DNA of 64,000 nucleotides, taken from the NCBI GenBank assembly GCA_016783505.1, contig JADHWK010000005.1:1764-65763 (forward strand), read 5' to 3'. The notes below the pieces were generated by a model. That model searched no databases, had not been told where the DNA came from, and saw only the letters and a program-made list of their open reading frames with translations. Shown in pieces: positions 1 to 64,000 of the stretch; the stretch's first letter is position 1; every line of letters begins with the position of its first letter. This DNA comes from Candidatus Zhuqueibacterota bacterium (GTDB lineage Bacteria; BS750m-G25). The position numbers and the translations under genes were made by a program.

Positions 1-73
1 TCAGCAATTAGCAATCATTTCGGTGTCATTCGGTGTTTTCCGAATCAGGGATTAAAATCTTTACGAGAAAAAT

Positions 74-856
74 TTGATGGCTGGCCTGAATCAGTTGACC
101 AGGGGGGATCACTGGCGTCTGTTCTGGAGAAGTTTTTACATCCAAACCGGGTGGAACTTCAAAACCCTGATCGGCAACGGCTTCTGTTTCTGTCTCATTC
201 CCGTAGCTAGGAAGCTGTTCAGGACCCCGGAAGGAAAGAAATCTTTCTTTAACCGCCATTTGGCCTTTTTCAACGCCCATCCATATTTCGCCTCCTATGC
301 ATTGGGGGCGGTGCTGCGCCTCGAAGAGGAAGCGGTGGAGGATCCCGGCAGAGTCGGGATGATCGTCCCATTTAAAGAGAAATTGACTGGACCTCTGGGG
401 GCGATAGGGGATCGTATTTTCTGGGAACTCCTGAAGCCCCTGACCGCCCTGGTGGGGGGCTCTTTAATCCTTCTTGACAAAACGGAGGACTATTCCCTCT
501 CCCTGTTGGGGTTGTTTCTTTTTCTGGCCGGTTATAATCTTCCCCATCTCTGGGTGAGGTTTCGGGGGATCAAGAAGGGGTATGTGCTGGGAATAAATGT
601 TCTGGCAGAAATACTGTCACCCAAATACCCCCGGCTGGCCGGGGTGATCGGGACGTTTGCGACAGTAATGGCTGGGCTTTTCATAATCGTGGGGGGACAG
701 TGGTCTCTGGATAGGGGTTGGGTCCAATTTATGGTTTTTATCAGTTCGGGGACGCTGGGTTTGTTCCTTCTAAAAAGGGCCTCTTTTGTCTGGGCGTTGG
801 CTTCCGCTTTCGGGATGACCTTAGTCTGGGGTTGGCTGGGGACGGTGGTGGTTTGA
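74..856 (+). CDS. PTS mannose/fructose/sorbose-family EIID component
   Basis: The 260-aa ORF carries ManZ-type motifs: RSF..QxxWNF, GFCF, RHLAFFNAHPY (compare RHLEFFNTHPY), LEE and GPLGAIGDRIFW. It is multi-pass hydrophobic. The stop overlaps the next start as ATGA. Confidence 0.8.
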   Translation: MMAGLNQLTRGDHWRLFWRSFYIQTGWNFKTLIGNGFCFCLIPVARKLFRTPEGKKSFFNRHLAFFNAHPYFASYALGAVLRLEEEAVEDPGRVGMIVPFKEKLTGPLGAIGDRIFWELLKPLTALVGGSLILLDKTEDYSLSLLGLFLFLAGYNLPHLWVRFRGIKKGYVLGINVLAEILSPKYPRLAGVIGTFATVMAGLFIIVGGQWSLDRGWVQFMVFISSGTLGLFLLKRASFVWALASAFGMTLVWGWLGTVVV

Positions 857-1122
857 TGGTCGAGAGGCGGGTGAACATACGGAACGAGCTGGGTCTTCAT
901 GCCCGGCCGGCGGCCCACTTTGTTAAACTGGCAGCCCAATTTCAGGCCGATGTGTTCCTTATCAAGGATGGGCTTAGGGTGAACGGCAAAAGCATTATGG
1001 GGGTGATGATGCTGGCTGCTGAGATGGATAGCCAGATTATCATTCAGGCGCAGGGCAGCGATGAAGACCGGGCTTTGGAAGCCTTGGTTAAGCTGGTGGA
1101 AGACAAGTTTTACGAACAATAG
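856..1122 (+). CDS. ptsH: Phosphocarrier protein HPr
   Basis: The 88-aa ORF begins MVERRVNIRNELGLHARPAAHFV, giving the His15 GLHARPA motif, and has an HPr C-terminal fold. The true ATG at 856 overlaps the EIID stop. The ORF-track start at 718 is an artefactual N-terminal extension. Confidence 0.85.
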   Translation: MVERRVNIRNELGLHARPAAHFVKLAAQFQADVFLIKDGLRVNGKSIMGVMMLAAEMDSQIIIQAQGSDEDRALEALVKLVEDKFYEQ

Positions 1123-1242
1123 GGATTACAGGAAAGAATACATCGAAAAATCCTAATAATTGGAGAAATCCCAGTTGCGTCTTACGGTTGTCCCGAAAAT
1201 TCGGGAAAGCTTCGGGATCGTTTCGTAATTCGTTGAACGGTT

Positions 1243-1413
1243 ATGGAAAACAAAAAAAAGCAAATCAAGAATTTCCATGATTTATATGTCTATCAAAGTA
1301 ACTACAAAGCAATGCTTGCCGTGTTTAAACATATCCTGCCCAAACTTCCCAAAGAAGAACAATATGATCTTATCCCGAGTATTCGGGACAGAAATATCTT
1401 GATGATGCAATGA
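1243..1413 (+). pseudogene. N-terminal fragment (56 aa) of a four-helix-bundle protein (23S rRNA IVS protein family), apparently disrupted
   Basis: MENKKKQIKNFHDLYVYQSNYKAMLAVFKHILPKLPKEEQYDLIPSIRD matches the family N-terminal consensus (IKDFKDL.VWQKA..L...Y.L...PKEE..GL.SQIRR). It stops prematurely. ORF 1410..1625 in another frame may hold a diverged C-terminal remnant. Confidence 0.4.
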
Positions 1414-1673
1414 CAGAATCGAACGAAACAATAGTTTCATTGAGTCAGACACGGGATATTTACCCTCACTGTGTTTCAGTTAAGATTTGCAATGAATTGA
1501 TTGATGTTTATGATAAAGCCAGTCGGCAACTATACAGATTATCGCTTTCCTGGACAAGGTTCAGTGACCGCAAGGATGAAGGCAACCGACAGACGATAGA
1601 CGAAACGAGCAACGCAACCGAATGACGTATATACGAACTACTTTAATGATACAATATATTTATTAACTCTACA

Positions 1674-3449
1674 ATGAATAGTAACAAAAACCAAGAAGGT
1701 AAAACCATTGTTTTACGTGGTGTCCCGGCATCCCCGGGGATCGCCATCGGACCGGTTTTCCGTAAGGAAACCAAGGATCTGGAAATAAGGCCACGGACGG
1801 TGACCGACGCCGAAAGCGAGGTCAAGCGATTTATTCAGGCGATAGAGAAGACCAAACGGGATGTGGAGCAGACCAGGCAGTCGGCCCGGAAGAAGCTGGG
1901 GGAGGAGGAGGCCAGGATCTTTGACGCCCATCTTATGTTGCTGGAGGACATCATCGTCATCGAAGAGACGACCAAACACATCCTGAAGGAGAAAAAGAAC
2001 GCAGATTTCATTATCCTGGAGATGATGAACCGTATTGTTGACTCCATGCGCGAGCAGGAAGGGGGCTATCTTAATCAGAGGGTGGCCGATATCCAAGATG
2101 TGAGCCAGCGGATAATCCGCAATCTCCGCAAAGAGAAGCGGTTCTGGTTCGAGGAGATCCAGGCACCGACCATCGTGGTGGCCCCGGACCTAACCCCTTC
2201 TGAGGCCATTCATTTGAGCCCGGAAAAGGTGCTGGGCTTTGCCACCGACCTGGGGGGACGGACCTCACACTATGCTATCCTGGCGAGATCTTTGGGGGTG
2301 CCGCTGGTGGTGGGTCTGGGGAAAATCTGGGGTCAGGTGGAAACGGGTGATACCCTGATCGTCAACGGGAACAGCGGCAAGGTTATCCTTCGTCCTACCC
2401 GGGAACAGCTTGAAGAATATCGGCTTAAGAGAAAGCGATATTTACAATTCGAAGAGAGCCTTTTAAATCTGAAGGATCTTCCCGCCCGCACCCTTGATGG
2501 TCACCAAGTAATCCTCTCGGCCAATATCGAACTGGCGGCTGAAGTGGACATCATGAAGAAGCACGGCGCCCAGGGGATCGGTCTTTTTCGGACGGAATAC
2601 CTTTACCTCAGGGAAAATCGGTTCCCGTCCGAAGAGGAACAATATCAGGAATACCGGGGGGTGGCCGAGGCGATCTATCCTGACCCGGTGATCTTTCGCA
2701 CCTTCGATCTGGGTGGGGACAAGATGTCGGCTGATTTGGACCACCATAAGGAGATGAACCCCTTCCTGGGCTACCGGGCTATCAGGGCTTGCCTCGATCA
2801 GCCGGATCTGTTCAAACCCCAACTGCGGGCCATCTTAAGGGCTAGTTCACGGAGAAACGTCAAGGTGATGTTCCCGTTCATCTCCGGATTGGAGGAACTG
2901 AGGGCGGCCAAGGGCGTTTTGGAAGGGGTCAAAAGTGAGCTTTTGGAGGAAGGTGTCTCTATTGACCGAGAGCTTGAGGTGGGCATCATGGTGGAGACCC
3001 CCTCGGCGGTGGTGATGGCCGATCTTTTGGCCACCGAGGTGGATTTCTTCAGCATTGGCACCAACGATCTGACCCAGTTCACCCTGGCCGTGGATCGGGG
3101 CAATGAAAGGGTCTCCCATCTCTATAATGCCCTCCATCCGGCCGTCCTGAGTATGATCAAAGGAACGGTTGACGCCGGGAAAAAGGCGGGTATCTGGGTG
3201 GGGATGTGCGGGGAGATGGCGGGTGATCCCCTGGCCGTTCTTATCCTGCTGGGTTTAGGGCTTCAGGAGTTCAGCGTAAGCCCGATGGTGCTCCCCGAGG
3301 TTAAAAAAATCATTCGGTCCATTACGCATAAGGAGTCCCGGCAGATCGCCGAAGAGTCCCTGAAGATGCATACCACCGATGAATTGCAGGGATATATTGA
3401 AGGTGTAATGAAGAGGAAATTCGCTGATCTGCCCATTTGGTTTAAATAA
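1674..3449 (+). CDS. ptsI: Phosphoenolpyruvate-protein phosphotransferase (PTS Enzyme I)
   Basis: The 591-aa ORF has the GGRTSHYAILARSLGVPLVVG active-site His motif and a PEP-utilising C-terminal domain (FRTEYLYL, SIGTNDLTQ). Confidence 0.9.
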   Translation: MNSNKNQEGKTIVLRGVPASPGIAIGPVFRKETKDLEIRPRTVTDAESEVKRFIQAIEKTKRDVEQTRQSARKKLGEEEARIFDAHLMLLEDIIVIEETTKHILKEKKNADFIILEMMNRIVDSMREQEGGYLNQRVADIQDVSQRIIRNLRKEKRFWFEEIQAPTIVVAPDLTPSEAIHLSPEKVLGFATDLGGRTSHYAILARSLGVPLVVGLGKIWGQVETGDTLIVNGNSGKVILRPTREQLEEYRLKRKRYLQFEESLLNLKDLPARTLDGHQVILSANIELAAEVDIMKKHGAQGIGLFRTEYLYLRENRFPSEEEQYQEYRGVAEAIYPDPVIFRTFDLGGDKMSADLDHHKEMNPFLGYRAIRACLDQPDLFKPQLRAILRASSRRNVKVMFPFISGLEELRAAKGVLEGVKSELLEEGVSIDRELEVGIMVETPSAVVMADLLATEVDFFSIGTNDLTQFTLAVDRGNERVSHLYNALHPAVLSMIKGTVDAGKKAGIWVGMCGEMAGDPLAVLILLGLGLQEFSVSPMVLPEVKKIIRSITHKESRQIAEESLKMHTTDELQGYIEGVMKRKFADLPIWFK

Positions 3450-3459
3450 TTAAAGTAGA

Positions 3460-4572
3460 ATGATAAAAATTGATTCCCAAGATGTGAGAAAATATGATCC
3501 CTCAGACATGCTGGGGCTGATCTTGAACTTTCCCGATCAGATTGAAGAGGCTGTCGCTATTGGGGAGGGTATTCAAACGGATCCGCACCCGGAGGGGCTT
3601 CAGCACCTTGTAATCTGCGGCATGGGGGGGTCGGCCATCGGGGGGGATCTGTTACGAACCTATCTGTCCCGGGAAATATCCCTTCCCATCTTAGTGAATC
3701 GGCACTACACCCTGCCTAGATTTGTCGGTCCTAATTCTTTGGTCATTGTGTCCAGTTATTCGGGTAACACCGAGGAGGCCCTGGCCTCCTTTCAGGAAGC
3801 TAGGGTTAGAAAGGCGCATGTAGTCTGCCTGACCAGTGGGGGGAGACTTAAGGGATGGGCCCGAGAAGAAGGTTTCCCCGTGATCCAAATTCCGGGAGGA
3901 TACCCCCCTCGGGCGGCTCTGGGTTTTTCTTTTTTTCCCGTTCTCATCCTTTTAATAAAAACAGGATTGGTTAAGAGACGTTCCCAGGATTTCCAAGAAG
4001 TTATCACTTTGCTTCGAAAAAAAAGCCGACTCTATCATCCGGATAAGAACGAAGGGAATCTGGCAAAGCAGCTGGCCGGGGAGCTTAAAGGCCGGTTTGC
4101 CTTAATCTACGCCTCACCCCCCACCGAGGCGGTGGCGATGCGATGGAAGGGGCAGTTTTCCGAGAACAGCAAGCTCTTGGCCGGTGTAAATCTTTTTCCT
4201 GAACTCAACCATAATGAAATCGTAGGCTTTAGGCCAAAGCCCGCCGGGCCCATCAGGGTGATTTTCCTGAAGGACAGCGGGGATCACTCCCGAATTAAAG
4301 CCCGGATGGACATTACTAAGGCCATCATTGAGGAAAGCGGGGCCAGGGTTTTGGAGGTCCATTCGGAGGGAAAGTCCCTGTTGGCCCGGTTGTTCTCATT
4401 GATCTATCTGGGGGATTTCGTCTCCCTGTATCTTGCCGTGTTGAACAAGGTGGACCCGACGCCGGTTAAAAATATTGACTTTCTAAAATCTGAATTGGCG
4501 AAAATCCCGGGATCCTTTAGAATGGCAACAGTTCAGCCACAAAGACACGAAGACACCAAGATTATAGAGTAA
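3460..4572 (+). CDS. Bifunctional phosphoglucose/phosphomannose isomerase (SIS domain, archaeal-type PGI/PMI)
   Basis: The 370-aa ORF carries VICGMGGSAIGGDL and VIVSSYSGNTEE SIS motifs. It starts 11 nt after ptsI. Its C-terminal about 15 aa are encoded by a 34-nt repeat also found at 52569. Confidence 0.65.
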   Translation: MIKIDSQDVRKYDPSDMLGLILNFPDQIEEAVAIGEGIQTDPHPEGLQHLVICGMGGSAIGGDLLRTYLSREISLPILVNRHYTLPRFVGPNSLVIVSSYSGNTEEALASFQEARVRKAHVVCLTSGGRLKGWAREEGFPVIQIPGGYPPRAALGFSFFPVLILLIKTGLVKRRSQDFQEVITLLRKKSRLYHPDKNEGNLAKQLAGELKGRFALIYASPPTEAVAMRWKGQFSENSKLLAGVNLFPELNHNEIVGFRPKPAGPIRVIFLKDSGDHSRIKARMDITKAIIEESGARVLEVHSEGKSLLARLFSLIYLGDFVSLYLAVLNKVDPTPVKNIDFLKSELAKIPGSFRMATVQPQRHEDTKIIE

Positions 4573-4956
4573 TTCTTTTAATACACCAACACAGTTTTAT
4601 CCCAGAGCCAGAAAACTCTTATTAAGACTGTTCTTTAATTCCCTTATAATAGAACTTAGCCCCTGCGGGGCAACTGGAAGAATGGATGGGTAAACTCAAC
4701 CTTTTCCTGCAGTTCTTGCCTGCCAACCCAGGATACAACCTTCCAATCTTCCAACCTTCCAGCATTCCCCTACAGGTCTTACCTGCCCCTAGGCGGGTCT
4801 CCGACCGGCCAGGGGGACAATATTCAAGTAATATTTAAATAAAACTAATATTTTTAATGAGTTCTTAGAAAATCCGAGATGTGGAGTTACCCCGCCGTTG
4901 GCGGGTCTAAATAACAAGTCTTCCGATAAATTGAAAAATAATAAAGAATCCGTAGA

Positions 4957-5943
4957 ATGAAAGCTATCATCCCAGTAGCCGGGATGGGCACCAGGCTTCG
5001 TCCCCATACCCATACCCTGCCCAAGGTGTTGCTGAATGTGGCCGGAAAACCCATTCTGGGTCATATTCTCGACACCGTAGTTGATGCAGGCATAAGCCAG
5101 GTCCTCCTCGTGGTGGGTCATCTTGGGGATATGATCCAGGACTGGGTGCGAAGTCATTATGACCTGGATTTGAAGTTTGTGGAACAGAAGGAACCCCTGG
5201 GTTTAGGCCATGCGGTGGGATTGGGATTGGACCGGGAAGATAACGGGGTCTTGATAATCCTGGGTGATACTATTTTAGAGTTGGATATGGTTGATTTTTT
5301 GGGATCATCCTGTTCTTGTTTGGGGGTGAAAGCGGTAAAGAACCCACGGCGCTTCGGTGTGGTCGAGGAGGAGAAAGGCTTGGTGGTTCGCTTGGTTGAG
5401 AAACCAGAGCATCCCCCCTCCAACCTGGCCATTGCTGGAATATACTATCTTAAAAGTGGGGGAGACCTCTGGAAATGCGTCCAAGAAATGATGGCCGAAG
5501 GTCGGAAGACCGGGGGGGAATATCAACTTACGGATGCCCTGCAGCTTATGGTGGATCGGGGGGAAAAACTAAAAGCCTATCCCATTGATGGCTGGTATGA
5601 TTGCGGCAAACCAGAGACCTTGTTGGCCACCAACCGCCATCTGTTGGATAAACGGGGAAATCGAAGGGGAAAGGCCCATTCGTATGGTAAGAATGCACTG
5701 GTTATCCCCCCCGTTTCCATCGGGGATGGGGTTAAGATTGAACATTCCTTGGTCGGTCCTTACGTGACCTTAGCCGACGGGGCTTCGGTAGGGAATTCCA
5801 TCGTCACCAACTCTATCATTGGGGAGAAGGCCGTTGTGGAACGGTCCCTACTTGCCGGTTCCCTGATAGCCGATAATGCCCTGGTGCGGGGGGCCTTCCG
5901 CAAGTTGAATGTGGGGGATTCCTCGGCCGTAGATTTCGAATAA
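4957..5943 (+). CDS. Sugar-phosphate nucleotidyltransferase with C-terminal left-handed beta-helix
   Basis: The N-terminus MKAIIPVAGMGTRLRP..LPKVLL is the NTP-transferase signature. It is followed by hexapeptide-like repeats (IGDGVKIEHSLVGPYV, VGNSIVTNSIIG). Confidence 0.6.
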   Translation: MKAIIPVAGMGTRLRPHTHTLPKVLLNVAGKPILGHILDTVVDAGISQVLLVVGHLGDMIQDWVRSHYDLDLKFVEQKEPLGLGHAVGLGLDREDNGVLIILGDTILELDMVDFLGSSCSCLGVKAVKNPRRFGVVEEEKGLVVRLVEKPEHPPSNLAIAGIYYLKSGGDLWKCVQEMMAEGRKTGGEYQLTDALQLMVDRGEKLKAYPIDGWYDCGKPETLLATNRHLLDKRGNRRGKAHSYGKNALVIPPVSIGDGVKIEHSLVGPYVTLADGASVGNSIVTNSIIGEKAVVERSLLAGSLIADNALVRGAFRKLNVGDSSAVDFE

Positions 5944-6014
5944 AGGAAAAATCTGCCAAAGCCTGGCTGGAATTTAAGGGAATTGAAGAACGGGTTCACT
6001 CCGTCTCCAGATTA

Positions 6015-6209
6015 TTGACCTTGGGGGAAAAGAACCTTTCTGTGCTGATTGAAAAGGCTCGGGTTTTAGATCGTTATTATATTCCCACCCGTTATGCCAA
6101 CAGCTTTGATGTAGGGGCGCCAGCCGATTACTTCGACAAAAAAACAGCCAAAGAGGCTATTCATTATGCTGAGGACATCATTGCCTTCGTTGAAAAAGAA
6201 CTGGTCTGA
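6015..6209 (+). pseudogene. HEPN-domain protein, C-terminal half only (N-terminally truncated)
   Basis: ARVLDRYYIPTRYANSFDVGAP...AKEAIHYAEDIIAFVEKEL matches the C-terminal part of MNT-associated HEPN proteins. The frame is open back to a stop at 5874 with no ATG or GTG, so the N-terminal helices are missing. Confidence 0.45.
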
Positions 6210-6636
6210 ATGCTCCACTTTCGAGATCCTTATCCAATTCGTCAAAAAGGTGAAAGAAAAACCCCTGGCTTTAATCCTCTTTGGCTCCTGGGCTACCAAT
6301 AATTATTTTCCCTCCAGTGACATTGATGTCTTAGTGCTTTATGAAAAGAAGAAGGACCTGCTGGCGAATGGTCTGGAACTGAGGAGGTTGGATCCTTCCG
6401 GTGCGGTAGAGCCCTTCGTCTATGGAAAAGATCAGCTTAAGAAGATGATTGCCGATTTAAACCCTTTCATATTGAACGTCTTAATGGACGGGATTGTTTT
6501 GTACGAATCCATAGATTCTAATCTTAAAGAAATTGAGAGGACCTTCTCAGAGATTCTCCAAAAATTCTCTGTTGTAAGGGAACATACCTGTTGGAAGATT
6601 AGAGATCTGAAGAGATGGAGTAAAGAGAGAATATAG
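6166..6636 (+). CDS. Minimal nucleotidyltransferase (MNT, Pol-beta superfamily), partner of the HEPN fragment
   Basis: LALILFGSWATNNYFPSSDIDVLVLY is the GS-x(9-13)-DxD NTase motif. It overlaps the 3' end of the HEPN fragment, as toxin-antitoxin pairs do. Confidence 0.55.
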   Translation: MLRTSLPSLKKNWSECSTFEILIQFVKKVKEKPLALILFGSWATNNYFPSSDIDVLVLYEKKKDLLANGLELRRLDPSGAVEPFVYGKDQLKKMIADLNPFILNVLMDGIVLYESIDSNLKEIERTFSEILQKFSVVREHTCWKIRDLKRWSKERI

Positions 6637-6675
6637 TTGTTTGTTAATCAGCAATATTGAAAGAAAGGTGGGACA

Positions 6676-7806
6676 ATGGTGGAACATTTTTTTTCTTCCG
6701 AGTCGGTAACCGAGGGTCATCCTGACAAGATTGCTGACCAGATTTCGGATGCCGTGTTGGACGAGGTGATCGCTCAGGATCCCTACGGTCGGGTGGCCTG
6801 TGAGACGTTGGTGACCACCGGGCTGACCCTGGTGGCCGGGGAGATTACTACCGATTGCTATGTGGACATCCCAGGGTTGGTCCGGGATACGGTTAAAAAG
6901 ATCGGGTATACGGATGCCCGGTTTGGTTTCGACTACGAGACCATCGCCGTCCTCACCTCAATAGACCAACAGTCCCCCGACATCGCCCTGGGGGTGGATA
7001 AGGGGGGAGCCGGGGATCAGGGGATGATGTTCGGGTTTGCCACCGAAGAGACTCCGGAGCTGATGCCCATGCCCATTAGCCTGGCCCACAAACTGGCTCA
7101 TAGGCTGGCGGAGGTGCGAAAGAAGGGTATCCTGCCCCACCTGAGGCCTGATGGTAAGACCCAGGTCACCGTTAAATATCATGATGAGAACCCGGCCAGC
7201 GTGCAGTCGGTGGTGGTGGCCGCACAGCATAATGAGGGGGTGAAGATCGAAGATTTGCGTCACGACATTATCGAGCATGTTGTCAAAGAGATCATACCCG
7301 AAGAACTCATTAACAAGGAGAATATTAGTTACCTTATTAATCCTACTGGCCGTTTTGTCGTCGGGGGTCCTCAGGGGGACGCTGGTCTGACCGGTCGCAA
7401 GATCATCGTGGATACCTACGGGGGCTATGGTAGCCACGGGGGAGGGTGTTTTTCGGGGAAAGACCCTACCAAAGTGGACCGCAGCGCCTCTTACATGGCC
7501 CGTTATGTTGCCAAGAACATCGTCGCCGCCAAGCTGGCCCGTCGTTGTGAAATCCAGATGGCCTATGCCATCGGAAAGCCGGAGCCGGTTTCCGTGATGG
7601 TTAATACAGAGGGAACCGGGGTTATGTCCGACGAGGAATTACTGAAATTGGTAAAGAAAACGTTTGACCTGACCCCTGCGGGTATCATTGATAAACTGGA
7701 TCTGTTACGTCCGATTTATAAGAAAACGGCCGTTTACGGGCACTTCGGTCGTTCCGATAAAGATTTCACCTGGGAAAAGGTGGACATGGTGGATAAGCTT
7801 AGCTGA
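6676..7806 (+). CDS. metK: S-adenosylmethionine synthetase
   Basis: The 376-aa ORF carries hallmark motifs ([38 protein letters not shown]-like, [10 protein letters not shown]). Confidence 0.95.
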
Positions 7807-8159
7807 CAAAAAGATTGGGTCGTTAGGCCAGTTGGTTAAAAGGTAATTGAACTCAGACTCGGAATTTCATTATTAGTTAATTGCTGATTGTTATGAAAAA
7901 AGAATTTTTAAAACTGGAAGATATAACAGCTTACCAAATTCCTTCTGGTCTTGGCGATTAAAAATCAATACCTTAATAAAAATCACTGGTAACTTTAAGG
8001 ATCTGAAAGTTTAGCAATCAGCAATTAAGAATCAACAATAAATCTTGGTTTTCTCAAGGATTTTAGCACGTTGCACCAATTTCACAAATAAACTTTTCGA
8101 ATCCAGATTGAACTTTCACTGTAAATATTTTCCATAATAGGGTAAGAAAGAGGGGATTT

Positions 8160-9413
8160 TTGGACTATCAAGTTAAGGACATTGAGCTAGCTGAGGGGGG
8201 GAGAAGGAAAATTGAATGGGCCGAGTCCCGCATGCCGGTGCTCATGTCTCTGCGGGAAGAACATCGGGGGAAGAAGTCCTTTCGGGGGGCTCGCATCTCG
8301 GGCTGTCTGCACGTTACCAAGGAGACGGCCGTCCTGGTGAGGACCCTTCAGGCCGCCGGGGCGGAGCTGGGCTGGTCCGGCTGCAACCCCCTGTCCACCC
8401 AGGACGACATCGCTGCTGCCCTGGCGGCAGAGGGGGTACCAATCTATGCCTGGCAGGGGATGAACACCGATGAATTTTACGTTTGCATAGACGATGCTTT
8501 AGGGATTAAACCGACCCTGACCCTGGATGACGGGGCCGACCTCATCTTTAGCATCCATGACCGGCATAACGACCTTTTGAAAGGCGTCAATGGGGGCACG
8601 GAGGAGACGACCACCGGGGTTCACCGCCTCCGGGCCATGGCCAAGGCCGGGGCCCTCCGCTATCCCATCATCGCCGTCAACGATGCGGAGACGAAATGGG
8701 ATTTTGATAACGTCTACGGCACCGGCCAATCCTCCCTCGACGGCATCCTGCGGGCCACCGGTGTGCTTCTGGCGGGAAAGAATTTCGTGATCGCCGGTTA
8801 CGGTCACTGCGGCCGCGGGGTGGCCATGCGGGCCAAGGGCATGGGATGCAACGTCATAATCACCGAGGTAAGCCCAACAGCGGCCCTGAGGGCTTCTTTG
8901 GACGGGATGAGGGTGATGAGTATGGATGAAGCGGCCCCCATCGGGGACATCTTCATCACCGCCACCGGCATGAAGGACGTGGTGGTAAAGGGGCATTTTG
9001 AGGCCATGAAGGAGGGGGCCGTGGTCTGCAATACCGGCCATTATGACTGTGAGTTGAATCTGGTTGACCTCAAATGCTTGACGGAGTCTGTCAGGGAGAT
9101 ACGCCCCAATAACGAGGAGTATACCCTTAAGAACGGCAGGCATATCTACGTTCTGGCCCAGGGGCGGCTGGTCAACTTAGCCGCCGCCGAGGGTCACCCC
9201 TCCGAGGTCATGGATATGTCCTTCGCCAACCAATTTCTGGCCCTCTTACGGCTCCATCGGGAGGGAGACGGCCTCAAGCCCGGTGTCTACACCATTGACC
9301 CGAAACAGGACAAACAGATCGCCCGGCTGAAACTTAAAACCATGGGAATTAATATTGATACCCTCACCCCGGAGCAGGAGAAATATAGATCCGACTGGCG
9401 GGAGGGAACCTAA
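8160..9413 (+). CDS. ahcY: Adenosylhomocysteinase
   Basis: The 417-aa ORF has an N-terminal substrate domain (KVKDIELAEGGRRKIEWAE, SLREE) and an NAD-binding region (IAGYGHCGRGVAMRAKGMGCNVIITEV). It sits next to metK. Confidence 0.85.
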   Translation: MDYQVKDIELAEGGRRKIEWAESRMPVLMSLREEHRGKKSFRGARISGCLHVTKETAVLVRTLQAAGAELGWSGCNPLSTQDDIAAALAAEGVPIYAWQGMNTDEFYVCIDDALGIKPTLTLDDGADLIFSIHDRHNDLLKGVNGGTEETTTGVHRLRAMAKAGALRYPIIAVNDAETKWDFDNVYGTGQSSLDGILRATGVLLAGKNFVIAGYGHCGRGVAMRAKGMGCNVIITEVSPTAALRASLDGMRVMSMDEAAPIGDIFITATGMKDVVVKGHFEAMKEGAVVCNTGHYDCELNLVDLKCLTESVREIRPNNEEYTLKNGRHIYVLAQGRLVNLAAAEGHPSEVMDMSFANQFLALLRLHREGDGLKPGVYTIDPKQDKQIARLKLKTMGINIDTLTPEQEKYRSDWREGT

Positions 9414-9423
9414 CTTCCTTAAA

Positions 9424-9519
9424 TGTGAAGTGTGAAGTTCGAAGTGAGAAGTGTAAAAATTACTGTCACTTAAAAAAAATATAACTTCGCACTCCGCATC
9501 TTAGCTCACTTCACACTTG
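9424..9519. repeat. GAAGTG hexamer array (tGAAGTGtGAAGTtcGAAGTGaGAAGTG) with distal complementary arm CTCACTTCACACTTG
   Basis: Seen directly. A second array of the same family is at 28889..28930. Both begin less than 15 nt after a plus-strand stop codon. Confidence 0.6.
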
Positions 9520-9549
9520 TTTGGGATAATACGAGCATTTTCCCTGTTC

Positions 9550-9588
9550 ATTAATGCTGGACACTCCCCATCCAGCATTAATTTTTTA
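9550..9588 (+). terminator. Rho-independent terminator candidate downstream of ahcY
   Basis: Perfect 12-bp inverted repeat ATTAATGCTGGA / TCCAGCATTAAT with a 9-nt loop, followed by TTTTTT. Confidence 0.5.
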
Positions 9589-9674
9589 CAATAGTGATGG
9601 GGGTCACGGTAAGTTAGGCGGTTTTGGGGTTATATTAAACATCGAGGAATTTTTAAGGGTTCACTTCAACAAAA

Positions 9675-9704
9675 TTAGTCGTCAGGCAATTGCCTGACGA
9701 CTAA
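9675..9704. repeat. 30-nt perfect palindrome TTAGTCGTCAGGCAA|TTGCCTGACGACTAA
   Basis: Seen directly. It lies in a 740-nt non-coding region. Confidence 0.7.
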
Positions 9705-9719
9705 TAGGTTGGTTTGTCA

Positions 9720-9775
9720 GGATAGGAATCAATTCCTATCCTAATCTTTATGAAGTAATCCCGATAAATCGGGAT
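9720..9775. repeat. Composite element: GGATAGGAATcaATTCCTATCC palindrome followed by ATCCCGAtaaaTCGGGAT hairpin and a T-run
   Basis: Seen directly. The same two-part arrangement recurs at 16174..16240. Confidence 0.6.
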
Positions 9776-10156
9776 GGGGTGTTTTGTCCAATCTAATTTA
9801 TCAGTCGGGAGCCTGACCGATTGGATTTCTAAAGAGAAGTTTAAGATGGTAATTGATTGCCATCCGATTGAAAAGACAACCACTATTAGTTTGAACTAAC
9901 ATCCGAAATAAAACGGATTTATGTTCTTTGGGCAGGTGTCCGACTGAGGTGTCATGAGTTTTTAATTTACCGGCAACCGTTATAGATATAGTTGATTTAT
10001 TGCCATTCCTGCCTCGCAAAAAGGGTCATTCCTGTCCCGCATCAAGTGCGGGATAAACTTCAGCAGGAATCCAAAACAAAGAAGAAAATGGATTCCTCCC
10101 GACAGGCCGTGACGGGAATGGCAGGCATGCAGATACTTTTTAAAATAGGCTCCGTT

Positions 10157-12217
10157 ATGAAAAAGACAATCAGAAATATGGCCTTGTTTTTCACTGGAAT
10201 CATTGGTCTTATTCTTTTGTATTCTTGTACACCCAAAGCCCCGCAAGCTCCCAAATGGGAGACCAGCTATACCCTTTCCTTAGGCGGTAGGCTTTACAAA
10301 ATGTCCGAGATCATTGATAATACCAATATCATTGATTCTACCTATAATGATGACATCCGCCTCCTCACCTTTCTCTTTGATCAGGAAATTGAGCCCTTTG
10401 AACTGGAGGAGAATTTTAACCTCGAGGATGTAGTGATTTCTTACAACTTTGGGATGGATGAGATATCCATCGAAACGCCAGGATCTATTAGGATGCCTTA
10501 CCTTCCATCACCGGTTTACCCCCCGCAATACACCTTTCCCTATACAGGAGTTGTAGATAGTCAAATGATTATAGATACCCTTTTTAATTTAAGTCCCCTT
10601 GAACGAGTTAATAAATTAGTCGTTACGAACGGGTATATTGATTTTCAGATAGATAATAATTTAAGTTTTTCTCTTAGTAGCGACTCTATTGATTCTTTAA
10701 AATATAAGATCATATTAATAGAAACCACCAATGGACAACTTATAGATTCTGTCATTTTTGATGAAATTGATCCCGATAATTCTGCTTTAGTGAGGATGGA
10801 TCTGGCGGGGGATACCCTTTATCACCAGATGGCCTTTAAAATTATGGGAGGAACAGAAGGATCTAAGGGGCAGATTATGACTATTCCGGGCTTGGAATAT
10901 TATACCTTGTCAATAGAATTTTCCCCCCAGTTTACCTCGGACTGGGCCGAGATGAGACCGCCCCCCATGTCGTTTTCCCAGCGCACCAGTCTAGACATTC
11001 AAGAAGCTGGAGAAATAGAAATACAATCCATAGATACGTGTAAAGTTGACTCGGGGTTGGTGATCATTACGGTGGAGAATAATATGAACTTGGAAGCGGA
11101 GTTGTTATTGACTTTCCCTGAGATTTATGTTGATAGTATAACTTGGTCAGTTAAGATGGACACTATTATAATGGCACCCAAAGAAACTGTGATTGATAGT
11201 GTTAATCTCAACAACCATTTCATGACACCTACTAATGGAAGGTTATTAAGCTTCCTTGTGGATGGAACCACCCAGGAGCTGCCCCCGGACAGTTTTGTTG
11301 TAGTAACCAATACGGATTCCATCAATATTGAGGTAAGGATTAAAGTTCTGATCTTCGAATGGGTCACCGGTGTTCTGGACCGCACCGAGATAGAGATTCC
11401 CTCCACCGCCCAAGGGTTCGAGGTCTTTCCCGAGGAGCTGGAGAACATTGAACTGGGAAAGGTCTATCTTCAACTGGCATTGGATAATACCATAGAGCGG
11501 ATACCCATGGAGTTGGGCTTTACAGTACAGGCCTTCCGAACCGGGGGAGACACGGCCCAGGTGGAGGTCAACAAGACGATCACAGGGGATGACACCCTCA
11601 GTGTCCCCAACGCCGAGGTCCTGATCAATGTACTTCCGGACTCGGTAAAGATCATCAACGGTCAAGCCTACATCGGCAATGGGTTGATCCGGGGCACGAT
11701 TTATGTGGGGAACTCCATGACGGGAACCATGTCCGTCATCGCCCCCTTCATCTTTAAGATGGGTCCCTCCGAACTTCCCATTGAGCCCCCCACCAAGGTG
11801 TCCAAACTGGGGGAGATGGTGGAGTCCTTAAGCATTACCGGAAGGGTGGAAAACCGGATCCCCATAGGGGGGAAGATCTATGTGCTCTTCAGTGAGAACG
11901 AAAGCTTTCTGAAGGATACGGTAGTTGTTGATTCGGTAGATACCCTTATGACCATCACCCTGCCCATGCCTATAATAGGTCCCGACAGCTTAACACAAAC
12001 AGCCAGCGTTGATACATCCATAGAGTTGACCCCCGAAGAATTTGCCCGCTTTCAAGAGCAGGACAATTACATTAAACAGATCATCGCCCTGGAAGGCACT
12101 GTTATCCGGGATTCCGTGACGGGAGTCCCCATAGATACGGTGATGGTAAAGGTCCAGAGCAGCGACTACCTGGCAGCTTATCTGACGGCCCGGGTGACGG
12201 TTAAATACGATTTCTGA
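10157..12217 (+). CDS. Large secreted lipoprotein, function unknown (686 aa)
   Basis: Signal peptide MKKTIRNMALFFTGIIGLILLYSC with lipobox Cys. The body is beta-rich. Its stop lies 4 nt before the downstream barrel gene. The ORF-track start at 9992 is probably too far upstream. Confidence 0.55.
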   Translation: MKKTIRNMALFFTGIIGLILLYSCTPKAPQAPKWETSYTLSLGGRLYKMSEIIDNTNIIDSTYNDDIRLLTFLFDQEIEPFELEENFNLEDVVISYNFGMDEISIETPGSIRMPYLPSPVYPPQYTFPYTGVVDSQMIIDTLFNLSPLERVNKLVVTNGYIDFQIDNNLSFSLSSDSIDSLKYKIILIETTNGQLIDSVIFDEIDPDNSALVRMDLAGDTLYHQMAFKIMGGTEGSKGQIMTIPGLEYYTLSIEFSPQFTSDWAEMRPPPMSFSQRTSLDIQEAGEIEIQSIDTCKVDSGLVIITVENNMNLEAELLLTFPEIYVDSITWSVKMDTIIMAPKETVIDSVNLNNHFMTPTNGRLLSFLVDGTTQELPPDSFVVVTNTDSINIEVRIKVLIFEWVTGVLDRTEIEIPSTAQGFEVFPEELENIELGKVYLQLALDNTIERIPMELGFTVQAFRTGGDTAQVEVNKTITGDDTLSVPNAEVLINVLPDSVKIINGQAYIGNGLIRGTIYVGNSMTGTMSVIAPFIFKMGPSELPIEPPTKVSKLGEMVESLSITGRVENRIPIGGKIYVLFSENESFLKDTVVVDSVDTLMTITLPMPIIGPDSLTQTASVDTSIELTPEEFARFQEQDNYIKQIIALEGTVIRDSVTGVPIDTVMVKVQSSDYLAAYLTARVTVKYDF

Positions 12218-12221
12218 TTTT

Positions 12222-13472
12222 ATGAAGACGAAGAGATTCCTGACCATTCAATTTATTTTAATCCTTCTTTACCCCGCAGGTTCTTTAGCTTATCTGGGTT
12301 TAAGCGGAAGGGCAATCGGCCTGGCGGGAAGCTACATCGCCATGGCCCGGGGTGCCGATGCCCCTCGCTGGAACCCGGCCAACCTGGGCCTTTCCGATAA
12401 TCCCGAGTATAGCTATAAATTCCTATCGTTTGGACTATATCTTGGAAACAACTCATTTTCCACTTCGCTATATAACTCATATTTTACTACTGGGGATTCG
12501 TTGACGTACCAGGACAAGCTTGACATTATGGATAATATCAGTAAGGATGGTTTGATCCTCAACCTAAATACCCGCCTAGACATTTTTAATTTTTCGGCGG
12601 GACGGTTTGCCTTTTCACTGAGCGGGGTTGAGGCGTTCAAATTATCTTTTGCCAAAGAATATTTAAGCATTGCCCTTCTGGGAAACGTGCCGGAGCGGGA
12701 CTATCGCTTTGAGACCACCGGCGGGGCGGGCTGGACCGGGCTTCAGGCCACCTTCTCCTACGCCTGGCCGCTAAGACTGCGGCTTTTCCGGGAATTTGCG
12801 GTAGGGGGGAACTTAAGCTATTTTCGGGGATTCTATTACGCTGATGCCATGGATACTAAGGGCCATTTTATTGTGCTTCCTGACTCATCCATCTTTAATA
12901 CCGAGGTGAATCTTTACACAGCAACCGGTGGAGATGGGATTTCGGTAGATCTAGGGATGGCTGGTGTGGTTAATGACCGCTGGGCGGTGGGACTTGTCCT
13001 CTTTAATGTTTTTGGTAGGGTGATCTGGGATAGTAACGTCCGAAAAATTGAGGAAGTTGTCTTTTTGAATACTAATCTTGCCAGGCCGCTGGAGGACATA
13101 TACGGTCTGGAAGAATCCTCAAGGAAGATTTCATATACCACCTCCAAGTTCCCGGTTCTGTTACGGGCCGGAGTCAGGTATGTGGCTTCTGAGACCACGG
13201 TTATCGCTGGAGACATTGAGGAGGGGTTTTCCACCCTGCCCGGAGTCACCTACATCCCCCGGTTCTCGTGCGGGGTGGACTACCAGTGGCAGTCCTGGCT
13301 TCCCCTGCGGGTAGGGGGATCTATCGGTGGATTGGAGGGATTTGAATTAGCTTTTGGCTTTGGGCTGAAGCTGCCCCGTTTTGTCTTCGATTTCGGCATC
13401 GCCGGGATTGGGGGGGTGGGCAACGGAGCCCAGGGGATCAAATTGGGAATAGATCTGGTGAGTTCAATGTAA
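12222..13472 (+). CDS. FadL-like / PorV-PorQ-like outer-membrane beta-barrel protein
   Basis: Signal peptide, then GLSGRAIGLAGSYIAMARGADAPRWNPANLGL (N-terminal G.G.R..G.GGA..A..D..A..WNPA.L motif, shared with ORFs at 32805 and 34078). Alternating amphipathic strands run to the C-terminus. Confidence 0.45.
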   Translation: MKTKRFLTIQFILILLYPAGSLAYLGLSGRAIGLAGSYIAMARGADAPRWNPANLGLSDNPEYSYKFLSFGLYLGNNSFSTSLYNSYFTTGDSLTYQDKLDIMDNISKDGLILNLNTRLDIFNFSAGRFAFSLSGVEAFKLSFAKEYLSIALLGNVPERDYRFETTGGAGWTGLQATFSYAWPLRLRLFREFAVGGNLSYFRGFYYADAMDTKGHFIVLPDSSIFNTEVNLYTATGGDGISVDLGMAGVVNDRWAVGLVLFNVFGRVIWDSNVRKIEEVVFLNTNLARPLEDIYGLEESSRKISYTTSKFPVLLRAGVRYVASETTVIAGDIEEGFSTLPGVTYIPRFSCGVDYQWQSWLPLRVGGSIGGLEGFELAFGFGLKLPRFVFDFGIAGIGGVGNGAQGIKLGIDLVSSM

Positions 13473-13483
13473 ATATCTATCCC

Positions 13484-13612
13484 AAAGCTACCGGTGGATG
13501 TTGCCCTACGGGCGGGTCATCCGCCGGAATCAAAACCCTGCTCCAAATGGTCATTGCCTACCCCCAAGTTATGTCGGGAAAGACAGCTTCCCCGACAAGC
13601 CGAGTTTAGGGT
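13484..13612. repeat. Structured direct repeat, copy A (about 125 nt, two hairpins)
   Basis: Copy A shares CCGGYGGATG..CATCCGCCGG hairpin 1, the CCCTGCTC..ATGGTCATTGCCTACCCCC..AGTT core and GTCGGGRAAGACARCTTCCCCGAC hairpin 2 with copy B at 14709. Stem mismatches in A are wobble or compensated in B. Confidence 0.7.
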
Positions 13613-13644
13613 ATTAAAAAAAGATAAGTGGGGGATGTATTAAG

Positions 13645-14673
13645 ATGAAGAGGTTAATCGTAATCGCCATCGTTTCTTTGGCCAGTATCTTCCTGTTATT
13701 ATCTATTTTATTTGGCCAAAAGGAAAAGCAGGTTGTATCAGCAGACCAACTAAAAATTGTAGCTATGAACAAATTAAGTAATATTCCTCTCCGTGCGAAG
13801 TTATTTGATTTAGAAAATTGGGCTTCTGAAGAAAGTGAAGGTAGATTTAAAGAAAAACTGATTGTAAAAACCAGTACAGATAATCAAAGCAAATGTATTC
13901 ATACAGATGATGGAATCTATAATTTACGATGGTCGCCTGACGGCAAGAAACTGGCGTTTTGCAGTCGAAACCGACAAAGCAGATTATATGGCTTATATAT
14001 ATACGATGCCGAAAAAAAGGATCTGTCAGAGATTATTCTGAAAGATGTTGGTTTTGTATTCGGTTCTTGGTCCCCGGATGGCAAAAAAATAGTCTATCGA
14101 CAAGGTTCACACATAAGTGAGTTTAAAATATTTATCTGCAATTATGATGGTTCGGACGAAAAATTTCTTACCGAAGGCTATAATCCTGTTTGGTCTCCCT
14201 CCGGGAAATACATTGCTTTTGTTAAACCTAGTTCCATAACACTGCCTTATCGTAGCTGGGAGGACCGCATTTGGATAATCAGACCGGATGGAACAGGTAA
14301 GAAACGGTTAGAGGGACCGAAAGGGCAAACGGAGCTTATCTGGTCACCGACTGATGATATATTGATTTGTGGATATTCTGGTCTCTATAATCTAAATCAA
14401 GATAGATATTATAAGTTTGATATACCGGGTGATGATTTTGCCTGGTCTCCTGATGGGAGCAAGATAATTTTTGAAGTTCCCGAATTAGCTGACGTTCAAG
14501 AGGGAGTGTTATCGGATATTGATTTATGGATAATGAATTCCGACGGCAGCGGTCTTCATAATTTAACATACAGTGATGGCATCTACGAATCAAATCCACA
14601 GTTTGTTTCTAATAATGAAATAGTGGCTATCGTAGGTGGTAAATTGACATTAATTAAACTCGGAATGAAATAA
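13645..14673 (+). CDS. PD40/TolB-like beta-propeller repeat protein with N-terminal membrane anchor
   Basis: Five WSPDG-type repeats (RWSPDGKKLAF, SWSPDGKKIVY, VWSPSGKYIAF, IWSPTDD, AWSPDGSKIIF). GC content is markedly lower than the flanks. Confidence 0.65.
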   Translation: MKRLIVIAIVSLASIFLLLSILFGQKEKQVVSADQLKIVAMNKLSNIPLRAKLFDLENWASEESEGRFKEKLIVKTSTDNQSKCIHTDDGIYNLRWSPDGKKLAFCSRNRQSRLYGLYIYDAEKKDLSEIILKDVGFVFGSWSPDGKKIVYRQGSHISEFKIFICNYDGSDEKFLTEGYNPVWSPSGKYIAFVKPSSITLPYRSWEDRIWIIRPDGTGKKRLEGPKGQTELIWSPTDDILICGYSGLYNLNQDRYYKFDIPGDDFAWSPDGSKIIFEVPELADVQEGVLSDIDLWIMNSDGSGLHNLTYSDGIYESNPQFVSNNEIVAIVGGKLTLIKLGMK

Positions 14674-14708
14674 AAATTGGGGGGATAAAATAAGTAATAA
14701 ATAATTTT

Positions 14709-14833
14709 CAAAGCTCCCGGCGGATGTTGTCATCCGCCGGCATTTAATTCCCTGCTCTCGATGGTCATTGCCTACCCCCCCAGTTTTGTCGGGGAAGACA
14801 ACTTCCCCGACGAGCTAAGGCTGATGGGTTTAA
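14709..14833. repeat. Structured direct repeat, copy B
   Basis: See copy A. Both stems are perfect here (CCGGCGGATG ttgt CATCCGCCGG; GTCGGGGAAG acaa CTTCCCCGAC). Confidence 0.7.
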
Positions 14834-14899
14834 TAAAGTGAGGAAGAGAATTTCGGGGAGATAATTTGTGTAGCCACACCAGCAAGGGTGTTTATTTAA

Positions 14900-14940
14900 T
14901 TCAAAAGGCGGTAGGGTAAAATCCTTTCCGCCTTTCTTAG
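14900..14940 (-). terminator. Terminator candidate for the lptF/G-family gene (minus strand); possibly bidirectional
   Basis: AAAGGCGG ... CCGCCTTT stem with a 16-nt loop. On the minus strand it is followed by TTTTGAATT. Confidence 0.4.
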
Positions 14941-14991
14941 TTGTCGTAAGAAGAAATATTCTTTCCTATCTTAGATTCGTGTATTTCCTGT

Positions 14992-16068
14992 TTATTTCCT
15001 GACCTTTGCGAGAAGAATCCCGCCCCCGACCCCGAAGAGGATGTTCCCCAGCCAGGCTGACAGCAGGGGGGGGAGGGTGCCGCTGTAAGCCAGAGCCCGA
15101 CCCACCTGAACCGCACCGAAGAACAGGAAGATGATGAAGATACCCAGCCCAAAGCTCAGGATCGTTCCCCCCCGGTGGCGGTGGGCGGCGATGGGGGCTC
15201 CGATCAGGACAATGATAAAGCTGGCCAGCGGAAAGGAGATTTTGAGATAGAGGTCCACCAGCCAGCGGTCTACCTTGCTGCCGGCCTGGCGCAGCCTGAG
15301 AATAAATTTCTTCAGATCTAAGTATCCCATCTCCTCAGGCTTGGTCTGCACCTTGGCCAGGTCCTGGGGACCGAAGGTGAACCCCATTCCCCGGTATTGC
15401 CGGAATCTGGTGATGGATTCGCCAGCCCGGGTAAATTCCCTCATGATGCCGTCCTTTAAGATCCAGCCATCCTTAGTCCATATCATACGGGCGGCGTCCA
15501 CTCTGCGGGTGACCAGGTTGTGCTGCACCCGTTGCAGACTGATCCCGTGGGCTATATTTTGTCCACCATCGAAATAACCGATGTGGAAGATATCGCCCCC
15601 AGTCCCTTGAAAGTAGATGTTCCCCCGGCGGGAGCTGAGCTTTTTGGAAACCTTTTCCACATAATGACGCTTAAGGTTTAGCCTCGCCTTATTCCCCGCC
15701 GGGACGGCTATCTCGGCAAAGAAGAGGGCAAAGCCACTGATCAGCAGGGAAAGGACGAGCAGGGGGAGGAAGATACGGTAGAGGCTTATCCCCCCCGCTT
15801 TCATAGCGGTGATCTCGTTGTGGTTGGCCAGCCGTCCCACCAGGAACAGGGTGGTCAGCAGGACAGCCATGGGGATTATAAGGATTAGGATGTAGGGGAT
15901 GTAATAAAGATAGTAAAGACCCACAATATTAAGGGGGACCTTATTGTCCAGGAAACGGCGGAGGTTCTCAATGAAATCAACCATCAAATAAATAATAATA
16001 AAGGCGAAGATTGTTAACATCAAGGTGGTTACAAACTGGTGGATCAGGTATTTATCTACTAATTTCAT
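14992..16068 (-). CDS. LPS export ABC permease, LptF/LptG (YjgP/YjgQ) family
   Basis: The 358-aa ORF begins MKLVDKYLIHQF..., with six-TM topology and a periplasmic insert, typical of the family. Confidence 0.8.
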   Translation of the reverse strand: MKLVDKYLIHQFVTTLMLTIFAFIIIYLMVDFIENLRRFLDNKVPLNIVGLYYLYYIPYILILIIPMAVLLTTLFLVGRLANHNEITAMKAGGISLYRIFLPLLVLSLLISGFALFFAEIAVPAGNKARLNLKRHYVEKVSKKLSSRRGNIYFQGTGGDIFHIGYFDGGQNIAHGISLQRVQHNLVTRRVDAARMIWTKDGWILKDGIMREFTRAGESITRFRQYRGMGFTFGPQDLAKVQTKPEEMGYLDLKKFILRLRQAGSKVDRWLVDLYLKISFPLASFIIVLIGAPIAAHRHRGGTILSFGLGIFIIFLFFGAVQVGRALAYSGTLPPLLSAWLGNILFGVGGGILLAKVRK

Positions 16069-16173
16069 TTTTGCTCATATTTTTGTAGTAGGGCAAAAGT
16101 GGGCTTAAAAAACCATCATCTTTTTTAGCCTTCGGTCAGGCGTCAGTCAGGTGGGCCTGTTGCAGAACTACCG

Positions 16174-16281
16174 CATAGGAATAAATTCCTATGCTAACTC
16201 TAAGAAAGTATGTTGAAATATACTGTAATCAGTCCCGAAGTTTCGGGACTTTCTTTGAGATAGCGTGATAATTTATTATCA
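16174..16281. repeat. Intergenic palindrome cluster: CATAGGAATaaATTCCTATG (16174-16193), AGTCCCGAAgtTTCGGGACT (16221-16240), TGATAATttATTATCA (16266-16281)
   Basis: Seen directly. The third element resembles a Fur-type 7-N-7 box with 2-nt spacing instead of 1. Confidence 0.55.
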
Positions 16282-16412
16282 TGCAAAGGGAAAATCAGCA
16301 ATTTCAGGGTTGTACCACAGACCCAGGTGCCTGACCCGACTGATTTGGAGTTTTTTAAAACCTTTTTATCCCTTTTGAATTCCCCACCCGAAACGGTCCC
16401 TAACAGGGGAGT

Positions 16413-17573
16413 TCACTTGTTTACTTTTTTCTTTTTCAACAGGGGTCTTCCCAGAGAAGTTCGCAGGAAAAGATAAAGCCCCAGGACCCCGACTAAGACA
16501 TTGGGAGCCCACATGGCCCAGAAGGGGCTGAGTCGGTTGCGGTCGGCCAGGTCCTCCCCAGCACCCAGGGCAATCCAGTAGATGAGGAAGAAGAGGATGC
16601 TTAAACCCCCGCTTACTCCCATGCCCGACCGGCGCACCCGCACCCCCAAGGGGGCACCTATCAACACGAAAATTAAACAGGCAAAGGGAATGGAATATTT
16701 TTTGTGAACTTCCACCATAAGCATATTGATCCGACGACGGTTCTTCTGGGGATCTTTTTTTAAGGCCCCTACCTTTTTAAGCAGCATCCTGGCGCTCTGT
16801 TCTCGATCACCCCGGTAGGAACTTTCCCGGCGCTTAAGGAGCATGCCAGGGACCTGAATGCGGATGGCGGTGCGGCCAAACCTGGTCTTCTGATAACTCC
16901 TTTTGTTCTTTTTGTTAATGCGATGGATTTCCCCGTACTCTAAGGTAAAGATAAAAACCCCATCGGTCTTTGAAAAAACCAACGACCCCTCTTCGGCCGT
17001 TAAGGTGGTTTGGGTTTTAGGATCGCTCTCATCGTAGATGGTAACATCCCAGAGCCGGGAGCTTTTGGGGTCAACCTTCTTGGCCAAGAGTACATAATTG
17101 GGAATGTCCAGTACAAAAACACCGGGCTCGATGGATAGGGTGGGCTTTTTGCGTCTGATGTCGGCCCCCAACAGCCGGGCCCGATGGTTGAAATTAGGCA
17201 GGACCGAGTTGTTAAAACCCACCACCAGCCCCGTCACAATAAGGGCGGCGGCGAAAGGGGCCACCGTCAGCCGGAAGAGGCTGATGCCACTGGCCTTGAA
17301 AGCGGTGATTTCGCCTTCGGATGCCAGCCTGCCGAAGGCCATCAACGTGGCCACTAAGACAGCCATGGGAATGGCCAGGGCCAAAATCCAGGCTAAGTTT
17401 AAAAAAAAGTATTCGGCGATCACCGAGGGATTCAACCCCTTTCCGATGATCTTACCCAGTATCTGAAAGGCGAAGTTCAGTATGAAGATGAGGCTGATGA
17501 TGACAAGGCCGTAGAAAAAGGGGGCGATGTGTTCCTTAAGAATGTAACGGTCAAGAAGCATGCCTGACCCCAA
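16413..17573 (-). CDS. LPS export ABC permease, LptF/LptG (YjgP/YjgQ) family, second paralog
   Basis: The 386-aa ORF carries MLLDRYILKEHIAPFF and ..GRLASEGEITAFKASGISLFRL, the family signature. It lies next to the other lptF/G gene. Confidence 0.8.
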   Translation of the reverse strand: MGSGMLLDRYILKEHIAPFFYGLVIISLIFILNFAFQILGKIIGKGLNPSVIAEYFFLNLAWILALAIPMAVLVATLMAFGRLASEGEITAFKASGISLFRLTVAPFAAALIVTGLVVGFNNSVLPNFNHRARLLGADIRRKKPTLSIEPGVFVLDIPNYVLLAKKVDPKSSRLWDVTIYDESDPKTQTTLTAEEGSLVFSKTDGVFIFTLEYGEIHRINKKNKRSYQKTRFGRTAIRIQVPGMLLKRRESSYRGDREQSARMLLKKVGALKKDPQKNRRRINMLMVEVHKKYSIPFACLIFVLIGAPLGVRVRRSGMGVSGGLSILFFLIYWIALGAGEDLADRNRLSPFWAMWAPNVLVGVLGLYLFLRTSLGRPLLKKKKVNK

Positions 17574-17783
17574 AGAATTTCTAATAATTTGGGAACGAAA
17601 ATTTAATATAACGATTTAATATAACAATTCAAAATTAATTTGCAAGGATTTTTTGGATTTTTTTCTTGCTATTTCATTTTTTATTTATTATCTTATTTAT
17701 GCACAAACCACATATAAGAAGGAGTGCCTATTCGAGGGAACTTGTTAACAGTTTGGCCCCCCTAAAGGGTGGCTACTGTTTGA

Positions 17784-20700
17784 ATGGAATTTGGAACTTC
17801 AGTGTGTAATTTAAGAAAAAGGAACAGATCGAAACCGGCGGTGGGCGTTGGCCTTGTCTTTTCGATCTTTTTTTTGTTAACCTTCGGCATTCCTTCCCCG
17901 GCTTCCCCGATGGTGGGATTGAAATACACCCCCCCCAATGAGGTTATTATCTCTCCCTTTCTACCCCATCCTTACCCCGGATTTAGCCCCAACGGCGATG
18001 TCCCCCTCTTTCAAAACAACCTTTCCAATCTCAAACATTCGGTAGAGATTGACTCATTAGGGGGGTGCATAACCTGCCGGGAGATGCTGTTTGGGGAGGA
18101 TTTTCGTCTCCCCATGTTTTACCGTTTTGAGGATTATCTGAGCCTGAAAACTCGGGCTGATATTCAGGAAAAATGGCGGCAGGAGACCCTGGTCGGTCTG
18201 AAGGAAACCGGGGATACTGGGGGTGGGGGGGGCATCAAGATTGACATCCCCTTCAAGATTAAGAGCCGCGCCTTCCAGCGGGTTTTCGGCGGCTCCCGGG
18301 TGGGCCTCAGGGTGTCCGGAAATATCAATATCAACGGGGGCCTGAGGCGCGACAAACGGAGTGAGGTAATCACCGCTACCAACCGTCAGTCTAACTATAA
18401 CTTCAAGATTGACCAGACCCAGCAGTTCACCATTGAGGGAAAGGTAGGGGACAAGGTCTCCGTGTTCGTGGATCAGGACTCAGAGAGGATGTTTGAGTTT
18501 GAGAATAACATCCGGCTGAAATATACCGGGGAGGAGGATGAGATAATTCAGTCCATTCAGGCGGGAAACATAGGGCTGTCGCTGCCCTCAACCCGGTTTG
18601 TGTCCTTCAGCGGCCACCACTCGGGTCTGTTCGGCTTGAAGTCGGAGATGAAGCTGGGGGCCCTGAACGTGACCGCCATCGCCAGCCTGGAGAAGGGGGA
18701 GAAGAAAAAACTCGAGGTGACGGGAGGGGCCCAGGAAACCACAGATGACATCCGGGATTATGAATACCGAAAAGGTTATTATTTTTTCTTGGATAATGAC
18801 TACCGGGAAAACTATAGATACTTCAATGAGGCCCGAGAGCACTACAGCGTCGGATTGGATAAAGTTATTCAAGACATCGAGGTCTATAAATCGAACGACA
18901 ATTTTGATCTGGAAATCGGGTCTGTGGAAAGTTGGGCCTGCTGGGAACTTCCAGATTCTCCTGACAAATACGGGGATTTCATCGACACTTTGACTAGCAG
19001 TCGGGAGCATCAAAGGGGTTATTTCATACGTTTGGAACCTGGAAAAGACTATTATGTAGACAATAACTTGGGTCTTATCCAGCTGGAGATATCCTTGAGG
19101 GAAAGGAGCAATGAAATTCTGGGGGTAGCCTATCAGACTGCGGAAGGTACTTATGGGGATCTGGTGGTACCTCAAAATCGTAATATGTTGTTAAAATTGA
19201 TTCGACCCCGAACACCTAACCCTACAGATAGCACTTGGAATTTAGCCTGGCGGAATGTATATTATCTGGGGGCTACTAATATCGAAAAAGATGGGTTTGA
19301 TCTGAAAATCTATTATGATTTATCAGGGGCCGACGATGCGGAGACGGACACGATTCTCACGGAAACAGGCGAGACAGAGGTGCAATCCTATCTCACCATC
19401 TTCGGTCTGGATACCAAGAACGAGCAGGGGATTGACGAACCAGACACCGAAATAGACGATTATCCCTCTATTATTAACTGGGCCCGGGGGGAGTTGATAT
19501 TCCCCGATCTCACGCCGTTTGAACCTTCCGGATACTATATTGAAGGTGAATTGATCATCACCCCCCTTGATTCTTCCCAGCGAGCGACAGAGATGTATCA
19601 TAGTATTAATCAAACGGATATTAACCGGGACACCAAATTTTATGTCAGGGTTAAATACCAGAATCGGAGCGACACCTATAATCTGGGCTGGAACGTGCTC
19701 GAGGGCTCCGAGGAGGTGCTGCTGAACGGGACGAAGCTTAACCGGGGGACGGATTACGTCATTGACTACATGTCCGGCAGCCTTACCATGTTGAACGAGG
19801 CGGCCACCGCTCCAAACGCTGACCTAGAGATCCTGTATGAAAGTGGTTCGGTGTTCCAGTTGGATAAGAAAACGCTTTTGGGCGGCCGGGCTGAATACCG
19901 CTTCTTGGAGGATTCCTTCCTGGGGATGACGGCTCTTTATATGAATGAGACCCCCATTGAGGAGAGAGTGCGGGTGGGCAATGAACCCCTACGCAACTTT
20001 GTCTGGGGTCTGAACGGAGTAATGAGGTTTAAGCCGGAATTTCTGACCAGGGCGGTGGATTTTCTCCCCCTGATTCGCACCGAGGAACCCTCGGCTTTCA
20101 ACGTCGAGGGGGAGATCGCCCAGGTTCTTCCCGATCCCAACCCCATGCACCCCTACATTAAGAGCGATAGGGACGGGGCGGCGATCGTGGACGATTTCGA
20201 GGGGGCCCGCAAGACCACCCCCCTGGGGGTGATGCGCCGCCAGTGGAGCCTGTGCAGTAGCCCGGGGGGGAATTATACGGAGTCGAAACGATGGCGGGAA
20301 TTTATCTGGTATAATCCCTTTCAACAGGTGCCCATCAAAGAGATATGGCCTAACCGGCCGGTGAACACCCGGGTGGCGAACAACGTCCATGTGCTGAACC
20401 TCGGCTTCATCAGCGAAAAGCTGCATCAGGTTAAGGACCAACACTCTTGGGCGGGGGTGATGCGAGCCCTTTCCTCTGGATATGCGGACCAGACGGACAG
20501 CCGGTATATCGAGATGTGGATCAAAGGGGAACAGGGTCGCATCCATGTTGACATCGGGAAGATCAGCGAGGATGTGATCCCCAACGGGAGATTGGATACT
20601 GAAGATATTCCTTTCCCGGGGCGGGTGACCGGGAACGGCCTTTTGGATGAAGGGGAGGACGTAGGGCTGGACGGAATGGCGGGCACTGACCCGGGTGATT

Positions 20701-23700
20701 TCTGGGACATCAACGGGAATGGAATCCAGGACCCGGGCGAGCCCCCCTCCATGGACGATTGGGATTACCAGAGCCGCAGCTTTGACTACGACCACATCAA
20801 CGGGATTGAGGGCAACCAGAACGATGTGGGGGGACGCTTTCCGGATACCGAGGACTTAAACCGCAACGGCAGCGTGGACCTGGCCAGCGATTTCTTCCGG
20901 TATTCCTTCACGCTGGGGGACCAATCCTATATCGTCGGGGAGGGGGGACCCGAAGGGGCACCCCAAGAGAAAAAATGGCACCTTTACCGGATTCCTCTGG
21001 AGGAACCCCAATCAGTGGTGGGGTGCCCCGAAGTGACCATGATCGAATACGCCCGGCTGTGGGTATCCGATTTTGAGAAGGACGGTGATATCAGCATCGC
21101 TACCTTTGACATCGTGGGGAACGACTGGAGGGTGGCTGACAGCACCTCGGCCGATTATGTGGAGGTAGCGGTCATTAACAATCATGAGAATCCCCAATAC
21201 GACCCCAGGGAAATCGGGGTGGCCGGTGAGTTGGATCGGATAACCGAGCTGGCGTCCAAAGAGCAATCACTGGTTTTAAAGGTCAAACGTCTCCCCCCCG
21301 GGGAAGCGGGGATGGTGGAGAAGGTGTTTGGCTTTGGCGGACGGAAGCTGAACTTCACCGAATACCGGATCCTCAAGATGTTCGTCCACGGTGGGGGGGT
21401 GGGGGTCCATCCGGGTGATTTTGACCTCTGGGATTACGATCTGGACCTGTTTGTCCGCTTCGGGGCCGATGAGAACAACTATTATGAATTCAAAGAGAAG
21501 GTTTGGCCCGGTTGGCATTTGAACAACGAAATGGTGATTGATTTTGCCGACCTGAACGAGATCAAGCTAAAAATGAGAAGTGACCCTACCCAGAACTTTG
21601 CGGTCTTCCCGGAGACCGTAGGGGAGGAAACCTTCTATGACACCCTGCGTATCGTGGGAAAACCCTCGCTGACGGAGATAAAGCTGTTCGTCCTCGGGCT
21701 AACCAATAAGGGCGAGGATGAAATTAATGAAAATGAAGGGGATATTGTGGAGGTCTGGTTCAACGAGCTTCGGCTGACGGATGTGAAGAAGGATCGGGGC
21801 TGGGCCTACCGGGCCCGGGCCGACCTGAAGCTGGCCGACCTGGCGAATTTTAACATCGAGGTGAACCATAAGGACGATGATTTTCACAACCTGTCCAGCC
21901 GGGTGGGCGGGGGCCGCAACGAGAACCGGCTGACCATGAATAGTGGAATAAGCCTGGACCGAATGCTGCCCCCCAGCCTGGGACTGCGGATCCCGGTGAA
22001 CCTTTCTTATACGGAGAGCAACGCCTTCCCCAAATATTTTCCCGGCAGCGACATTGAGGTGAACCAGCTAGAAGTTCCCGATTCCATCCGCACCAAGAAG
22101 CTGCAGCGGGGGATCACCCTTTCTCTTTCCAGAACCAGCCAGTCCCCACATTGGTTTAGCAAATACACCATAGACAAAACCTCCCTCAGCGCCAATTATA
22201 ACAACAGTCGTTCTTCTAACCCCACGGTTGCCTTCGACCGCACCGAGGCAAGTGGGGGTAGTATCAATTATGGACTGACATTCAGCCGGGACCATTCCCT
22301 GACCCCCTTTGGATTTCTGGGAGAAGTTCCCTTGGTCAAGAAGATCAGTCAGACCAAGTTTTATTATTCCCCTACCAAGCTAAACCTGGGCCTTTCGGCA
22401 TCGGCCAATACCGGTTGCCGACAGACCCGCAGCCGGGTGACATCATTTTCTAAAGCCTTTTTCATGACCCAGAAATTTTCCACTGGCTACCGTCCCACAG
22501 ATAGGCTCTCCTTTGATTTCAGTCGCACCACTAAACGGGATCTGCTGACCCAGGGGGAGCAGCCGGTTTTGAGCGGGGAATGGGAGAATCCTACCCGGTT
22601 ATCCCAGCTTTTAGGTCGGGCCGGCCAGCCTATCCTGGAGGGGAGGTTCGGCGATGCTACTGACATCTCCCAGAACGTGACTGGAAGCTTCAATACCCCC
22701 ACCCCTGATTGGTTGAGCAATGATTGGAACTACTCTACGAATTATCATTGGTCCCATAATATTCAATCAAACCGCCAATCAGCTTCCAACCAGAACACTC
22801 TGTCCACCTCGGCGGCCTTTAAGTTTAACCGACTTATGCAGAAGTTCAAACGCTCCCAGCCTCCCGGGCAGCCACCGAAGCGAGGGGGTATTCCCCTGCC
22901 CCCGAAGAGGGGGGAGGATCAGGAGGAAGAGGAGCCCCAGGGACAAGGTCCGCCCCCGGGTCAAGAAGAAGGAAAGAAACAAAAGCCCCCATCCTTGCTG
23001 GATGGCTTAAGGTTTTTAAGTGAGAAGATGGGGGATATCAGGTATGAATGGAGCCAAAGCCGACAGTTGAATAACCCGGCCATCCAAGGGACCCCGGGAT
23101 GGAACTATCAACTTGGGCTGGTGGACCCGTCCAATCCCGATATTGAGATTGACTCTGCCTACGTAACGGTTCCCAGTTGGTCCCAGGTGGACAACCACGG
23201 GGTGCGCACCGCCCTCAACCTGACCAAAAATATATCTTCAAACCTCCAGTATAAGCTAAAGAATTCCCAGAACCACGGCACCACGGTCACCGGGGAGCTG
23301 TCCCACAGCAGCTTTTACTATTTTAAAAAAGGTAAGACCAGTATTCAGGACTTCCCCTTTTTCGAATGGTCGCTGCGCTGGGGGGGATTGGAGAAGACCC
23401 CGCTGTTCTCCAAATTAACCACTAGCGTTTCCCTGGATCACTCCTTTACGGGGAACAAGGCAGAAAAGTGGAAGGAGATCCCCGGCGGTGACCGGGAGAT
23501 CACTAACGTCAACTATACCAAAGGTTTCCAGCCGTTGGTGGGGCTGAACATTATGTGGAAGAAGGGGATTTCCACCAACCTCCGGTTGAACCAATCGGAA
23601 ACGGTGGGGGACGTGCGCACCAGGGGGGAGAAGTCCCGCACCCGGCGGAGTTCACTCCAGCTTTCGGCCAGCTACTCCCTCACCAAAGGGGTCCGGATCC

Positions 23701-23993
23701 CCCTTTCCTTCTGGCCCTTTAAGAACCGACGATTCAAAAACAAGACGGATTTTTCCTTGACCGGGAATTGGTCCCAGGAGACCAGCGAGAGAAACACCGA
23801 TCCTAAAGCCCCGTTTTACGAGGTGGACAGCAGCGAGAGCTGGTCCCTGATGTCCAAGATAAACTACTCCTTCACCAACAAGGTTACCGGGGGGGTCTTC
23901 TACGAATTCGGGAAAAATAAACGGAAGGCATGGGGGGAATCATCCTACCAAGAACTGGGTCTGGATGTCCGCATCGTTATCCGGGGAGGATAA
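17784..23993 (+). CDS. Giant outer-membrane protein (2069 aa), candidate SprA/Sov-like T9SS translocon
   Basis: N-terminal signal peptide and beta-barrel-like amphipathic segments to the C-terminus. Pro/Gly/Glu-rich low-complexity insert at about 22840-23000. The size and the T9SS-related neighbourhood support the call. The SprA family assignment is not verified by motif. Confidence 0.4.
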   Translation: MEFGTSVCNLRKRNRSKPAVGVGLVFSIFFLLTFGIPSPASPMVGLKYTPPNEVIISPFLPHPYPGFSPNGDVPLFQNNLSNLKHSVEIDSLGGCITCREMLFGEDFRLPMFYRFEDYLSLKTRADIQEKWRQETLVGLKETGDTGGGGGIKIDIPFKIKSRAFQRVFGGSRVGLRVSGNININGGLRRDKRSEVITATNRQSNYNFKIDQTQQFTIEGKVGDKVSVFVDQDSERMFEFENNIRLKYTGEEDEIIQSIQAGNIGLSLPSTRFVSFSGHHSGLFGLKSEMKLGALNVTAIASLEKGEKKKLEVTGGAQETTDDIRDYEYRKGYYFFLDNDYRENYRYFNEAREHYSVGLDKVIQDIEVYKSNDNFDLEIGSVESWACWELPDSPDKYGDFIDTLTSSREHQRGYFIRLEPGKDYYVDNNLGLIQLEISLRERSNEILGVAYQTAEGTYGDLVVPQNRNMLLKLIRPRTPNPTDSTWNLAWRNVYYLGATNIEKDGFDLKIYYDLSGADDAETDTILTETGETEVQSYLTIFGLDTKNEQGIDEPDTEIDDYPSIINWARGELIFPDLTPFEPSGYYIEGELIITPLDSSQRATEMYHSINQTDINRDTKFYVRVKYQNRSDTYNLGWNVLEGSEEVLLNGTKLNRGTDYVIDYMSGSLTMLNEAATAPNADLEILYESGSVFQLDKKTLLGGRAEYRFLEDSFLGMTALYMNETPIEERVRVGNEPLRNFVWGLNGVMRFKPEFLTRAVDFLPLIRTEEPSAFNVEGEIAQVLPDPNPMHPYIKSDRDGAAIVDDFEGARKTTPLGVMRRQWSLCSSPGGNYTESKRWREFIWYNPFQQVPIKEIWPNRPVNTRVANNVHVLNLGFISEKLHQVKDQHSWAGVMRALSSGYADQTDSRYIEMWIKGEQGRIHVDIGKISEDVIPNGRLDTEDIPFPGRVTGNGLLDEGEDVGLDGMAGTDPGDFWDINGNGIQDPGEPPSMDDWDYQSRSFDYDHINGIEGNQNDVGGRFPDTEDLNRNGSVDLASDFFRYSFTLGDQSYIVGEGGPEGAPQEKKWHLYRIPLEEPQSVVGCPEVTMIEYARLWVSDFEKDGDISIATFDIVGNDWRVADSTSADYVEVAVINNHENPQYDPREIGVAGELDRITELASKEQSLVLKVKRLPPGEAGMVEKVFGFGGRKLNFTEYRILKMFVHGGGVGVHPGDFDLWDYDLDLFVRFGADENNYYEFKEKVWPGWHLNNEMVIDFADLNEIKLKMRSDPTQNFAVFPETVGEETFYDTLRIVGKPSLTEIKLFVLGLTNKGEDEINENEGDIVEVWFNELRLTDVKKDRGWAYRARADLKLADLANFNIEVNHKDDDFHNLSSRVGGGRNENRLTMNSGISLDRMLPPSLGLRIPVNLSYTESNAFPKYFPGSDIEVNQLEVPDSIRTKKLQRGITLSLSRTSQSPHWFSKYTIDKTSLSANYNNSRSSNPTVAFDRTEASGGSINYGLTFSRDHSLTPFGFLGEVPLVKKISQTKFYYSPTKLNLGLSASANTGCRQTRSRVTSFSKAFFMTQKFSTGYRPTDRLSFDFSRTTKRDLLTQGEQPVLSGEWENPTRLSQLLGRAGQPILEGRFGDATDISQNVTGSFNTPTPDWLSNDWNYSTNYHWSHNIQSNRQSASNQNTLSTSAAFKFNRLMQKFKRSQPPGQPPKRGGIPLPPKRGEDQEEEEPQGQGPPPGQEEGKKQKPPSLLDGLRFLSEKMGDIRYEWSQSRQLNNPAIQGTPGWNYQLGLVDPSNPDIEIDSAYVTVPSWSQVDNHGVRTALNLTKNISSNLQYKLKNSQNHGTTVTGELSHSSFYYFKKGKTSIQDFPFFEWSLRWGGLEKTPLFSKLTTSVSLDHSFTGNKAEKWKEIPGGDREITNVNYTKGFQPLVGLNIMWKKGISTNLRLNQSETVGDVRTRGEKSRTRRSSLQLSASYSLTKGVRIPLSFWPFKNRRFKNKTDFSLTGNWSQETSERNTDPKAPFYEVDSSESWSLMSKINYSFTNKVTGGVFYEFGKNKRKAWGESSYQELGLDVRIVIRGG

Positions 23994-24138
23994 GTGGTCT
24001 GAGGATTACGAAAGTTGATAATTGAAGGATTATTAAAACCGGATTGGTAGTTGTCCGAATACTGGAAAATTAAAAAGGAAACCGCTCTAAAGAGCGGTTC
24101 CGGATAACATAACATTAATATAAACTCAGCCAGAACCT

Positions 24139-24165
24139 TATCCCGATGCTTCGGGATAGGTTTTT
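24139..24165 (+). terminator. Hairpin TATCCCGAtgctTCGGGATA plus TTTTT, probably terminating the giant OMP transcript
   Basis: Perfect 8-bp stem, 4-nt loop, then a T5 run. It belongs to the ATCCCGA hairpin family. A second hairpin ACCGCTCtaaaGAGCGGT lies at about 24085-24105. Confidence 0.5.
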
Positions 24166-24197
24166 GGCAGGCCAAAAATTTCTACCAACAAATTTAG

Positions 24198-25133
24198 ATG
24201 ACTAAGCTCTTACAATCATCAACTTTGAGGTGGTTGATTTTTCCCTTGGTGGGACTGGTGTGGGGACTTTTTGGTACCCTCCGTTCCCAGACCGTCCCCC
24301 AATTTGATGACGATTCGGCCTTTGGAAATTTGGTGAGGCAATGTGAGTTCGGTCCCCGGAATCCAGGGTCGGAAGGGCATCGGAAATGCCGTAAATTTTT
24401 GGTGCAGGAGATGAAGCGTTATGCTGAAGAAGTAAAAATGCAGCATTTCACCCATTTCGACGAGGGAATGGATTCTTCGATTTCCATGTCCAACATCATC
24501 GCCCGGTTTGGGCCCCAACGGGGTGGGCGGCTGCTCCTGTGCGCCCATTGGGATACCCGACCCCGGGCGGACCGTGATCCAAACCCAGGGAACCGGTCCA
24601 AACCCATTCTCGGGGCTAACGATGGCGCTTCAGGGGTGGCCATTCTGCTGGAAATTGCCCGAATTATGGGCTCTTATCCACCACCGATGGGTGTTGATGT
24701 CGTGCTGTTTGACGGTGAGGATTGGGGCGAGGAGGGCCATATCCAGGACTATCTTTTGGGGTCCCGGGCCTTCGTAAAGGAAAATCCAGGGCTATCCTAT
24801 CGGTTCGGGGTGTTGCTGGACATGGTGGGGGACCGGGATCTGGAGATTCCCATGGAAGGTCATTCGCTCAAGAATTTTCCTTTTAAAGTCCGCCGACTTT
24901 GGGATCGGGCTCGGGGCCTGGGACTGACCCCCTTTGTGCATCGGGAGGGTCCCTGGGTGATAGACGATCACCTGATGCTGATAGATGCCGGCATACCCTG
25001 TATTGATCTCATTGACTTCGACTATCCCTACTGGCACACCCTGGAGGATACCCCGGACAAATGTGAGCCGGAAAGCCTGGGAGCGGTGGGTTCCCTGCTA
25101 CTGAGTCTGATTTACGAAGGAATCCCCGAATGA
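24198..25133 (+). CDS. M28-family zinc metallopeptidase fold protein, glutaminyl-cyclase-like
   Basis: Signal peptide. The CAHWDTRP (aH.D), GANDGASGVA, FDGEDWGEEG and DLIDFDYPYWHTLEDT motifs fit the M28/QC metal-site layout. Confidence 0.5.
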   Translation: MTKLLQSSTLRWLIFPLVGLVWGLFGTLRSQTVPQFDDDSAFGNLVRQCEFGPRNPGSEGHRKCRKFLVQEMKRYAEEVKMQHFTHFDEGMDSSISMSNIIARFGPQRGGRLLLCAHWDTRPRADRDPNPGNRSKPILGANDGASGVAILLEIARIMGSYPPPMGVDVVLFDGEDWGEEGHIQDYLLGSRAFVKENPGLSYRFGVLLDMVGDRDLEIPMEGHSLKNFPFKVRRLWDRARGLGLTPFVHREGPWVIDDHLMLIDAGIPCIDLIDFDYPYWHTLEDTPDKCEPESLGAVGSLLLSLIYEGIPE

Positions 25134-26068
25134 AGAGGGTGGCTGTGGTTGACATCGGAAGCCATACCAGCCTGTTTGCGGTGGTGGAAGGGGACGGCTC
25201 CGGTGCCTTTAGGGTTCTTCTTGAGGCTCAGGCCACCAATTGTCTGGGCATGAGTTTGGGCGTGGATAGGGAAATTCCACCCGGGGTAATTTCGAAAAAC
25301 ATCGGGATTATCCAAGGGTTTCTAAGGAAAGCCCGGGGGTTAAAGGCCGAGAAGATAGCAGCGGTGGGGACGAAAGTCCTGAGGAAAGCTACCAATGCGG
25401 GGGATTTTATCCAGGCCGTCCGACAGGAATTGGGTGTTGATCTGGTTATCGTATCAGGGGATGAAGAGGCCCGGCTGGGTTATCTGGGCGTCAGGACCGG
25501 TCTGGGACAATCCGTCGGCGGGGTTTACCTTATTGATGTGGGGGGCGGGAGCACTGAGGTTACCATCGGTCAGGGTGAGCTCATTAAAGAAACCTATAGC
25601 CTGGAACTGGGGGCGGTGAGCCTGACCCAGAAATATGTTCATAACGACCCTGTTACCCAGGAAGAGTGGGGGGCGATGGCAGAATACATCGCACGATGGC
25701 TAAAAGAGCGGCTTCCCCCTCTCGATCAGGATCAGTTTATGCTTTTCGGTATCGGGGGCACCCTCTGCACCCTTGCCGCCTTAGACCTGGAATTGACCCG
25801 TTTTGATTACATCCGGGTGGATGGTCATGTGCTTTCCCAGTCCCGGGTTAATAAATTTCTGGAGACATTCAAAAAAAACACCAGCCGTCTAAACCGGGCT
25901 CTGCTCAGCTTCGACCCTGACCGGGCGGGAATCATTCTGGCGGGGACCACCATCTGGTCGGAAATCCTGAAGAAATTAGGGTCTGATAAGGTAATTGTAT
26001 CCACAAGAGGGGTGAGGCATGGGGTGGCGTGGCAATATTTAAACTCGGATCCGGGGATTAAATACTAA
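25130..26068 (+). CDS. Ppx/GppA-family phosphatase (exopolyphosphatase / pppGpp phosphohydrolase)
   Basis: VAVVDIGSHTSLFAVVE is the N-terminal ASKHA motif. It overlaps the upstream gene by 4 nt (ATGA). Confidence 0.7.
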   Translation: MKRVAVVDIGSHTSLFAVVEGDGSGAFRVLLEAQATNCLGMSLGVDREIPPGVISKNIGIIQGFLRKARGLKAEKIAAVGTKVLRKATNAGDFIQAVRQELGVDLVIVSGDEEARLGYLGVRTGLGQSVGGVYLIDVGGGSTEVTIGQGELIKETYSLELGAVSLTQKYVHNDPVTQEEWGAMAEYIARWLKERLPPLDQDQFMLFGIGGTLCTLAALDLELTRFDYIRVDGHVLSQSRVNKFLETFKKNTSRLNRALLSFDPDRAGIILAGTTIWSEILKKLGSDKVIVSTRGVRHGVAWQYLNSDPGIKY

Positions 26069-26226
26069 AAAACAACGAAAAAATTTTAAATTCAGACCTC
26101 CTCATTCTGAATCCCGATCTATCCCGAATAATCGGGACGGGTCGGGTGAAGAATCTGGATGGAACAACGAGATTCTTCCCCCGAAACTTCGGGGTCAGAA
26201 TGACAGGGGGTGAACTATTACAAGAA

Positions 26227-27312
26227 ATGAAAAAATTATTCTTGTATATCCTCTGTTTAGGTTGGGTTATGGGGGGATGTGATCGGGAGCCCAATGGTCC
26301 GGAACCCGAAGATCCCAGTCCTGTTTTTGAAATAGTGGATGTACCCTCGAAATGGGCCCTGAGATCGGATAGGCCCCGGACCGTGGCGGCGAAGGTTTAC
26401 GATCCTCAGGGGGTAGAAGACCTCTCCGCCGTATGGGTTAATATTATGGAGTTGGGCACCAATGGGGTAACGTGGGCGGATACCTTACTGGATGACGCAA
26501 ATATTGATTCAACCAGTGGCGATTTGGTTCCCAAAGATGGGATTTTTTCTAAACTTATGAAATCCGATGATTTCGCTCCCTTTGAGGGACAATACATTTT
26601 TTTGTTTCAAGCATTGGATATTTCCAGCAATCTGGGAGAACATCTGGATACGGTATGGGTAGGGGAGAATTCCCCTCCGGTGGTTTATAATCCGGACATC
26701 CCTGATACCCTGCTAAGTGGGTTTGCGGTGGCCCAGTTTTCTATCCAGGTCTCCGACTCCCAGGGCCAGGGGGATATAAAGGACGTTTGTTTTACCATCG
26801 GGGGTTCTGTGTTCTATCTGTTGCCATCTACACAGCCTTTTCACTATTATTTAGCAGTGGACTCCTCCTTTAGTGCCGGGTTAAAGGGAGATTACCAGAT
26901 CGTTTTCAGAGCCACGGATTACTTCGAGGAAACGAACGAACCAGTAATAGACAGCCTATGGATAGAAAATCTGTCCCCCCGCCTGGGTCAGATCACCGCC
27001 CCTGACACCATGGTCAGGGGATCGGGTGACACTTTCGTTCTGGAGGTGGTGGTAAGCGACCCTCAAGGCCTTGGCGATATCAGGGAGGTTCGCTTCCGGG
27101 TCATTAAGCCCGATGGGTCCCAAGGTTTTAGCGATGATCTTCACGACGACGAGACCCACGAGGATAGGGATGCTGGGGATGGAGTTTTTTCCCAGGGCAT
27201 TTCTGCCCCCGACCCTGAAAATCTTGAAGGGGATTATACCTTCATTTTCTGGGCGGAAGATCGGGTGGGTAACATCAGCCCTGAAGATTCGGTGATTGTG
27301 GTGGTGGAATAA
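26227..27312 (+). CDS. Lipoprotein with three internal repeats, unknown function
   Basis: Signal/lipobox MKKLFLYILCLGWVMGGC. Repeated DPQGVEDL / DSQGQGDIKDV / DPQGLGDIREV modules suggest Ig-like domains. Confidence 0.45.
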   Translation: MKKLFLYILCLGWVMGGCDREPNGPEPEDPSPVFEIVDVPSKWALRSDRPRTVAAKVYDPQGVEDLSAVWVNIMELGTNGVTWADTLLDDANIDSTSGDLVPKDGIFSKLMKSDDFAPFEGQYIFLFQALDISSNLGEHLDTVWVGENSPPVVYNPDIPDTLLSGFAVAQFSIQVSDSQGQGDIKDVCFTIGGSVFYLLPSTQPFHYYLAVDSSFSAGLKGDYQIVFRATDYFEETNEPVIDSLWIENLSPRLGQITAPDTMVRGSGDTFVLEVVVSDPQGLGDIREVRFRVIKPDGSQGFSDDLHDDETHEDRDAGDGVFSQGISAPDPENLEGDYTFIFWAEDRVGNISPEDSVIVVVE

Positions 27313-27435
27313 ATTTCTATGGTCATGTTACAGACAATGAATCGGTGCATATCTCATTTTATTCATTTCTTTAGATTGGGGGGGTGCATTACTCAATTAG
27401 AGCGGAGTTACCCAACCTTGTTGGGTAAGGTTAGA

Positions 27436-28875
27436 ATGAAAATCTTTTTTCTTGTTTTTCTATTAACTACTACAATCGTCCATTCCCAGGTTTTAAAACC
27501 GATCAGTTTCAATCTTACAGAGAATGAGTCCCCGGTAGAACGGATTCTGTCAAATTCCGTCATTGACATCCAGGCGTCCGATGGGGTGGTTTGGTTTGCT
27601 ACGGGTAAAGGGGTGAGCAAGACTCCTGATGGAGGGGATAACTGGTTCACCTACACCCGGGATCACGGACTGGGCAAGGGGGGGATATCGGCCCTGGCGG
27701 TCAGGGACAGCATTATCTGGGTGGCCACTGCTTTCGATACCACGGTGGGGGTAGTGGGCGCCGGAGGGGGGTTGAGCTATTCAACCGATGGGGGGAATAG
27801 CTGGACCTGGATGCCCCAGCCAGTGGACTCCCGGGGGGATACTTTAGGCGGCATGAACCCAACTACTACCAATGTGGACAATATCACCTACGACATTGCC
27901 CTTACTGACTCGACCGTCTGGATTGCTTCCTTCGGCGGGGGATTAAGAAAATATTCCTACGCCAATGGCCGCTGGGAGGTGATTCCCCCCGATGATAAAC
28001 CCTTCAGCGTCTGGGATAATCTGAACCACCGGGCCTTTTCAGTGGCGACTGCGGAGGAGAGTATCTGGGTGGGAACGGCGGATGGGCTGAACAAGTCCAC
28101 CGATGGTGGGGAAAGTTGGGACAATTACAATTCACAGAATGGAATCCCTGGTGACTGGGTGACGGGCCAGGGGGTTCAACGCTGGGGTGAAAGGGAAATC
28201 CTCTGGGCTGCCTGCTGGCCCACCGATGAGAGCGAATATTATGGGGTGGCTAAATCAGAAAACGGGGGGCTTTCCTGGCAGACCACTCTCACCGGGGAGA
28301 AGGTTTACAACTTCGGTTTTCAGGATTCGGTGGTATACACCGCCGCCGAGAGCGGGCTTTGGAAGTCAGCCGATGGGGGGTTGACCTGGGGAAAATTTCC
28401 CCCAATGGTAGATCACCAGAACGGGGACCGTATTTACTCTGATGCGGTTTATGCCGTCTTCCCGGCGGGAAATACCCTGTGGGTGGGAACGGGAGATGGG
28501 GTGGCCAAATCGGATGACCTGGGTTACAGCTGGACGATCTACCGTTCCTTCGTGCCGGCGGGTAGGGATGGCCAGCCCTCAACCTACGCCTATCCCAACC
28601 CCTTCTCTCCTGCCCGGATCGGTGATCTACCCCCGGTGCGGTTTCAATACCGAACTACTGCTACCAACACCTTAGTGACGATGAAGGTTTATAATTTCGC
28701 ACTTGAGTGGGTACGAACAGTAGTAGAGAACCGGCAGCGGCTGGCGCCCGGGGATTACGCCGAGATCTGGGACGGTAGGGATGACGACGGCCGTATCGTG
28801 GCCAACGGAGTTTACTTTTACCAGCTAATCCGAAACGGCCGGGAGGACTGGGGGAAGGTGATGGTGCTCGATTAG
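27436..28875 (+). CDS. BNR/Asp-box repeat beta-propeller protein with T9SS C-terminal sorting domain
   Basis: Signal peptide MKIFFLVFLLTTTIVHSQ. Six S/T-x-D-G-G-x-S/T-W Asp boxes. The C-terminus YAYPNPFSP...VYNFALEWVRTV...WDGRDDDGRIVANGVYFYQL matches the type-A / FlgD-Ig-like T9SS CTD. Confidence 0.6.
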   Translation: MKIFFLVFLLTTTIVHSQVLKPISFNLTENESPVERILSNSVIDIQASDGVVWFATGKGVSKTPDGGDNWFTYTRDHGLGKGGISALAVRDSIIWVATAFDTTVGVVGAGGGLSYSTDGGNSWTWMPQPVDSRGDTLGGMNPTTTNVDNITYDIALTDSTVWIASFGGGLRKYSYANGRWEVIPPDDKPFSVWDNLNHRAFSVATAEESIWVGTADGLNKSTDGGESWDNYNSQNGIPGDWVTGQGVQRWGEREILWAACWPTDESEYYGVAKSENGGLSWQTTLTGEKVYNFGFQDSVVYTAAESGLWKSADGGLTWGKFPPMVDHQNGDRIYSDAVYAVFPAGNTLWVGTGDGVAKSDDLGYSWTIYRSFVPAGRDGQPSTYAYPNPFSPARIGDLPPVRFQYRTTATNTLVTMKVYNFALEWVRTVVENRQRLAPGDYAEIWDGRDDDGRIVANGVYFYQLIRNGREDWGKVMVLD

Positions 28876-28888
28876 GATTATTCTAACC

Positions 28889-28930
28889 AAGTGTGAAGTG
28901 AATTAAAGTGCGAAGTTAGAAGTGCAAAAA
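28889..28930. repeat. GAAGTG hexamer array, second copy
   Basis: GTGTGAAGTGaattaaagtgcGAAGTtaGAAGTGcaaaaa starts 14 nt after the stop of the BNR protein. Compare 9424. Confidence 0.5.
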
Positions 28931-29290
28931 GTTTATAGGTAGGAATTCAGTGAACTGCGCATTTGGAGAGTAGCCGAAAACCCTTCCTTGCCTGAAGGTC
29001 TCCCCAGACGGGCCGTATGGCTGACCGAGGAATGGTCTTGTTCGGTAAGGACACCTTTGCCCTAAATATAGTGATAGTCGAAATTTTCTTCGCAATTTGA
29101 TTTACGATAAAATATAATAAGCCCGTGAACGGGTAACCCTGGCACTTTTTTAATTGGAGTTATCCCGATGTATCGGGATTTATCAAAAGTAATATTTTCG
29201 GACATTCATCTGGGGAAATTGATAGGTTTTCGTTGTTATAGAATAAATTGGCTTATGCATAATCCATTGGAACTAAGACATAGTTTTTTA

Positions 29291-31228
29291 ATGCCACTAC
29301 TAAAGCTGATATCTTTAGTCGGATTCTTAAGTTTCATTATTGGGGCAGGATGTGAAGTAAAACCCCCGGGGGCGGGAAACCATGCCCCTGAAGTAACCAG
29401 GATAACGGCTTCGCCGTCGGTGATCCTTCCCCAGGGGGAAACAACCTTGAAGGTTGAAGCTTCTGATGATGATAATGACCCCTTGCAATATCAATGGATG
29501 TCCGAGGCTGGATCTTTTCTTGGGGACAGTACAAAGAGTCAAGTGACCTGGAAGGCCCCTAGTTTGGTGGATACATTTACTTTTTTTGTAACGGTGAGTG
29601 ATGGCAAGGATTCCACCTCGGGGATGGTAGATGTGGTCGTGGATACAACAACCGGGGAGATTGTGGGCTATGTAAAAGCTGGAGGGGATAGTATCCCTGT
29701 TGCCAACGTAGTTGTGGAATGTCGAGGTGTGGCGGATACTACTGATGCTGACTCGGGTTTGTATCGGCTGAAGAATATCCTCATCGGGATGGATTCGATC
29801 CGGGCTGAGGTGCTGCCGGAGATCATTCAGGTCGTCTTTTACCAAAGCTTGTTTGAAATCCCCACATGGGATTACTTGCCCTGGGGGGATACAATTATTG
29901 TTGAAGTAGGGGTGAACCGTAAGGATATCCTGCTGTCACCGGCCGCTAACCTATACGGATATGTCAAGAATTCCCAAGATGTACCTGTTGACAGCGCAAT
30001 CGTTTTCTTGGATAGCTGGGAATACGTTACCGACAGCACCGGGGTTTTTGGATTTCTTTCCGTTCCCTGGGATCAGTATGAGCTAACAGTTCAGGCCAGG
30101 GGCTATCGGGACACCAGTTTTGTCCTGAACCTGGACACCTTCCGTGTTCGTTTTGACCCCCAGTTGGTGGCCGAGCCGATCTCCCCCCCATGGGGAATAG
30201 ATGCCTTCTTATATGGGAACAGTGTAATTGCTGTTACCTGGAATTTTCCCGAGGAAAGGTTTACACTATTAGGATATACCCTGTATCGAGGACGCTCAGC
30301 AGAGAGCCCAGGTGAGCGGGTGAATACAACTCTCATTTCCCCTGAACAAGTATTTTATGAAGAGTCGGGACTGGAACTGGGAAGATATTTCTATAAAATT
30401 TGTTCAGTTAATATTGACTCAGTAGAAGGATTCCTATCCTTAGCCAGCCCCGGGGTGGGGATATGGGATACCGTTGATGCGATGGCCCGGGTGCCGACGG
30501 GATATTTCATACAGGGCGATTTCCCGGCGGACTCGGGCTACGGGAATTATACGGTGCCAGCCAATCCCGTATGGGTAAATGAGTTCTTCATGGATCAATT
30601 TGAGGCGACCAATCAGCAATATGCAGACTATTTGAATGATGCCATGAACCAAGGGAAGATCGAAACCGATGGGCTCTCAGTTACCGGGATCACCCCCTAT
30701 TTCGGGGAAGAATATCTAGATTTGGATGACACCCATTGTATAATAAACTATCAGGGTGGTGAGTTTGAGATTGAAAGTGGTTTTGAAAAATTACCGGTGG
30801 TGGAGGTGTCGTGGTTTGGTGCTGATGCCTACGCCCAGCATATGGGGAAAAGGCTGCCCACCGAAGCCGAATGGGAGAAGGCGGCCCGGGGAGTATCCCC
30901 TGACTACGGGCAGACAGAAGGGGTCGGGTGGGGTTTTAAATACCCCTGGGGCAACAATCCATCCAACCCAAGCCTTTGCAATTCGGGCAACTGGATGGGT
31001 GAGCTAATCCCGGTGGACAGCTTAAATAATGGGGTTTCCCAATATGGTGTCTACAATATGGCCGGCAATGTCTGGGAATGGACCGCCGATTCCTCAGGGA
31101 CGAATCGAATCCTCCGGGGGGGGAGTTGGCTGAATGATTATTATCTGGGCTGCGGCTTCCGTTTCGCCATAGCTCCATCCACGATGAAGAACGATGTCGG
31201 GTTTCGTTGCGTAAGCGACACACGTTGA
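29291..31228 (+). CDS. Multidomain lipoprotein with C-terminal formylglycine-generating-enzyme (FGE-sulfatase/SUMF1) domain; GldJ/GldK/PorK-like
   Basis: Lipobox LSFIIGAGC, then Ig/CarboxypepD_reg/FN3-like segments. The C-terminal approximately 260 aa are an FGE domain (VPANPVWVNEFFMDQFEATNQQY, VSWFGADAYAQHMGKRLPTEAEWEKAARG, NMAGNVWEWTAD, RGGSW, GFRCVSD). Confidence 0.65.
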   Translation: MPLLKLISLVGFLSFIIGAGCEVKPPGAGNHAPEVTRITASPSVILPQGETTLKVEASDDDNDPLQYQWMSEAGSFLGDSTKSQVTWKAPSLVDTFTFFVTVSDGKDSTSGMVDVVVDTTTGEIVGYVKAGGDSIPVANVVVECRGVADTTDADSGLYRLKNILIGMDSIRAEVLPEIIQVVFYQSLFEIPTWDYLPWGDTIIVEVGVNRKDILLSPAANLYGYVKNSQDVPVDSAIVFLDSWEYVTDSTGVFGFLSVPWDQYELTVQARGYRDTSFVLNLDTFRVRFDPQLVAEPISPPWGIDAFLYGNSVIAVTWNFPEERFTLLGYTLYRGRSAESPGERVNTTLISPEQVFYEESGLELGRYFYKICSVNIDSVEGFLSLASPGVGIWDTVDAMARVPTGYFIQGDFPADSGYGNYTVPANPVWVNEFFMDQFEATNQQYADYLNDAMNQGKIETDGLSVTGITPYFGEEYLDLDDTHCIINYQGGEFEIESGFEKLPVVEVSWFGADAYAQHMGKRLPTEAEWEKAARGVSPDYGQTEGVGWGFKYPWGNNPSNPSLCNSGNWMGELIPVDSLNNGVSQYGVYNMAGNVWEWTADSSGTNRILRGGSWLNDYYLGCGFRFAIAPSTMKNDVGFRCVSDTR

Positions 31229-31253
31229 CCAGCTGCGTTTAAATCGGTTCGTT

Positions 31254-32714
31254 ATGATAAGGAAAAGAACACATAGACTGATTTTATTTCTCATTCTTTC
31301 GGGGTTGGTTTCCTGCAGCCGGGACGAGGGTGAAGAGCTGACAGGTCCTGGGGGGGGAGATGATTTGACGGGAAATTTCCCCGTCAGCATCGCCTATCCC
31401 CCCCATCAGGCTACTGTCTTCGATTCAATATCCATAGTGGTGACTATCGGCGCCGAAATCGAAATCATCAGTGTGAACTTCTTCATCAATCTCAATTCAA
31501 CCTTCACCGATACGTTAGCCCCATGGCGGTATGAGTGGGACTTATCTATTTATGAGTCGTTTGCGGAATGCGAGCTCTTTGCCATTGCCTACGACATTAA
31601 TAATAAGGGTAGTTCGTCGGATACTATCACTGTTACAATTGGGCAACCAGGGGGAAACAACCCCCCCTTACCGGTGAACTTATTTAAACCGGGCGAAGAT
31701 GATGTCACTTCATCTTCAGTCTTTTTGTCCTGGTCAAAAAGCGAAGATGATGATTTTACTTTTTATAAAATTTGTTACTCCCGAAATCCTGAAGTCGGAT
31801 TAATCCCCTCTAATTTGGATACTACCATTGAAGACATATTGGATACTACACACTATGTTCAGGGTTTGGGTTCTGATAGTGTTTATTATTTCAAGGTGTT
31901 TGTTGCCGATTCAGGGGAGATGACATCGGAGAGCAATGAGGTCAGGGTAAAAACGCCAAGGGGTGGGGGAACCTATGGCGAAATGGTCTTCATTCCCCGG
32001 GGATATTTCGTCATGGGGGATACCCCGGATGGTTACGGAAACGAGGATCATCCCGACACCGCCGTTTTTGTCCCCGGGTTTTTCATTGACAAATACGAGG
32101 TAACCAATGAGGCCTTTGCCGATTTTCTCAATGATGGAAATGCCGCCTATTATGACAGTGCTCAGAAAATTCAGGATACCCTGGGAATATTTTCAACCAG
32201 TCCGGGCTATAAACATCATCCGGTGGAGTATGTTTCTTGGGAGGCGGCCCACACCTTCGCCAACTGGGCGGGCAAAGGGCTGCCCACCGAAGCCGAATGG
32301 GAGAAAGCGGCCCGGGGGGTAAGCAGGGAACACGGATATGTCATTATAGGATCGGATACGGTGGGTTACGGTTATAAATATCCCTGGGATAATGGGGACT
32401 ATTCCTCAGGCCTGGCCAATTGCAATAACGTCGTTGGGGAGACCACACCAGTGGGGGGCTATCCGGATGGGGATAGTCAATGGGAGGACGGTAGTGTGAG
32501 CGACCTGGCGGGCAACGTGGCGGAATGGACCGCTGATTGGTACGGGGCATACCGGTCCACCCACCAGCCCCCAATTTCGGGGACCCACCGGGTTGTCCGT
32601 GGGGGTGGATGGAACCTGAACCTCACCGGTATACCGACGGCTGCTCGGAGCCAGGTGCCGCCGTCGTTCACAGAGCAGGGTGTGGGATTCCGCTGTGTAG
32701 CGGATGCGAAATAG
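31254..32714 (+). CDS. Lipoprotein with FN3-like N-terminal domain and C-terminal FGE-sulfatase domain; GldK/PorK-like
   Basis: Lipobox LSGLVSC. FGE motifs: FIPRGYFVMGD, YEVTNEAFADFLND, VSWEAAHTFANWAGKGLPTEAEWEKAARG, NVAEWTADW, RGGGW, GFRCVAD. It shares a 38-nt near-identical stretch with the upstream paralog. Confidence 0.65.
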   Translation: MIRKRTHRLILFLILSGLVSCSRDEGEELTGPGGGDDLTGNFPVSIAYPPHQATVFDSISIVVTIGAEIEIISVNFFINLNSTFTDTLAPWRYEWDLSIYESFAECELFAIAYDINNKGSSSDTITVTIGQPGGNNPPLPVNLFKPGEDDVTSSSVFLSWSKSEDDDFTFYKICYSRNPEVGLIPSNLDTTIEDILDTTHYVQGLGSDSVYYFKVFVADSGEMTSESNEVRVKTPRGGGTYGEMVFIPRGYFVMGDTPDGYGNEDHPDTAVFVPGFFIDKYEVTNEAFADFLNDGNAAYYDSAQKIQDTLGIFSTSPGYKHHPVEYVSWEAAHTFANWAGKGLPTEAEWEKAARGVSREHGYVIIGSDTVGYGYKYPWDNGDYSSGLANCNNVVGETTPVGGYPDGDSQWEDGSVSDLAGNVAEWTADWYGAYRSTHQPPISGTHRVVRGGGWNLNLTGIPTAARSQVPPSFTEQGVGFRCVADAK

Positions 32715-32804
32715 TAGACGTAAAACACTTCACAGGGTACGGCCTTAAAGGGCCTACTCCGGGAGAATGGCTGATTTTTGAGGTGATTCATCAGGCAGAA
32801 TCTT

Positions 32805-33740
32805 ATGAAACGTTTGACTTTAGGTAAGTTTTGTCTCTTTCTTGTTTTTTTCGGCCTGGTCTTCCCGGGACTTTCTGGAGCCAGCCAGGGCGCGGCGGGG
32901 GCTTTTCTGCGGATGGGGCTGGGGGCCAAGGCTATGGCCATGGGGGATGCCTTTGTGGCCGGAGGGAATGACGGATTCGCCGGGTTTTACAACCCCGCCC
33001 TGCTTCCCTCCTTGGTGGGACGATGGATAGCCCTCTCATACCGTTTCCTTGCACTGGATCGTCGGTTTATGTATCTGGGGTATGCTTCCCCCCTTAAACC
33101 CACCGCTGGCCTGGCCATCGGATGGATAAGTTCCGGAATAGGTGACGTCGGTGGGTATGATTTTGAAGGAAATTATTACGGGGATCTAACCGCCGGTGAG
33201 GATGCCTTCTATTTTTCTTTTGCTAACAAGTTCGGAGACCGGGTTTCGGTGGGCCTGAGCGCTAAAGTGGTCCGGCACCGATTGGATGAGGTTACCGCCA
33301 GGGGATTTGGGTTGGATTTCGGGGGGCTGATTCAAGTCTGGTCCGGTCTTTGGATCGGGGGTCAGGTTAAAGATGTGCGGACCCAATACAGTTGGGATAC
33401 CTCGGACTACTGGGAGCACGGAATGAGCAAGGTGGACCACTTCCCCCGGGTTCAGCGCTACGGTCTGTGCTATCGCTTTTCTGGATCCCGAATGGTAATG
33501 GCAGACGTTGAAGCCCAGGATGGGGAAGTTGCCTATCATCTGGGGGGAGAAGTCGGTTTTGTCCTAAACCCCACGGCACTTTTTGTCCTCCGGGGTGGAT
33601 ATGACGACGGAAAACCGACCCTGGGATTCGGATATTCCTTCTCTTTATACCGTGCCTCTTCGGTGCTGGATTATGCTTTCGTCCTCGAAGATGTAGCTCC
33701 GGCTGGAAGCCAGATCATCTCGTGGTCATTTCTCTTCTAG
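32805..33740 (+). CDS. PorV/PorQ-like (FadL-fold) outer-membrane beta-barrel
   Basis: Signal peptide, then GAAGAFLRMGLGAKAMAMGDAFVAGGNDGFAGFYNPALL. The beta-strand periodicity and C-terminal aromatic fit an OM barrel. Confidence 0.45.
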   Translation: MKRLTLGKFCLFLVFFGLVFPGLSGASQGAAGAFLRMGLGAKAMAMGDAFVAGGNDGFAGFYNPALLPSLVGRWIALSYRFLALDRRFMYLGYASPLKPTAGLAIGWISSGIGDVGGYDFEGNYYGDLTAGEDAFYFSFANKFGDRVSVGLSAKVVRHRLDEVTARGFGLDFGGLIQVWSGLWIGGQVKDVRTQYSWDTSDYWEHGMSKVDHFPRVQRYGLCYRFSGSRMVMADVEAQDGEVAYHLGGEVGFVLNPTALFVLRGGYDDGKPTLGFGYSFSLYRASSVLDYAFVLEDVAPAGSQIISWSFLF

Positions 33741-33866
33741 CATAGCTTATTCATTAGTCATAAAGAGACAGAGATTCTTTGCAACAATTCACTACTAAAT
33801 GTTATTTCTGAATCCTTTATCCTTTTTGTTCTATTTCAAAGTTCCCCTTTGAAATCCCCCCTTATT

Positions 33867-33887
33867 CCCCCCTTTAATAAAGGGGGG
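33867..33887 (+). terminator. Hairpin CCCCCCTTTaatAAAGGGGGG after the first PorV-like gene
   Basis: Perfect 9-bp G/C-rich stem. There is no strong downstream T-run, so it may be a stabiliser rather than a terminator. Confidence 0.3.
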
Positions 33888-34077
33888 ATTACAAATCAAG
33901 GCCTATATTGTGCCTTGCTCCAAAGGGACTCCTTCGGGGGGTGACTTAGTGGCTGAACTGTTACAAAAACACTAATGTTTTCATTAAGTTTTAGAAAATC
34001 TTAAACATTAAGAAAGGTTTTTTTCTCATAACTTCGGTGTCAGAATGATAGGGAGTGAACTGTTACGGAGACTGAAT

Positions 34078-35001
34078 ATGCGCTCGGCTGGTATGGGATT
34101 TATAGGAAGAGGCGCTGTTAGTTTTATCTTTTTGTTTCTCATTGGGACCCCTTTATCGGCGAAAGAATCCGGTCTGGCCTTCCTTAAGATCGGGGTCGGG
34201 GGCCGGGAGATGGGAATGGGAGGGGCGGGCAGTGCCCTTGCCAGGGGGGGGGTGGCAACTTACTGGAACCCGGCGGGGTTGGCTGGGTTGGAAAGAAGCG
34301 AGATCGTTTTTTCCCACAGCCCTTGGATACTGGATATTAAGCGTCAATTTTTAGCAGTGGTTCTTCCAGGGTGGGGTGTGACTTTTGGCATGAGTGCAAA
34401 TTATCTAACCGTAGGGGGAATTGAGATCCGAAAATCCCCTACCGCTGAGCCAATTGGAACCTTTACCAGCCGGGACGTGGCATTGGGTCTGTCCGTTGCC
34501 AGGACTATCGGGGGGGGACTGTCAGCGGGCTTGACCCTAAAATACCTGTACGAAAAGATTTACTGGGAGAGCTCAAAAGGGGTGGCCCTGGACATGGGAA
34601 TGTTATGGGGTGATCCCAGCGGGGATCTGAGATTGGGACTGGTGGGTCAGAATCTGGGCACCATGGATGCGATGAAAGAAGAAAGGGTTGCGCTGCCAAC
34701 GCAGATCAGAATGGGGATTGGCTACCGGATTCCCCGGGATTTTTTTGGTGGGCAGGTTCTGATGGGGTCCGATCTGATTCGATCCTTTTCTGTCCCCCTT
34801 ACTTGCTTTCATAGTGGGATGGAGTATAGTTTTCGTGGGCTATTGGCCCTGCGCTGGGGGTATCGCTGGAGTTCCCGACAGCGGGGGATAACAACGGGGT
34901 TCGGCCTAAGCTGGGGCTGGCTTCGGCTGGATTACGGGTACGTCCCCTTCCCTTATGATCTGGGAAATACCCACTGCTTTTCCATGACTATAGATATTTA
35001 A
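34078..35001 (+). CDS. PorV/PorQ-like (FadL-fold) outer-membrane beta-barrel, paralog
   Basis: Signal peptide MRSAGMGFIGRGAVSFIFLFLIGTPLSA, then AFLKIGVGGREMGMGGAGSALARGGVATYWNPAGLAGL. The start is placed at the ATG 8 nt after a GGAG. The ORF-track start at 34045 lies inside a conserved leader element. Confidence 0.45.
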   Translation: MRSAGMGFIGRGAVSFIFLFLIGTPLSAKESGLAFLKIGVGGREMGMGGAGSALARGGVATYWNPAGLAGLERSEIVFSHSPWILDIKRQFLAVVLPGWGVTFGMSANYLTVGGIEIRKSPTAEPIGTFTSRDVALGLSVARTIGGGLSAGLTLKYLYEKIYWESSKGVALDMGMLWGDPSGDLRLGLVGQNLGTMDAMKEERVALPTQIRMGIGYRIPRDFFGGQVLMGSDLIRSFSVPLTCFHSGMEYSFRGLLALRWGYRWSSRQRGITTGFGLSWGWLRLDYGYVPFPYDLGNTHCFSMTIDI

Positions 35002-35237
35002 GCCTGCGCTTTCCGATCAAAAAATCTATTTCCTTATTGTTCCTCTTACAAAAAATGTATATTTCTTGTTGACTTTTAAAAAATTTTTAGTAAATTTAAG
35101 GCATAACTATGTAACGTTGGTTATTCAAGAAGGAAAAATGCGGACCCATTAAAAGGGGAGGGGATCCTTCAGCTTAATTTTTTTGTTGCATTTACCATCA
35201 AATTTTATTGGTTTTGTTTATAGGGAGGGATGATTTT

Positions 35238-35840
35238 TTGAAACGGATTTGTTTTTTTATCCCCGGCTTAGTCTGGGCCTTGCTTAATTTCGTTTCCTGT
35301 GACGATCTTTTCAGCACCCGGAGCCCGGAGCCCCCCGAAGGGGGACAGCGCTCCAGTTGGGTCCCGCCAACCTCACCGGATATTGTGCTAACGAACATGA
35401 AAAATGCGGTGCAAGATTTGAACTCGAGCGATTACCAATCATGCTTTAGTGACACTGGCGGTGGACTTGAACCCTTCATGTTTAAGGCGGATCAGGCTTC
35501 ATTAAATAATTTTCCGATACTTAAAGATTGGGGGTTAGAGGAGGAAATAGATTTCTTTGATCGTTTAAAGCCCCCCTTTCTTCCATCCGATTCAACGAAG
35601 GAACTGAGACTCTATCCTCAGTCTGAGACATTGTATTCCGACTCGGCGGTGTTTATCGAAGATTATGTCCTGACGGTTAATCATACCGACTCTCAGATCC
35701 CCCAGCGGGTTCAGGGCAATGCCGAATTTCATTTAAAAAGGGATGAAGGTGGGCTTTGGGCTATCACCTTGTGGCAGGATGAAGATCTAGCCGACGATAT
35801 CCCCCCGTGGAGCGAACTCAAAGCCCTTTTGGCGGATTAA
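35238..35840 (+). CDS. Small lipoprotein, unknown function
   Basis: A TTG start 7 nt after AGGGAGGGA gives MKRICFFIPGLVWALLNFVSC (lipobox). Confidence 0.4.
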   Translation: MKRICFFIPGLVWALLNFVSCDDLFSTRSPEPPEGGQRSSWVPPTSPDIVLTNMKNAVQDLNSSDYQSCFSDTGGGLEPFMFKADQASLNNFPILKDWGLEEEIDFFDRLKPPFLPSDSTKELRLYPQSETLYSDSAVFIEDYVLTVNHTDSQIPQRVQGNAEFHLKRDEGGLWAITLWQDEDLADDIPPWSELKALLAD

Positions 35841-35865
35841 AGCTATATTTGGGAAGCTTAAAATT

Positions 35866-36345
35866 ATGAGGCCGATATTTATAGTTTTATTGGTGATTTT
35901 GATGACGGGGTGTTATAATCCCTTTGCCCCGAAACTGGGCAAGTCCGGTTCCTCTCTAATCACCTCACAGGAAACCGTCCCCGACCTTCTGGATAATTTT
36001 AAATACGCATATACCTTCAAAGATTCTGTTATTTACAGTAACCTTCTAGATTCATCCTTCGTTTTTGTCTATTATGATTATGATCAGAACCGCTATCTCT
36101 CGTGGGATCGGGATGTGGAACTGAGGACGACGGGGAGATTGCTCCGGTATTTCGAACATAACCAACTGGTCTGGCATGAACCCATTCCCGAGATGACCCC
36201 TTCGACCCAGGATAGCAGCTTTCTGGTTAGTTTTAATCTGGAAATGGACGATCATCATATCTTCGGGGACGCATTCTTCACTATTGTTCGCAACGCCGAC
36301 CAGAAGCTTCGCATCGCTAAATGGAAGGATTTTAGCAATTTTTAA
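35866..36345 (+). CDS. Small lipoprotein, unknown function
   Basis: Begins MRPIFIVLLVILMTGC, a lipobox. Confidence 0.4.
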   Translation: MRPIFIVLLVILMTGCYNPFAPKLGKSGSSLITSQETVPDLLDNFKYAYTFKDSVIYSNLLDSSFVFVYYDYDQNRYLSWDRDVELRTTGRLLRYFEHNQLVWHEPIPEMTPSTQDSSFLVSFNLEMDDHHIFGDAFFTIVRNADQKLRIAKWKDFSNF

Positions 36346-36372
36346 GATTATAATTAAGCTGGTTTCTTAGAA

Positions 36373-37515
36373 ATGGGGAATATTAGGACCAAGACTAATT
36401 GGGTTGTTTTTTTGGTAGCCATTTCTGCCGTCCTGTTGGTGTTGTATCTGGTGTTGCCAGACCAGCTGCCCAAGGAAATTGAAGAAGGCTTGGAACCGCC
36501 CTCCCATGCGGGTGATTTCGTGACCCAGGTGGAATTGATCCAGTCCCAGGTGGATGCCACCTTTCGGGAGCTTGGTTTCAAGAAAGACTGGATCAGAACC
36601 CAGCGTAAAGAAGATAGGATTTCAGGGAATAAGAAATGGCAAAAGTTATGGCTAAAGGTTAAGACCCCGGAGAAGACCTCCTTTATTCAGATTCACGATC
36701 AACTCAGTCGAGGAGTACAGGGGTATGGGGGAAGGGTCCTTTTGGCCAAGGAAGAAAAAGGGGGTCGGGCCTTTGCTTTGGTGGTCGGGTATGAAAACGA
36801 GGCGCTCGTAGAGATCAATCTTCAGAAGATCCCCGGGCTTTTGGGACCCAAGGGTCAGATTGCCATTATCATTGACGACTTTGGGAATCAACTGGATACC
36901 CCAACCGTCAAGGGGTTTTTATCATTGCAGTATCCCCTAACTCTTTCGGTGATCCCCGGACTGGCCGCTTCGGGGGCAGTGGCCCGACGGTCGGTTCAAC
37001 ATCAGAAGGAGGTGATGATCCACCTGCCTATGGAGGCTTTTGAAGAGGGATGGAAGGATCAACGTTTTCTGATCAAAGTGGGGATGAGTGAGGAGGAAAT
37101 AGCAGCGGTATTCCAAAGAGCAATCGAGAGCGTTCCCAACGCCAAGGGGCTCAACAACCATATGGGATCTAAGGCCACCGGTTCTTGGAGCACCATGGGG
37201 CTGGTGGCCGATCAATTAAAGAAATATCGTCTTTATTTCATTGACAGTCTGACCTCTAAGAACTCGGTGGCCTACGAGGAGACCCATCGCAGAGGGGTCT
37301 GGTGTGCTAAACGGGATGTGTTTCTGGATAACCGAGACGACATCGAGTATATAAAAAATAACATTCGCCGACTCATGAAGATCGCCGACGAGGGGAAAAG
37401 GGCGGTCGGCATCGGTCACGTCCGGGCCAATACCCTGACGGCCCTTAAGGTCCTTCTGCCGGTGCTGAAGAGAAGGGGCTATCAGCTTGTCTATGCCTCA
37501 GAGGTTGTCCGCTAA
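36373..37515 (+). CDS. Divergent polysaccharide deacetylase family protein (YibQ-like) with N-terminal TM anchor
   Basis: The C-terminal domain [10 protein letters not shown]...[10 protein letters not shown]...MIHLPME...NNHMGSKAT...YFIDSLTS...GHVR fits the YibQ family. Confidence 0.55.
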
Positions 37516-37531
37516 ACGTTATAGGAGGAAT

Positions 37532-38269
37532 ATGAGATTAGGGGTTAACGTAGATCATGTGGCCACGGTTCGTCAGGCCCGGGGTGGTCAGGAACCGGAC
37601 CCGGTGGCGGCTGCTTTGCTGGTGGAGTTGGCTGGGGCGGACGGCATTGTCTGTCACCTTCGGGAGGACCGGAGACACATCAACGACCGCGATCTGGACC
37701 TGCTGAAAAAGTTGGTCAAGACCCATCTGAATTTAGAGATGGCGGCCACCGAAGAGATGGTGGCCAAGGCCATGGCGGTGAAACCGGACATGGTGACCTT
37801 AGTCCCCGAGCGACGGGAGGAGCTGACAACAGAAGGGGGATTAGACGTGGTAGGCATGGGGGAGAATCTGGTGGCGGTTATCGGGGAGCTTAAGCGGGAG
37901 AATATCGTCGTCAGCCTGTTTATTGATCCTGAGATCCAACAGGTCAAGGAGGCGGCTCGGGTGGGGGCGGATTTCGTAGAGTTGCATACCGGACCTTATG
38001 CCAACTCGGTTGACGAGAACGAGGCCGACCTGGAAGCTGAGAAGCTGGAATCTATGGCGATAGCGGCCTCCAAGTTGAACCTGGGGGTGTCAGCCGGGCA
38101 TGGGCTGAACTATCAAAACGTTCCCCGCATCGCCCAAATCGAACTGATCGAAGAGCTAAACATCGGCCATTCCATAATATCCAAGGCGGTTTTCGTGGGG
38201 CTGGAAAGAGCGGTGAAGGAGATAATCGAATTAATTCGTGGATCAATCCAGGGAAGGATTGAAGGATGA
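37532..38269 (+). CDS. pdxJ: Pyridoxine 5'-phosphate synthase
   Basis: [24 protein letters not shown].....[16 protein letters not shown] is the canonical PdxJ N-terminus. The SD TAGGAGGA lies 6 nt upstream. Confidence 0.9.
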
Positions 38270-39333
38270 AAAATCGTTGTAGGTTCATTGTTGGCTTAGG
38301 GGGTTTTGTGCTGCTGTTTTTTAGTTCCTGTACCTGGGAGCCGGACGACACGCCCCCCGCCGCCCCCACCGGGGTGGGCACCCGGAATGGCTACAATTAC
38401 ATCGAAATCTATTGGGATGAGAATACCGAGAGCGATCTGGACGGTTATAACGTGTATTGGAGCCCCACCGAATTTGGGGAGTATCAACCGGTAGCTGAGC
38501 ATTTGGGGAAGAATCAGACTTACTTCCAGGATAATCGAATCGCATTAAACCAAAGCTATTACTACAAGGTTACTGCTTTTGATGATTCCGACAATGAAAG
38601 CGGTTTCAGCAACCCGGCTCTGGGCTATGTGGTCGGTGGTGTGACCTCTATAACCGGGGATGGTGAGGTTAGCTTGGAGTGGGATGAATGTCAGATTGAA
38701 ACTATTGAGAGGTTTAGGATTTATCGGGGGGATAGTGCAACTCAAATAGACTCAATAATCGGTGAAGTTCTCGTCAGCGATAGTTCCTATCTGGATCAAA
38801 ACCTTCAAAACGGGGCTACCTATTTTTACGCCGTGTCCGCCTATGATGATCAGGGAAATGAGGGTGGGAAAAGCGTTGCCGTTGATGATACCCCCAGGCC
38901 TGAGGGACATGGATTAATTCTGAAGAACCGAAGTTTTTATTCAGAAAATGGTATTGACTTTTCAGACTATTTAGACAACTTAATTATAAATTACAACATA
39001 GATTCCTTAAACACCGATGTCTATTTGGAGGATAACCACCTTATTGTTCCTGGTTTTAGTTCATTTAACAGAATCTTGGAATACGGTCTAACTAATAATT
39101 TAAATGAGGTTAATGAAGTTCCCATTAATGCCCAATGGAATAGTGAAGGGAAGGCTGAAGTTAATGTCAACCAATCTTACATCGTATCAACAGAACTCTT
39201 CGGTTATATTAATTATGCCCATATAAGGATCACTGATGTTTACGGGGATTCCATAAAGTTGGATTGGGCCTACCAGATTCAGGCTGGTAATCCCGAGCTT
39301 AAATCAATTCCTCCCGGGGGAACTAACCCATGA
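38266..39333 (+). CDS. Lipoprotein with FN3-like domains, unknown function
   Basis: Lipobox LLFFSSC and FN3-like segments ([13 protein letters not shown]..., [10 protein letters not shown]). The last approximately 430 nt are conspicuously AT-rich compared with the 5' part. Confidence 0.4.
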
Positions 39334-40910
39334 ACCGAAAAAGATTGGGATATGCTGCCATTTTGCTAAGTACGCTGGTGCTGGCCTTGGTCCTTATCAG
39401 CGGGGGGTTCTTAGCTGCCGGACAGAACATCTACCGCCAGTTGAATAAGCTGACCCGGGTGATCAAGATCATCCATTCTGTCTATGTGGAGGTTCCGGAC
39501 GGGGGTAAGTTAATTGATGGGGCTGTCAGGGGGATGCTGGAACAACTGGATCCCCATTCGGTTTACATTCCCCCGAAGAAGCTTGCCAAGGTGGAAGAGA
39601 AGTTTAAGGGGTCGTTCACCGGCATCGGGATCAGCTTTATGGTTCAGAATAAAATCTTGACGGTGATTTCCCCCATCCCCGGTACCCCCTCCGACCGATT
39701 GGGCATCCGCAGCGGGGACCAGATTGTGGAGATTGACGGGGTCTCTGCTATTGGGATCACCACCCAGGGGGTCTACGAGAAGCTCCGGGGTCCCAAGGGG
39801 ACGGAAGTGAAGATTAAGGTGAGGCGATCCGGGGTGAAGGACCTTCTGGATTTCACCATTCAGCGGGATGAGATACCCATCTATTCCGTTGAAGCCGGTT
39901 TTTTATTGGATGATTCCACCGGTTATGTGCTTCTCAACCGCTTTTCCAGTACCACTGCTGACGAGCTGGAAAAGACCTTAAGCGAATTGGAAGCCGGGGG
40001 AATGAGACGGTTAATTCTGGATCTGAGGGGTAATTCCGGCGGATACTTGGAACAAGCGGTCAGGGTGGCTGACATTTTCATCGAGGGGGATCGAAAGATC
40101 GTCTATACCCGGGGCCGGCTACCCGATTCCAACCAAGATTATTACGCCACCTACCGGGCCACCCACCCCAAAATTCCCCTCATTATCCTCATCAATCATG
40201 GCTCTGCCAGTGCCTCAGAGATCGTGGCCGGCGCCGTGCAGGATTGGGACCGGGGTCTGATCGTGGGGACCACCACCTTCGGCAAGGGACTGGTGCAGAG
40301 GCAATATGTATTGGAAGATAGCTCGGCCATCCGGGTCACTGTGGCCCGCTACTATACCCCATCGGGCCGGCTCATCCAACGATCCTATGAGGAGGGGATC
40401 AGCCAGTATTACCGGGATGGGTATGATGAGAAGGATCCTAACTTTCAGGCCGATTCGGCAGCCGACCGACCCATCTACTATACCCATGCCGGGAGGACCG
40501 TCTACGGGGGTGGGGGGATTACCCCCGATGTTTTCCTGAAATCAAAATACCTAACCCTCACTACCAGTAAAATTCTGGGCAAGAGGCTCTTTTTTGAATA
40601 TGCCTTCCAATATGTTGCCGACCATAAAGATCTGACCCATAGCTTTGCTGGCTTTCTTGGGGATTTTAAAGTAAACAAGAGGATGATTAGGGGGTTTAAG
40701 GTATTTATTAAGGAAAAGGGTATCGAGGTAATCGAGAAAGATTTTGAACAGGATATAGAATATATCAAGGTATTCATCAAGGGAGAAATTGCCCAGAGCC
40801 TGTGGAGCAACCGGGAGAAATATTATCAGGTCCGGATTCAGGGGGACCCGCAGGTACAGGAAGCGCTGAAGCTCTTTGGTCAGGCCAGGGAGATAGCGGG
40901 AATTTTTTAA
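39330..40910 (+). CDS. ctp: Carboxyl-terminal processing protease (S41 family, Ctp/Prc-like) with PDZ domain
   Basis: LDLRGNSGGYLEQAV, the catalytic Ser region GSASASEIVAGA and TTFGKGLVQ. Start overlaps the upstream gene (ATGA). Confidence 0.85.
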   Translation: MNRKRLGYAAILLSTLVLALVLISGGFLAAGQNIYRQLNKLTRVIKIIHSVYVEVPDGGKLIDGAVRGMLEQLDPHSVYIPPKKLAKVEEKFKGSFTGIGISFMVQNKILTVISPIPGTPSDRLGIRSGDQIVEIDGVSAIGITTQGVYEKLRGPKGTEVKIKVRRSGVKDLLDFTIQRDEIPIYSVEAGFLLDDSTGYVLLNRFSSTTADELEKTLSELEAGGMRRLILDLRGNSGGYLEQAVRVADIFIEGDRKIVYTRGRLPDSNQDYYATYRATHPKIPLIILINHGSASASEIVAGAVQDWDRGLIVGTTTFGKGLVQRQYVLEDSSAIRVTVARYYTPSGRLIQRSYEEGISQYYRDGYDEKDPNFQADSAADRPIYYTHAGRTVYGGGGITPDVFLKSKYLTLTTSKILGKRLFFEYAFQYVADHKDLTHSFAGFLGDFKVNKRMIRGFKVFIKEKGIEVIEKDFEQDIEYIKVFIKGEIAQSLWSNREKYYQVRIQGDPQVQEALKLFGQAREIAGIF

Positions 40911-40939
40911 GCAAGGGGTCCTGATTGATAAAAAAATTA

Positions 40940-40974
40940 TTGACTTTTAAGGAAAAAATAGTTATAATTATAAT
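40940..40974 (+). promoter_or_regulatory. Consensus sigma70-type promoter for the exbB-exbD-exbD-tonB operon
   Basis: TTGACT, a 17-nt spacer, then TATAAT (with a second TATAAT in tandem). It sits about 45 nt upstream of the exbB start and a GAGGAGGAG SD. Confidence 0.5.
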
Positions 40975-41017
40975 GGTAAAGAAGAGAACAATTTATTAGG
41001 GATGAGGAGGAGCAGTT

Positions 41018-41650
41018 ATGGTCAAGATGTTTATCCAGGGTGGGGGATTTATGTGGCCGATATTGATCTGCCTCGTTGCTGGTATCGCCATCAGTATCGA
41101 GCGGTTAATCTCCCTCCAGTTAGCCTCCGTCAACACCCGGAAATTTTTGGGGATGATTAAAGAGGCTTTAGTTTCCACGGGGGTGAAGGGGGCTATCGAG
41201 AGGTGTGCCCGGACCCGGGGTCCGGTAGCTTCCATCTTTCATGCTGGGCTGATCCGGGCCGACCGGGGTATCGAGCACGTGGAAAAGGCCATCACCAATG
41301 CCGGCTCCATTGAGATGTCCATGCTCGAGCGGGGGCTGGTGTGGCTGTCCACCATTATCGCCATCGCCCCCATGCTGGGGTTCACGGGCACGGTGTATGG
41401 GATGGTGCTGGCCTTTCAAGCCATTGAGAAAGCCAACGATATCTCCCCTTCGGTAGTCGCCAGTGGGATATCGGTGGCCCTGCTTACCACCCTGTTCGGG
41501 CTGATTGTAGCCATAATCATTCAGCTGGCCCACAACTTCTTCGTGTCCAAGGTGGACCGGATCGTGATCGGAATGGAGGAGGGGTCGGTGGAGCTGGTGG
41601 ACTACCTCATCGAAATGGAGGAGAGCAAAGCCACCGCTGGCAGTAAATAA
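41018..41650 (+). CDS. exbB: MotA/TolQ/ExbB proton-channel family protein
   Basis: Three TM segments and the conserved LxxIAxxAPxLGxxGTVxGM motif region (IIAIAPMLGFTGTVYGM). Confidence 0.8.
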   Translation: MVKMFIQGGGFMWPILICLVAGIAISIERLISLQLASVNTRKFLGMIKEALVSTGVKGAIERCARTRGPVASIFHAGLIRADRGIEHVEKAITNAGSIEMSMLERGLVWLSTIIAIAPMLGFTGTVYGMVLAFQAIEKANDISPSVVASGISVALLTTLFGLIVAIIIQLAHNFFVSKVDRIVIGMEEGSVELVDYLIEMEESKATAGSK

Positions 41651-41663
41651 CAGGGGGTGAACC

Positions 41664-42065
41664 ATGTTGACTGCAAGACCGAGCAAGGCCACGGGCGAAA
41701 TTCCCACCTGTTCTATGGCCGACATCGCCTTTCTGCTGCTGATCTTTTTTCTGGTGACCACTACCATTGATATGGACAAGGGGATCGGACTGACCCTACC
41801 CGCCAAGGGGGAGACCATAGAGGTGGCCAGCAGGAACATTATCAACATTCTCGTTAACGCCGCTGGTGATGTGATGATCGGCGATGAGATCGTGGGTCGG
41901 ATGCAGATTAAGGAGAGGGTGAGGATGGAACTGCAAAAAAACCCCAGATTAATCCTCTCAGTTAAGACGGACCGGGAGACAAGATATAATGACTTTATCG
42001 CCGTCATGGATCAGATAAAAATGGCCGGGGCCACCCGAATATCCCTGGCTGAACCCGAAATTTAG
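41664..42065 (+). CDS. exbD: Biopolymer transport protein ExbD/TolR
   Basis: The N-terminal TM SMADIAFLLLIFFLVTT and periplasmic domain are typical. Confidence 0.8.
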   Translation: MLTARPSKATGEIPTCSMADIAFLLLIFFLVTTTIDMDKGIGLTLPAKGETIEVASRNIINILVNAAGDVMIGDEIVGRMQIKERVRMELQKNPRLILSVKTDRETRYNDFIAVMDQIKMAGATRISLAEPEI

Positions 42066-42090
42066 TTATGTAATCTGATGGGATTTTAAG

Positions 42091-42498
42091 ATGAAGTTCG
42101 AAAAGAAGGAGAAGGCGGCGGCGGAAATCCCCACCGCATCCATGCCCGACATTATTTTCATGCTGCTAATTTTCTTTATGGTCTCTGCGGTCTTTAAAGA
42201 GTTCCGGGGGCTTCCGGTGACCCTCCCCTCGGCCAAAATGATAGAGAAGCTGGAAACAAAACGGAACGTGGCCTACATCTATACCGATAAAGACGGCCGG
42301 GTTTCTATTGATGATATGATCGTGCCCATCCCCTCCATCGGGCCTATCATGTATCAGAAAAGGGTGGACAATCCGAGGGTGATCGTCTCCTTGAAAACGG
42401 ACAAGGAGTGTAAAATGGGGGTCATGAACGACATTCAGGAGCAGCTCCGAGAGGCTGACGCCTTAAGGGTTAATTACTCTTCCAAATTTAAGGGTTAA
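42091..42498 (+). CDS. exbD: Biopolymer transport protein ExbD/TolR, second copy
   Basis: TM SMPDIIFMLLIFFMVSA, then an ExbD fold. Confidence 0.8.
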   Translation: MKFEKKEKAAAEIPTASMPDIIFMLLIFFMVSAVFKEFRGLPVTLPSAKMIEKLETKRNVAYIYTDKDGRVSIDDMIVPIPSIGPIMYQKRVDNPRVIVSLKTDKECKMGVMNDIQEQLREADALRVNYSSKFKG

Positions 42499-42503
42499 AG
42501 AAG

Positions 42504-43142
42504 TTGAGAAAACATCCTGAAGCCGACCTGCGGTTGAAATACCGGAAATTCATGGAGATCTCGTTAACCATCTCCCTTTCCATCGTTATCATTGTCTTCT
42601 TAATTTCAAAGGAGTTCAGGGCTAAGGAGATCAAGCAGGAGGTTACGCAGATTATCGTGGAGGTGGAGGACATTCCTCAGACGGAGCAGATTAAGCGTCC
42701 CCCGCCCCCCCCTCGCCCGGCGGTGCCCATCGAATCGGAGGACCCAGACATCGAGGAGGACATCACTATTGAAGAGACCCTCCTGGACCTCTCAGACTAC
42801 GACATCTCTCCCCCTCCCCCACCGGCGTCGGCCATTGAATTCTTCGCCTACGATGAGGCCCCTACCATCATCGGGGGGATGGCCGCCATCAAGAAAAACC
42901 TGGTATATCCAGAGATTGCCCAGAAGGCCGGGGTATCGGCAACGGTCATTGTCCTGGTGGGTATTGACGAAAAAGGGGGGATCATTCTCGTTGAGGTCAT
43001 GCAGGAGAGGCCGAAGGGTCTGGGGTTTGGTGAGGCGGCCATGGATGCGGTTCGTAAGGTCAAGTTCACCCCGGGCAAGCAGCGGGATAAACCCGTTCCA
43101 GTGAAAATTTCCATCCCCGTGCATTTCCAGATTAAAAAGTAA
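42504..43142 (+). CDS. tonB: Energy transducer TonB-family protein
   Basis: N-terminal TM, a Pro-rich spacer (RPPPPPRPAVP, SPPPPPAS) and a C-terminal TonB domain (YPEIAQKAGVSATVIV...VKFTP). Confidence 0.7.
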   Translation: MRKHPEADLRLKYRKFMEISLTISLSIVIIVFLISKEFRAKEIKQEVTQIIVEVEDIPQTEQIKRPPPPPRPAVPIESEDPDIEEDITIEETLLDLSDYDISPPPPPASAIEFFAYDEAPTIIGGMAAIKKNLVYPEIAQKAGVSATVIVLVGIDEKGGIILVEVMQERPKGLGFGEAAMDAVRKVKFTPGKQRDKPVPVKISIPVHFQIKK

Positions 43143-43427
43143 CCTCCTTACGAGAAAATCCAAGACCCTGGGATGTGACTCAATCCTGGGGTTTTTTTGT
43201 TTTAACCTAGATTTGGGGAAAAGGTGTTTATAATGTTTCAATCCCGAATGTTCGGGATTGAAGCAGCAGTTGAATTTTAAGGAGTTATCCCGAAAAATTC
43301 GGGACAGATTAACCCCAACGGATTAACCCGAAAAAACGGTAGACAATTAGCTTTTTAGAAAAAAGAGTTGATTCTTTGGAGAGAATATGTTATTTTTCTG
43401 ATGTGAAAAAGATCGTGAGGTTAATTA

Positions 43428-44432
43428 ATGACCCGGGTAAAGGTGGGCGTTATTGGGGTTGGTAGGCTCGGTCAGCACCATGCCAGATTATACAGACAAC
43501 TTGAAACGGCTCGGTTGATAGGGGTTTTTGACGCCGATTGGGAAGTCTGCCAGGGCGTGGCCGTTGAGCTTAAAATTTTAGCCTTCAGGCAGATGGAAGA
43601 TTTGCTGAACCAGGTGGATGCCGTCAGTGTGGCTACCCCCACCGCCACCCATGGCAGGATTGGCCGACTAGTGCTTCAGGCAGGGGTTCACATTTTTATT
43701 GAAAAACCCATCGCTGATACCCTGGCCACGGCGGATGATCTGATCAATCAGGCCCGGAAGCGGGGACTTAAGATTCAGGTCGGACACATTGAGCGTTTCA
43801 ACCCTGCCCTTTTGGCCCTGCGGGGGGTTGGGCTTGAGCCCCGGTTCATCGAGTCGCACCGACTGGCTACCTTCGATCCCCGGGGGACGGATGTGGCCGT
43901 CGTCCTCGACCTGATGATCCACGACCTCGATATTATAATAAATTTGGTGAAAAGCCCGATAAGAAGGATTGATGCCAACGGGGTCAACGTTCTCACCGAT
44001 TCGATTGACATCGCTAACGCCCGGCTGACTTTTGATAACGGTTGTGTTGCCAATGTAACCGCCAGCAGGATTTCCCAGAAGAAGATGCGGAAGATGCGCC
44101 TATTCCAGCGGGATGTCTATATCTCCGTTGACTTTCTCGATGGGATATCTGAAATCTTCCGACTGGAGGATGTGCATGAAGGGCTGGAAAAGACCCCGTC
44201 CATTGGGGTAATCGGGGAATACAGGATTGGAGGCAGGAAGAAACGGATCGTATACAACCAGCCCCAAGTTCCCGGGGTCAACGCCCTCCAGCTCGAACTT
44301 GAGGGTTTCCTGAAGGCCGTTGCCGGGGGGGGTGATCCCCCCGTCACTGGTGAGGACGGCAGGCGGGCCCTGGAGGTGGCTATGAAGGTCATAGAGGAAA
44401 TCGAAAGGCAAAATCAAAAGGTAACTTTTTAG
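43428..44432 (+). CDS. Gfo/Idh/MocA family NAD(P)-dependent oxidoreductase
   Basis: The N-terminal Rossmann VKVGVIGVGRLGQHHARLY and a family-typical length and profile. Confidence 0.75.
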   Translation: MTRVKVGVIGVGRLGQHHARLYRQLETARLIGVFDADWEVCQGVAVELKILAFRQMEDLLNQVDAVSVATPTATHGRIGRLVLQAGVHIFIEKPIADTLATADDLINQARKRGLKIQVGHIERFNPALLALRGVGLEPRFIESHRLATFDPRGTDVAVVLDLMIHDLDIIINLVKSPIRRIDANGVNVLTDSIDIANARLTFDNGCVANVTASRISQKKMRKMRLFQRDVYISVDFLDGISEIFRLEDVHEGLEKTPSIGVIGEYRIGGRKKRIVYNQPQVPGVNALQLELEGFLKAVAGGGDPPVTGEDGRRALEVAMKVIEEIERQNQKVTF

Positions 44433-44716
44433 CCGTTGGAAGTTGAAAAGCAGCAGGGGGACAGAGGGGCTGGGGAGCAGAGGAGAAAAAAATCGTATCC
44501 TCAATAGGTATCATCGTGAATCCGTCTAACAATATGGAATTACCCCGAAACTTCGGGGTTTATCATAAACCCGTCCATACGGATCCGTCTGGATAAACGG
44601 ATAACTCCGGTTGTTTTTATTGCGTTTTGAATTTCGGTCATTTGTCGTGCCTGAGGCAGATCCGCCTTGGGCGGAAATTTGTTTCGGATTTCGTGTTTCG
44701 GATTTTATCTTGTAAT

Positions 44717-45289
44717 ATGGACATTCGTCAATTTTTTTTCCAATATCGCAGCTTTACGCCGATTCCATTAATCCTGCTTTTGTTCTATCTGGCACAGCCG
44801 AAAATTTATCCTTTTGTATTCGGTCTGCTTTTGGCCCTTGTCGGGGAGGGGCTTCGGTGGTGGGCGGTGGCCCATGCGGGCGGGGAGACCCGAACCCGCC
44901 AGGTGGGTGCCGGGGAATTGGTAACCAGCGGCCCCTTTGCCCATGTACGGAACCCCCTTTACCTTGCAAATCTATTCATCATTACCGGATTTGTCCTCAT
45001 GGCCGGCGGGGGTCTTCCCTGGATGCTGGGGGTGGGCTGGGCCTTCTGGGCGGTGCAATATTCCCTCATCATCTCCTTAGAAGAGGAAACCCTGGACAAA
45101 CTCTTCGGGGATACCTACCGCCGATACAGAAACAAAGTTCCCAGGTTCTTGCCTTTGTTAAAAGGTCAGACCCCAGAAGGGAGGACGACCCTTCCCCTAA
45201 GGAAAGTCCTGCGGTCGGAGCGTAGTACGCTTTTAGGACTTTTATTGCTGACGGGCGGCATCATTTTACGGGGTGCTCTTTTTGGGTAA
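44717..45289 (+). CDS. Isoprenylcysteine carboxyl methyltransferase (ICMT)/phospholipid methyltransferase family membrane protein
   Basis: LVTSGPFAHVRNPLYLANL matches the family G.Y...RHP.Y.G motif. Multi-TM. The start is placed at MDIRQF; the track start at 44627 covers a 20-nt repeat copy. Confidence 0.55.
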   Translation: MDIRQFFFQYRSFTPIPLILLLFYLAQPKIYPFVFGLLLALVGEGLRWWAVAHAGGETRTRQVGAGELVTSGPFAHVRNPLYLANLFIITGFVLMAGGGLPWMLGVGWAFWAVQYSLIISLEEETLDKLFGDTYRRYRNKVPRFLPLLKGQTPEGRTTLPLRKVLRSERSTLLGLLLLTGGIILRGALFG

Positions 45290-45293
45290 TGGG

Positions 45294-46418
45294 ATGGTCA
45301 AGAGAATATTAATGGTTGCCGGGGAGCCCTCGGGAGACCTGCATGGTTCGGGGTTGGTTCGGGAGCTGAAGCGGCGATCACCAAACCTTAATCTCTACGG
45401 CATCGGCGGGGACCAGATGGCCGCCGCCGGGTTTGAGAACCTCTATCACATTGATCAGCTCTCCCTGCTGGGGTTTACGGAAGTGGTCAGACGGCTGCCT
45501 TTCGTCAACCAGGTCCTTCGGCAGCTCGGCAGGCTCCTGAAATCCCGACGGCCCGACTTGGTGGTTCTCATTGATTTTCCCGGCTTCAACCTGCGGTTGG
45601 CCAGGATGGCCAAGGGCCTGGGGGTGCCGGTTCTCTACTACATCAGCCCCCAAGTGTGGGCCTGGGCCCGGGAACGGATATGGAAGATAGCCCGCTGGGT
45701 GGATCGGATGGCCGTTATTTTGCCTTTCGAGGAGAAGTTATTTCGTCAGGCCGGAATAAACGCTCGATTTGTGGGCCATCCCCTGTTGGATGGTCAGGGC
45801 TCCCAAATGACCCATTCGGAGTTTTGCCTTGCCTACGACCTGGATCCCAACCGAAGGACAATTGCCCTATTGCCGGGAAGCCGGTCCACCGAAATTCTTA
45901 AGCTGTTTCCTGTTATGATAGGGGCAACAGAACGTATCCGGGGAATCTTAGGGAATATTCAGGTGACCGTGGGGGTGGCCTCTACCGTTAATCAGCGGGA
46001 TCTGGAGCGAATGGTTCCCCCAGACGCCTGGGTGCGTTTGGTGCCCGATGCCATCCAGGACGTGTTGAAGCACGCCGAAATAGCTATCGTTGCCTCGGGG
46101 ACGGCGACACTGGAGGCCGCCATCCTGGGGGTCCCCATGGTCATCGTATACCGTGTTTCCCCCCTTTCCTATCTCATCGGCAGGCTGCTGGTGAGCACAG
46201 ATTACATCGGGCTGGTGAACTTAGTGGCCGGTCGAGAGGTAGTTCCCGAGCTCATTCAGGGGGCGGCTACGGCCGAGAATATTGCGGCTACGGCGATTCG
46301 AATTATTCGGGATTCCACATATCGCCAATCCATTCTGAAGGATTTAAGGATGGTGCGGGAGCGGCTGGGGAAGCCGGGAGCCACCCGCCGGGTGGCCGAT
46401 ATGGTGTTTGAATTTTAA
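45294..46418 (+). CDS. lpxB: Lipid-A-disaccharide synthase
   Basis: MVKRILMVAGEPSGDLHGSGLVRELK... and the GT19 family profile throughout. Confidence 0.85.
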   Translation: MVKRILMVAGEPSGDLHGSGLVRELKRRSPNLNLYGIGGDQMAAAGFENLYHIDQLSLLGFTEVVRRLPFVNQVLRQLGRLLKSRRPDLVVLIDFPGFNLRLARMAKGLGVPVLYYISPQVWAWARERIWKIARWVDRMAVILPFEEKLFRQAGINARFVGHPLLDGQGSQMTHSEFCLAYDLDPNRRTIALLPGSRSTEILKLFPVMIGATERIRGILGNIQVTVGVASTVNQRDLERMVPPDAWVRLVPDAIQDVLKHAEIAIVASGTATLEAAILGVPMVIVYRVSPLSYLIGRLLVSTDYIGLVNLVAGREVVPELIQGAATAENIAATAIRIIRDSTYRQSILKDLRMVRERLGKPGATRRVADMVFEF

Positions 46419-46613
46419 ATGAACTTTTAGCTATGCTCCTTTTAGATTCTGCGGGTCATCTGCCATTATTTTTAATTTGACAGGATTGATTGTTTTTATT
46501 CTTGTGCCGACTCGTCGGCATGATGGTTTAGTTAGTAAATAAAATTAAATGATCTAACAATATAAAACTAGAATTTTTGAGAATTTTACTAATCAGCTGA
46601 GAGAGTCTCCATT

Positions 46614-47099
46614 ATGTACCCAATAAATGAAATTGAAATTGCTGCAAATGAATTTGTTGAGTTACGGCGAAAAGTACATCATGAGATAGCTAAAAAGTTA
46701 GATCAAGGATCATTCGAAAATGGAACTACTTTAATCTATAAAGGAAATTTTATGCGTATAGAATTAACTATCAAGGATGATACCCAAAAGAGTACACTTC
46801 ATAGCTATGGGACTTTATCGCCGAATGCGCGTTACTTTCTAAAGGCCTTTGCCAAGGGAATTTCAACACCTTTCAGACTTGAGATAGACAATAAATGGAA
46901 TACTCCTCATATTAACAGTTGTTGTTCACAAGATAACCATCGATCCATTCCGAATTGGGGAACAAGCAACATTAGTTCTATTGGATCGACTGTTACCGGT
47001 GTTGTTCTTGGTGATTGTTTGGTATTTGATTTAATGAAGCGTCATTTGAAATACGGCGGTTTTGGAACAACAACGGATTGTACCCTACACCATAGTTAA
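46614..47099 (+). CDS. Hypothetical protein in AT-rich islet (161 aa), no recognisable domain
   Basis: ORF only. Low GC (about 35%) against about 52% flanks. Cys-containing C-terminal half. Confidence 0.3.
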   Translation: MYPINEIEIAANEFVELRRKVHHEIAKKLDQGSFENGTTLIYKGNFMRIELTIKDDTQKSTLHSYGTLSPNARYFLKAFAKGISTPFRLEIDNKWNTPHINSCCSQDNHRSIPNWGTSNISSIGSTVTGVVLGDCLVFDLMKRHLKYGGFGTTTDCTLHHS

Positions 47100-47116
47100 G
47101 GATATAGGTAATCTGA

Positions 47117-47496
47117 TGGCAAGAAGACGTACATGTGGTGAGGAATTGGTTGAGCAAACGACAAGTGCTTGCGGAAGAGAATGTAGTAAAAGTTGCTCTA
47201 AAGGATGTATTGTCTCCTTTGTACCAATTTTGCTTTCAAATCTGAGGTTGTTCTTATACAGTATCGTAAACTTTTCATCGCTCAAAAGCGTGCTTATTGA
47301 AATGATTCATCATTATCAAACAGATGTTTCTCCTTACCTAAATACTTGCTGTCTATTTGAACCTTCATGCTCAAACTACGCAATCCAAACATTTCGGAAT
47401 CATGGTTTATTGATGGCATTACTGAAAGTGTCCTTTCGTATTGTGAGGTGCAACGCAATGGTTGCCCATTTCTTTCAGTTAACGATTTATAGTTAG
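47117..47496 (+). CDS. YidD-like (haemolytic-domain, membrane protein insertion efficiency factor family) protein with Cys-rich N-terminal extension
   Basis: IEMIHHYQTDVSPYLNTCCLFEPSCSNYAIQTFRNHGLLMALLKVSFRIVRCN matches the YidD core (YQ..SP.....CRF.PSCS.YA..A....G...G..L...RI.RC.P). It is preceded by a 60-aa extension with 7 Cys. Low GC. Confidence 0.5.
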
Positions 47497-47756
47497 CCTA
47501 GAATTTTTACTTCAAATAATTAGGAAGTCTTAAGCTGTACCGAATTATTTACCATAAGTTGAAGAAGTTGAAGGAAATTCCATAGGAATTATTAAAATGT
47601 GTATTTTTCAGTGCAAGTAATGGATCATAATATGGACTGCATTTCTATAAGGTTTGTTTGGAATACTGTCAGCTTCTTTAGGCAATTAACTAACACGCCT
47701 GACCCGAATAGTGTGACTGTATGATCAAGCTTTTTTAATAACTTATTACCTAAAAA

Positions 47757-48440
47757 TTGGGACCAAAGAAGAACATACTTTCTTGGTTAGCGGTCCATTT
47801 CGGGTGGCTCATAATTCTTTTATTAGGGGCGACCTTACGGATCAAGTTTGTGGGCAGGCAGCATTATCTGACGCTTAAGAAGAAGAAAAAGCCCTTTGTC
47901 ATTACCCTTTGGCACGGGAGGATTCTGCTGCCCATTTACGTTCACCGGGGGGAGGGCATCCGGGGCATGGCCAGCCTGAGTCAGGACGGTCGGATGGTCG
48001 CTCAGACCATCCTTAAATTAGGGTATAGGATTGCCTGGGGGTCCAGCTCCCGAAGGGGAAAGGAGGCTCTTCATGAACTTGCCGCTGCTTTAAAGCGGGG
48101 TGAGGTAGGCGCCTTAATACCCGATGGTCCCCGGGGCCCCCGACACAGACTGAAGATGGGCGCCATTGTGCTCTCTTTAAAGACCGGAGCCTTTCTGCTC
48201 CCCCTGACCTACGCCGCCACCCGCCGGACGGTCTTCCGTTCCTGGGACCGCTTTTACCTCCCATGGCCCAGCTCTCGATGTGTAATTATGTACGGGGAGC
48301 CCATCTGGGTCAGTCCGGACCTGTCTGACGATGCTCTGGAGGCCTTTCGTAAACAGGTTGAGGAAAGAATGATAGCTCTGGAACGTGAAGCTGATGAATT
48401 TATTCAGAACTACAAAAATAGCAAAGGCCTGGTGAAATGA
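47757..48440 (+). CDS. DUF374-family protein (lysophospholipid acyltransferase-like) commonly linked to lpxK/waaA
   Basis: Family-typical N-terminal TM and conserved WHGR..L, D.PRGP-like segments (LWHGRILLP, IPDGPRGPRH). It overlaps the lpxK start by 4 nt. Confidence 0.5.
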   Translation: MGPKKNILSWLAVHFGWLIILLLGATLRIKFVGRQHYLTLKKKKKPFVITLWHGRILLPIYVHRGEGIRGMASLSQDGRMVAQTILKLGYRIAWGSSSRRGKEALHELAAALKRGEVGALIPDGPRGPRHRLKMGAIVLSLKTGAFLLPLTYAATRRTVFRSWDRFYLPWPSSRCVIMYGEPIWVSPDLSDDALEAFRKQVEERMIALEREADEFIQNYKNSKGLVK

Positions 48441-49477
48441 AATTGAACCCCTTTGTCAGTCTGTTGATGGTTCCTTTCTCTTTCCTTTATGGGACAGCGG
48501 TGGCTCTTCGAAACTGGCTCTACAACCGGGGGATTAAGGTCTCCCACCGGTTGGACTGCCGGGTCATCAGCGTGGGTAATCTGAGCGTTGGGGGCACAGG
48601 GAAGACCCCTATGGTGGAGTGCTTTGCCCGGCGGTTGCACGGGGATGGCCGGGGAGTGGCTATCCTCAGCCGGGGATACCGGGGTAAAGGCAAGGGGACG
48701 GTCATCGTCTCCGATGGGGTGAACCTGCTGGTGGATGACCGGTATGCCGGTGACGAGCCCTATCTTCTGGCCTCCCGCCTGCGGTCGGTGCCCATCATCG
48801 TGAACCGGGATCGGGTTAAGGGGGCAGAAGAAGCCCTTCATCGTTTCCATTCTAAATACCTGATCCTTGACGACGGGTTCCAATACCGCCGACTCCAGCG
48901 GGACCTGGATGTGGTTCTAGTTGATTTTCAATCCTCCCCCCAGAGGCTTCTACCTGCTGGTCCCTTAAGGGAGCCCTGGAGAAACCTCAGGCGGGCTGAC
49001 CTCATTTTCCTGACCAAATGCCCCCTGCCCGGGGGCAGCAACTGGGAGCTGGTAGCCGGGCAGAAGGACTTCCTTCGCCAGTTTACGGAGGCCCCTATTG
49101 TAGCCTGCCGTCACCACCCGGTGAAATTGGTTGATGTCAAGACCAGGGAGGATGTGGGGCTTAAGATTCTTCACAATCGCAAGGTGGTGGCCTTCGCTGG
49201 AATTGCCAATCCGGCCTCCTTCAGGCTGACCCTGCTGGATGAAAAGTCCAAGGTGGTGAAATTCTTCCGCTTTCCCGACCATTATCGGTATGGGACCAAG
49301 GATATAAAACGCATTTTTTCCGTTAGCAGCGAGCTTGAGGGAGATCTGGTGGTGACCACGGAGAAGGACCGGGTGCGGCTTCCCCGGGAATTCGACATAC
49401 CCATCCCCCTCTATTTTCTAGTCATAGAGATCGAGATATTGGAAGAGTTCGATGTCTTAAAAGCGTTGAAATGGTAA
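48437..49477 (+). CDS. lpxK: Tetraacyldisaccharide 4'-kinase
   Basis: [16 protein letters not shown] is the P-loop. The rest fits the LpxK profile. Confidence 0.85.
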
Positions 49478-49480
49478 AAA

Positions 49481-51067
49481 ATGGAAATAGAAAGTGATTT
49501 CTTGGTCATAGGAAGTGGCATTGCCGGGCTGTCCTTTGCCCTAAAGGCGGCCCGTTTCGGTCGGGTAAATTTGGTTACCAAGAAGGATAACACCGAATCC
49601 AACACCAACTACGCCCAGGGGGGGATCGCCGTCGTGGTGTCCCCTGAGGACAGTTTCCAGCGCCACGTTGAGGATACCCTTGAGGCCGGAGCCGGTCTCT
49701 GCCACCCCGATGCGGTGGAGATGCTGGTCCGGGAGGGGCCCTGCGGGGTTCGGGAATTGATGGACTGGGGAGTCAGGTTCAGTCTGAGAAAGGCGGGGGT
49801 CTTCGACTTAGGCCGGGAGGGGGGACACTCGGTCAAGCGCATTGTCCACGCCGCTGACCTCACCGGCCGCGAGGTGGAGCGGGCCCTGGTGGCCGCCGCC
49901 AAGGCCAACCCCAACATCACCATCTTCGAAAACCATCAAGCCGTGGATCTGCTGACCGAGCACCATCTAAAGGACAAGAAGCAAGATGGTATTCACTGCT
50001 GGGGGGCTTATGTGCTGGACGAGGGCCGCGAGGTTGTGTTTACCTTTAAGTCTATGGTGACATTTCTGGCCACCGGAGGGGTGGGGCAGGTGTATCTGCA
50101 CACCACCAATCCGGGGATCGCCACCGGGGACGGGATCGCCATGGCCTACCGGGCCGGAGCCAGTGTGGCTAACCTGGAGTTTACCCAGTTTCACCCCACC
50201 ACCCTCTACCATCCCGATGCCAATTCCTTCCTCATCTCCGAACGCCTGCGGGGATATGGGGCGGTGCTCAAAACCAAGGACGGCAGGACGTTTATGGAGA
50301 ACTACCATCCCCAGGGATGCCTGGCCCCCCGGGATGTTGTGGCCAGGGCCATAGACAACGAACTGAAAAAGAGGGGTGAGGATTACGTGCTGTTAGACGC
50401 CACCCACCTGGACAAGGAGGGTCTAAGATCCCATTTTCCCACCATCTATCAAAAATGTCTTTCTTATAATTTGGATGTAACGGAAGAGCCCATTCCGGTG
50501 GTGCCCGCCGCCCACTACATCTGCGGGGGTGTGGTGACCGACTTGGATGGCAGAACTTCTATCGAAGGGCTTTTTGCCGGGGGGGAAGTGGCCTGTACCG
50601 GGGTGCACGGGGCCAACCGGCTGGCCTCGAACTCTCTTTTAGAGGCGGTGGTCTTTTCCGACCGGGCGGTGAAGGGTACGGTAAAATACTGGAAGGAACA
50701 CAAGGGCAAATTGCCATTAATCCCCACCTGGAGCGATGAGGGAACCTTTGACCCTGAGGAATGGGTGTTAATCTCCCATGACAAGCAGGAGATCCAGCGG
50801 CTGATGTGGGACTACGTGGGCATCGTGCGGGCCACCCATAGATTGAAACGGGCCCAGGAGAGAATTCAGTTAATCGCCAAGGAAGTTGAGGATTTCTATC
50901 GAAAGACCAGGGTCACCGAGGGGTTAATTGAACTGCGGAACATCACCACCGTGGCCCTCCTGATCATTGAATCGGCCATGCGCCGCAAAGAGAGCCGGGG
51001 ATTGCACTACATTCTCGATTATCCGAATACCGATGATAAATACTGGAAGAAAGATACTATCCTGTAA
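49481..51067 (+). CDS. nadB: L-aspartate oxidase
   Basis: The FAD-binding N-terminus DFLVIGSGIAGLSFAL, the QGGIA motif, RHYILDYPN... and a length of 528 aa. Confidence 0.9.
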   Translation: MEIESDFLVIGSGIAGLSFALKAARFGRVNLVTKKDNTESNTNYAQGGIAVVVSPEDSFQRHVEDTLEAGAGLCHPDAVEMLVREGPCGVRELMDWGVRFSLRKAGVFDLGREGGHSVKRIVHAADLTGREVERALVAAAKANPNITIFENHQAVDLLTEHHLKDKKQDGIHCWGAYVLDEGREVVFTFKSMVTFLATGGVGQVYLHTTNPGIATGDGIAMAYRAGASVANLEFTQFHPTTLYHPDANSFLISERLRGYGAVLKTKDGRTFMENYHPQGCLAPRDVVARAIDNELKKRGEDYVLLDATHLDKEGLRSHFPTIYQKCLSYNLDVTEEPIPVVPAAHYICGGVVTDLDGRTSIEGLFAGGEVACTGVHGANRLASNSLLEAVVFSDRAVKGTVKYWKEHKGKLPLIPTWSDEGTFDPEEWVLISHDKQEIQRLMWDYVGIVRATHRLKRAQERIQLIAKEVEDFYRKTRVTEGLIELRNITTVALLIIESAMRRKESRGLHYILDYPNTDDKYWKKDTIL

Positions 51068-51225
51068 AGCTTGTGTCCTAATAATGACTAGACTTCGGCA
51101 AATTTTATAATGTGCAGTAAAGAAAACCGACCGGCCTTAGGCGGATGAATCGGTTAGTTCTGTTGTTATGGCGAAAATCATTATCCCCCAAATGAATTCG
51201 GGGGCTATCATGTTCAAATAAATAA

Positions 51226-51247
51226 CCCCCCAGTTTCAACTGGGGGG
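51226..51247 (-). terminator. Hairpin CCCCCCAGTTtcAACTGGGGGG; on the minus strand followed by TTATTTATTTG
   Basis: Perfect 10-bp stem between the convergent nadB (+) and membrane-protein (-) genes. Two further hairpins (51185-51204, 51274-51290) lie in the same 280-nt gap. Confidence 0.4.
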
Positions 51248-51343
51248 TTAACCGAAACCAAAATATCAGTTGTAACCGTTTCAACGGTTTATTATCCTAA
51301 TTCATCCCCAGAAATATTTTTTGCTAAAGTTTAGTGATGAGCC

Positions 51344-51811
51344 TTATTGAGCCTCTCCTTGGGATTCCTTTTCCCTTTTGATAGCCCCTTCCTGATCAGC
51401 CAATATCCTGGTGAAGATTAACAGAGCAATACCTATTAAAAAGGGAATAACCCCCCATACCCCAACCCTGATTCCCACCGCCACCCATAGTGCGATAAAT
51501 GTGCCTACCCCTAATCCAGTAAAGATCAGGCCCCAGGCCAGTGGTATGCGACTGCGGGGGGGTTCCTCGGGCAGGGGGGGAACAGACATCCCCTTCTCAA
51601 TGGCCAGCATGATGGCCGCATGGCGGAGCATCCTCCGAGAGCTTGAGGCCGTCAGCGAATGGATGGATACCCCTTTTTCAATGGCTGATATCCGCTCTTC
51701 GCTTAAGAGCCTCCTTTTCCTGAAACCATAATAGAGCGCTAAGACAATAGTAACCAGGGGGGCTCCAAAAGACATCACGATGGCAACAATGGGTACCCAT
51801 AATTCTTTCAT
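51344..51811 (-). CDS. Small membrane protein, unknown function (155 aa, 4 predicted TM)
   Basis: ORF with hydrophobic segments. It is divergently oriented to the ECF sigma gene. Confidence 0.35.
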   Translation of the reverse strand: MKELWVPIVAIVMSFGAPLVTIVLALYYGFRKRRLLSEERISAIEKGVSIHSLTASSSRRMLRHAAIMLAIEKGMSVPPLPEEPPRSRIPLAWGLIFTGLGVGTFIALWVAVGIRVGVWGVIPFLIGIALLIFTRILADQEGAIKREKESQGEAQ

Positions 51812-51995
51812 AATAACTCCTTTGATCTATTTAACCTCTCACATTACTATTAAAATGAAAAACAACCCTTTTTCAGGTTTCTAATCTATTTGATAGGGAT
51901 ACTGAGAAAAATGTTTCACTAAAAGAACATTTTTTGAAACTTTTTTTATTTTAAACCAATCAAATTAATCAGAGAACAGGTGGTTGGAATAGGGG

Positions 51996-52565
51996 ATGGT
52001 TGAAACCAGCGAAAAAGAGCTGATCAAAAGATGCCAGCGGGGCGATCAAAAGGCGTTCGCAGAGCTGGTTGACCGTTACAAAGTATGGGTGTTCACTATT
52101 ATTGACCGCATGATTTACGACGAAAGCCAAACCGAGGATTTAGCTCAGGAGGTATTTATAAGGATATTTAAGGGGATCGCCGATTTCCGGGGGAAGGCCA
52201 AGCTCTCTACCTGGATTTACCGGATTACCTACAATATATGTTTAACCGAGATCGCCCGGAAAGGAAGGGAGAAGGAGTGGATTTCCCTAGACGAAGAGAA
52301 TCCTTTGGGAGGTCAGTCTTTGGGAGAGATACTTCCGGGTGGTGAGGACTTCATCCGAGACCATGATATTAAAGATACCGTAGAGGTACTGTTAAAAGAG
52401 TTATCCCCCCGTTATCGAATGGTCATTACACTTTATTATTTAAGGGAAATGTCATACCAGGAGATCGGGGAGGTGATGGATCTGCCCCTTGGTACGGTGA
52501 AGGCCCAGCTTCATCGGGCCAAAAAGTTCATGCGGCGGGTTTTACTGAGTGAAGATATAAGGTAA
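51996..52565 (+). CDS. ECF-type RNA polymerase sigma-70 family factor
   Basis: Region 2 (DLAQEVFIRIFKGIADFRG) and region 4 (LYYLREMSYQEIGEVMDLPLGTVKAQLHRA) are present. Confidence 0.8.
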   Translation: MVETSEKELIKRCQRGDQKAFAELVDRYKVWVFTIIDRMIYDESQTEDLAQEVFIRIFKGIADFRGKAKLSTWIYRITYNICLTEIARKGREKEWISLDEENPLGGQSLGEILPGGEDFIRDHDIKDTVEVLLKELSPRYRMVITLYYLREMSYQEIGEVMDLPLGTVKAQLHRAKKFMRRVLLSEDIR

Positions 52566-52717
52566 CTATTCAGCCACAAAGACACTAAGACACCAAGATT
52601 ATTATGAGGCTAGCTACTGGAGACCGAAGACCGAAAAAAATAGAATAAACATCTATCCTCTTACTTCGTAATTCATAATTCTTAATTCTACATTATTTTT
52701 CGTGCCTTGGCGCCTTA

Positions 52718-53290
52718 GTGGCTAAGCTGATACGATATAAGGGAGTGATGATGATGGATTGTAGTCAGTTCAGCGATCTGCTGTCGGATTATCTTGAGGG
52801 ATCCTTATCCCCGCCTTTAATGCAGGCGATGAAGGACCACTGGGAAAAATGCCCGACCTGTCAGAAAGAACTAACCCTTGAGGGGCGGTTGAACCAGGCA
52901 TTGCGGGCCGGAAAACTTAAGGAGCCCCCGGCCAATTTTACCAATCGGCTCATTGAAAAAATCTCTGAGCTACCCGACCCTCTTGTCCCCGAGAAAATAC
53001 CCATCATAAATGTGGTTACCGCTGTGGTAGCGATCCTGGTTTTGGGGGGGCTCTTGTTTTTCGGTGTCCATCGCCTCTTGGATTTCAGCGATATAGTCTT
53101 ATTGGTGAGTCAGAAATTCATCTGGGTCGCTGCTGATCTATCCGATGGCCTATACCATTTTTTCTGGAATTTTAGTCACCAGGTTCAACTGCTGCCTGGA
53201 TTTTTCGGCTCCCTTGTCTTTGCTGTGATTATCATTCCCATATTTTTGAGCTGGGGGGTATGGGAAACGGTGAAGGCTTTAAGGAGTTAA
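52718..53290 (+). CDS. Putative anti-sigma factor (zf-HC2-like) with single TM
   Basis: The N-terminal H-x3-C-x2-C (DHWEKCPTCQ), a TM helix VVTAVVAILVLGGLLFFGV and its position immediately downstream of the ECF sigma gene. The true start is probably MMMDCSQF near 52748. Confidence 0.5.
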   Translation: MAKLIRYKGVMMMDCSQFSDLLSDYLEGSLSPPLMQAMKDHWEKCPTCQKELTLEGRLNQALRAGKLKEPPANFTNRLIEKISELPDPLVPEKIPIINVVTAVVAILVLGGLLFFGVHRLLDFSDIVLLVSQKFIWVAADLSDGLYHFFWNFSHQVQLLPGFFGSLVFAVIIIPIFLSWGVWETVKALRS

Positions 53291-53559
53291 CCCCGAACTT
53301 TGGGTTTTGGCTGAACTTCCCAATTTATACCGTCATCGCTAAAAGCAAGCCCCATATTCCTACCATCGAGGCGCTTATCTTTAAGAGAGCCGTAATCATT
53401 GCGGAAAACCATAACATGCCTGCCTTGAAACCTAGTGACCCCTGGATTGAAGACTAAAGTACCCTGATATGGAATATCCCTTGCCGTCAGAATCGGGTTC
53501 CCGTAGTGGCATTTTATTACGGGGCTGGACATCAATTCGCTGATTATTAAATTTCCCAT
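53287..53559 (-). pseudogene. N-terminal 90-aa fragment of a GH130/GH43-like beta-propeller glycoside hydrolase/phosphorylase
   Basis: GNPILTARDIP...LVFNPGV...GLAFSDDGINWE resembles the N-terminal blade of GH130 mannoside phosphorylases. The ORF stops after 90 aa and abuts the anti-sigma gene. Confidence 0.3.
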
Positions 53560-53627
53560 TGCCAGACTTTTGTTGGACTTGGCTTTTATCCTTAAACAGA
53601 TTTATAGTGCTTTCACCCTAAAAGCGG

Positions 53628-54515
53628 CTATTTCTTCCATGGTGGCACTTCCGGTAAGAGTGTGTCGAACTCAGCGATCAGCTCTGATTCGTATTCCGCC
53701 GTATATAAACCGTTCAAGAACTTATCAGCGCCCTCTTTGAAGAAAAGTTCCCAAGACCTGTCCTCCTGCCCGGGATTTATCGGAAAAAAGATGGCTCCAT
53801 TCGCTTTGGCGGCCTTCATATCACCGGGAGCATCCCCAATCATCAACAGGTGGCCCTCAAGATATTTACCGTCGGAGGCCAAATGAATGTGCTCCTTTTT
53901 GCTTCCCATTTCTTGGCCGGCAATCACACGGGCATATTGAGCAATGTTATGTTCCTGCCATTCCCGACGCAGTGCCTCGCCTGGGGTCGCGGAACAGACA
54001 ATAATGTCAGCCCACCGGGAAATCTTCTCTAAGCTCTCGCGCACAAAGGGAAACGGTGGCACCCCATAAACCATATCCGCCACAGTGGCATTTACGGCTT
54101 CGCTCCATTTTAAGGCCTGTGCCAAAATCGGATCACCGGTTTTCTTCACCTCGGCTTTCAGAGCCGGATTCCCCAATTTTGTCTCTCGTTCAATCCAGTC
54201 GCGCAGGGGCTGGGCAACCGGAATATTGAGATGACGCTTCTGCACATCCGGCCACTCGCGGAGCAGATCGAAAACCATAATCAGGGCCGGGAAACGATTC
54301 ACGCCGCGCCATTTTGAGTAGAGGTTAACAAATTCGGCCGCCGCCCGGGCATATTTGGATACCGGCTGCAGGGTCCAATACTTGATGATATTCGGGATAA
54401 AACATTCTTTGTGTTTGATCTCCATCGTATCAAAGGCACATCCATCCGAATCAATCGCAACCAAGAAATCATGCCGTGGTTCTAAATCCTTCAATTCAAC
54501 TTGGGGATCTGACAT
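53628..54515 (-). CDS. HAD-superfamily-like hydrolase (tentative)
   Basis: Motif I-like VAIDSDGCAFDT near the N-terminus. Motif IV-like MIGDAPGDMKAA near the C-terminus. Confidence 0.35.
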   Translation of the reverse strand: MSDPQVELKDLEPRHDFLVAIDSDGCAFDTMEIKHKECFIPNIIKYWTLQPVSKYARAAAEFVNLYSKWRGVNRFPALIMVFDLLREWPDVQKRHLNIPVAQPLRDWIERETKLGNPALKAEVKKTGDPILAQALKWSEAVNATVADMVYGVPPFPFVRESLEKISRWADIIVCSATPGEALRREWQEHNIAQYARVIAGQEMGSKKEHIHLASDGKYLEGHLLMIGDAPGDMKAAKANGAIFFPINPGQEDRSWELFFKEGADKFLNGLYTAEYESELIAEFDTLLPEVPPWKK

Positions 54516-54557
54516 AGGCTAAACCCTCTTTATCGTTAAATTCTAATGACCAACAAG

Positions 54558-55856
54558 CTATTTACGATATGCTTGAGGTACATATTCTGGCAATTTTTGT
54601 TCTGCGAAAATCCTGTCAAACCGCGCAAATCTCTGCAACCCGTTGACAACGGGCACACTCACCCAATCTTCGCCGATCAATGGGCGGGCATAATGGATAA
54701 AATCATCTGTTACGTCAATCTGATTGGGAGCGATCCAATCCTTTGGGAATTTGCGTTCGGAATTGGCCACCACGTCCAAGGGTACTTTATCGTAATCCAC
54801 ATTATAAATCAAACCCTGCCGGCGAAGGATAGTGGACATATAGCCAGAGCCGTGTTCGACCGCGATGACCACCGCCTTCTGACCTACTTTATAAGCTTCG
54901 TCTAAATCCACTGTGGATGCATAAATCGCTGTGTCGCGCTGATCCGTACCAACAACTTGCCCGCGCGCAACTCCCCTCGCCTTCAATCCGACTTTATTGA
55001 GATGATTGACCACGATCTGCTGCGCGGTAGACATGCTCGAACTAAATTGGGTATGACCGAAAGAATCCTTTACTTCACCGACCGTACCGACATCAAAACC
55101 TTCACTTACGACAAGGATGACCCGTCCACTTCGCTTAAGCTCATCATTTACATTATCCATTAACTCGGATAAACTGAGACCGGATTCTGGCATATAGATC
55201 TGGAGCGGCATTTCACGTTTGGGGTCTGCTAACCGTACTGCTGCCGGAATAAAGCCAATTTTCCGTCCCATTACCTGTATCACAAGAACGGGGTCTGATG
55301 GGCAAGAACCCATATTTTCTTCGTTAGCATTTTGGATATTATAGGCCCAGTATCGAGCCACACTACCATATCCTGGGGTATGATCAACCAGTTTGAATTC
55401 GGAGTCGCCTACATCGTTGTCAATCGTTTTGGCAATCCCCACCGCCACTAGGTCAAAACCTTTTTCGTGAGCCATTTTCGCTACTTTTTGCGCCGTGTCC
55501 ATTGAGTCGTTACCGCCGATGTAAAAGAAGTAGCCGATGTTATGTGCTTTGAACACATCAATGATGCGATTAAAATCCTCTTGCTGATGGCTTTTTAGTT
55601 TATAGCGGCAGGTGCCGATGGGACCGGCGGCGGGGGTGGTCCGCAACAAGCGAATTTCCTCTTCTCGCTGGGCAGAGACATCCAGCAATTCCTCTTTGAG
55701 AATGCCTTCTAACCCGTGGTACCCACCGTAAATTTTATCAAATTTATCTGGATACATCCAGCAGGTTTCTACAATCCCCCGAAGGGAATTATTGATCACC
55801 GGCGATGGACCGCCGGACTGAGCAACGACTACGTTTTTGTCTACTGCCATACACAA
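54558..55856 (-). CDS. Pyrophosphate- or ATP-dependent 6-phosphofructokinase (PFK A family, Pfp-type)
   Basis: SGGPSPVINN, GGYHGLEG, IGGNDSMDTA and GIAKTIDNDV are PFK signature segments. The length is 432 aa. Confidence 0.8.
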   Translation of the reverse strand: MCMAVDKNVVVAQSGGPSPVINNSLRGIVETCWMYPDKFDKIYGGYHGLEGILKEELLDVSAQREEEIRLLRTTPAAGPIGTCRYKLKSHQQEDFNRIIDVFKAHNIGYFFYIGGNDSMDTAQKVAKMAHEKGFDLVAVGIAKTIDNDVGDSEFKLVDHTPGYGSVARYWAYNIQNANEENMGSCPSDPVLVIQVMGRKIGFIPAAVRLADPKREMPLQIYMPESGLSLSELMDNVNDELKRSGRVILVVSEGFDVGTVGEVKDSFGHTQFSSSMSTAQQIVVNHLNKVGLKARGVARGQVVGTDQRDTAIYASTVDLDEAYKVGQKAVVIAVEHGSGYMSTILRRQGLIYNVDYDKVPLDVVANSERKFPKDWIAPNQIDVTDDFIHYARPLIGEDWVSVPVVNGLQRFARFDRIFAEQKLPEYVPQAYRK

Positions 55857-55879
55857 ACCCCCAAATTGCTGCTTTTTAG

Positions 55880-57154
55880 TTACGGCCCGAATGGATCGTC
55901 TTTCAAGCGATAGAGCATTTCTCCCGCCCTGGGGACATATAAAACCCCTTCATCCTCATGATTTTTCCAATCGTCTACGTTGATCAATTTCGGATCGCAA
56001 TAGCCAAGATTTATCTTCTTACAAACATCCTCTGGGATTTGCGTAGCTAAAACCACCTTGACCCGCGGCTTTTCTACGCCGTTCTCGAAAGAGCCAATCC
56101 CTTTCACGTGGGTGGAGTGCGCCATCACGCCGCCGGGTATATCTGTGAATCTATCCATTTGTTTGATAAAATAGTCGCGAACGTGATAACCGATCTTCTC
56201 AATGATTGCCCCATGGGTAACGGATATTTCGGTGATATTTGGCGCATAGATGATTAACTCACCACCGTCAGCAACCACGGGTTCGAGTTTGTACATGCAT
56301 TTGCCCCCGGTCCAGAGGTCATCGTACATTTTGGGGGCGCAGGATAAAACCCGATGAAAGGGATGATCCTTATAAATAATATGCAATTTGCCTGACAAAT
56401 CAGCAGCGGAAGCAAACGCTTCCTCCGGAGTCCCGACGAAAAGACCGGCCAGATCATTCCCCTTAACTACTAGACTCAAACAAATCCGCTCTATAAGTAA
56501 AAATGCTGCCGCCTTATCCACCAATTTCCGCACCGGTGTATCCTTGGTGCCGATGATGACCGGGTTGGTGATAAGGGCTCCGAACCAATGGAGTATATCA
56601 ATGATCTCCTGCCCACCAATGCCTGGAAACAGATACTTGTTGCCACCCGAGAATCCCACCACCTCATGGGGAAAGGTGGGACCAATGATCATGAGCAGGT
56701 CATAATCAAAAATCAGTTTATTTATGGTTACATCTACTTTCTGGCGCAGCAGTCCACCGGAGATGTCGGCGACCTCATCTTCGCTAATGGTCCCAATGCA
56801 CCTTAGCTGATCAGGGTCCTTCCAATAATGATTGAAGAATCTCGCTTTGGGATATTTACTGGTACGCTCTTTCTGGGTAATGCCGACTCGCTCGTTAATC
56901 GCCCTGTCGCTCATAGGTGGATGGGTACCAAGAGCGATAAGAAAGTGAAGGGCTTGCACCCGTGCCGCCAGCAATTTATAGACGACCCGGAACATTGCAT
57001 CCATAGGGGCGGTGCGGGTGTGATCGGGTATGATGGCCAGAATGCGCCTGTCGTCCAAATGGTTTAGCGAGAACGCTTGGGCACAGAGATTGAAGACCTG
57101 CGCCTCATTCAGCAAATCAGATGGAGAGCCTTTGCCAATAACCATGTGTAACAT
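55880..57154 (-). CDS. LarA-like (DUF2088, nickel-pincer lactate racemase family) protein
   Basis: ILAIIPDHTRTAPMD (PD.TR..P) and ALGTHPPMSD (LGTHR.M-like) are family-conserved N-domain motifs. The length is 424 aa. Confidence 0.6.
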   Translation of the reverse strand: MLHMVIGKGSPSDLLNEAQVFNLCAQAFSLNHLDDRRILAIIPDHTRTAPMDAMFRVVYKLLAARVQALHFLIALGTHPPMSDRAINERVGITQKERTSKYPKARFFNHYWKDPDQLRCIGTISEDEVADISGGLLRQKVDVTINKLIFDYDLLMIIGPTFPHEVVGFSGGNKYLFPGIGGQEIIDILHWFGALITNPVIIGTKDTPVRKLVDKAAAFLLIERICLSLVVKGNDLAGLFVGTPEEAFASAADLSGKLHIIYKDHPFHRVLSCAPKMYDDLWTGGKCMYKLEPVVADGGELIIYAPNITEISVTHGAIIEKIGYHVRDYFIKQMDRFTDIPGGVMAHSTHVKGIGSFENGVEKPRVKVVLATQIPEDVCKKINLGYCDPKLINVDDWKNHEDEGVLYVPRAGEMLYRLKDDPFGP

Positions 57155-57173
57155 TATAGGGAAAAGCCAACCG

Positions 57174-58595
57174 CTAATCTTTCAACCACTCGGTATGGAA
57201 AAACTGACCGCGCGGTTTGTCAACGCGTTCATAGGTGTGAGCGCCGAAATAGTCACGCTGGGCCTGCAGCAGGTTCGCCGGCAGTTGGGCGCTACGGTAG
57301 CCGTCATAATAGGCCAACGCACTGCTGAAAGCCGGAACCGGCAGACCTAAGGCAACCGCTTGGGCAACCACCTTACGCCAGGCATCCTGGTTCGCCTCCA
57401 CAGCGGATTTAAAATAGGAATCCAGCAAAAGATTCGGCAGATCCGGCTGCCTGTCAAACGCTTCTTTAATCTTGTCTAGGAATTGTGCGCGGATAATACA
57501 ACCGTTGCGCCATAACAACGCTATCTCGCCGAACTTCAGATCCCAGTGGTACTCCTCGGCCGCGGCCCGCATCAATTGATAGCCCTGGGCGTAAGAGCAG
57601 ATCTTGGAAGCATACAGTGCCTTGCGGATAATCTCGATAAATTCTACTTTATCACCTTCGAACTTGGCATCGGGGCTGGATAAAACCTTTGATGCGGCCA
57701 CACGCTCTTCCTTTATAGCACTTAAAGCACGGGCAAACACGGCCTCTGCAATCGTCTGCGAGGGGACACCCAGATCCAAAGCGGCCTGGCTGGCCCATTT
57801 GCCCGTACCTTTCTGCCCAGCCGTATCCAGGATAACATGGATCATCGGTTTACCGGTTTCGGGGTCCTTTTTAGCCATAATGTCACTGGTGATTTGAATC
57901 AGGTAGCTGTTTAATTCCCCTTTATTCCATTCTGCAAAAACATCGTACATTTCCCCTGGGGTTAATCCGAGGGCCTGTTCCATTATAAAGTATGACTCAC
58001 AGATCATCTGCATGTCGCCGTACTCAATCCCATTGTGGACCATTTTAACGAAATGCCCAGCGCCGTTGTTCCCGATCCATTCACAGCAGGGGGAGCCATC
58101 AGCAACCTTGGCAGCAATGGATTGAAAGATCGTTTTCACGTGGGGCCAGGCCTCGGGGCTTCCCCCAGGCATAATAGAGGGGCCCTTTAATGCCCCCTCT
58201 TCGCCACCGGAAACGCCGGTGCCGATAAATAAATAACCTTTTTCTTTCAAATAGTTGGTCCTGCGTATGGAATCCGGAAAATGGCTGTTACCACCGTCAA
58301 TGATAATATCACCTGGTTCCAAATGCGGCAGAAGCAGCTCGATAAAATCATCCACGGGCTTACCGGCTTTGACCATAAGCATGGTCTTCCGCGGTTTTTT
58401 AAGACTTGCGGCCAACTCCTCAATGTTGTGACAACCCTTAATGTTTTTACCTTTTGCACGGCCTTCAATGAATTTATCCACTTTGCTGACGGTGCGATTG
58501 AAGACGGCTACCGAAAAACCATGGTTCTCTATATTGAGAACAAGATTTTCGCCCATTACGGCAAGACCAATCAGTCCGATGTCATAAGTGCCCAT
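57174..58595 (-). CDS. gnd: 6-phosphogluconate dehydrogenase (decarboxylating)
   Basis: [16 protein letters not shown] Rossmann motif and the full-length Gnd profile (473 aa). Confidence 0.9.
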
Positions 58596-58611
58596 TCTGT
58601 TTTCCTCCCTG

Positions 58612-59391
58612 TTAAATGGTCATGGCGGTAAAACCGCCGTCCACGCGAATAACGGCACCGGTAACGAAAGAAGAAGCCTTTTCTGAGGCCAACCAGAGTG
58701 TGGCTCCCACCAATTCCTCGGGTTCACCAAATCGAGCCATGGGAGTATGGCGGAAAATAGCCTCGGTGCGCTCCTTGGTCAGCAGTTTGCGATTCTGCTC
58801 AGCCGGGAAAAACCCTGGGGCAATGGCATTCACCCGAACCCTATGGGGCGCCCATTCCCGGGCCAGAAACTGGGTCAGATTGTTGACACCTGCTTTGGAA
58901 ATACCGTATGTAAACACCTTGGAAAGCGGTGGTCCCGATGAGGCTGAGGAAATGTTAATGATACTCCCCCCTTCGCCCTGTTCAATCATTCTTTTCCCAA
59001 AAATCTGACAGGCTAAAAACATGCTCTTCAGGTTCACGCTGAGGATCTTTTCCCACTCCCCTTCGGTAATCTCGAAAAAGGGAGTAGCTGAATTGATGCC
59101 CGGGGCATTGATCAGGATATTTACCCGGCCTAACTCAGTGACGATTTTCTCCAGGGCCTTCATAATATCCTCTTTTATGGAGGCATCCAGTTGGATCGCC
59201 AGCGCCCTGACACCTACGGCAGAAATTTCCTCGGCCTTTTTCCTGGCACTCTCGACGTTAAGATCCAAGACGGCAATATCGGCCCCTGCCCTAGCCAGCC
59301 CATCTGCTATGGCCCCAGCAAGCACCCCACCACCCCCTATAATCGCTGCTACCTTATTCTTTAATCCAAAAAGTGATTCAAGAAATTCCAT
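58612..59391 (-). CDS. Short-chain dehydrogenase/reductase (SDR) family oxidoreductase
   Basis: [15 protein letters not shown] is a TGxxxGxG-type motif and NAPG a NNAG-type motif. The Ser-Tyr-Lys catalytic arrangement is implied by ISSASS...YGISKAG. Confidence 0.75.
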
Positions 59392-59697
59392 ATTTAATCC
59401 CCTCTTATGAACTTAAGGGCTACGCCCCAACTGGAATAATGGGCAATAAATATATCTGGAGATCAGGGTATCAGTGGGAAGAATATCAGTGGATCAGAAC
59501 ATTCGGAACGATCTTGGGACAGGATAAAATCTGATATTCTTGTAATCTGATTCCCTTCCTATCCCCAAGCTTCGGGACTGATATTCTGATTTACTTTGAA
59601 GCCCTTTCTTAGAGATTCAAAGATGTTAAGTTACCATCCGCAATCATGAAGTCATGCCTGAGGCAGATCCGCCTATGGCGTGACCTGCGGCTACATC

Positions 59698-61257
59698 CTA
59701 CAGAAAAGGTATAATATGTTTTCTCAAATGCTTCGATAGATTCTCATAGTGATCTTCTTCGTTTGCAACCAAACACTCCTTGATTTGGTCCCGAAACAGA
59801 TAATTCCCCTTAGTATCCTTTGCGGTCAGAACAGAACCGAAGGCAACATGCAACACCTGACGGGCATCGTCCTGTTCAAAAAGAGCCAACAGTTGATCGT
59901 TCGAACATTCCGAACTCAATGGGACATCATCCACCTTGGCTGAGACATGATAGGATGCTTTGTCCAACGGATATCTTTCCCGTGAGAAATCAAAGATCTC
60001 GCGGAACAGATCCGGCTCTTTTGAACAGATGGTATACAATGCCACCAGGTAGCTCGTCCCGGCGGTTTTCACATGAACATACCCTTGCTTAAGCTTTCCG
60101 ATAATTTCATACACACTGAATTTATCACTACCGGAATGAAGGCTGATTTTATAAGGACCCCATTGCTGAGCGATCAGCACATGTTTTTTATACTCCTCCG
60201 CAAAGCGATCGAGATCCCCCCTGTAGTCAACCCCTTTTTCAAAATCCCCGATGAAACGCGGGGCCAGACTCACAAATTTGATTCCCAATCTGATCATTTC
60301 TCCGACGAAAAAAAGGTGCTCAAAGGCGGTGGTGACAGAATCTGTCTCGTCTACTGAGACTTCCAATTCAAAGGGACTCCCGGAAGACCTTTCCACCAGA
60401 TATTTGTACATCTTATAGGTGTGTGCAATCGCCTTCCCATATTTAGCCATGGCACGGTAAATTTCTTCCCGATCGGGATGGATGACGAATTCATCATCAA
60501 GCACAAAATCCCGGTCATCATATCTTCGCAGGCAATCATCAGAGGTATCTTCGAGCGTGGACCACGGGATTTTCTCCACCCTGGCCATAAGCTCCCGGCT
60601 CGAATATGAATCGGCCTGGTTGTCCACGTGATCCCCGGGATCGATGGTATACATGGTGTAACCGGCTTGGACCATCAAGTCGATGTCCTCTGACGTTTTG
60701 AGATGATCGGCATCGGCCCCGAAACCCTCCATATATCCCTCCTGGAAAACAGCCCAGGTGGCGGCATTCATCACCTCCTCGGGACTACGATGGGTCCGCT
60801 TAAGCTCCCGAATGGACTGCTGGGCCAGCACAGGTTTTATCCCTGTTCCTACAACCGCCCGGATGTGTCCCGGTCCCGCCAGGCCCAATCTGTCGCCCAG
60901 CCCGATTGCATTCCCAAGACCGAGCACCTTCGGTCGGGTAAAAGGGAAAAAATTACGTATGGTCACCGCATTGGAATGACTTATGGAACATTTTTTTAGA
61001 AATATGTTTTCCTTATCCAAGATCTCGGCTAAAATCTCCCCATCAAAATCCATGAATTGAGAGCTTTTATCCCCACCGAATAGTATCCAAAGACACTTTT
61101 CTTCCTCAGAGACACCGACAAAAAAATAATCCTCCCCGATTTTGGTAATTGACCGGGGATAAACGTCAACCTTTACCTTATCAGTAAACCTAATTTTTTG
61201 CCTTTGGGAAGGGGCACCTTTCTTTAGTCCTTCAAGCAGGGCTTTGTAATCCCCCAT
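59698..61257 (-). CDS. Tagaturonate/fructuronate epimerase (UxaE)-family-like protein (tentative)
   Basis: The 519-aa ORF carries GNAIGLGDRLGLAGPGH. It sits in a sugar-metabolism context (tkt, gnd, SDR). The family call is from memory of the motif and is unverified. Confidence 0.3.
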   Translation of the reverse strand: MGDYKALLEGLKKGAPSQRQKIRFTDKVKVDVYPRSITKIGEDYFFVGVSEEEKCLWILFGGDKSSQFMDFDGEILAEILDKENIFLKKCSISHSNAVTIRNFFPFTRPKVLGLGNAIGLGDRLGLAGPGHIRAVVGTGIKPVLAQQSIRELKRTHRSPEEVMNAATWAVFQEGYMEGFGADADHLKTSEDIDLMVQAGYTMYTIDPGDHVDNQADSYSSRELMARVEKIPWSTLEDTSDDCLRRYDDRDFVLDDEFVIHPDREEIYRAMAKYGKAIAHTYKMYKYLVERSSGSPFELEVSVDETDSVTTAFEHLFFVGEMIRLGIKFVSLAPRFIGDFEKGVDYRGDLDRFAEEYKKHVLIAQQWGPYKISLHSGSDKFSVYEIIGKLKQGYVHVKTAGTSYLVALYTICSKEPDLFREIFDFSRERYPLDKASYHVSAKVDDVPLSSECSNDQLLALFEQDDARQVLHVAFGSVLTAKDTKGNYLFRDQIKECLVANEEDHYENLSKHLRKHIIPFL

Positions 61258-61280
61258 TGATTTTCATCCTCCAAAAACGA

Positions 61281-63299
61281 TTACCCACCATTCGACCAAG
61301 CCTTGATTTTCTCTGAAACCGCCTCACCCGTAAACCCGAACTTCTCAACCAGCATCCCTAACGGTGCTGAAGCGCCAAATCGGTCCAGGCTGACAATCAA
61401 AATGGGAGATTCGGTTATGCCATCCCAACCATGCGGAACTCCTGCTTCGATTACTGCTAACCGACAGTTTCTCCGGGGAATTACTGACTCCCGGTAGCTT
61501 TTCGATTGCCCCCTGAAGATTTCCAGGGAGGGCATGGAGACCACTCGAACCGAGCAACCCTCGCCTTCAAGAATCTTTTGGCTTTCTAAAGCCAAATGAA
61601 CTTCCGACCCGGTCGCCACCAGAACGATGTACGGCCCTTCCTTTTTTTCTTCAGAGAGCACATACCCCCCCTTCTGAATGAGGAACGGATCGAAATTAGC
61701 CGGCCTTGGCAGGGTGGGAACATTCTGCCTCGTCAGGATCAAGGCCGATGGGCCGCTGCGATTCTTCAGTGCGTAGGTCCAGGCTATGGCCACTTCTAGA
61801 CCATCGGCAGGGCGAATAACGGTAAGATTAGGTATCGCCCTCAAGGCCGCTAACTGCTCTACCGGCTGATGCGTCGGCCCATCCTCGCCCACAAAGATAC
61901 TATCGTGAGTAAAAACGTAGATGACCTGAACCCCCATCATGGCAGCCAGGCGGATAGAAGGCCGCATATAGTCCGAAAAGACCAGAAATGTAGACCCGTA
62001 TGGAATCCAACTGCCGTACAGTGCCAGTCCGTTGAGAACCGCTCCCATAGCATGTTCCCTAACACCGAAATGAAAATTCCGGCCCCCGAAACGACCTTGA
62101 CCAATCGAAGGGGAATCCTCGATCAAGGTTTTGGTTGATGGGGCCAGATCCGCCGATCCTCCACAGAGGCTGGGAACTAACTCAGCAGCTTTTTGCAAGA
62201 TTTTACCCGAAATCACTCGTGTTGCATTCGGCTTGGTCGGAATACTACGAATAAGTTCCTCATCAATGGAATTAGGAACCCGTTTGGCAAACATTTCACC
62301 CCATTGCTCTGCCAATTTCGGGTTTCTCTTTTGCCAGCTTCTGAAATTATCCTGCCACCTATTGTATTCTTTTTTCAACTCTTCGACTCGACAATAAAAC
62401 AGTTCCCTTACTTCATCCGGTACGTAGAAATTGGGCCGAGTAGGCCAACCTAAGTTACGCTTCGTCTCTAAAACCTCCTCAACCCCCAAAGGTGCTCCGT
62501 GGGATTCTTCACTATCCTGCATATTGGGACTTCCATATGCGATATGGGTTTTGGCTATGATGAGCGAAGGTCGATCGTTTACTTCAATTCCCTTCTCGAT
62601 GGCGCTTGCGACATCATCATGGTTATGCCCGTCAATTTGGTTCGTATGCCAACCGTAGGCCTCAAAACGCCTCCCCACATCCTCAGAAAAACTGAGGTTT
62701 GTATCTCCTTCAATCGTAATGTGGTTGTCGTCGTAAATATAGATGATGTTTCCCAGACCGAGGTGTCCAGCCATGGAGGCTGCTTCTGAAGCTACTCCTT
62801 CCATCAAGTCACCGTCACTGACAATCCCGTATATACGATGATCTAACAGTGAGAAGCCATTGGTATTGAACCGTTCAGCCATCATTTTGGCACCAATGGC
62901 CATACCCACACCGTTGGCAAACCCCTGGCCCAGTGGACCGGTCGTCGTTTCGACACCAGGAAGACAATTATATTCGGGGTGACCCGGGGTTCGGCTCCCC
63001 CATTGTCGGAAGGACTTCAGATCCTCTATCAAAACATCGTAACCGCTCAGATAGAGCAATGCATAGAGAAGCATTGATCCGTGTCCAGCGGAGAGAACAA
63101 ACCGATCCCGGTTTGGCCAAATGGGATCTTTGGGGTTAAATTTTAAAAAACGGTTCCAGAGGACAAATGCGCAATCGGCCATACCCATTGGCATGCCGGG
63201 GTGACCCGAATTTGCTTTTTGAACACCATCCACGGCCAGCATCCGAATCGTATTCACAGCCAACTGTGCTAACCGTGGAGTTACCATCACTCTGCACAC
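61281..63299 (-). CDS. tkt: Transketolase
   Basis: The 672-aa ORF has the N-terminal ThDP motif SGHPGMPMGMAD and a GDG..MEG-type motif (SDGDLMEGV), with full-length similarity. Confidence 0.9.
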   Translation of the reverse strand: MCRVMVTPRLAQLAVNTIRMLAVDGVQKANSGHPGMPMGMADCAFVLWNRFLKFNPKDPIWPNRDRFVLSAGHGSMLLYALLYLSGYDVLIEDLKSFRQWGSRTPGHPEYNCLPGVETTTGPLGQGFANGVGMAIGAKMMAERFNTNGFSLLDHRIYGIVSDGDLMEGVASEAASMAGHLGLGNIIYIYDDNHITIEGDTNLSFSEDVGRRFEAYGWHTNQIDGHNHDDVASAIEKGIEVNDRPSLIIAKTHIAYGSPNMQDSEESHGAPLGVEEVLETKRNLGWPTRPNFYVPDEVRELFYCRVEELKKEYNRWQDNFRSWQKRNPKLAEQWGEMFAKRVPNSIDEELIRSIPTKPNATRVISGKILQKAAELVPSLCGGSADLAPSTKTLIEDSPSIGQGRFGGRNFHFGVREHAMGAVLNGLALYGSWIPYGSTFLVFSDYMRPSIRLAAMMGVQVIYVFTHDSIFVGEDGPTHQPVEQLAALRAIPNLTVIRPADGLEVAIAWTYALKNRSGPSALILTRQNVPTLPRPANFDPFLIQKGGYVLSEEKKEGPYIVLVATGSEVHLALESQKILEGEGCSVRVVSMPSLEIFRGQSKSYRESVIPRRNCRLAVIEAGVPHGWDGITESPILIVSLDRFGASAPLGMLVEKFGFTGEAVSEKIKAWSNGG

Positions 63300-63392
63300 A
63301 AGATAGTCCCCTCTTTTAGAATCATAATGTTACGAAATCCTTTAGGGAATATCTAATTTAAACTACAAATTTATGCTCAGATTTCCATTCAA

Positions 63393-64000
63393 TCAGGGTG
63401 AAACATCTGGCCATTCATGCTTAGGATAGAACTGGTAATTAAGAAAACATTGGTTGATAACCGCATTAGGCCATCTACTTTTAATAACCATTCTTTTCTT
63501 CTTTATTATTTTAGAGAGATCATTATACTTCGAAAAATCGGTATATTTTTCCCAGCTTCCAGAAAACTTCTTCGGCCAGGATTTTGCTAAGGGATGGTCA
63601 GGCATCCTTGTAGTGACTTTATGTCTATCATATCTCGTCCTCATATCTTTTATCCGAGCCACTTCTTCTATATGAGCATATTTTACCGAAATTTTTTCCA
63701 AAGGAATGTTCTCCCACCCAACCGGCAAGGAGCCATGGCCTCCCCATTGAACATTGATCCTTGCCCTCTGATTATGAGCATTGGCATCTTCTATGGCTTC
63801 TTTTGTAGCCAGAATCGCTCGATGAAAGTAAGTATACACCCCTTTCACTTTACCTGATTGGGGATCGTATTCAATCCAGACTTTCTCGTGATCAGTGGGA
63901 TCATTATCCCCGGGATAGTCAATATCATCATCCCAGAAGAAACTATATTCGATAAGCGGTTTATCGGGATGAATAACCACCGTCAAATCTTCCAAGGGGA
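63393..64000 (-). CDS. Hypothetical protein, 5' end runs off the window
   Basis: ORF only. There is no in-window ATG start, and the frame stays open to position 64000. Confidence 0.3.
   Translation of the reverse strand, partial: PLEDLTVVIHPDKPLIEYSFFWDDDIDYPGDNDPTDHEKVWIEYDPQSGKVKGVYTYFHRAILATKEAIEDANAHNQRARINVQWGGHGSLPVGWENIPLEKISVKYAHIEEVARIKDMRTRYDRHKVTTRMPDHPLAKSWPKKFSGSWEKYTDFSKYNDLSKIIKKKRMVIKSRWPNAVINQCFLNYQFYPKHEWPDVSP

Follow-up and report, generated by a model that had tools for sequence, protein, structure and literature searches.

REP/BIME-like intergenic repeats, probably of a lineage-specific family, on either side of a low-GC PD40 gene in an uncultured candidate-division KSB1 bacterium

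The Correia elements of Neisseria, which are MITEs, are non-coding repeats of ~100-160 nt with inverted termini that lie near genes and are often co-transcribed. REPs are palindromes of 20-40 nt that occur as inverse pairs split by linkers, the REP and its inverse (iREP) being conserved and the linkers highly variable (PMC3333891). In BIME-1, one Y unit and one Z1 unit make up an element of ~140 bp with an exclusively intergenic location (PMC1187871), and REPINs as well as BIMEs are counted among non-autonomous mobile DNA (PMC3116915). The attC sites of integrons are structured repeats of 57-141 nt, each forming one imperfect hairpin with extrahelical bases, an unpaired central spacer and a variable terminal structure (PMC5027507).

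The window analyzed here, a 64-kb stretch of one contig from an uncultured candidate-division KSB1 bacterium, contains two copies, A and B, of a structured repeat that stand on either side of a PD40/beta-propeller gene. Three covariance models were used, namely R1, derived from A and B only, R2, which describes the whole element, and R3, which describes the single hairpin unit; the sequence scanned amounted to 83.2 kb, comprising the window and further parts of the same contig. With moderate confidence, we regard the element as representing a lineage-specific family of REP/BIME-like intergenic repeats. The features of the locus are as follows:

12222..13472, + strand: upstream gene, encoding a 416-aa homolog of the DUF5723 family (predicted outer-membrane proteins), adjoining copy A at the 3' end
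13470..13623, + strand: copy A of the repeat (R2, 154.9 bits)
13491..13527, + strand: unit P1 of copy A, CCGGTGGATG / CATCCGCCGG (R3, 35.8 bits on +, 14.7 on -)
13573..13596, - strand: unit P2 of copy A, reading GTCGGGAAAG-ACAG-CTTCCCCGAC on the + strand (R3, 41.4 bits on -, 14.3 on +)
13645..14673, + strand: PD40/beta-propeller gene, 342 aa, with a hydrophobic N-terminus (Pfam E 8e-17)
14698..14838, + strand: copy B of the repeat (R2, 151.6 bits)
14717..14740, + strand: unit P1 of copy B, CCGGCGGATG-TTGT-CATCCGCCGG, with AGCTC before it (R3, 47.7 bits on +, 14.3 on -)
14788..14811, - strand: unit P2 of copy B, reading GTCGGGGAAG-TTGT-CTTCCCCGAC on the - strand, with AGCTC before it (R3, 49.2 bits on -, 14.5 on +)
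14901..14936, no strand assigned: terminator-like hairpin AAAAGGCGG...CCGCCTTTCTT, seen by sequence inspection between copy B and a convergent lptG-like gene

Local alignment placed the homology between the two copies at 13470-13600 and 14698-14815, with a weaker likeness running on to about 13623 and 14838, and confirmed the direct repeats that a preliminary description of this DNA had placed at 13484-13612 and 14709-14833. The copies are ~86% identical over aligned columns, and they are separated by two indels of 1 nt and by the apex of hairpin 1, which is 13 nt longer in A. At its left edge, copy A includes the upstream gene's stop codon (13470-13472), and the element then proceeds from a GCT foot through the palindromic unit P1, a spacer of ~45 nt and the inverted unit P2 to an AGC foot. 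Copy B has the same spacer type, two perfect hairpins and a P1 loop of 4 nt. RNA folding of the + strand recovered the two hairpins per copy that had been described (z-scores of -3.5 and -4.7), the strong ones lying at 13491-13527 and 13573-13596 in A and at 14717-14740 and 14788-14811 in B; none of 100 shuffles yielded even one such motif pair. A peptide common to A and B, dismissed earlier because of a 1-nt indel, is excluded by the two 1-nt indels and the 13-nt apex insertion. Products of the small ORFs within the copies were considered and rejected as well, as these ORFs differ between A and B on both strands (MVIAYPQVMSGK... and MVIAYPPSFVGE... on the + strand; MTIWSRVLIPAD... and MTIESRELNAGG* on the - strand).

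No third copy was found inside the 64-kb window, and two more were located outside it on the same contig. Copy C is complete and lies 17 kb upstream (L022, 4634-4780; 59.3 bits, E 3e-14 with R1); it folds at -70 kcal/mol (z = -7.0). Copy D, a right half, lies 6 kb beyond C and 23 kb away (L031, 22-63; 20.6 bits, E 0.003 with R2); its ACAA loop and its right flank, AGCTGATG, recur in B, while its spacer is similar to the one in C. Spacers of the A/B type differ from those of the C/D type by ~50%. All four copies are intergenic, and each of the three complete ones follows a co-oriented gene, 11-58 nt after its stop codon. Copies C and D stand alone, with NUDIX and RtcA-like housekeeping genes as neighbors, and neither brackets a gene. 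The covariance-model search that the preliminary description had suggested thus provided additional copies; its statement that the repeats flank the PD40 gene holds for A and B, which do bracket it, although the repeats are not unique to this gene. The finding that it had named as evidence against a cassette, copies elsewhere without association to variable genes, was obtained in part, with four copies seen. The 19-mer ATGGTCATTGCCTACCCCC, which A and B have in common, was compared with genome and metagenome contigs and matched nothing but its own contig and chance stretches of ~20 nt; it is a poor seed because copy C shows that the spacer is not conserved. Against viral contigs, a 17-mer gave only ~20-nt chance matches and a 24-mer from hairpin 2 gave 0 matches.

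Each element is a doublet of GC-rich palindromic units of ~24 nt, P1 forward and P2 inverted, with ~45 nt between them. A unit is composed of a GCT foot, a 10-bp stem and a 4-nt TTGT loop. An element shows AGCTC/GAGCT feet and TTGT/ACAA loops; GCT is the invariant part of the foot, which is usually AGCT. A conserved seed is TGTCGGGGAAGACAACTTCCCCGACGAGC, and the degenerate unit reads GCTNNNNGNGNANGTTGTCNTNCNC. In P1 of copy A, which has one G·U pair in its stem, the loop is interrupted by a nested mini-hairpin of 13 nt (TT^GT), and the P1 apex varies accordingly between copies (4, 17 and 34 nt, the longest in copy C). P2 of copy A has one A·C mismatch when read on the + strand, and P2 of copy B is identical to P2 of copy C. 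R3 discriminates between the two orientations, scoring P1 of A and B at 36-48 bits on the + strand and at ~14 bits on the other, and P2 and D at 41-49 bits on the - strand in every copy and at 13-21 bits on the other; for P1 of copy C, whose apex measures 34 nt, the match was partial (18.4 bits on +). With filters switched off, R3 found no singlet units in the 83 kb beyond the seven known units.

Both the sequence and the pairing of the units are held, while spacers and flanks drift. Paired columns are identical between copies in 45/48, 42/48 and 45/48 cases (88-94%), unpaired columns in 57/84, 47/92 and 44/81 (51-68%). The preliminary description had derived the conservation of secondary structure from co-varying or wobble-compensated stems in A and B. 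This comparison did not hold up, as no pair is altered on both sides: the stem differences consist of one C->T, giving a G·U wobble in hairpin 1, and, in hairpin 2 of A, one G->A that leaves an A·C mismatch. The conservation itself is supported when six units from four copies are considered together: pairing is maintained in 98.3% of cells (slid controls, 29-63%), the covariation score was reached by 0 of 500 shuffles, and compensatory changes on both sides affect 5 of the 10 stem pairs (13 cells), a count that would fall to one pair within P1 and three between P2 and D if P1-type and P2-type units were not homologous. The stems of P1 and P2 differ at 5 of 10 positions, and the shared foot, the shared loop and 8 invariant stem positions suggest that the two types are homologous.

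The PD40 gene has a GC content of 37.4% and a GC3 of 32.9%, compared to window means of 50.6% and 58.0% (GC3 z-score -2.7), and the closest non-self homologs of its product are 22-40% identical. Together with the homologs and relatives described below, this composition suggests that the gene was imported. It had been taken for the only clearly low-GC gene of the region, which is not the case, since the ORF at 46614-47099 is lower (GC 36.2%, GC3 27.8%) and 63393-63995 is also low; no repeats flank the low-GC island at 46419-47756. The best full-length PD40 homolog, P0050, is encoded on a 37%-GC contig and has no such element alongside.

Among homologs of the upstream protein, self excluded, 81 of 90 have a precomputed match to PF18990 (DUF5723), and the protein itself has no Pfam match at E <= 0.01. 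In distant relatives, an unknown protein and the DUF5723 protein are still encoded as a pair, but other genes lie downstream. The comparison of orthologous loci lacking the PD40 gene, which had been recommended, was possible to a limited extent: the loci of the closest DUF5723 homologs (L027 and L028, 33-37% identical) both lack the PD40 gene and the element, and are too distant to date the insertion. Among the assemblies with the locus, all identical or (L004) 99.9% identical, there is no strain without PD40. A 155-nt difference between the window and NODE_146 near 1443-1497 is not a polymorphism; it corresponds to a 100-N scaffold gap with 55-nt overlapping ends. The hairpin at 14901-14936 is absent from the list of the terminator scan, and, judged from the sequence, it would be a likelier end of the transcript than the repeat. 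A role as 5' leader or riboswitch for PD40 was discarded, since no gene follows copy B on its strand and Rfam returned nothing.

Several properties place the element close to REPs and BIMEs: the unit is a stem-loop palindrome within the 20-40-nt range (24 nt, 10-bp stem, 4-nt loop), inverse units are separated by a linker (R3 detects P1 on + in A and B, and P2 on - in A, B and C), the units are conserved and the linkers variable, and the position is extragenic. By analogy with BIMEs and REPINs, a trans-acting protein probably recognizes the hairpin units and brings about their spread or maintenance, and units transcribed in the 3' UTR of an upstream gene may, again by analogy, act as stem-loop barriers that stabilize or end the mRNA. 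No two copies are more closely related than A and B, which have one spacer type, like tandem copies at one BIME locus. Since they are sister copies of this kind, the foreign gene probably entered at or between local copies; most likely, the 1,085-bp low-GC PD40 segment would have been inserted there, or one copy would have been duplicated during insertion. The bracket around PD40 would then be a by-product of repeat-associated rearrangement and not the mark of a dedicated cassette system. We infer this link between the repeat and the PD40 insertion from one locus, and because A and B differ by 14%, the insertion is not recent and its mechanism not reconstructable.

A strictly non-autonomous transposon, either a MITE with TIRs or a palindrome-associated derivative of the IS200/IS605 type, would explain A and B as independent or local-hop insertions with PD40 between them by coincidence. 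We consider this unlikely, although the inverted units with their AGCTC feet can be read as imperfect terminal inverted repeats of ~29 nt (19/29 identical) that are themselves self-complementary hairpins, the ends of copy C close in a 10-bp terminal helix, 130-160 nt is a typical MITE size, and subterminal hairpins resemble IS200/IS605 ends, a likeness noted for REPs (PMC3333891). However, no target-site duplication, whether common to the copies or specific to one, was recognizable at their AT-rich, poorly defined boundaries; the A/B and C/D spacers diverge to an extent that differs from the usually near-identical copies of a MITE burst, and no parent IS or transposase was seen in the 83 kb. 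Since REPINs and BIMEs count as non-autonomous mobile DNA, this explanation overlaps heavily with the REP/BIME-like one, and the fallback of the preliminary description, a MITE-like element, comes close to our conclusion.

We attach similarly little probability to the element being primarily a functional, non-mobile RNA, whether a 3'-UTR stabilizer, a processing or termination module or an sRNA. The complete copies are all directly downstream of co-oriented genes, which is weak evidence because nearly all genes here are on the + strand. Four G·U pairs are valid on the + (sense) strand only (in P1 of copies A and C, in unit D, and in the pair that closes P2 in B and C), and one mismatch would be a G·U pair on the - strand. 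P1 of B, with a T-rich stretch after it, was flagged as terminator-like, whereas P1 of A and C have no U-tract. Rfam contained no matching family, neither at gathering thresholds for the whole window nor at E <= 10 for L020, which covers the PD40 segment with parts of the flanking repeats; the best sub-threshold match across L020 was isrP, whose 24.2 bits fell short of the threshold of 45. Furthermore, the spacer is not conserved, while the units are conserved in sequence besides pairing, which points to a sequence-specific partner.

The preliminary description had proposed an attC-bounded cassette or another cassette or recombination system. In such an integron-like or analogous capture system the repeats would be recombination sites, and PD40 with one repeat a mobile cassette inserted site-specifically at a resident repeat. 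The direct repeats enclose exactly one cassette-sized, compositionally foreign and apparently promoterless gene, A and B are sister copies, the variable P1 apex recalls the variable terminal structure of attC, and the chance that two of four random copies flank one of 2-3 low-GC genes can be put, as a rough estimate, at ~1%. Nevertheless, we judge this reading to be very improbable. The attC cores R''/R' (RYYYAAC/GTTRRRY) are absent from both strands of copies A, B and C with their flanks, and no integrase, recombinase or transposase domain (including Phage_integrase and RAYT/Y1) is encoded among the genes of the 83 kb; the earlier remark that the window has no integrase therefore extends to the 83 kb, and a tyrosine recombinase, which the preliminary description had advised looking for elsewhere on the contig, is not among the genes of this available sequence. 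When folded, the copies gave two separate self-folding palindromes, perfect or nearly so, around an unpaired spacer of ~45 nt and without the extrahelical-base pattern, and not one imperfect hairpin with extrahelical bases (criteria in PMC5027507). In addition, a single gene is bracketed and there is no cassette array, C and D stand solo beside housekeeping genes, the homolog P0050 lacks the element, and A and B have diverged by 14%. Equally speculative, and in our view a long shot, would be a non-integron mode of capture in KSB1, in which a hairpin-binding enzyme (e.g. HUH or RAYT-like) recombines the copies, and foreign single genes are inserted between or beside resident elements at operon 3' ends and expressed by read-through. 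For annotation, the locus is to be treated neither as an integron nor as a new class of RNA gene. Finally, a single local duplication of the intergenic segment upon PD40 insertion, without a repeat family, would suit the adjacency of A and B, their being the most similar pair, and the lack of another copy in the 64-kb window; it is scarcely credible, as copies C and D, at distances of 17 and 23 kb within the contig, contradict it.

To our knowledge, no REP/BIME-type repeats have been described in candidate division KSB1 or its neighbors. The same inverted-doublet design, built from an unrelated unit sequence in a distant lineage, provides a data point on the spread, convergence or age of such DNA, and R2 and R3 are two ready covariance models for surveying metagenome bins. 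The locus itself holds a probably horizontally acquired gene exactly between sister copies, an arrangement that, if recurrent genome-wide, would link the repeats to gene gain.

Compared with the known systems, the element resembles attC in being a structured repeat 3' of a promoterless gene, in its variable apex (here that of P1) and in that recognition through structure is plausible; it differs by having no cores, two hairpins instead of one, no IntI, attI or array, and solo copies that adjoin housekeeping genes. With Correia-type MITEs it shares the format of a ~100-160-nt non-coding repeat near genes, with termini that may count as inverted, whereas here no target-site duplication is recognizable, the interior varies by spacer type and the termini are self-complementary hairpins. 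REPINs with their RAYT in Pseudomonas fluorescens SBW25 likewise combine an inverted doublet, a less conserved spacer, an extragenic position and compensatory changes (PMC3116915); however, the two REPs of a REPIN pair into one long hairpin, while the units here fold on themselves and the element ends are joined only through GCT/AGC in a terminal helix of 3-10 bp (10 bp in copy C). [quoted passage not shown] The apex of P1 also bears a nested hairpin whose length varies, neither a RAYT nor an IHF site was identified here, the host is an uncultured KSB1 bacterium, and four copies were seen in 83.2 kb, whereas classical families have hundreds (typically >100) per genome. In its construction, on the other hand, the element agrees with BIME-1: two short GC-rich palindromes, related but distinct, stand in inverse orientation around a longer linker, the size is similar (~130-160 nt and ~140 bp, respectively), the position is strictly intergenic and typically at gene 3' ends, linkers vary while units are conserved, and copies at the same locus resemble each other more than copies at different loci (PMC3333891, PMC1187871). 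Because this architecture is that of enterobacterial BIME-1/REP doublets, we file the element as a probable new, lineage-specific member of the REP/BIME type.

Copies A and B are two direct repeats that lie on either side of a low-GC gene for a PD40 beta-propeller protein, each containing two strong hairpins (P1 and P2, separated by a spacer of ~45 nt), and to this extent the preliminary description is borne out. The copies are ~86% identical over aligned columns; two 1-nt indels separate them, and the apex of hairpin 1 is 13 nucleotides longer in A. Folded as + strand RNA they reach z-scores of -3.5 and -4.7. Neither the rest of the 64 kb nor any shuffled sequence contains their hairpin motifs, small ORFs within the element show no conservation between copies, and no Rfam family matches it. 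The features considered are as follows.

~13470-13623, + strand: copy A, structured direct repeat
13645-14673: ORF of the PD40 beta-propeller protein (342 aa), between A and B
~14698-14838, + strand: copy B, structured direct repeat
L022 (upstream stretch of the same contig) 4627-4785, ~3.4 kb before the first base of the window, 17 kb from A: copy C, found by covariance model
L031 (upstream stretch of the same contig) 38-63, ~9.9 kb upstream of the window: unit D, found by the three-copy model
9992-13472 in the window, L027 2096-5358 and L028 5446-8270 (loci of distant homologues): gene pair encoding an unknown protein and a DUF5723-family protein

The covariance search that the preliminary description had suggested did reveal more of the element on the same contig, in both cases standing alone beside housekeeping genes. 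A model built from A and B only recovered the complete copy C (59 bits, E 3e-14), which has no partner copy and begins 58 nt past the stop codon of a gene for a NUDIX protein, and a second model built from three copies recovered unit D, located 59 nt before an RtcA-like gene and represented by its right half, being cut by the end of the available sequence. Scanning 83 kb with filters off yielded no additional copy or single unit, and the element was likewise absent, with filters off, from the loci of two distant DUF5723 homologues and of the best full-length PD40 homologue.

Copy C shows which parts are constrained, namely hairpin 2 with its flanks, identical in C and B across 29 nt, and the hairpin 1 stem, retained with a compensatory replacement of C-G by U-A and a single G·U pair, but not the spacer, which in C is ~50% different, including a 19-mer identical in A and B. 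Identity between copies is 88-94% in stem columns versus 51-68% in unpaired columns. Exactly in the middle of its loop (TT^GT), the apex of hairpin 1 carries an insertion in A (13 nt, 13507-13519) and C (30 nt, L022 4653-4682) but not in B (0 nt); the insertion folds into a nested stem of its own (GCCC/GGGC in A, CCCGCC/GGCGGG in C) and in both A and C finishes with GGCGG before the GT of the loop. Hairpin 1 of A and C thus has a hairpin-within-hairpin arrangement.

Judged by their sequences, the two hairpins are versions of one unit placed in opposite orientations: in B, P1 has the sequence AGCTC-CCGGCGGATG-TTGT-CATCCGCCGG and P2, as its reverse complement, AGCTC-GTCGGGGAAG-TTGT-CTTCCCCGAC. 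A unit model scored P1 of A and B at 36-48 bits on the + strand; on the - strand it scored unit D and the P2 units of all three complete copies at 41-49 bits, with 13-21 bits on the other strand. P1 of C, with its long loop insertion, gave a partial match (18.4 bits on +). The stem co-variation initially claimed between A and B amounts to a single G·U wobble plus a single A·C mismatch, with no pair altered on both sides. Conservation of the structure is nevertheless upheld on other evidence, a covariation count that treats six distinct units as one family and presumes homology of the P1-type and P2-type units. Standard pairs occupied 98.3% of cells, five of ten pairs had changed on both sides, none of 500 shuffles reached the observed score, and slid controls paired in just 29-63%. 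Therefore, given that homology, selection acts on the hairpins as such.

Wobble pairing mildly favours folding in the sense transcript or the + DNA strand: four G·U pairs can form solely on the + strand, whereas the - strand would turn a single mismatch into G·U. A terminator scan flags P1 of B as terminator-like, and P1 of A and C have no U-tract. By analogy with REPs, the element may serve as a stem-loop barrier in the 3' UTR. Reading of the sequence also points to a candidate terminator hairpin at 14901-14936, which is missing from the terminator scan list. Contig breaks in Logan assemblies coincide with the repeat hairpins, inside hairpin 1 of A (13493-13520; SRR12042682 and ERR13325269) and at hairpin 2 of B (14787-14812; SRR12042682 at the hairpin, ERR13325277 inside it at 14793). 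Neighbouring contigs share 26-28 nt at their ends, which is below k-1. Candidate causes are loop variants, additional genomic copies and read artefacts related to the hairpins.

The window lies within a 134.7-kb metagenomic contig, and the 416-aa protein encoded upstream of A is identical to a protein that NCBI assigns to a candidate division KSB1 bacterium. The neighbourhood is ordinary chromosome, encoding PTS components, SAM synthetase, AdoHcy hydrolase, the unknown-protein/DUF5723 pair, LptF/LptG, SprA, LpxB, LpxK, ExbB/TonB, an ECF sigma factor and pentose-phosphate enzymes. This pair (520-740 aa and ~420 aa) is kept across distant FCB-group relatives, with a 4-nt gene overlap in both relatives and 4 nt between the genes in the window, where its neighbours are lptF/lptG and sprA, a gene of type IX secretion. 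On NODE_146, the contig carrying L031, a scaffold gap of 100 N and 55-nt duplicated ends missing from the window (window 1443-1497; L031 11422-11521) shift contig coordinates by 155 nt, a difference that is an assembly artefact and not an indel.

The PD40 ORF has a GC content of 37.4% and a GC3 of 32.9%, against window means of 50.6% and 58.0%, and the low-GC segment (13624-14708) fills the A-B interval exactly. PD40 is not, as had been stated, the sole low-GC gene: ORF 46614-47099 (161 aa, no Pfam match) has a GC3 of 27.8%, and no repeats flank it. Apart from the self-hit, the nearest homologues of PD40 are 22-40% identical, and the best full-length one is encoded on a contig of 37% GC that lacks the element. 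In distant relatives the unknown-protein/DUF5723 pair is retained and followed by different genes, and PD40 is present in every assembly containing the locus. Because A and B share a spacer type missing from C and D, they are sister copies, like tandem BIMEs at one locus, and we infer that an imported gene entered at a local copy or between two of them, or that its insertion involved duplication of one copy. Bracketing of a low-GC gene by pure coincidence is roughly estimated at ~1%, and some link between repeat and rearrangement is therefore likely, judged from one locus whose copies have diverged by 14%; that a dedicated gene-capture mechanism lies behind the bracket is improbable. In assembly ERZ24794672, two SPAdes contigs that overlap by 55 nt (13768-13822) terminate within the 5' portion of the PD40 gene, and NCBI contig JACKQG010080592.1 begins at 13730 with three mismatches to the window; strain heterogeneity may account for both.

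The low-GC ORF at 46614-47099 belongs to a second low-GC island (46419-47756, between lpxB and a DUF374 gene), likewise free of flanking repeats, in which a YidD-like motif (...YQTDVSPYLNTCCLFEPSCSNYA...RIVRCN) occurs in a further small ORF (~47117-47490). Other repeats include a 42-nt direct repeat, 90% identical (GGCAACAGTTCAGCCACAAAGACACGAAGACACCAAGATTAT; 4524-4565 and 52561-52602), whose copies overlap the stop codons of unrelated genes, both on the + strand, and which may represent a further 3'-end repeat family; an inverted repeat of 47 nt with 79% complementarity, shared by two intergenic regions (9484-9530 and 28877-28923; also 9424-9455) and built from unusual GTGAAGT/CGAAGT-type words, e.g. 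tgtgaagtgtgaagttcgaagtgagaagtg; and a 30-nt repeat (90%; 44644-44673 and 59651-59680). Short intergenic CCCGA(N)nTCGGG-type hairpins such as ATCCCGATAAATCGGGAT and AGTCCCGAAGTTTCGGGACT recur (window 9758-9775 and 16231-16250; L022 4879-4899 and 4954-4978) and may form a separate terminator or REP-like class in this genome.

The initial idea of an attC-bounded integron cassette, assessed against published attC criteria (PMC5027507), fails: neither strand of any of the three complete copies has the inverse attC core sites, each copy folds into two independent hairpins with a spacer and not into one imperfect hairpin with extrahelical bases, C and D stand solo beside housekeeping genes, and the 83.2 kb contains no attI, no array and, in the recombinase search that had been suggested, no integrase, recombinase or transposase domain.

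The element consists of two short GC-rich palindromic units, related yet distinct and in inverse orientation, joined by a longer, poorly conserved linker (130-160 nt in total); it is strictly intergenic, at gene 3' ends, and copies from the same locus are more alike than those from other loci. This design matches the published description of REP doublets (BIMEs), notably BIME-1 (PMC3333891, PMC1187871). REPINs are also close (PMC3116915), but here pairing between the two units is absent, and the element is thus not a REPIN in the strict sense. It differs from REP/BIME in its unrelated unit sequence, with a foot of GCT and not GTAG, and in its copy number, just four in the 83.2 kb examined. Weighing the match to the BIME design against these differences, we would file the element, which shares part of the features of the class, as a putative new lineage-specific repeat of the REP/BIME kind.

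What the first reader, a model, noticed from the sequence alone, without database searches (positions are those of the whole stretch)
46430..47760. AT-rich 1.3-kb islet between lpxB and the DUF374-lpxK-nadB block, encoding a YidD-like protein with a Cys-rich N-terminal extension plus an orphan ORF
GC content drops to about 35% for about 1.3 kb inside an otherwise syntenic lipid A gene block, which suggests horizontal acquisition.
The second ORF contains a convincing YidD haemolytic-domain core (YQ..SP....CLFEPSCSNYA...HG...A....RI.RCN). Unusually, it is not next to rnpA/yidC, and it carries a 60-aa N-terminal extension with seven Cys (CGEELVEQTTSACGRECSKSCSKGC).
The upstream 161-aa ORF has no recognisable domain. 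The pair may be an uncharacterised two-gene membrane-associated module.
Basis: partly seen in the sequence, partly recalled or inferred. Interest (0 to 1): 0.55.

Follow-up and report, generated by a model that had tools for sequence, protein, structure and literature searches.

The report
Foreign islet carrying long-form YidD
A 1.3-kb AT-rich stretch of probably foreign DNA sits inside the lipid A gene cluster of an uncultured KSB1 bacterium; it carries an orphan gene and a somewhat degraded copy of a rare, undescribed long version of the small membrane protein YidD, which elsewhere occurs as a single gene, often next to phage-defence genes.

Summary
Window 46419-47756 has 35.0% GC against 55-58% in the flanks, the lowest value in the 64-kb window. 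The second ORF is a significant YidD match (PF01809, 62.6 bits, cut-off 27).

- The extension has five Cys, not seven.
- ORF1 has no homolog among 5.8 billion proteins and is absent from every other locus with a related YidD, so a conserved two-gene module is not supported.

The new result is that ORF2 (ATG 47116, 126 aa) belongs to a sharply separated, rare long-form YidD subfamily of 23 clusters, all from metagenomes. Members share a basic N-terminus, a GC-x2-GC-x2-GC cysteine helix, an extra hydrophobic helix, a distinctive CLFEPSCSNYA core and an I-x-D-x-P end.

Only this gene is shared between loci. It is AT-rich everywhere (36-44% GC) and never lies beside rnpA/yidC. In 4 of about 10 loci it lies beside defence or candidate-defence genes (HerA, type IV restriction enzyme, PDC-S02, PDC-S15).

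The window copy has a stop two codons early and deviates at 9 of 36 conserved positions, which suggests relaxed constraint.

Horizontal origin is supported by composition and by lpxB-DUF374 adjacency in distant relatives. It could not be tested in close relatives. Function is inferred only.

The parts
46419..47756 (.). AT-rich islet (1,338 bp, 35.0% GC) filling the lpxB-DUF374 spacer
   Evidence: Composition profiles. The same-length window scan gives the lowest value in the 64-kb window. No tRNA, flanking repeat or Rfam match.
46502..46523 (+). Hairpin downstream of lpxB, terminator-like with a weak T tract
   Evidence: Consensus scan only. The number of such sites is not above the shuffle expectation.
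46614..47099 (+). ORF1, a 161-aa orphan with no detectable family; probably a real or recently real coding sequence
   Evidence: Only a self hit. No Pfam, NCBIfam, PHROGs, PADLOC or PDB match. An ORF this long arose in 0.05% of shuffles of the islet. The AF2 single-sequence model has pLDDT 36 and is uninformative. A C/T polymorphism at 46620 (P3S) separates the assemblies.
47116..47496 (+). Long-form YidD gene (126 aa, stop included), 16 nt after the ORF1 stop
   Evidence: PF01809 62.6 bits and TIGR00278 62.9 bits. It is a member of the 23-cluster long-form subfamily. The NCBI product is MBL7074065.1.
47116..47208 (+). N-terminal module, residues 1-31: basic MARRR tail and a cysteine helix with C19, C23, C27 and C31 spaced i/i+4
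   Evidence: In alignment A2, C27 and C31 are at least 90% conserved and C23 about 80%. AF2 predicts a helix at 10-26 with low confidence, pLDDT 55-59.
47209..47268 (+). Extra hydrophobic helix, residues 32-51, a predicted membrane anchor
   Evidence: The Kyte-Doolittle 19-mer mean is 1.75 here and 0.9-2.25 across the subfamily. AF2 predicts a helix at 31-51 with pLDDT about 80.
47287..47463 (+). YidD core, residues 58-116: YQ..SP....CLFEPSCSNYA...HG......R..RCN
   Evidence: Pfam profile positions 2-60 of 67. All 14 invariant subfamily columns are kept.
47494..47499 (+). TAG stop followed in frame by CCT (Pro). The protein ends TIYS*P where relatives end I-x-D-[LFI]-P, an apparent premature stop that removes the near-invariant terminal Pro
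   Evidence: Extended translation and alignment A2.
45273..46418 (+). lpxB, the upstream flank, intact to its C-terminus
   Evidence: PF02684 at 5.7e-101. Relatives align through residues 380-381.
47757..48440 (+). DUF374 gene, the downstream flank, followed by lpxK (48437-49477) and a nadB-like gene (49481-51067)
   Evidence: PF04028 and PF02606. Gene calls of L001.

Best explanation
The 1.34-kb AT-rich segment is most likely foreign DNA that landed cleanly in the short spacer between lpxB and the DUF374-lpxK-nadB genes of a candidate division KSB1 bacterium.

It carries two unrelated cargo genes on the same strand, probably co-transcribed (16-nt gap):
- ORF1, a strain-specific orphan.
- A member of a rare long form of YidD.

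The long form adds three elements to the YidD core: a basic N-terminal tail, a helix with cysteines every fourth residue (GC-x2-GC-x2-GC), and an extra hydrophobic helix. Its own core signature is CLFEPSCSNYA, and it ends I-x-D-x-P instead of HP..GG.DPVP.

Shown:
- The long form moves as a single gene between unrelated neighbourhoods.
- It is AT-rich wherever it is found.
- It is never beside rnpA or yidC.
- It often lies beside defence or candidate-defence genes.

Inferred:
- The basic tail and cysteine helix stay in the cytoplasm.
- The extra helix and the first YidD helix form a membrane-embedded hairpin that tethers the YidD core to the inner face of the membrane more firmly than in canonical YidD.
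- There it acts on the membrane or on insertion of membrane proteins, as proposed for E. coli YidD (Yu et al. 2011, cited through).
- The cysteine face may bind a metal or mediate oligomerisation.

The copy in this window has lost its conserved C-terminal end and deviates at many conserved positions. It is probably under relaxed constraint and may be on its way to decay.
For: Composition:
- Islet GC is 0.350 against a window mean of 0.497 (sd 0.038), the lowest value in the window.
- GC3 is 0.28 for ORF1 and 0.35 for ORF2, against a mean of 0.58.

Synteny:
- L005, L008, L027 and L046 keep lpxB directly followed by DUF374, 39-178 bp apart. None of the 80 LpxB loci has ORF1 or this YidD.

Subfamily:
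- In a full phmmer search of 1.84 billion representatives, 1,705 YidD proteins reach E <= 0.001. Apart from the query's own entry, only five align across the N-terminal extension.
- A profile search gives 23 clusters at 126-192 bits, then a drop to 89 bits or less for ordinary 69-91-aa YidD proteins.
- The architecture is shared in alignment A2.
- A core-only HMM still ranks all long forms (97-112 bits) above all others (95 bits or less).

Mobility and context:
- Only the YidD gene is shared between loci.
- The genes have 0.36-0.44 GC, mostly below the contig GC.
- Neighbours include HerA (3e-152), mREase_IV (6.7e-64), PDC-S02/YhcG (1.2e-138) and PDC-S15/FRG (2.2e-52).
- COG0759/K08998 (YidD) was independently ranked among the most frequently transferred gene groups (PMC6287321).
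- Short YidD paralogs occur on plasmids.

Structure:
- The AF2 model with a 65-sequence alignment has pLDDT 77, with helices at 10-26, 31-51 and 54-75 plus the core.
- The N-terminal region carries a net positive charge in nearly all members.

Decay signs:
- 9 deviations at 36 conserved columns, against a median of 2. The protein ends TIYS*P.
- The gene caller used for the ENA and Logan assemblies did not call ORF2.
Against: - No close relative lacking the islet could be examined. The best LpxB relative is 49% identical.
- There is no integrase, transposase, tRNA, direct repeat or attC-like site at the borders, so the insertion mechanism is unknown.
- The window has other moderately AT-rich genes, for example 13645-14673 at 0.374 GC. 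GC heterogeneity is therefore not unique to this spot.
- The hydrophobic helix is only borderline for a transmembrane span and contains charged residues in several members.
- The cysteine helix is modelled with low confidence.
- No experiment or solved structure exists for any YidD, so the functional steps are inference.
- Defence-gene adjacency rests on 4 of about 10 short metagenomic contigs and is absent in this window.
- All invariant core residues are intact, so the window copy may still be functional.
Confidence: 0.62

Rival explanations
1. Dead relic. The islet is a decaying remnant of a larger mobile or defence island, and neither ORF now makes a functional protein.
For: - ORF2 has an early stop that removes the near-invariant terminal Pro, and shows 9 of 36 conserved-column deviations against a median of 2.
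- ORF2 was not called by the gene caller in two assemblies.
- ORF1 is an orphan with a non-synonymous polymorphism between near-identical assemblies.
- There are 195 bp and 260 bp of apparently empty AT-rich DNA on either side.
Against: - Both reading frames are open at lengths that are improbable in shuffled islet DNA: 0.05% for at least 161 aa and 1% for at least 126 aa.
- All 14 invariant subfamily residues of ORF2 are kept.
- Only two residues are lost at the C-terminus.
- The tight 16-nt spacing and an AAGGA motif upstream of the ATG look like an expressed pair.
Confidence: 0.22
2. One reading: ORF1 and the YidD-like protein form a conserved, uncharacterised two-gene membrane-associated module.
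For: Same strand, 16-nt gap, same low GC. In other loci the long-form YidD is also usually the downstream gene of a closely spaced same-strand pair, with gaps of about 21-69 nt.
Against: - ORF1 has no homolog anywhere and none in any long-form locus.
- The upstream partners are unrelated to each other: KTSC, a 108-aa protein, DUF4760, a 73-aa two-helix protein, a 59-aa protein, or none.
- ORF1 lacks a hydrophobic segment.
Confidence: 0.06
3. Native gene: this is the genome's own (perhaps only) yidD, relocated. The low GC reflects local mutational or regulatory bias rather than transfer.
For: NCBI annotates it simply as YidD. No other yidD is in the 64-kb window. The rest of the genome could not be inspected. 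The window contains other low-GC genes.
Against: - The protein groups with a 23-cluster subfamily separated from ordinary YidD in both full-length and core-only scores.
- That subfamily sits in unrelated contexts.
- The GC3 drop of 0.23-0.30 against neighbouring genes ends exactly at the flanking gene borders.
- Distant syntenic relatives have no gene at this junction.
Confidence: 0.08
4. Defence-linked effector: the long-form YidD is itself a membrane-acting component of anti-phage or conflict systems, and the window copy is a stray from such an island.
For: Immediate neighbours match PADLOC HerA, mREase_IV, PDC-S02 and PDC-S15 in four loci. DUF3800 and KTSC are nearby. The historical 'haemolytic domain' label of PF01809 comes from my own knowledge.
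Against: - The long form has no PADLOC or PHROGs match.
- It has no conserved partner.
- The other loci have housekeeping or unknown neighbours.
- There are too few loci for an enrichment statistic.
- No defence gene lies next to it in the window.
Confidence: 0.12

Closest known systems
Canonical YidD (PF01809 / TIGR00278 / COG0759), e.g. E. coli YidD of the rnpA-yidD-yidC operon
   Same: The profile match is significant. The YQ..SP motif, the C-x5-CS pair and the R-x3-C cysteine are conserved. It is a small, basic protein predicted to associate with the membrane.
   Different: - It is 126 aa rather than about 70-90 aa, with a 57-aa N-terminal module (basic tail, cysteine helix, extra hydrophobic helix).
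- The core signature is CLFEPSCSNYA rather than CRF.PTCS.Y.
- The C-terminal HP..GG.DPVP is replaced by a longer tail ending I-x-D-x-P, and this copy is truncated there.
- It is not in the rnpA-yidC context.
- It is rare: 23 clusters scoring at least 126 bits, out of 2,917 clusters that reach E <= 1e-8 in the same profile search.
Horizontally mobile YidD paralogs (K08998/COG0759 flagged as highly transferred; plasmid-borne yidD)
   Same: The gene lies outside the canonical operon, in a compositionally foreign setting. YidD was ranked among the most transferable gene groups (PMC6287321). Annotated yidD genes occur on Pseudomonas, Acaryochloris and other plasmids.
   Different: The plasmid and phage-collection matches cover only the core, at most 55% of the query, and lack the N-terminal module. 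The long form was found only in chromosomal or metagenomic contigs.
Other YidD proteins with N-terminal extensions (e.g. P0090 MPSSCSSCSSS..., P0114, and the tandem double-YidD P0010)
   Same: They show that the YidD core tolerates N-terminal additions, some of them Cys-containing.
   Different: Their extensions are not alignable with this one. Only the 23 long-form clusters share the GC-x2-GC-x2-GC plus hydrophobic-helix module.
Small genomic islets or defence-island cargo genes
   Same: Low GC, a patchy distribution, variable neighbours and adjacency to PADLOC defence or candidate-defence genes in several loci.
   Different: There is no integrase, tRNA, repeats or attC at this site. The insertion here is inside a lipid A operon, not a defence island.

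Membership tests
YidD (PF01809 / TIGR00278) | Profile score above the curated cut-off | tested here: met
   PF01809 62.6 bits against 27. TIGR00278 62.9 bits against 40.
YidD (PF01809 / TIGR00278) | Conserved core residues: YQ, SP, C-x5-C-S, R-x3-C | tested here: met
   Y67, Q68, S72, C79, C85, S86, Y88, R108 and C112 are invariant in a 65-sequence alignment that includes ordinary YidD proteins.
YidD (PF01809 / TIGR00278) | C-terminal HP...GG.DP(V)P motif (profile positions 61-67) | tested here: not met
   The match ends at profile position 60 of 67. The protein ends RCNAMVAHFFQLTIYS. The subfamily has I-x-D-x-P instead.
YidD (PF01809 / TIGR00278) | Location in the rnpA-yidD-yidC cluster (typical, not universal) | tested here: not met
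   The neighbours are lpxB and DUF374-lpxK. No YidC or RnpA domain occurs in the called genes about 10 kb either side.
YidD (PF01809 / TIGR00278) | Aids YidC/Sec-dependent membrane protein insertion; peripheral inner-membrane location | not testable with these tools
   Known only for E. coli YidD (Yu et al. 2011, cited in PMC8082313). No structure is solved.
Long-form YidD subfamily (defined here, alignment A2) | Basic N-terminus, then a GC-x2-GC-x2-GC cysteine motif | tested here: met
   MARRR..., with C23, C27 and C31 aligned to the conserved Cys columns.
Long-form YidD subfamily (defined here, alignment A2) | Extra hydrophobic helix between the Cys motif and the YidD core | tested here: met
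   Residues 32-50 have a KD mean of 1.75. AF2 predicts a helix at 31-51.
Long-form YidD subfamily (defined here, alignment A2) | Core signature C[LF]F.PSCSNYA and scores above ordinary YidD proteins | tested here: met
   183 bits against the first six-sequence long-form profile A1, which includes this protein; ordinary YidD proteins score 89 bits or less. 99.3 bits against the core-only HMM built from A2, where others score 95 or less. The protein is part of both training sets.
Long-form YidD subfamily (defined here, alignment A2) | C-terminal I-x-D-[LFI]-P followed by the stop | tested here: not met
   The protein ends I-Y-S-stop with CCT (Pro) next in frame. P0006 also lacks the motif.
Conserved two-gene module (ORF1 + YidD) | Co-occurrence of homologs of both genes in other genomes | tested here: not met
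   ORF1 hits only itself. There is no ORF1-like sequence in 19 related loci. Only the YidD gene is shared.
Horizontally acquired genomic islet | Composition and codon usage deviating from the host | tested here: met
   0.350 GC against 0.497, and GC3 of 0.28/0.35 against 0.58.
Horizontally acquired genomic islet | Absent from the same site in close relatives | not testable with these tools
   No close relative is available: the best LpxB match is 49% identical, and L001 and L002 are the same genome. Distant syntenic relatives have lpxB and DUF374 adjacent.
Horizontally acquired genomic islet | Mobility signatures: integrase, tRNA target, flanking direct repeats | tested here: not met
   No tRNA in the window. 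No convincing flanking repeat. No recombinase among the neighbours.
Integron gene cassette / CALIN | attC site (RYYYAAC ... GTTRRRY with a paired stem) downstream of the ORF | tested here: not met
   The regex and fold scan found nothing downstream of ORF2. Of the eight other loci scanned, one (L087) has a site just downstream of its YidD gene, and L083 and L087 have further sites inside other genes. The test is crude, with no covariance model.

The most novel reading that the evidence does not exclude
The long-form YidD (basic tail, i/i+4 cysteine helix, extra membrane helix, modified YidD core) is a new self-contained mobile membrane module of variable or defence islands. It could be a membrane-perturbing effector. 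It could also be a helper that lets incoming island-encoded membrane proteins insert in a new host, with the cysteine face acting as a metal or redox switch. If so, this would give the first functional handle on why YidD-family genes are among the most frequently transferred genes in prokaryotes.
Probability: 0.12. Interest if true: 0.65.

Novelty: new variant of a known kind. Interest (0 to 1): 0.35.

Why it matters
YidD is nearly universal in bacteria, yet it is poorly understood. It has one functional study, no solved structure, and an unexplained ranking among the most horizontally transferred gene families.

A sharply delimited long form is a concrete variant to test. It has a conserved cysteine helix and an extra membrane helix, it moves as a solo gene, and it often sits beside defence genes.

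For this genome the practical point is smaller. A piece of foreign DNA splits the lpxB / DUF374-lpxK lipid A operon, so the downstream genes must be expressed by read-through or from a promoter inside the islet.

The finding also corrects the idea that the two ORFs form a module.

Tried and rejected
- **Frameshift at the 3' end of ORF2.** The alternative frame (…QRNGCPFLSVNDL*) looked superficially like the family C-terminus. The in-frame reading aligns better through RCNAMV…TI, and the difference is a stop two codons early.
- **Integron cassette.** There are no consistent attC-like sites.
- **Non-coding RNA.** Rfam at E <= 1 gave only two chance-level hits, and there is no tRNA.
- **Flanking repeats or target-site duplication.** Only short chance-level matches were found.
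- **Promoter and terminator scans.** Counts were not above shuffle expectation.
- **Structure of ORF1.** The single-sequence AF2 model has pLDDT 36 and is unusable. The PDB sequence search was empty.
- **Fold search of the ORF2 model.** PDB gave none and BFVD gave nothing significant. The afdb50 library was unavailable.
- **Phage, plasmid and IMG/VR searches.** Only core-only matches to ordinary YidD proteins were found.
- **Metagenome scan with the subfamily alignment.** It returned only 10 loci, mostly short.
- **Close relatives through the genome collection.** None is closer than 49% LpxB identity.
- **Exact-protein look-up of ORF2.** It is not on record.
- **Literature searches for YidD plus defence.** These were swamped by the YIDD polymerase motif. 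Yu et al. 2011 is not held.
Full report
**Source and observation**

The window comes from a candidate division KSB1 metagenome-assembled genome. The ORF2 product is NCBI protein MBL7074065.1.

The GC drop is real. In 300-bp windows GC falls to 0.31-0.40 between about 46350 and 47850, with 0.55-0.58 on both sides. The intergenic span 46419-47756 is 0.350 GC. Same-length windows over the whole 64 kb average 0.497 (sd 0.038). The lowest value outside the islet is 0.386.

Third-position GC is 0.28 for ORF1 and 0.35 for ORF2, against a mean of 0.58 for 46 ORFs. The flanking lpxB, DUF374 and lpxK genes have 0.61-0.68.

They are LpxB, DUF374 and LpxK, followed by an L-aspartate-oxidase-like gene. GFO/IDH/MocA and PEMT/ICMT-like genes lie upstream.

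**The two ORFs**

ORF1 (46614-47099, 161 aa) matches nothing:
- No Pfam, NCBIfam, PHROGs or PADLOC family.
- No PDB sequence.
- Only itself among 5.8 billion clustered proteins.

An ORF this long occurred in 0.05% of 2,000 shuffles of the islet. It is therefore probably a real or recently real coding sequence. The single-sequence AF2 model has pLDDT 36 and says nothing.

ORF2 is a significant YidD. PF01809 gives E 2.9e-17 and 62.6 bits (cut-off 27). TIGR00278 gives 62.9 bits (cut-off 40).

Its start is ATG 47116, which gives 126 aa. This start matches the M-x-R-R-R N-termini of its relatives and the NCBI call. It lies 16 nt after the ORF1 stop.

The extension before the Pfam domain is 57 aa. 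It has five cysteines (C7, C19, C23, C27, C31), not seven.

**A distinct long-form YidD subfamily**

A word-index search found only the protein itself. An exhaustive phmmer search of 1.84 billion representatives found 1,705 YidD proteins at E <= 0.001. Apart from the query's own entry, only five of them (127-137 aa, 32-43% identity) align across the N-terminal extension.

A profile of these retrieved 23 clusters at 126-192 bits. Scores then drop abruptly to 89 bits or less for ordinary 69-91-aa YidD proteins.

The 23 share one architecture:
- A basic N-terminus.
- The motif A-x-K-G-C-x2-G-C-S-R-G-C.
- A hydrophobic segment of about 20 residues.
- F-x-S-x-K.
- A YidD core with the signature C-L-F-E-P-S-C-S-N-Y-A ... 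K-Y-G ... R-x3-C-N.
- A tail ending I-x-D-[LFI]-P.

An HMM of the core alone still ranks every long form (97-112 bits) above every other YidD in hand (95 bits or less). The margin is narrow, and the long forms were the training set.

With a 65-sequence alignment AF2 gives pLDDT 77:
- A low-confidence helix at 10-26, the cysteine helix. The i/i+4 spacing would put the cysteines on one face.
- A helix at 31-51, the hydrophobic segment.
- The YidD helices from 54 onward.

The hydrophobic segment is borderline for a membrane span. Its 19-mer Kyte-Doolittle means are 0.9-2.25, and several members have charged residues in it. The region before it is net basic in nearly all members.

No solved structure matches by sequence or fold.

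**Genomic context of the long form**

Contexts were obtained for about ten independent loci:

| Locus | Arrangement |
|---|---|
| L083 | HerA - KTSC - YidD - DUF3800 - SbcD - SbcC |
| L084 | run of small unknown ORFs - 624 aa - 108 aa - YidD |
| L087 | DUF4760 - YidD - Mrr-type enzyme |
| L089 / L090 | 73-aa two-helix protein - YidD |
| L136 | unknown ORFs - YidD - start of a glycine-cleavage-T-like gene (my reading of its N-terminus; not profile-tested) |
| L137 | YidD with convergent methyltransferases |
| L139 | YhcG/DUF1016 nuclease - 59 aa - YidD |
| L140 | YidD - FRG protein |
| L091 | YidD with no ORF of 50 aa or more adjacent |
| L093 | YidD after a surface-protein-like gene |

None has rnpA or yidC.

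Four loci have an immediate neighbour that matches PADLOC models:
- HerA, 3e-152.
- Type IV methyl-directed restriction enzyme, 6.7e-64.
- PDC-S02, 1.2e-138.
- PDC-S15, 2.2e-52.

The long form itself matches no PADLOC or PHROGs model.

A translated comparison of the islet with all these loci finds only the YidD gene in common. ORF1 is found in none of them.

The long-form genes have 0.36-0.44 GC wherever they occur, mostly below their contigs. Searches of the phage, plasmid and IMG/VR collections find only core-only matches to ordinary YidD proteins.

Ordinary yidD genes are annotated on several plasmids. An independent study ranked COG0759/K08998 (YidD) among the most frequently transferred gene groups, without explanation (PMC6287321).

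**State of the window copy**

All 14 invariant subfamily residues are present. However, the window protein deviates at 9 of 36 columns that are at least 75% conserved. The median is 2. Only P0006, which also lacks the C-terminal motif, is as deviant.

The protein ends T-I-Y-S-stop, and the next in-frame codon is CCT (Pro). Relatives end I-x-D-[LFI]-P. The stop therefore sits where the L/F/I residue should be, and the near-invariant terminal proline is lost.

The gene caller used for the ENA and Logan assemblies skipped ORF2, although it called the relatives.

The two other contigs that carry the islet are the same genome at 99.98-99.99% identity. One of the two differences in 20.5 kb is a non-synonymous change in codon 3 of ORF1. 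With only two differences that is not significant.

**Origin of the islet**

The genome-collection scan with LpxB found no relative above 49% identity. The decisive test, an empty site in close relatives, could not be run.

Four distant relatives keep lpxB followed directly by DUF374, with 39-178 bp between the match ends (L005, L008, L027, L046). L005 also keeps the upstream GFO and PEMT genes and L008 keeps GFO. None of the 80 loci has ORF1 or this YidD. In other relatives the junction holds something else, for example a 279-aa protein of normal GC in L003.

Both flanking genes are full length relative to their homologs, so the extra DNA is cleanly intergenic.

There is no tRNA, recombinase, flanking repeat, Rfam hit or attC-like site. 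The insertion mechanism is therefore unknown.

**Interpretation**

The best-supported reading is that the islet is foreign DNA carrying an orphan gene and a solo long-form YidD gene.

What is shown:
- The compositional anomaly.
- YidD membership.
- The existence and architecture of the long-form subfamily.
- Its context-independence.
- The absence of any conserved partner.
- The derived state of this copy.

What is inferred:
- The horizontal origin at this site.
- The membrane-hairpin topology.
- Any role in membrane protein insertion or membrane perturbation, by analogy with E. coli YidD (Yu et al. 2011, cited).
- Any metal or redox role for the cysteine face.

The rivals are set out separately: a dead relic, a native relocated yidD, a true two-gene module, and a defence effector. 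The two-gene module is the one the data most clearly disfavour.

**Verdict**

This is a real feature with an ordinary likely origin, a small foreign islet. Its cargo is a new variant of a known family, and that variant is more interesting than the islet itself.

Interest is moderate to low (0.35). There is no functional evidence, the local copy looks degraded, and the defence association rests on a handful of short contigs.

Noticed in passing
window 13645-14673 (+): A second compositional outlier: a 342-aa PD40/WD40-like beta-propeller gene with 0.374 GC and GC3 of 0.33. It is the lowest-GC region outside the islet and may be another acquired gene.
   Followed up: partly
window 6166-6636 (+): A 156-aa Polbeta/NTP_transf_2 nucleotidyltransferase with low GC (0.41). 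It resembles the MNT component of HEPN/MNT toxin-antitoxin pairs. The partner was not examined.
   Followed up: no
window 17784-23993 (+): A giant 2,069-aa ORF. Not analysed.
   Followed up: no
window 9992-12217 and 12222-13472 (+): Two large adjacent ORFs (741 and 416 aa) in a GC-poor stretch (about 0.41-0.45), with no Pfam match at E <= 0.001.
   Followed up: no
window 46620: A C/T difference (Pro3Ser in ORF1) between the window and the ENA and Logan assemblies of the same genome. It is one of only two differences in 20.5 kb.
   Followed up: yes
L084 1669-2306: Two tandem paralogous basic ORFs of about 95 aa, both ending FESNR(K/R)KH. They lie in a run of small same-strand unknown ORFs upstream of a 624-aa unknown protein and the long-form YidD. 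This may be a mobile element.
   Followed up: no
P0010 (227 aa): A protein with two complete YidD domains in tandem, separated by a proline-rich linker and a hydrophobic segment.
   Followed up: no
P0090 (110 aa) and P0114 (127 aa): Other YidD proteins with unrelated Cys-containing N-terminal extensions (MPSSCSSCSSS..., MGCNRYRGDDGGC...). Cys-bearing N-terminal additions to YidD may have arisen more than once.
   Followed up: no
P0009 (93 aa): It looks like a long-form member truncated at its N-terminus. It has the CLFEPSCS core and an IIDMP end, and scores 94 bits on the core HMM.
   Followed up: partly
L003 4078-4917: In the closest LpxB relative (49% identity) a 279-aa protein of normal GC sits between lpxB and lpxK in place of DUF374. 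From its sequence I read it as a TPR-like lipoprotein, which was not profile-tested. The lpxB-lpxK junction is therefore variable among relatives.
   Followed up: partly
L141 1126-1401: The closest short YidD (P0008, 91 aa, 89 bits) is also not next to rnpA or yidC. It sits among unknown genes, including three large convergent ORFs with no Pfam or PADLOC match.
   Followed up: no
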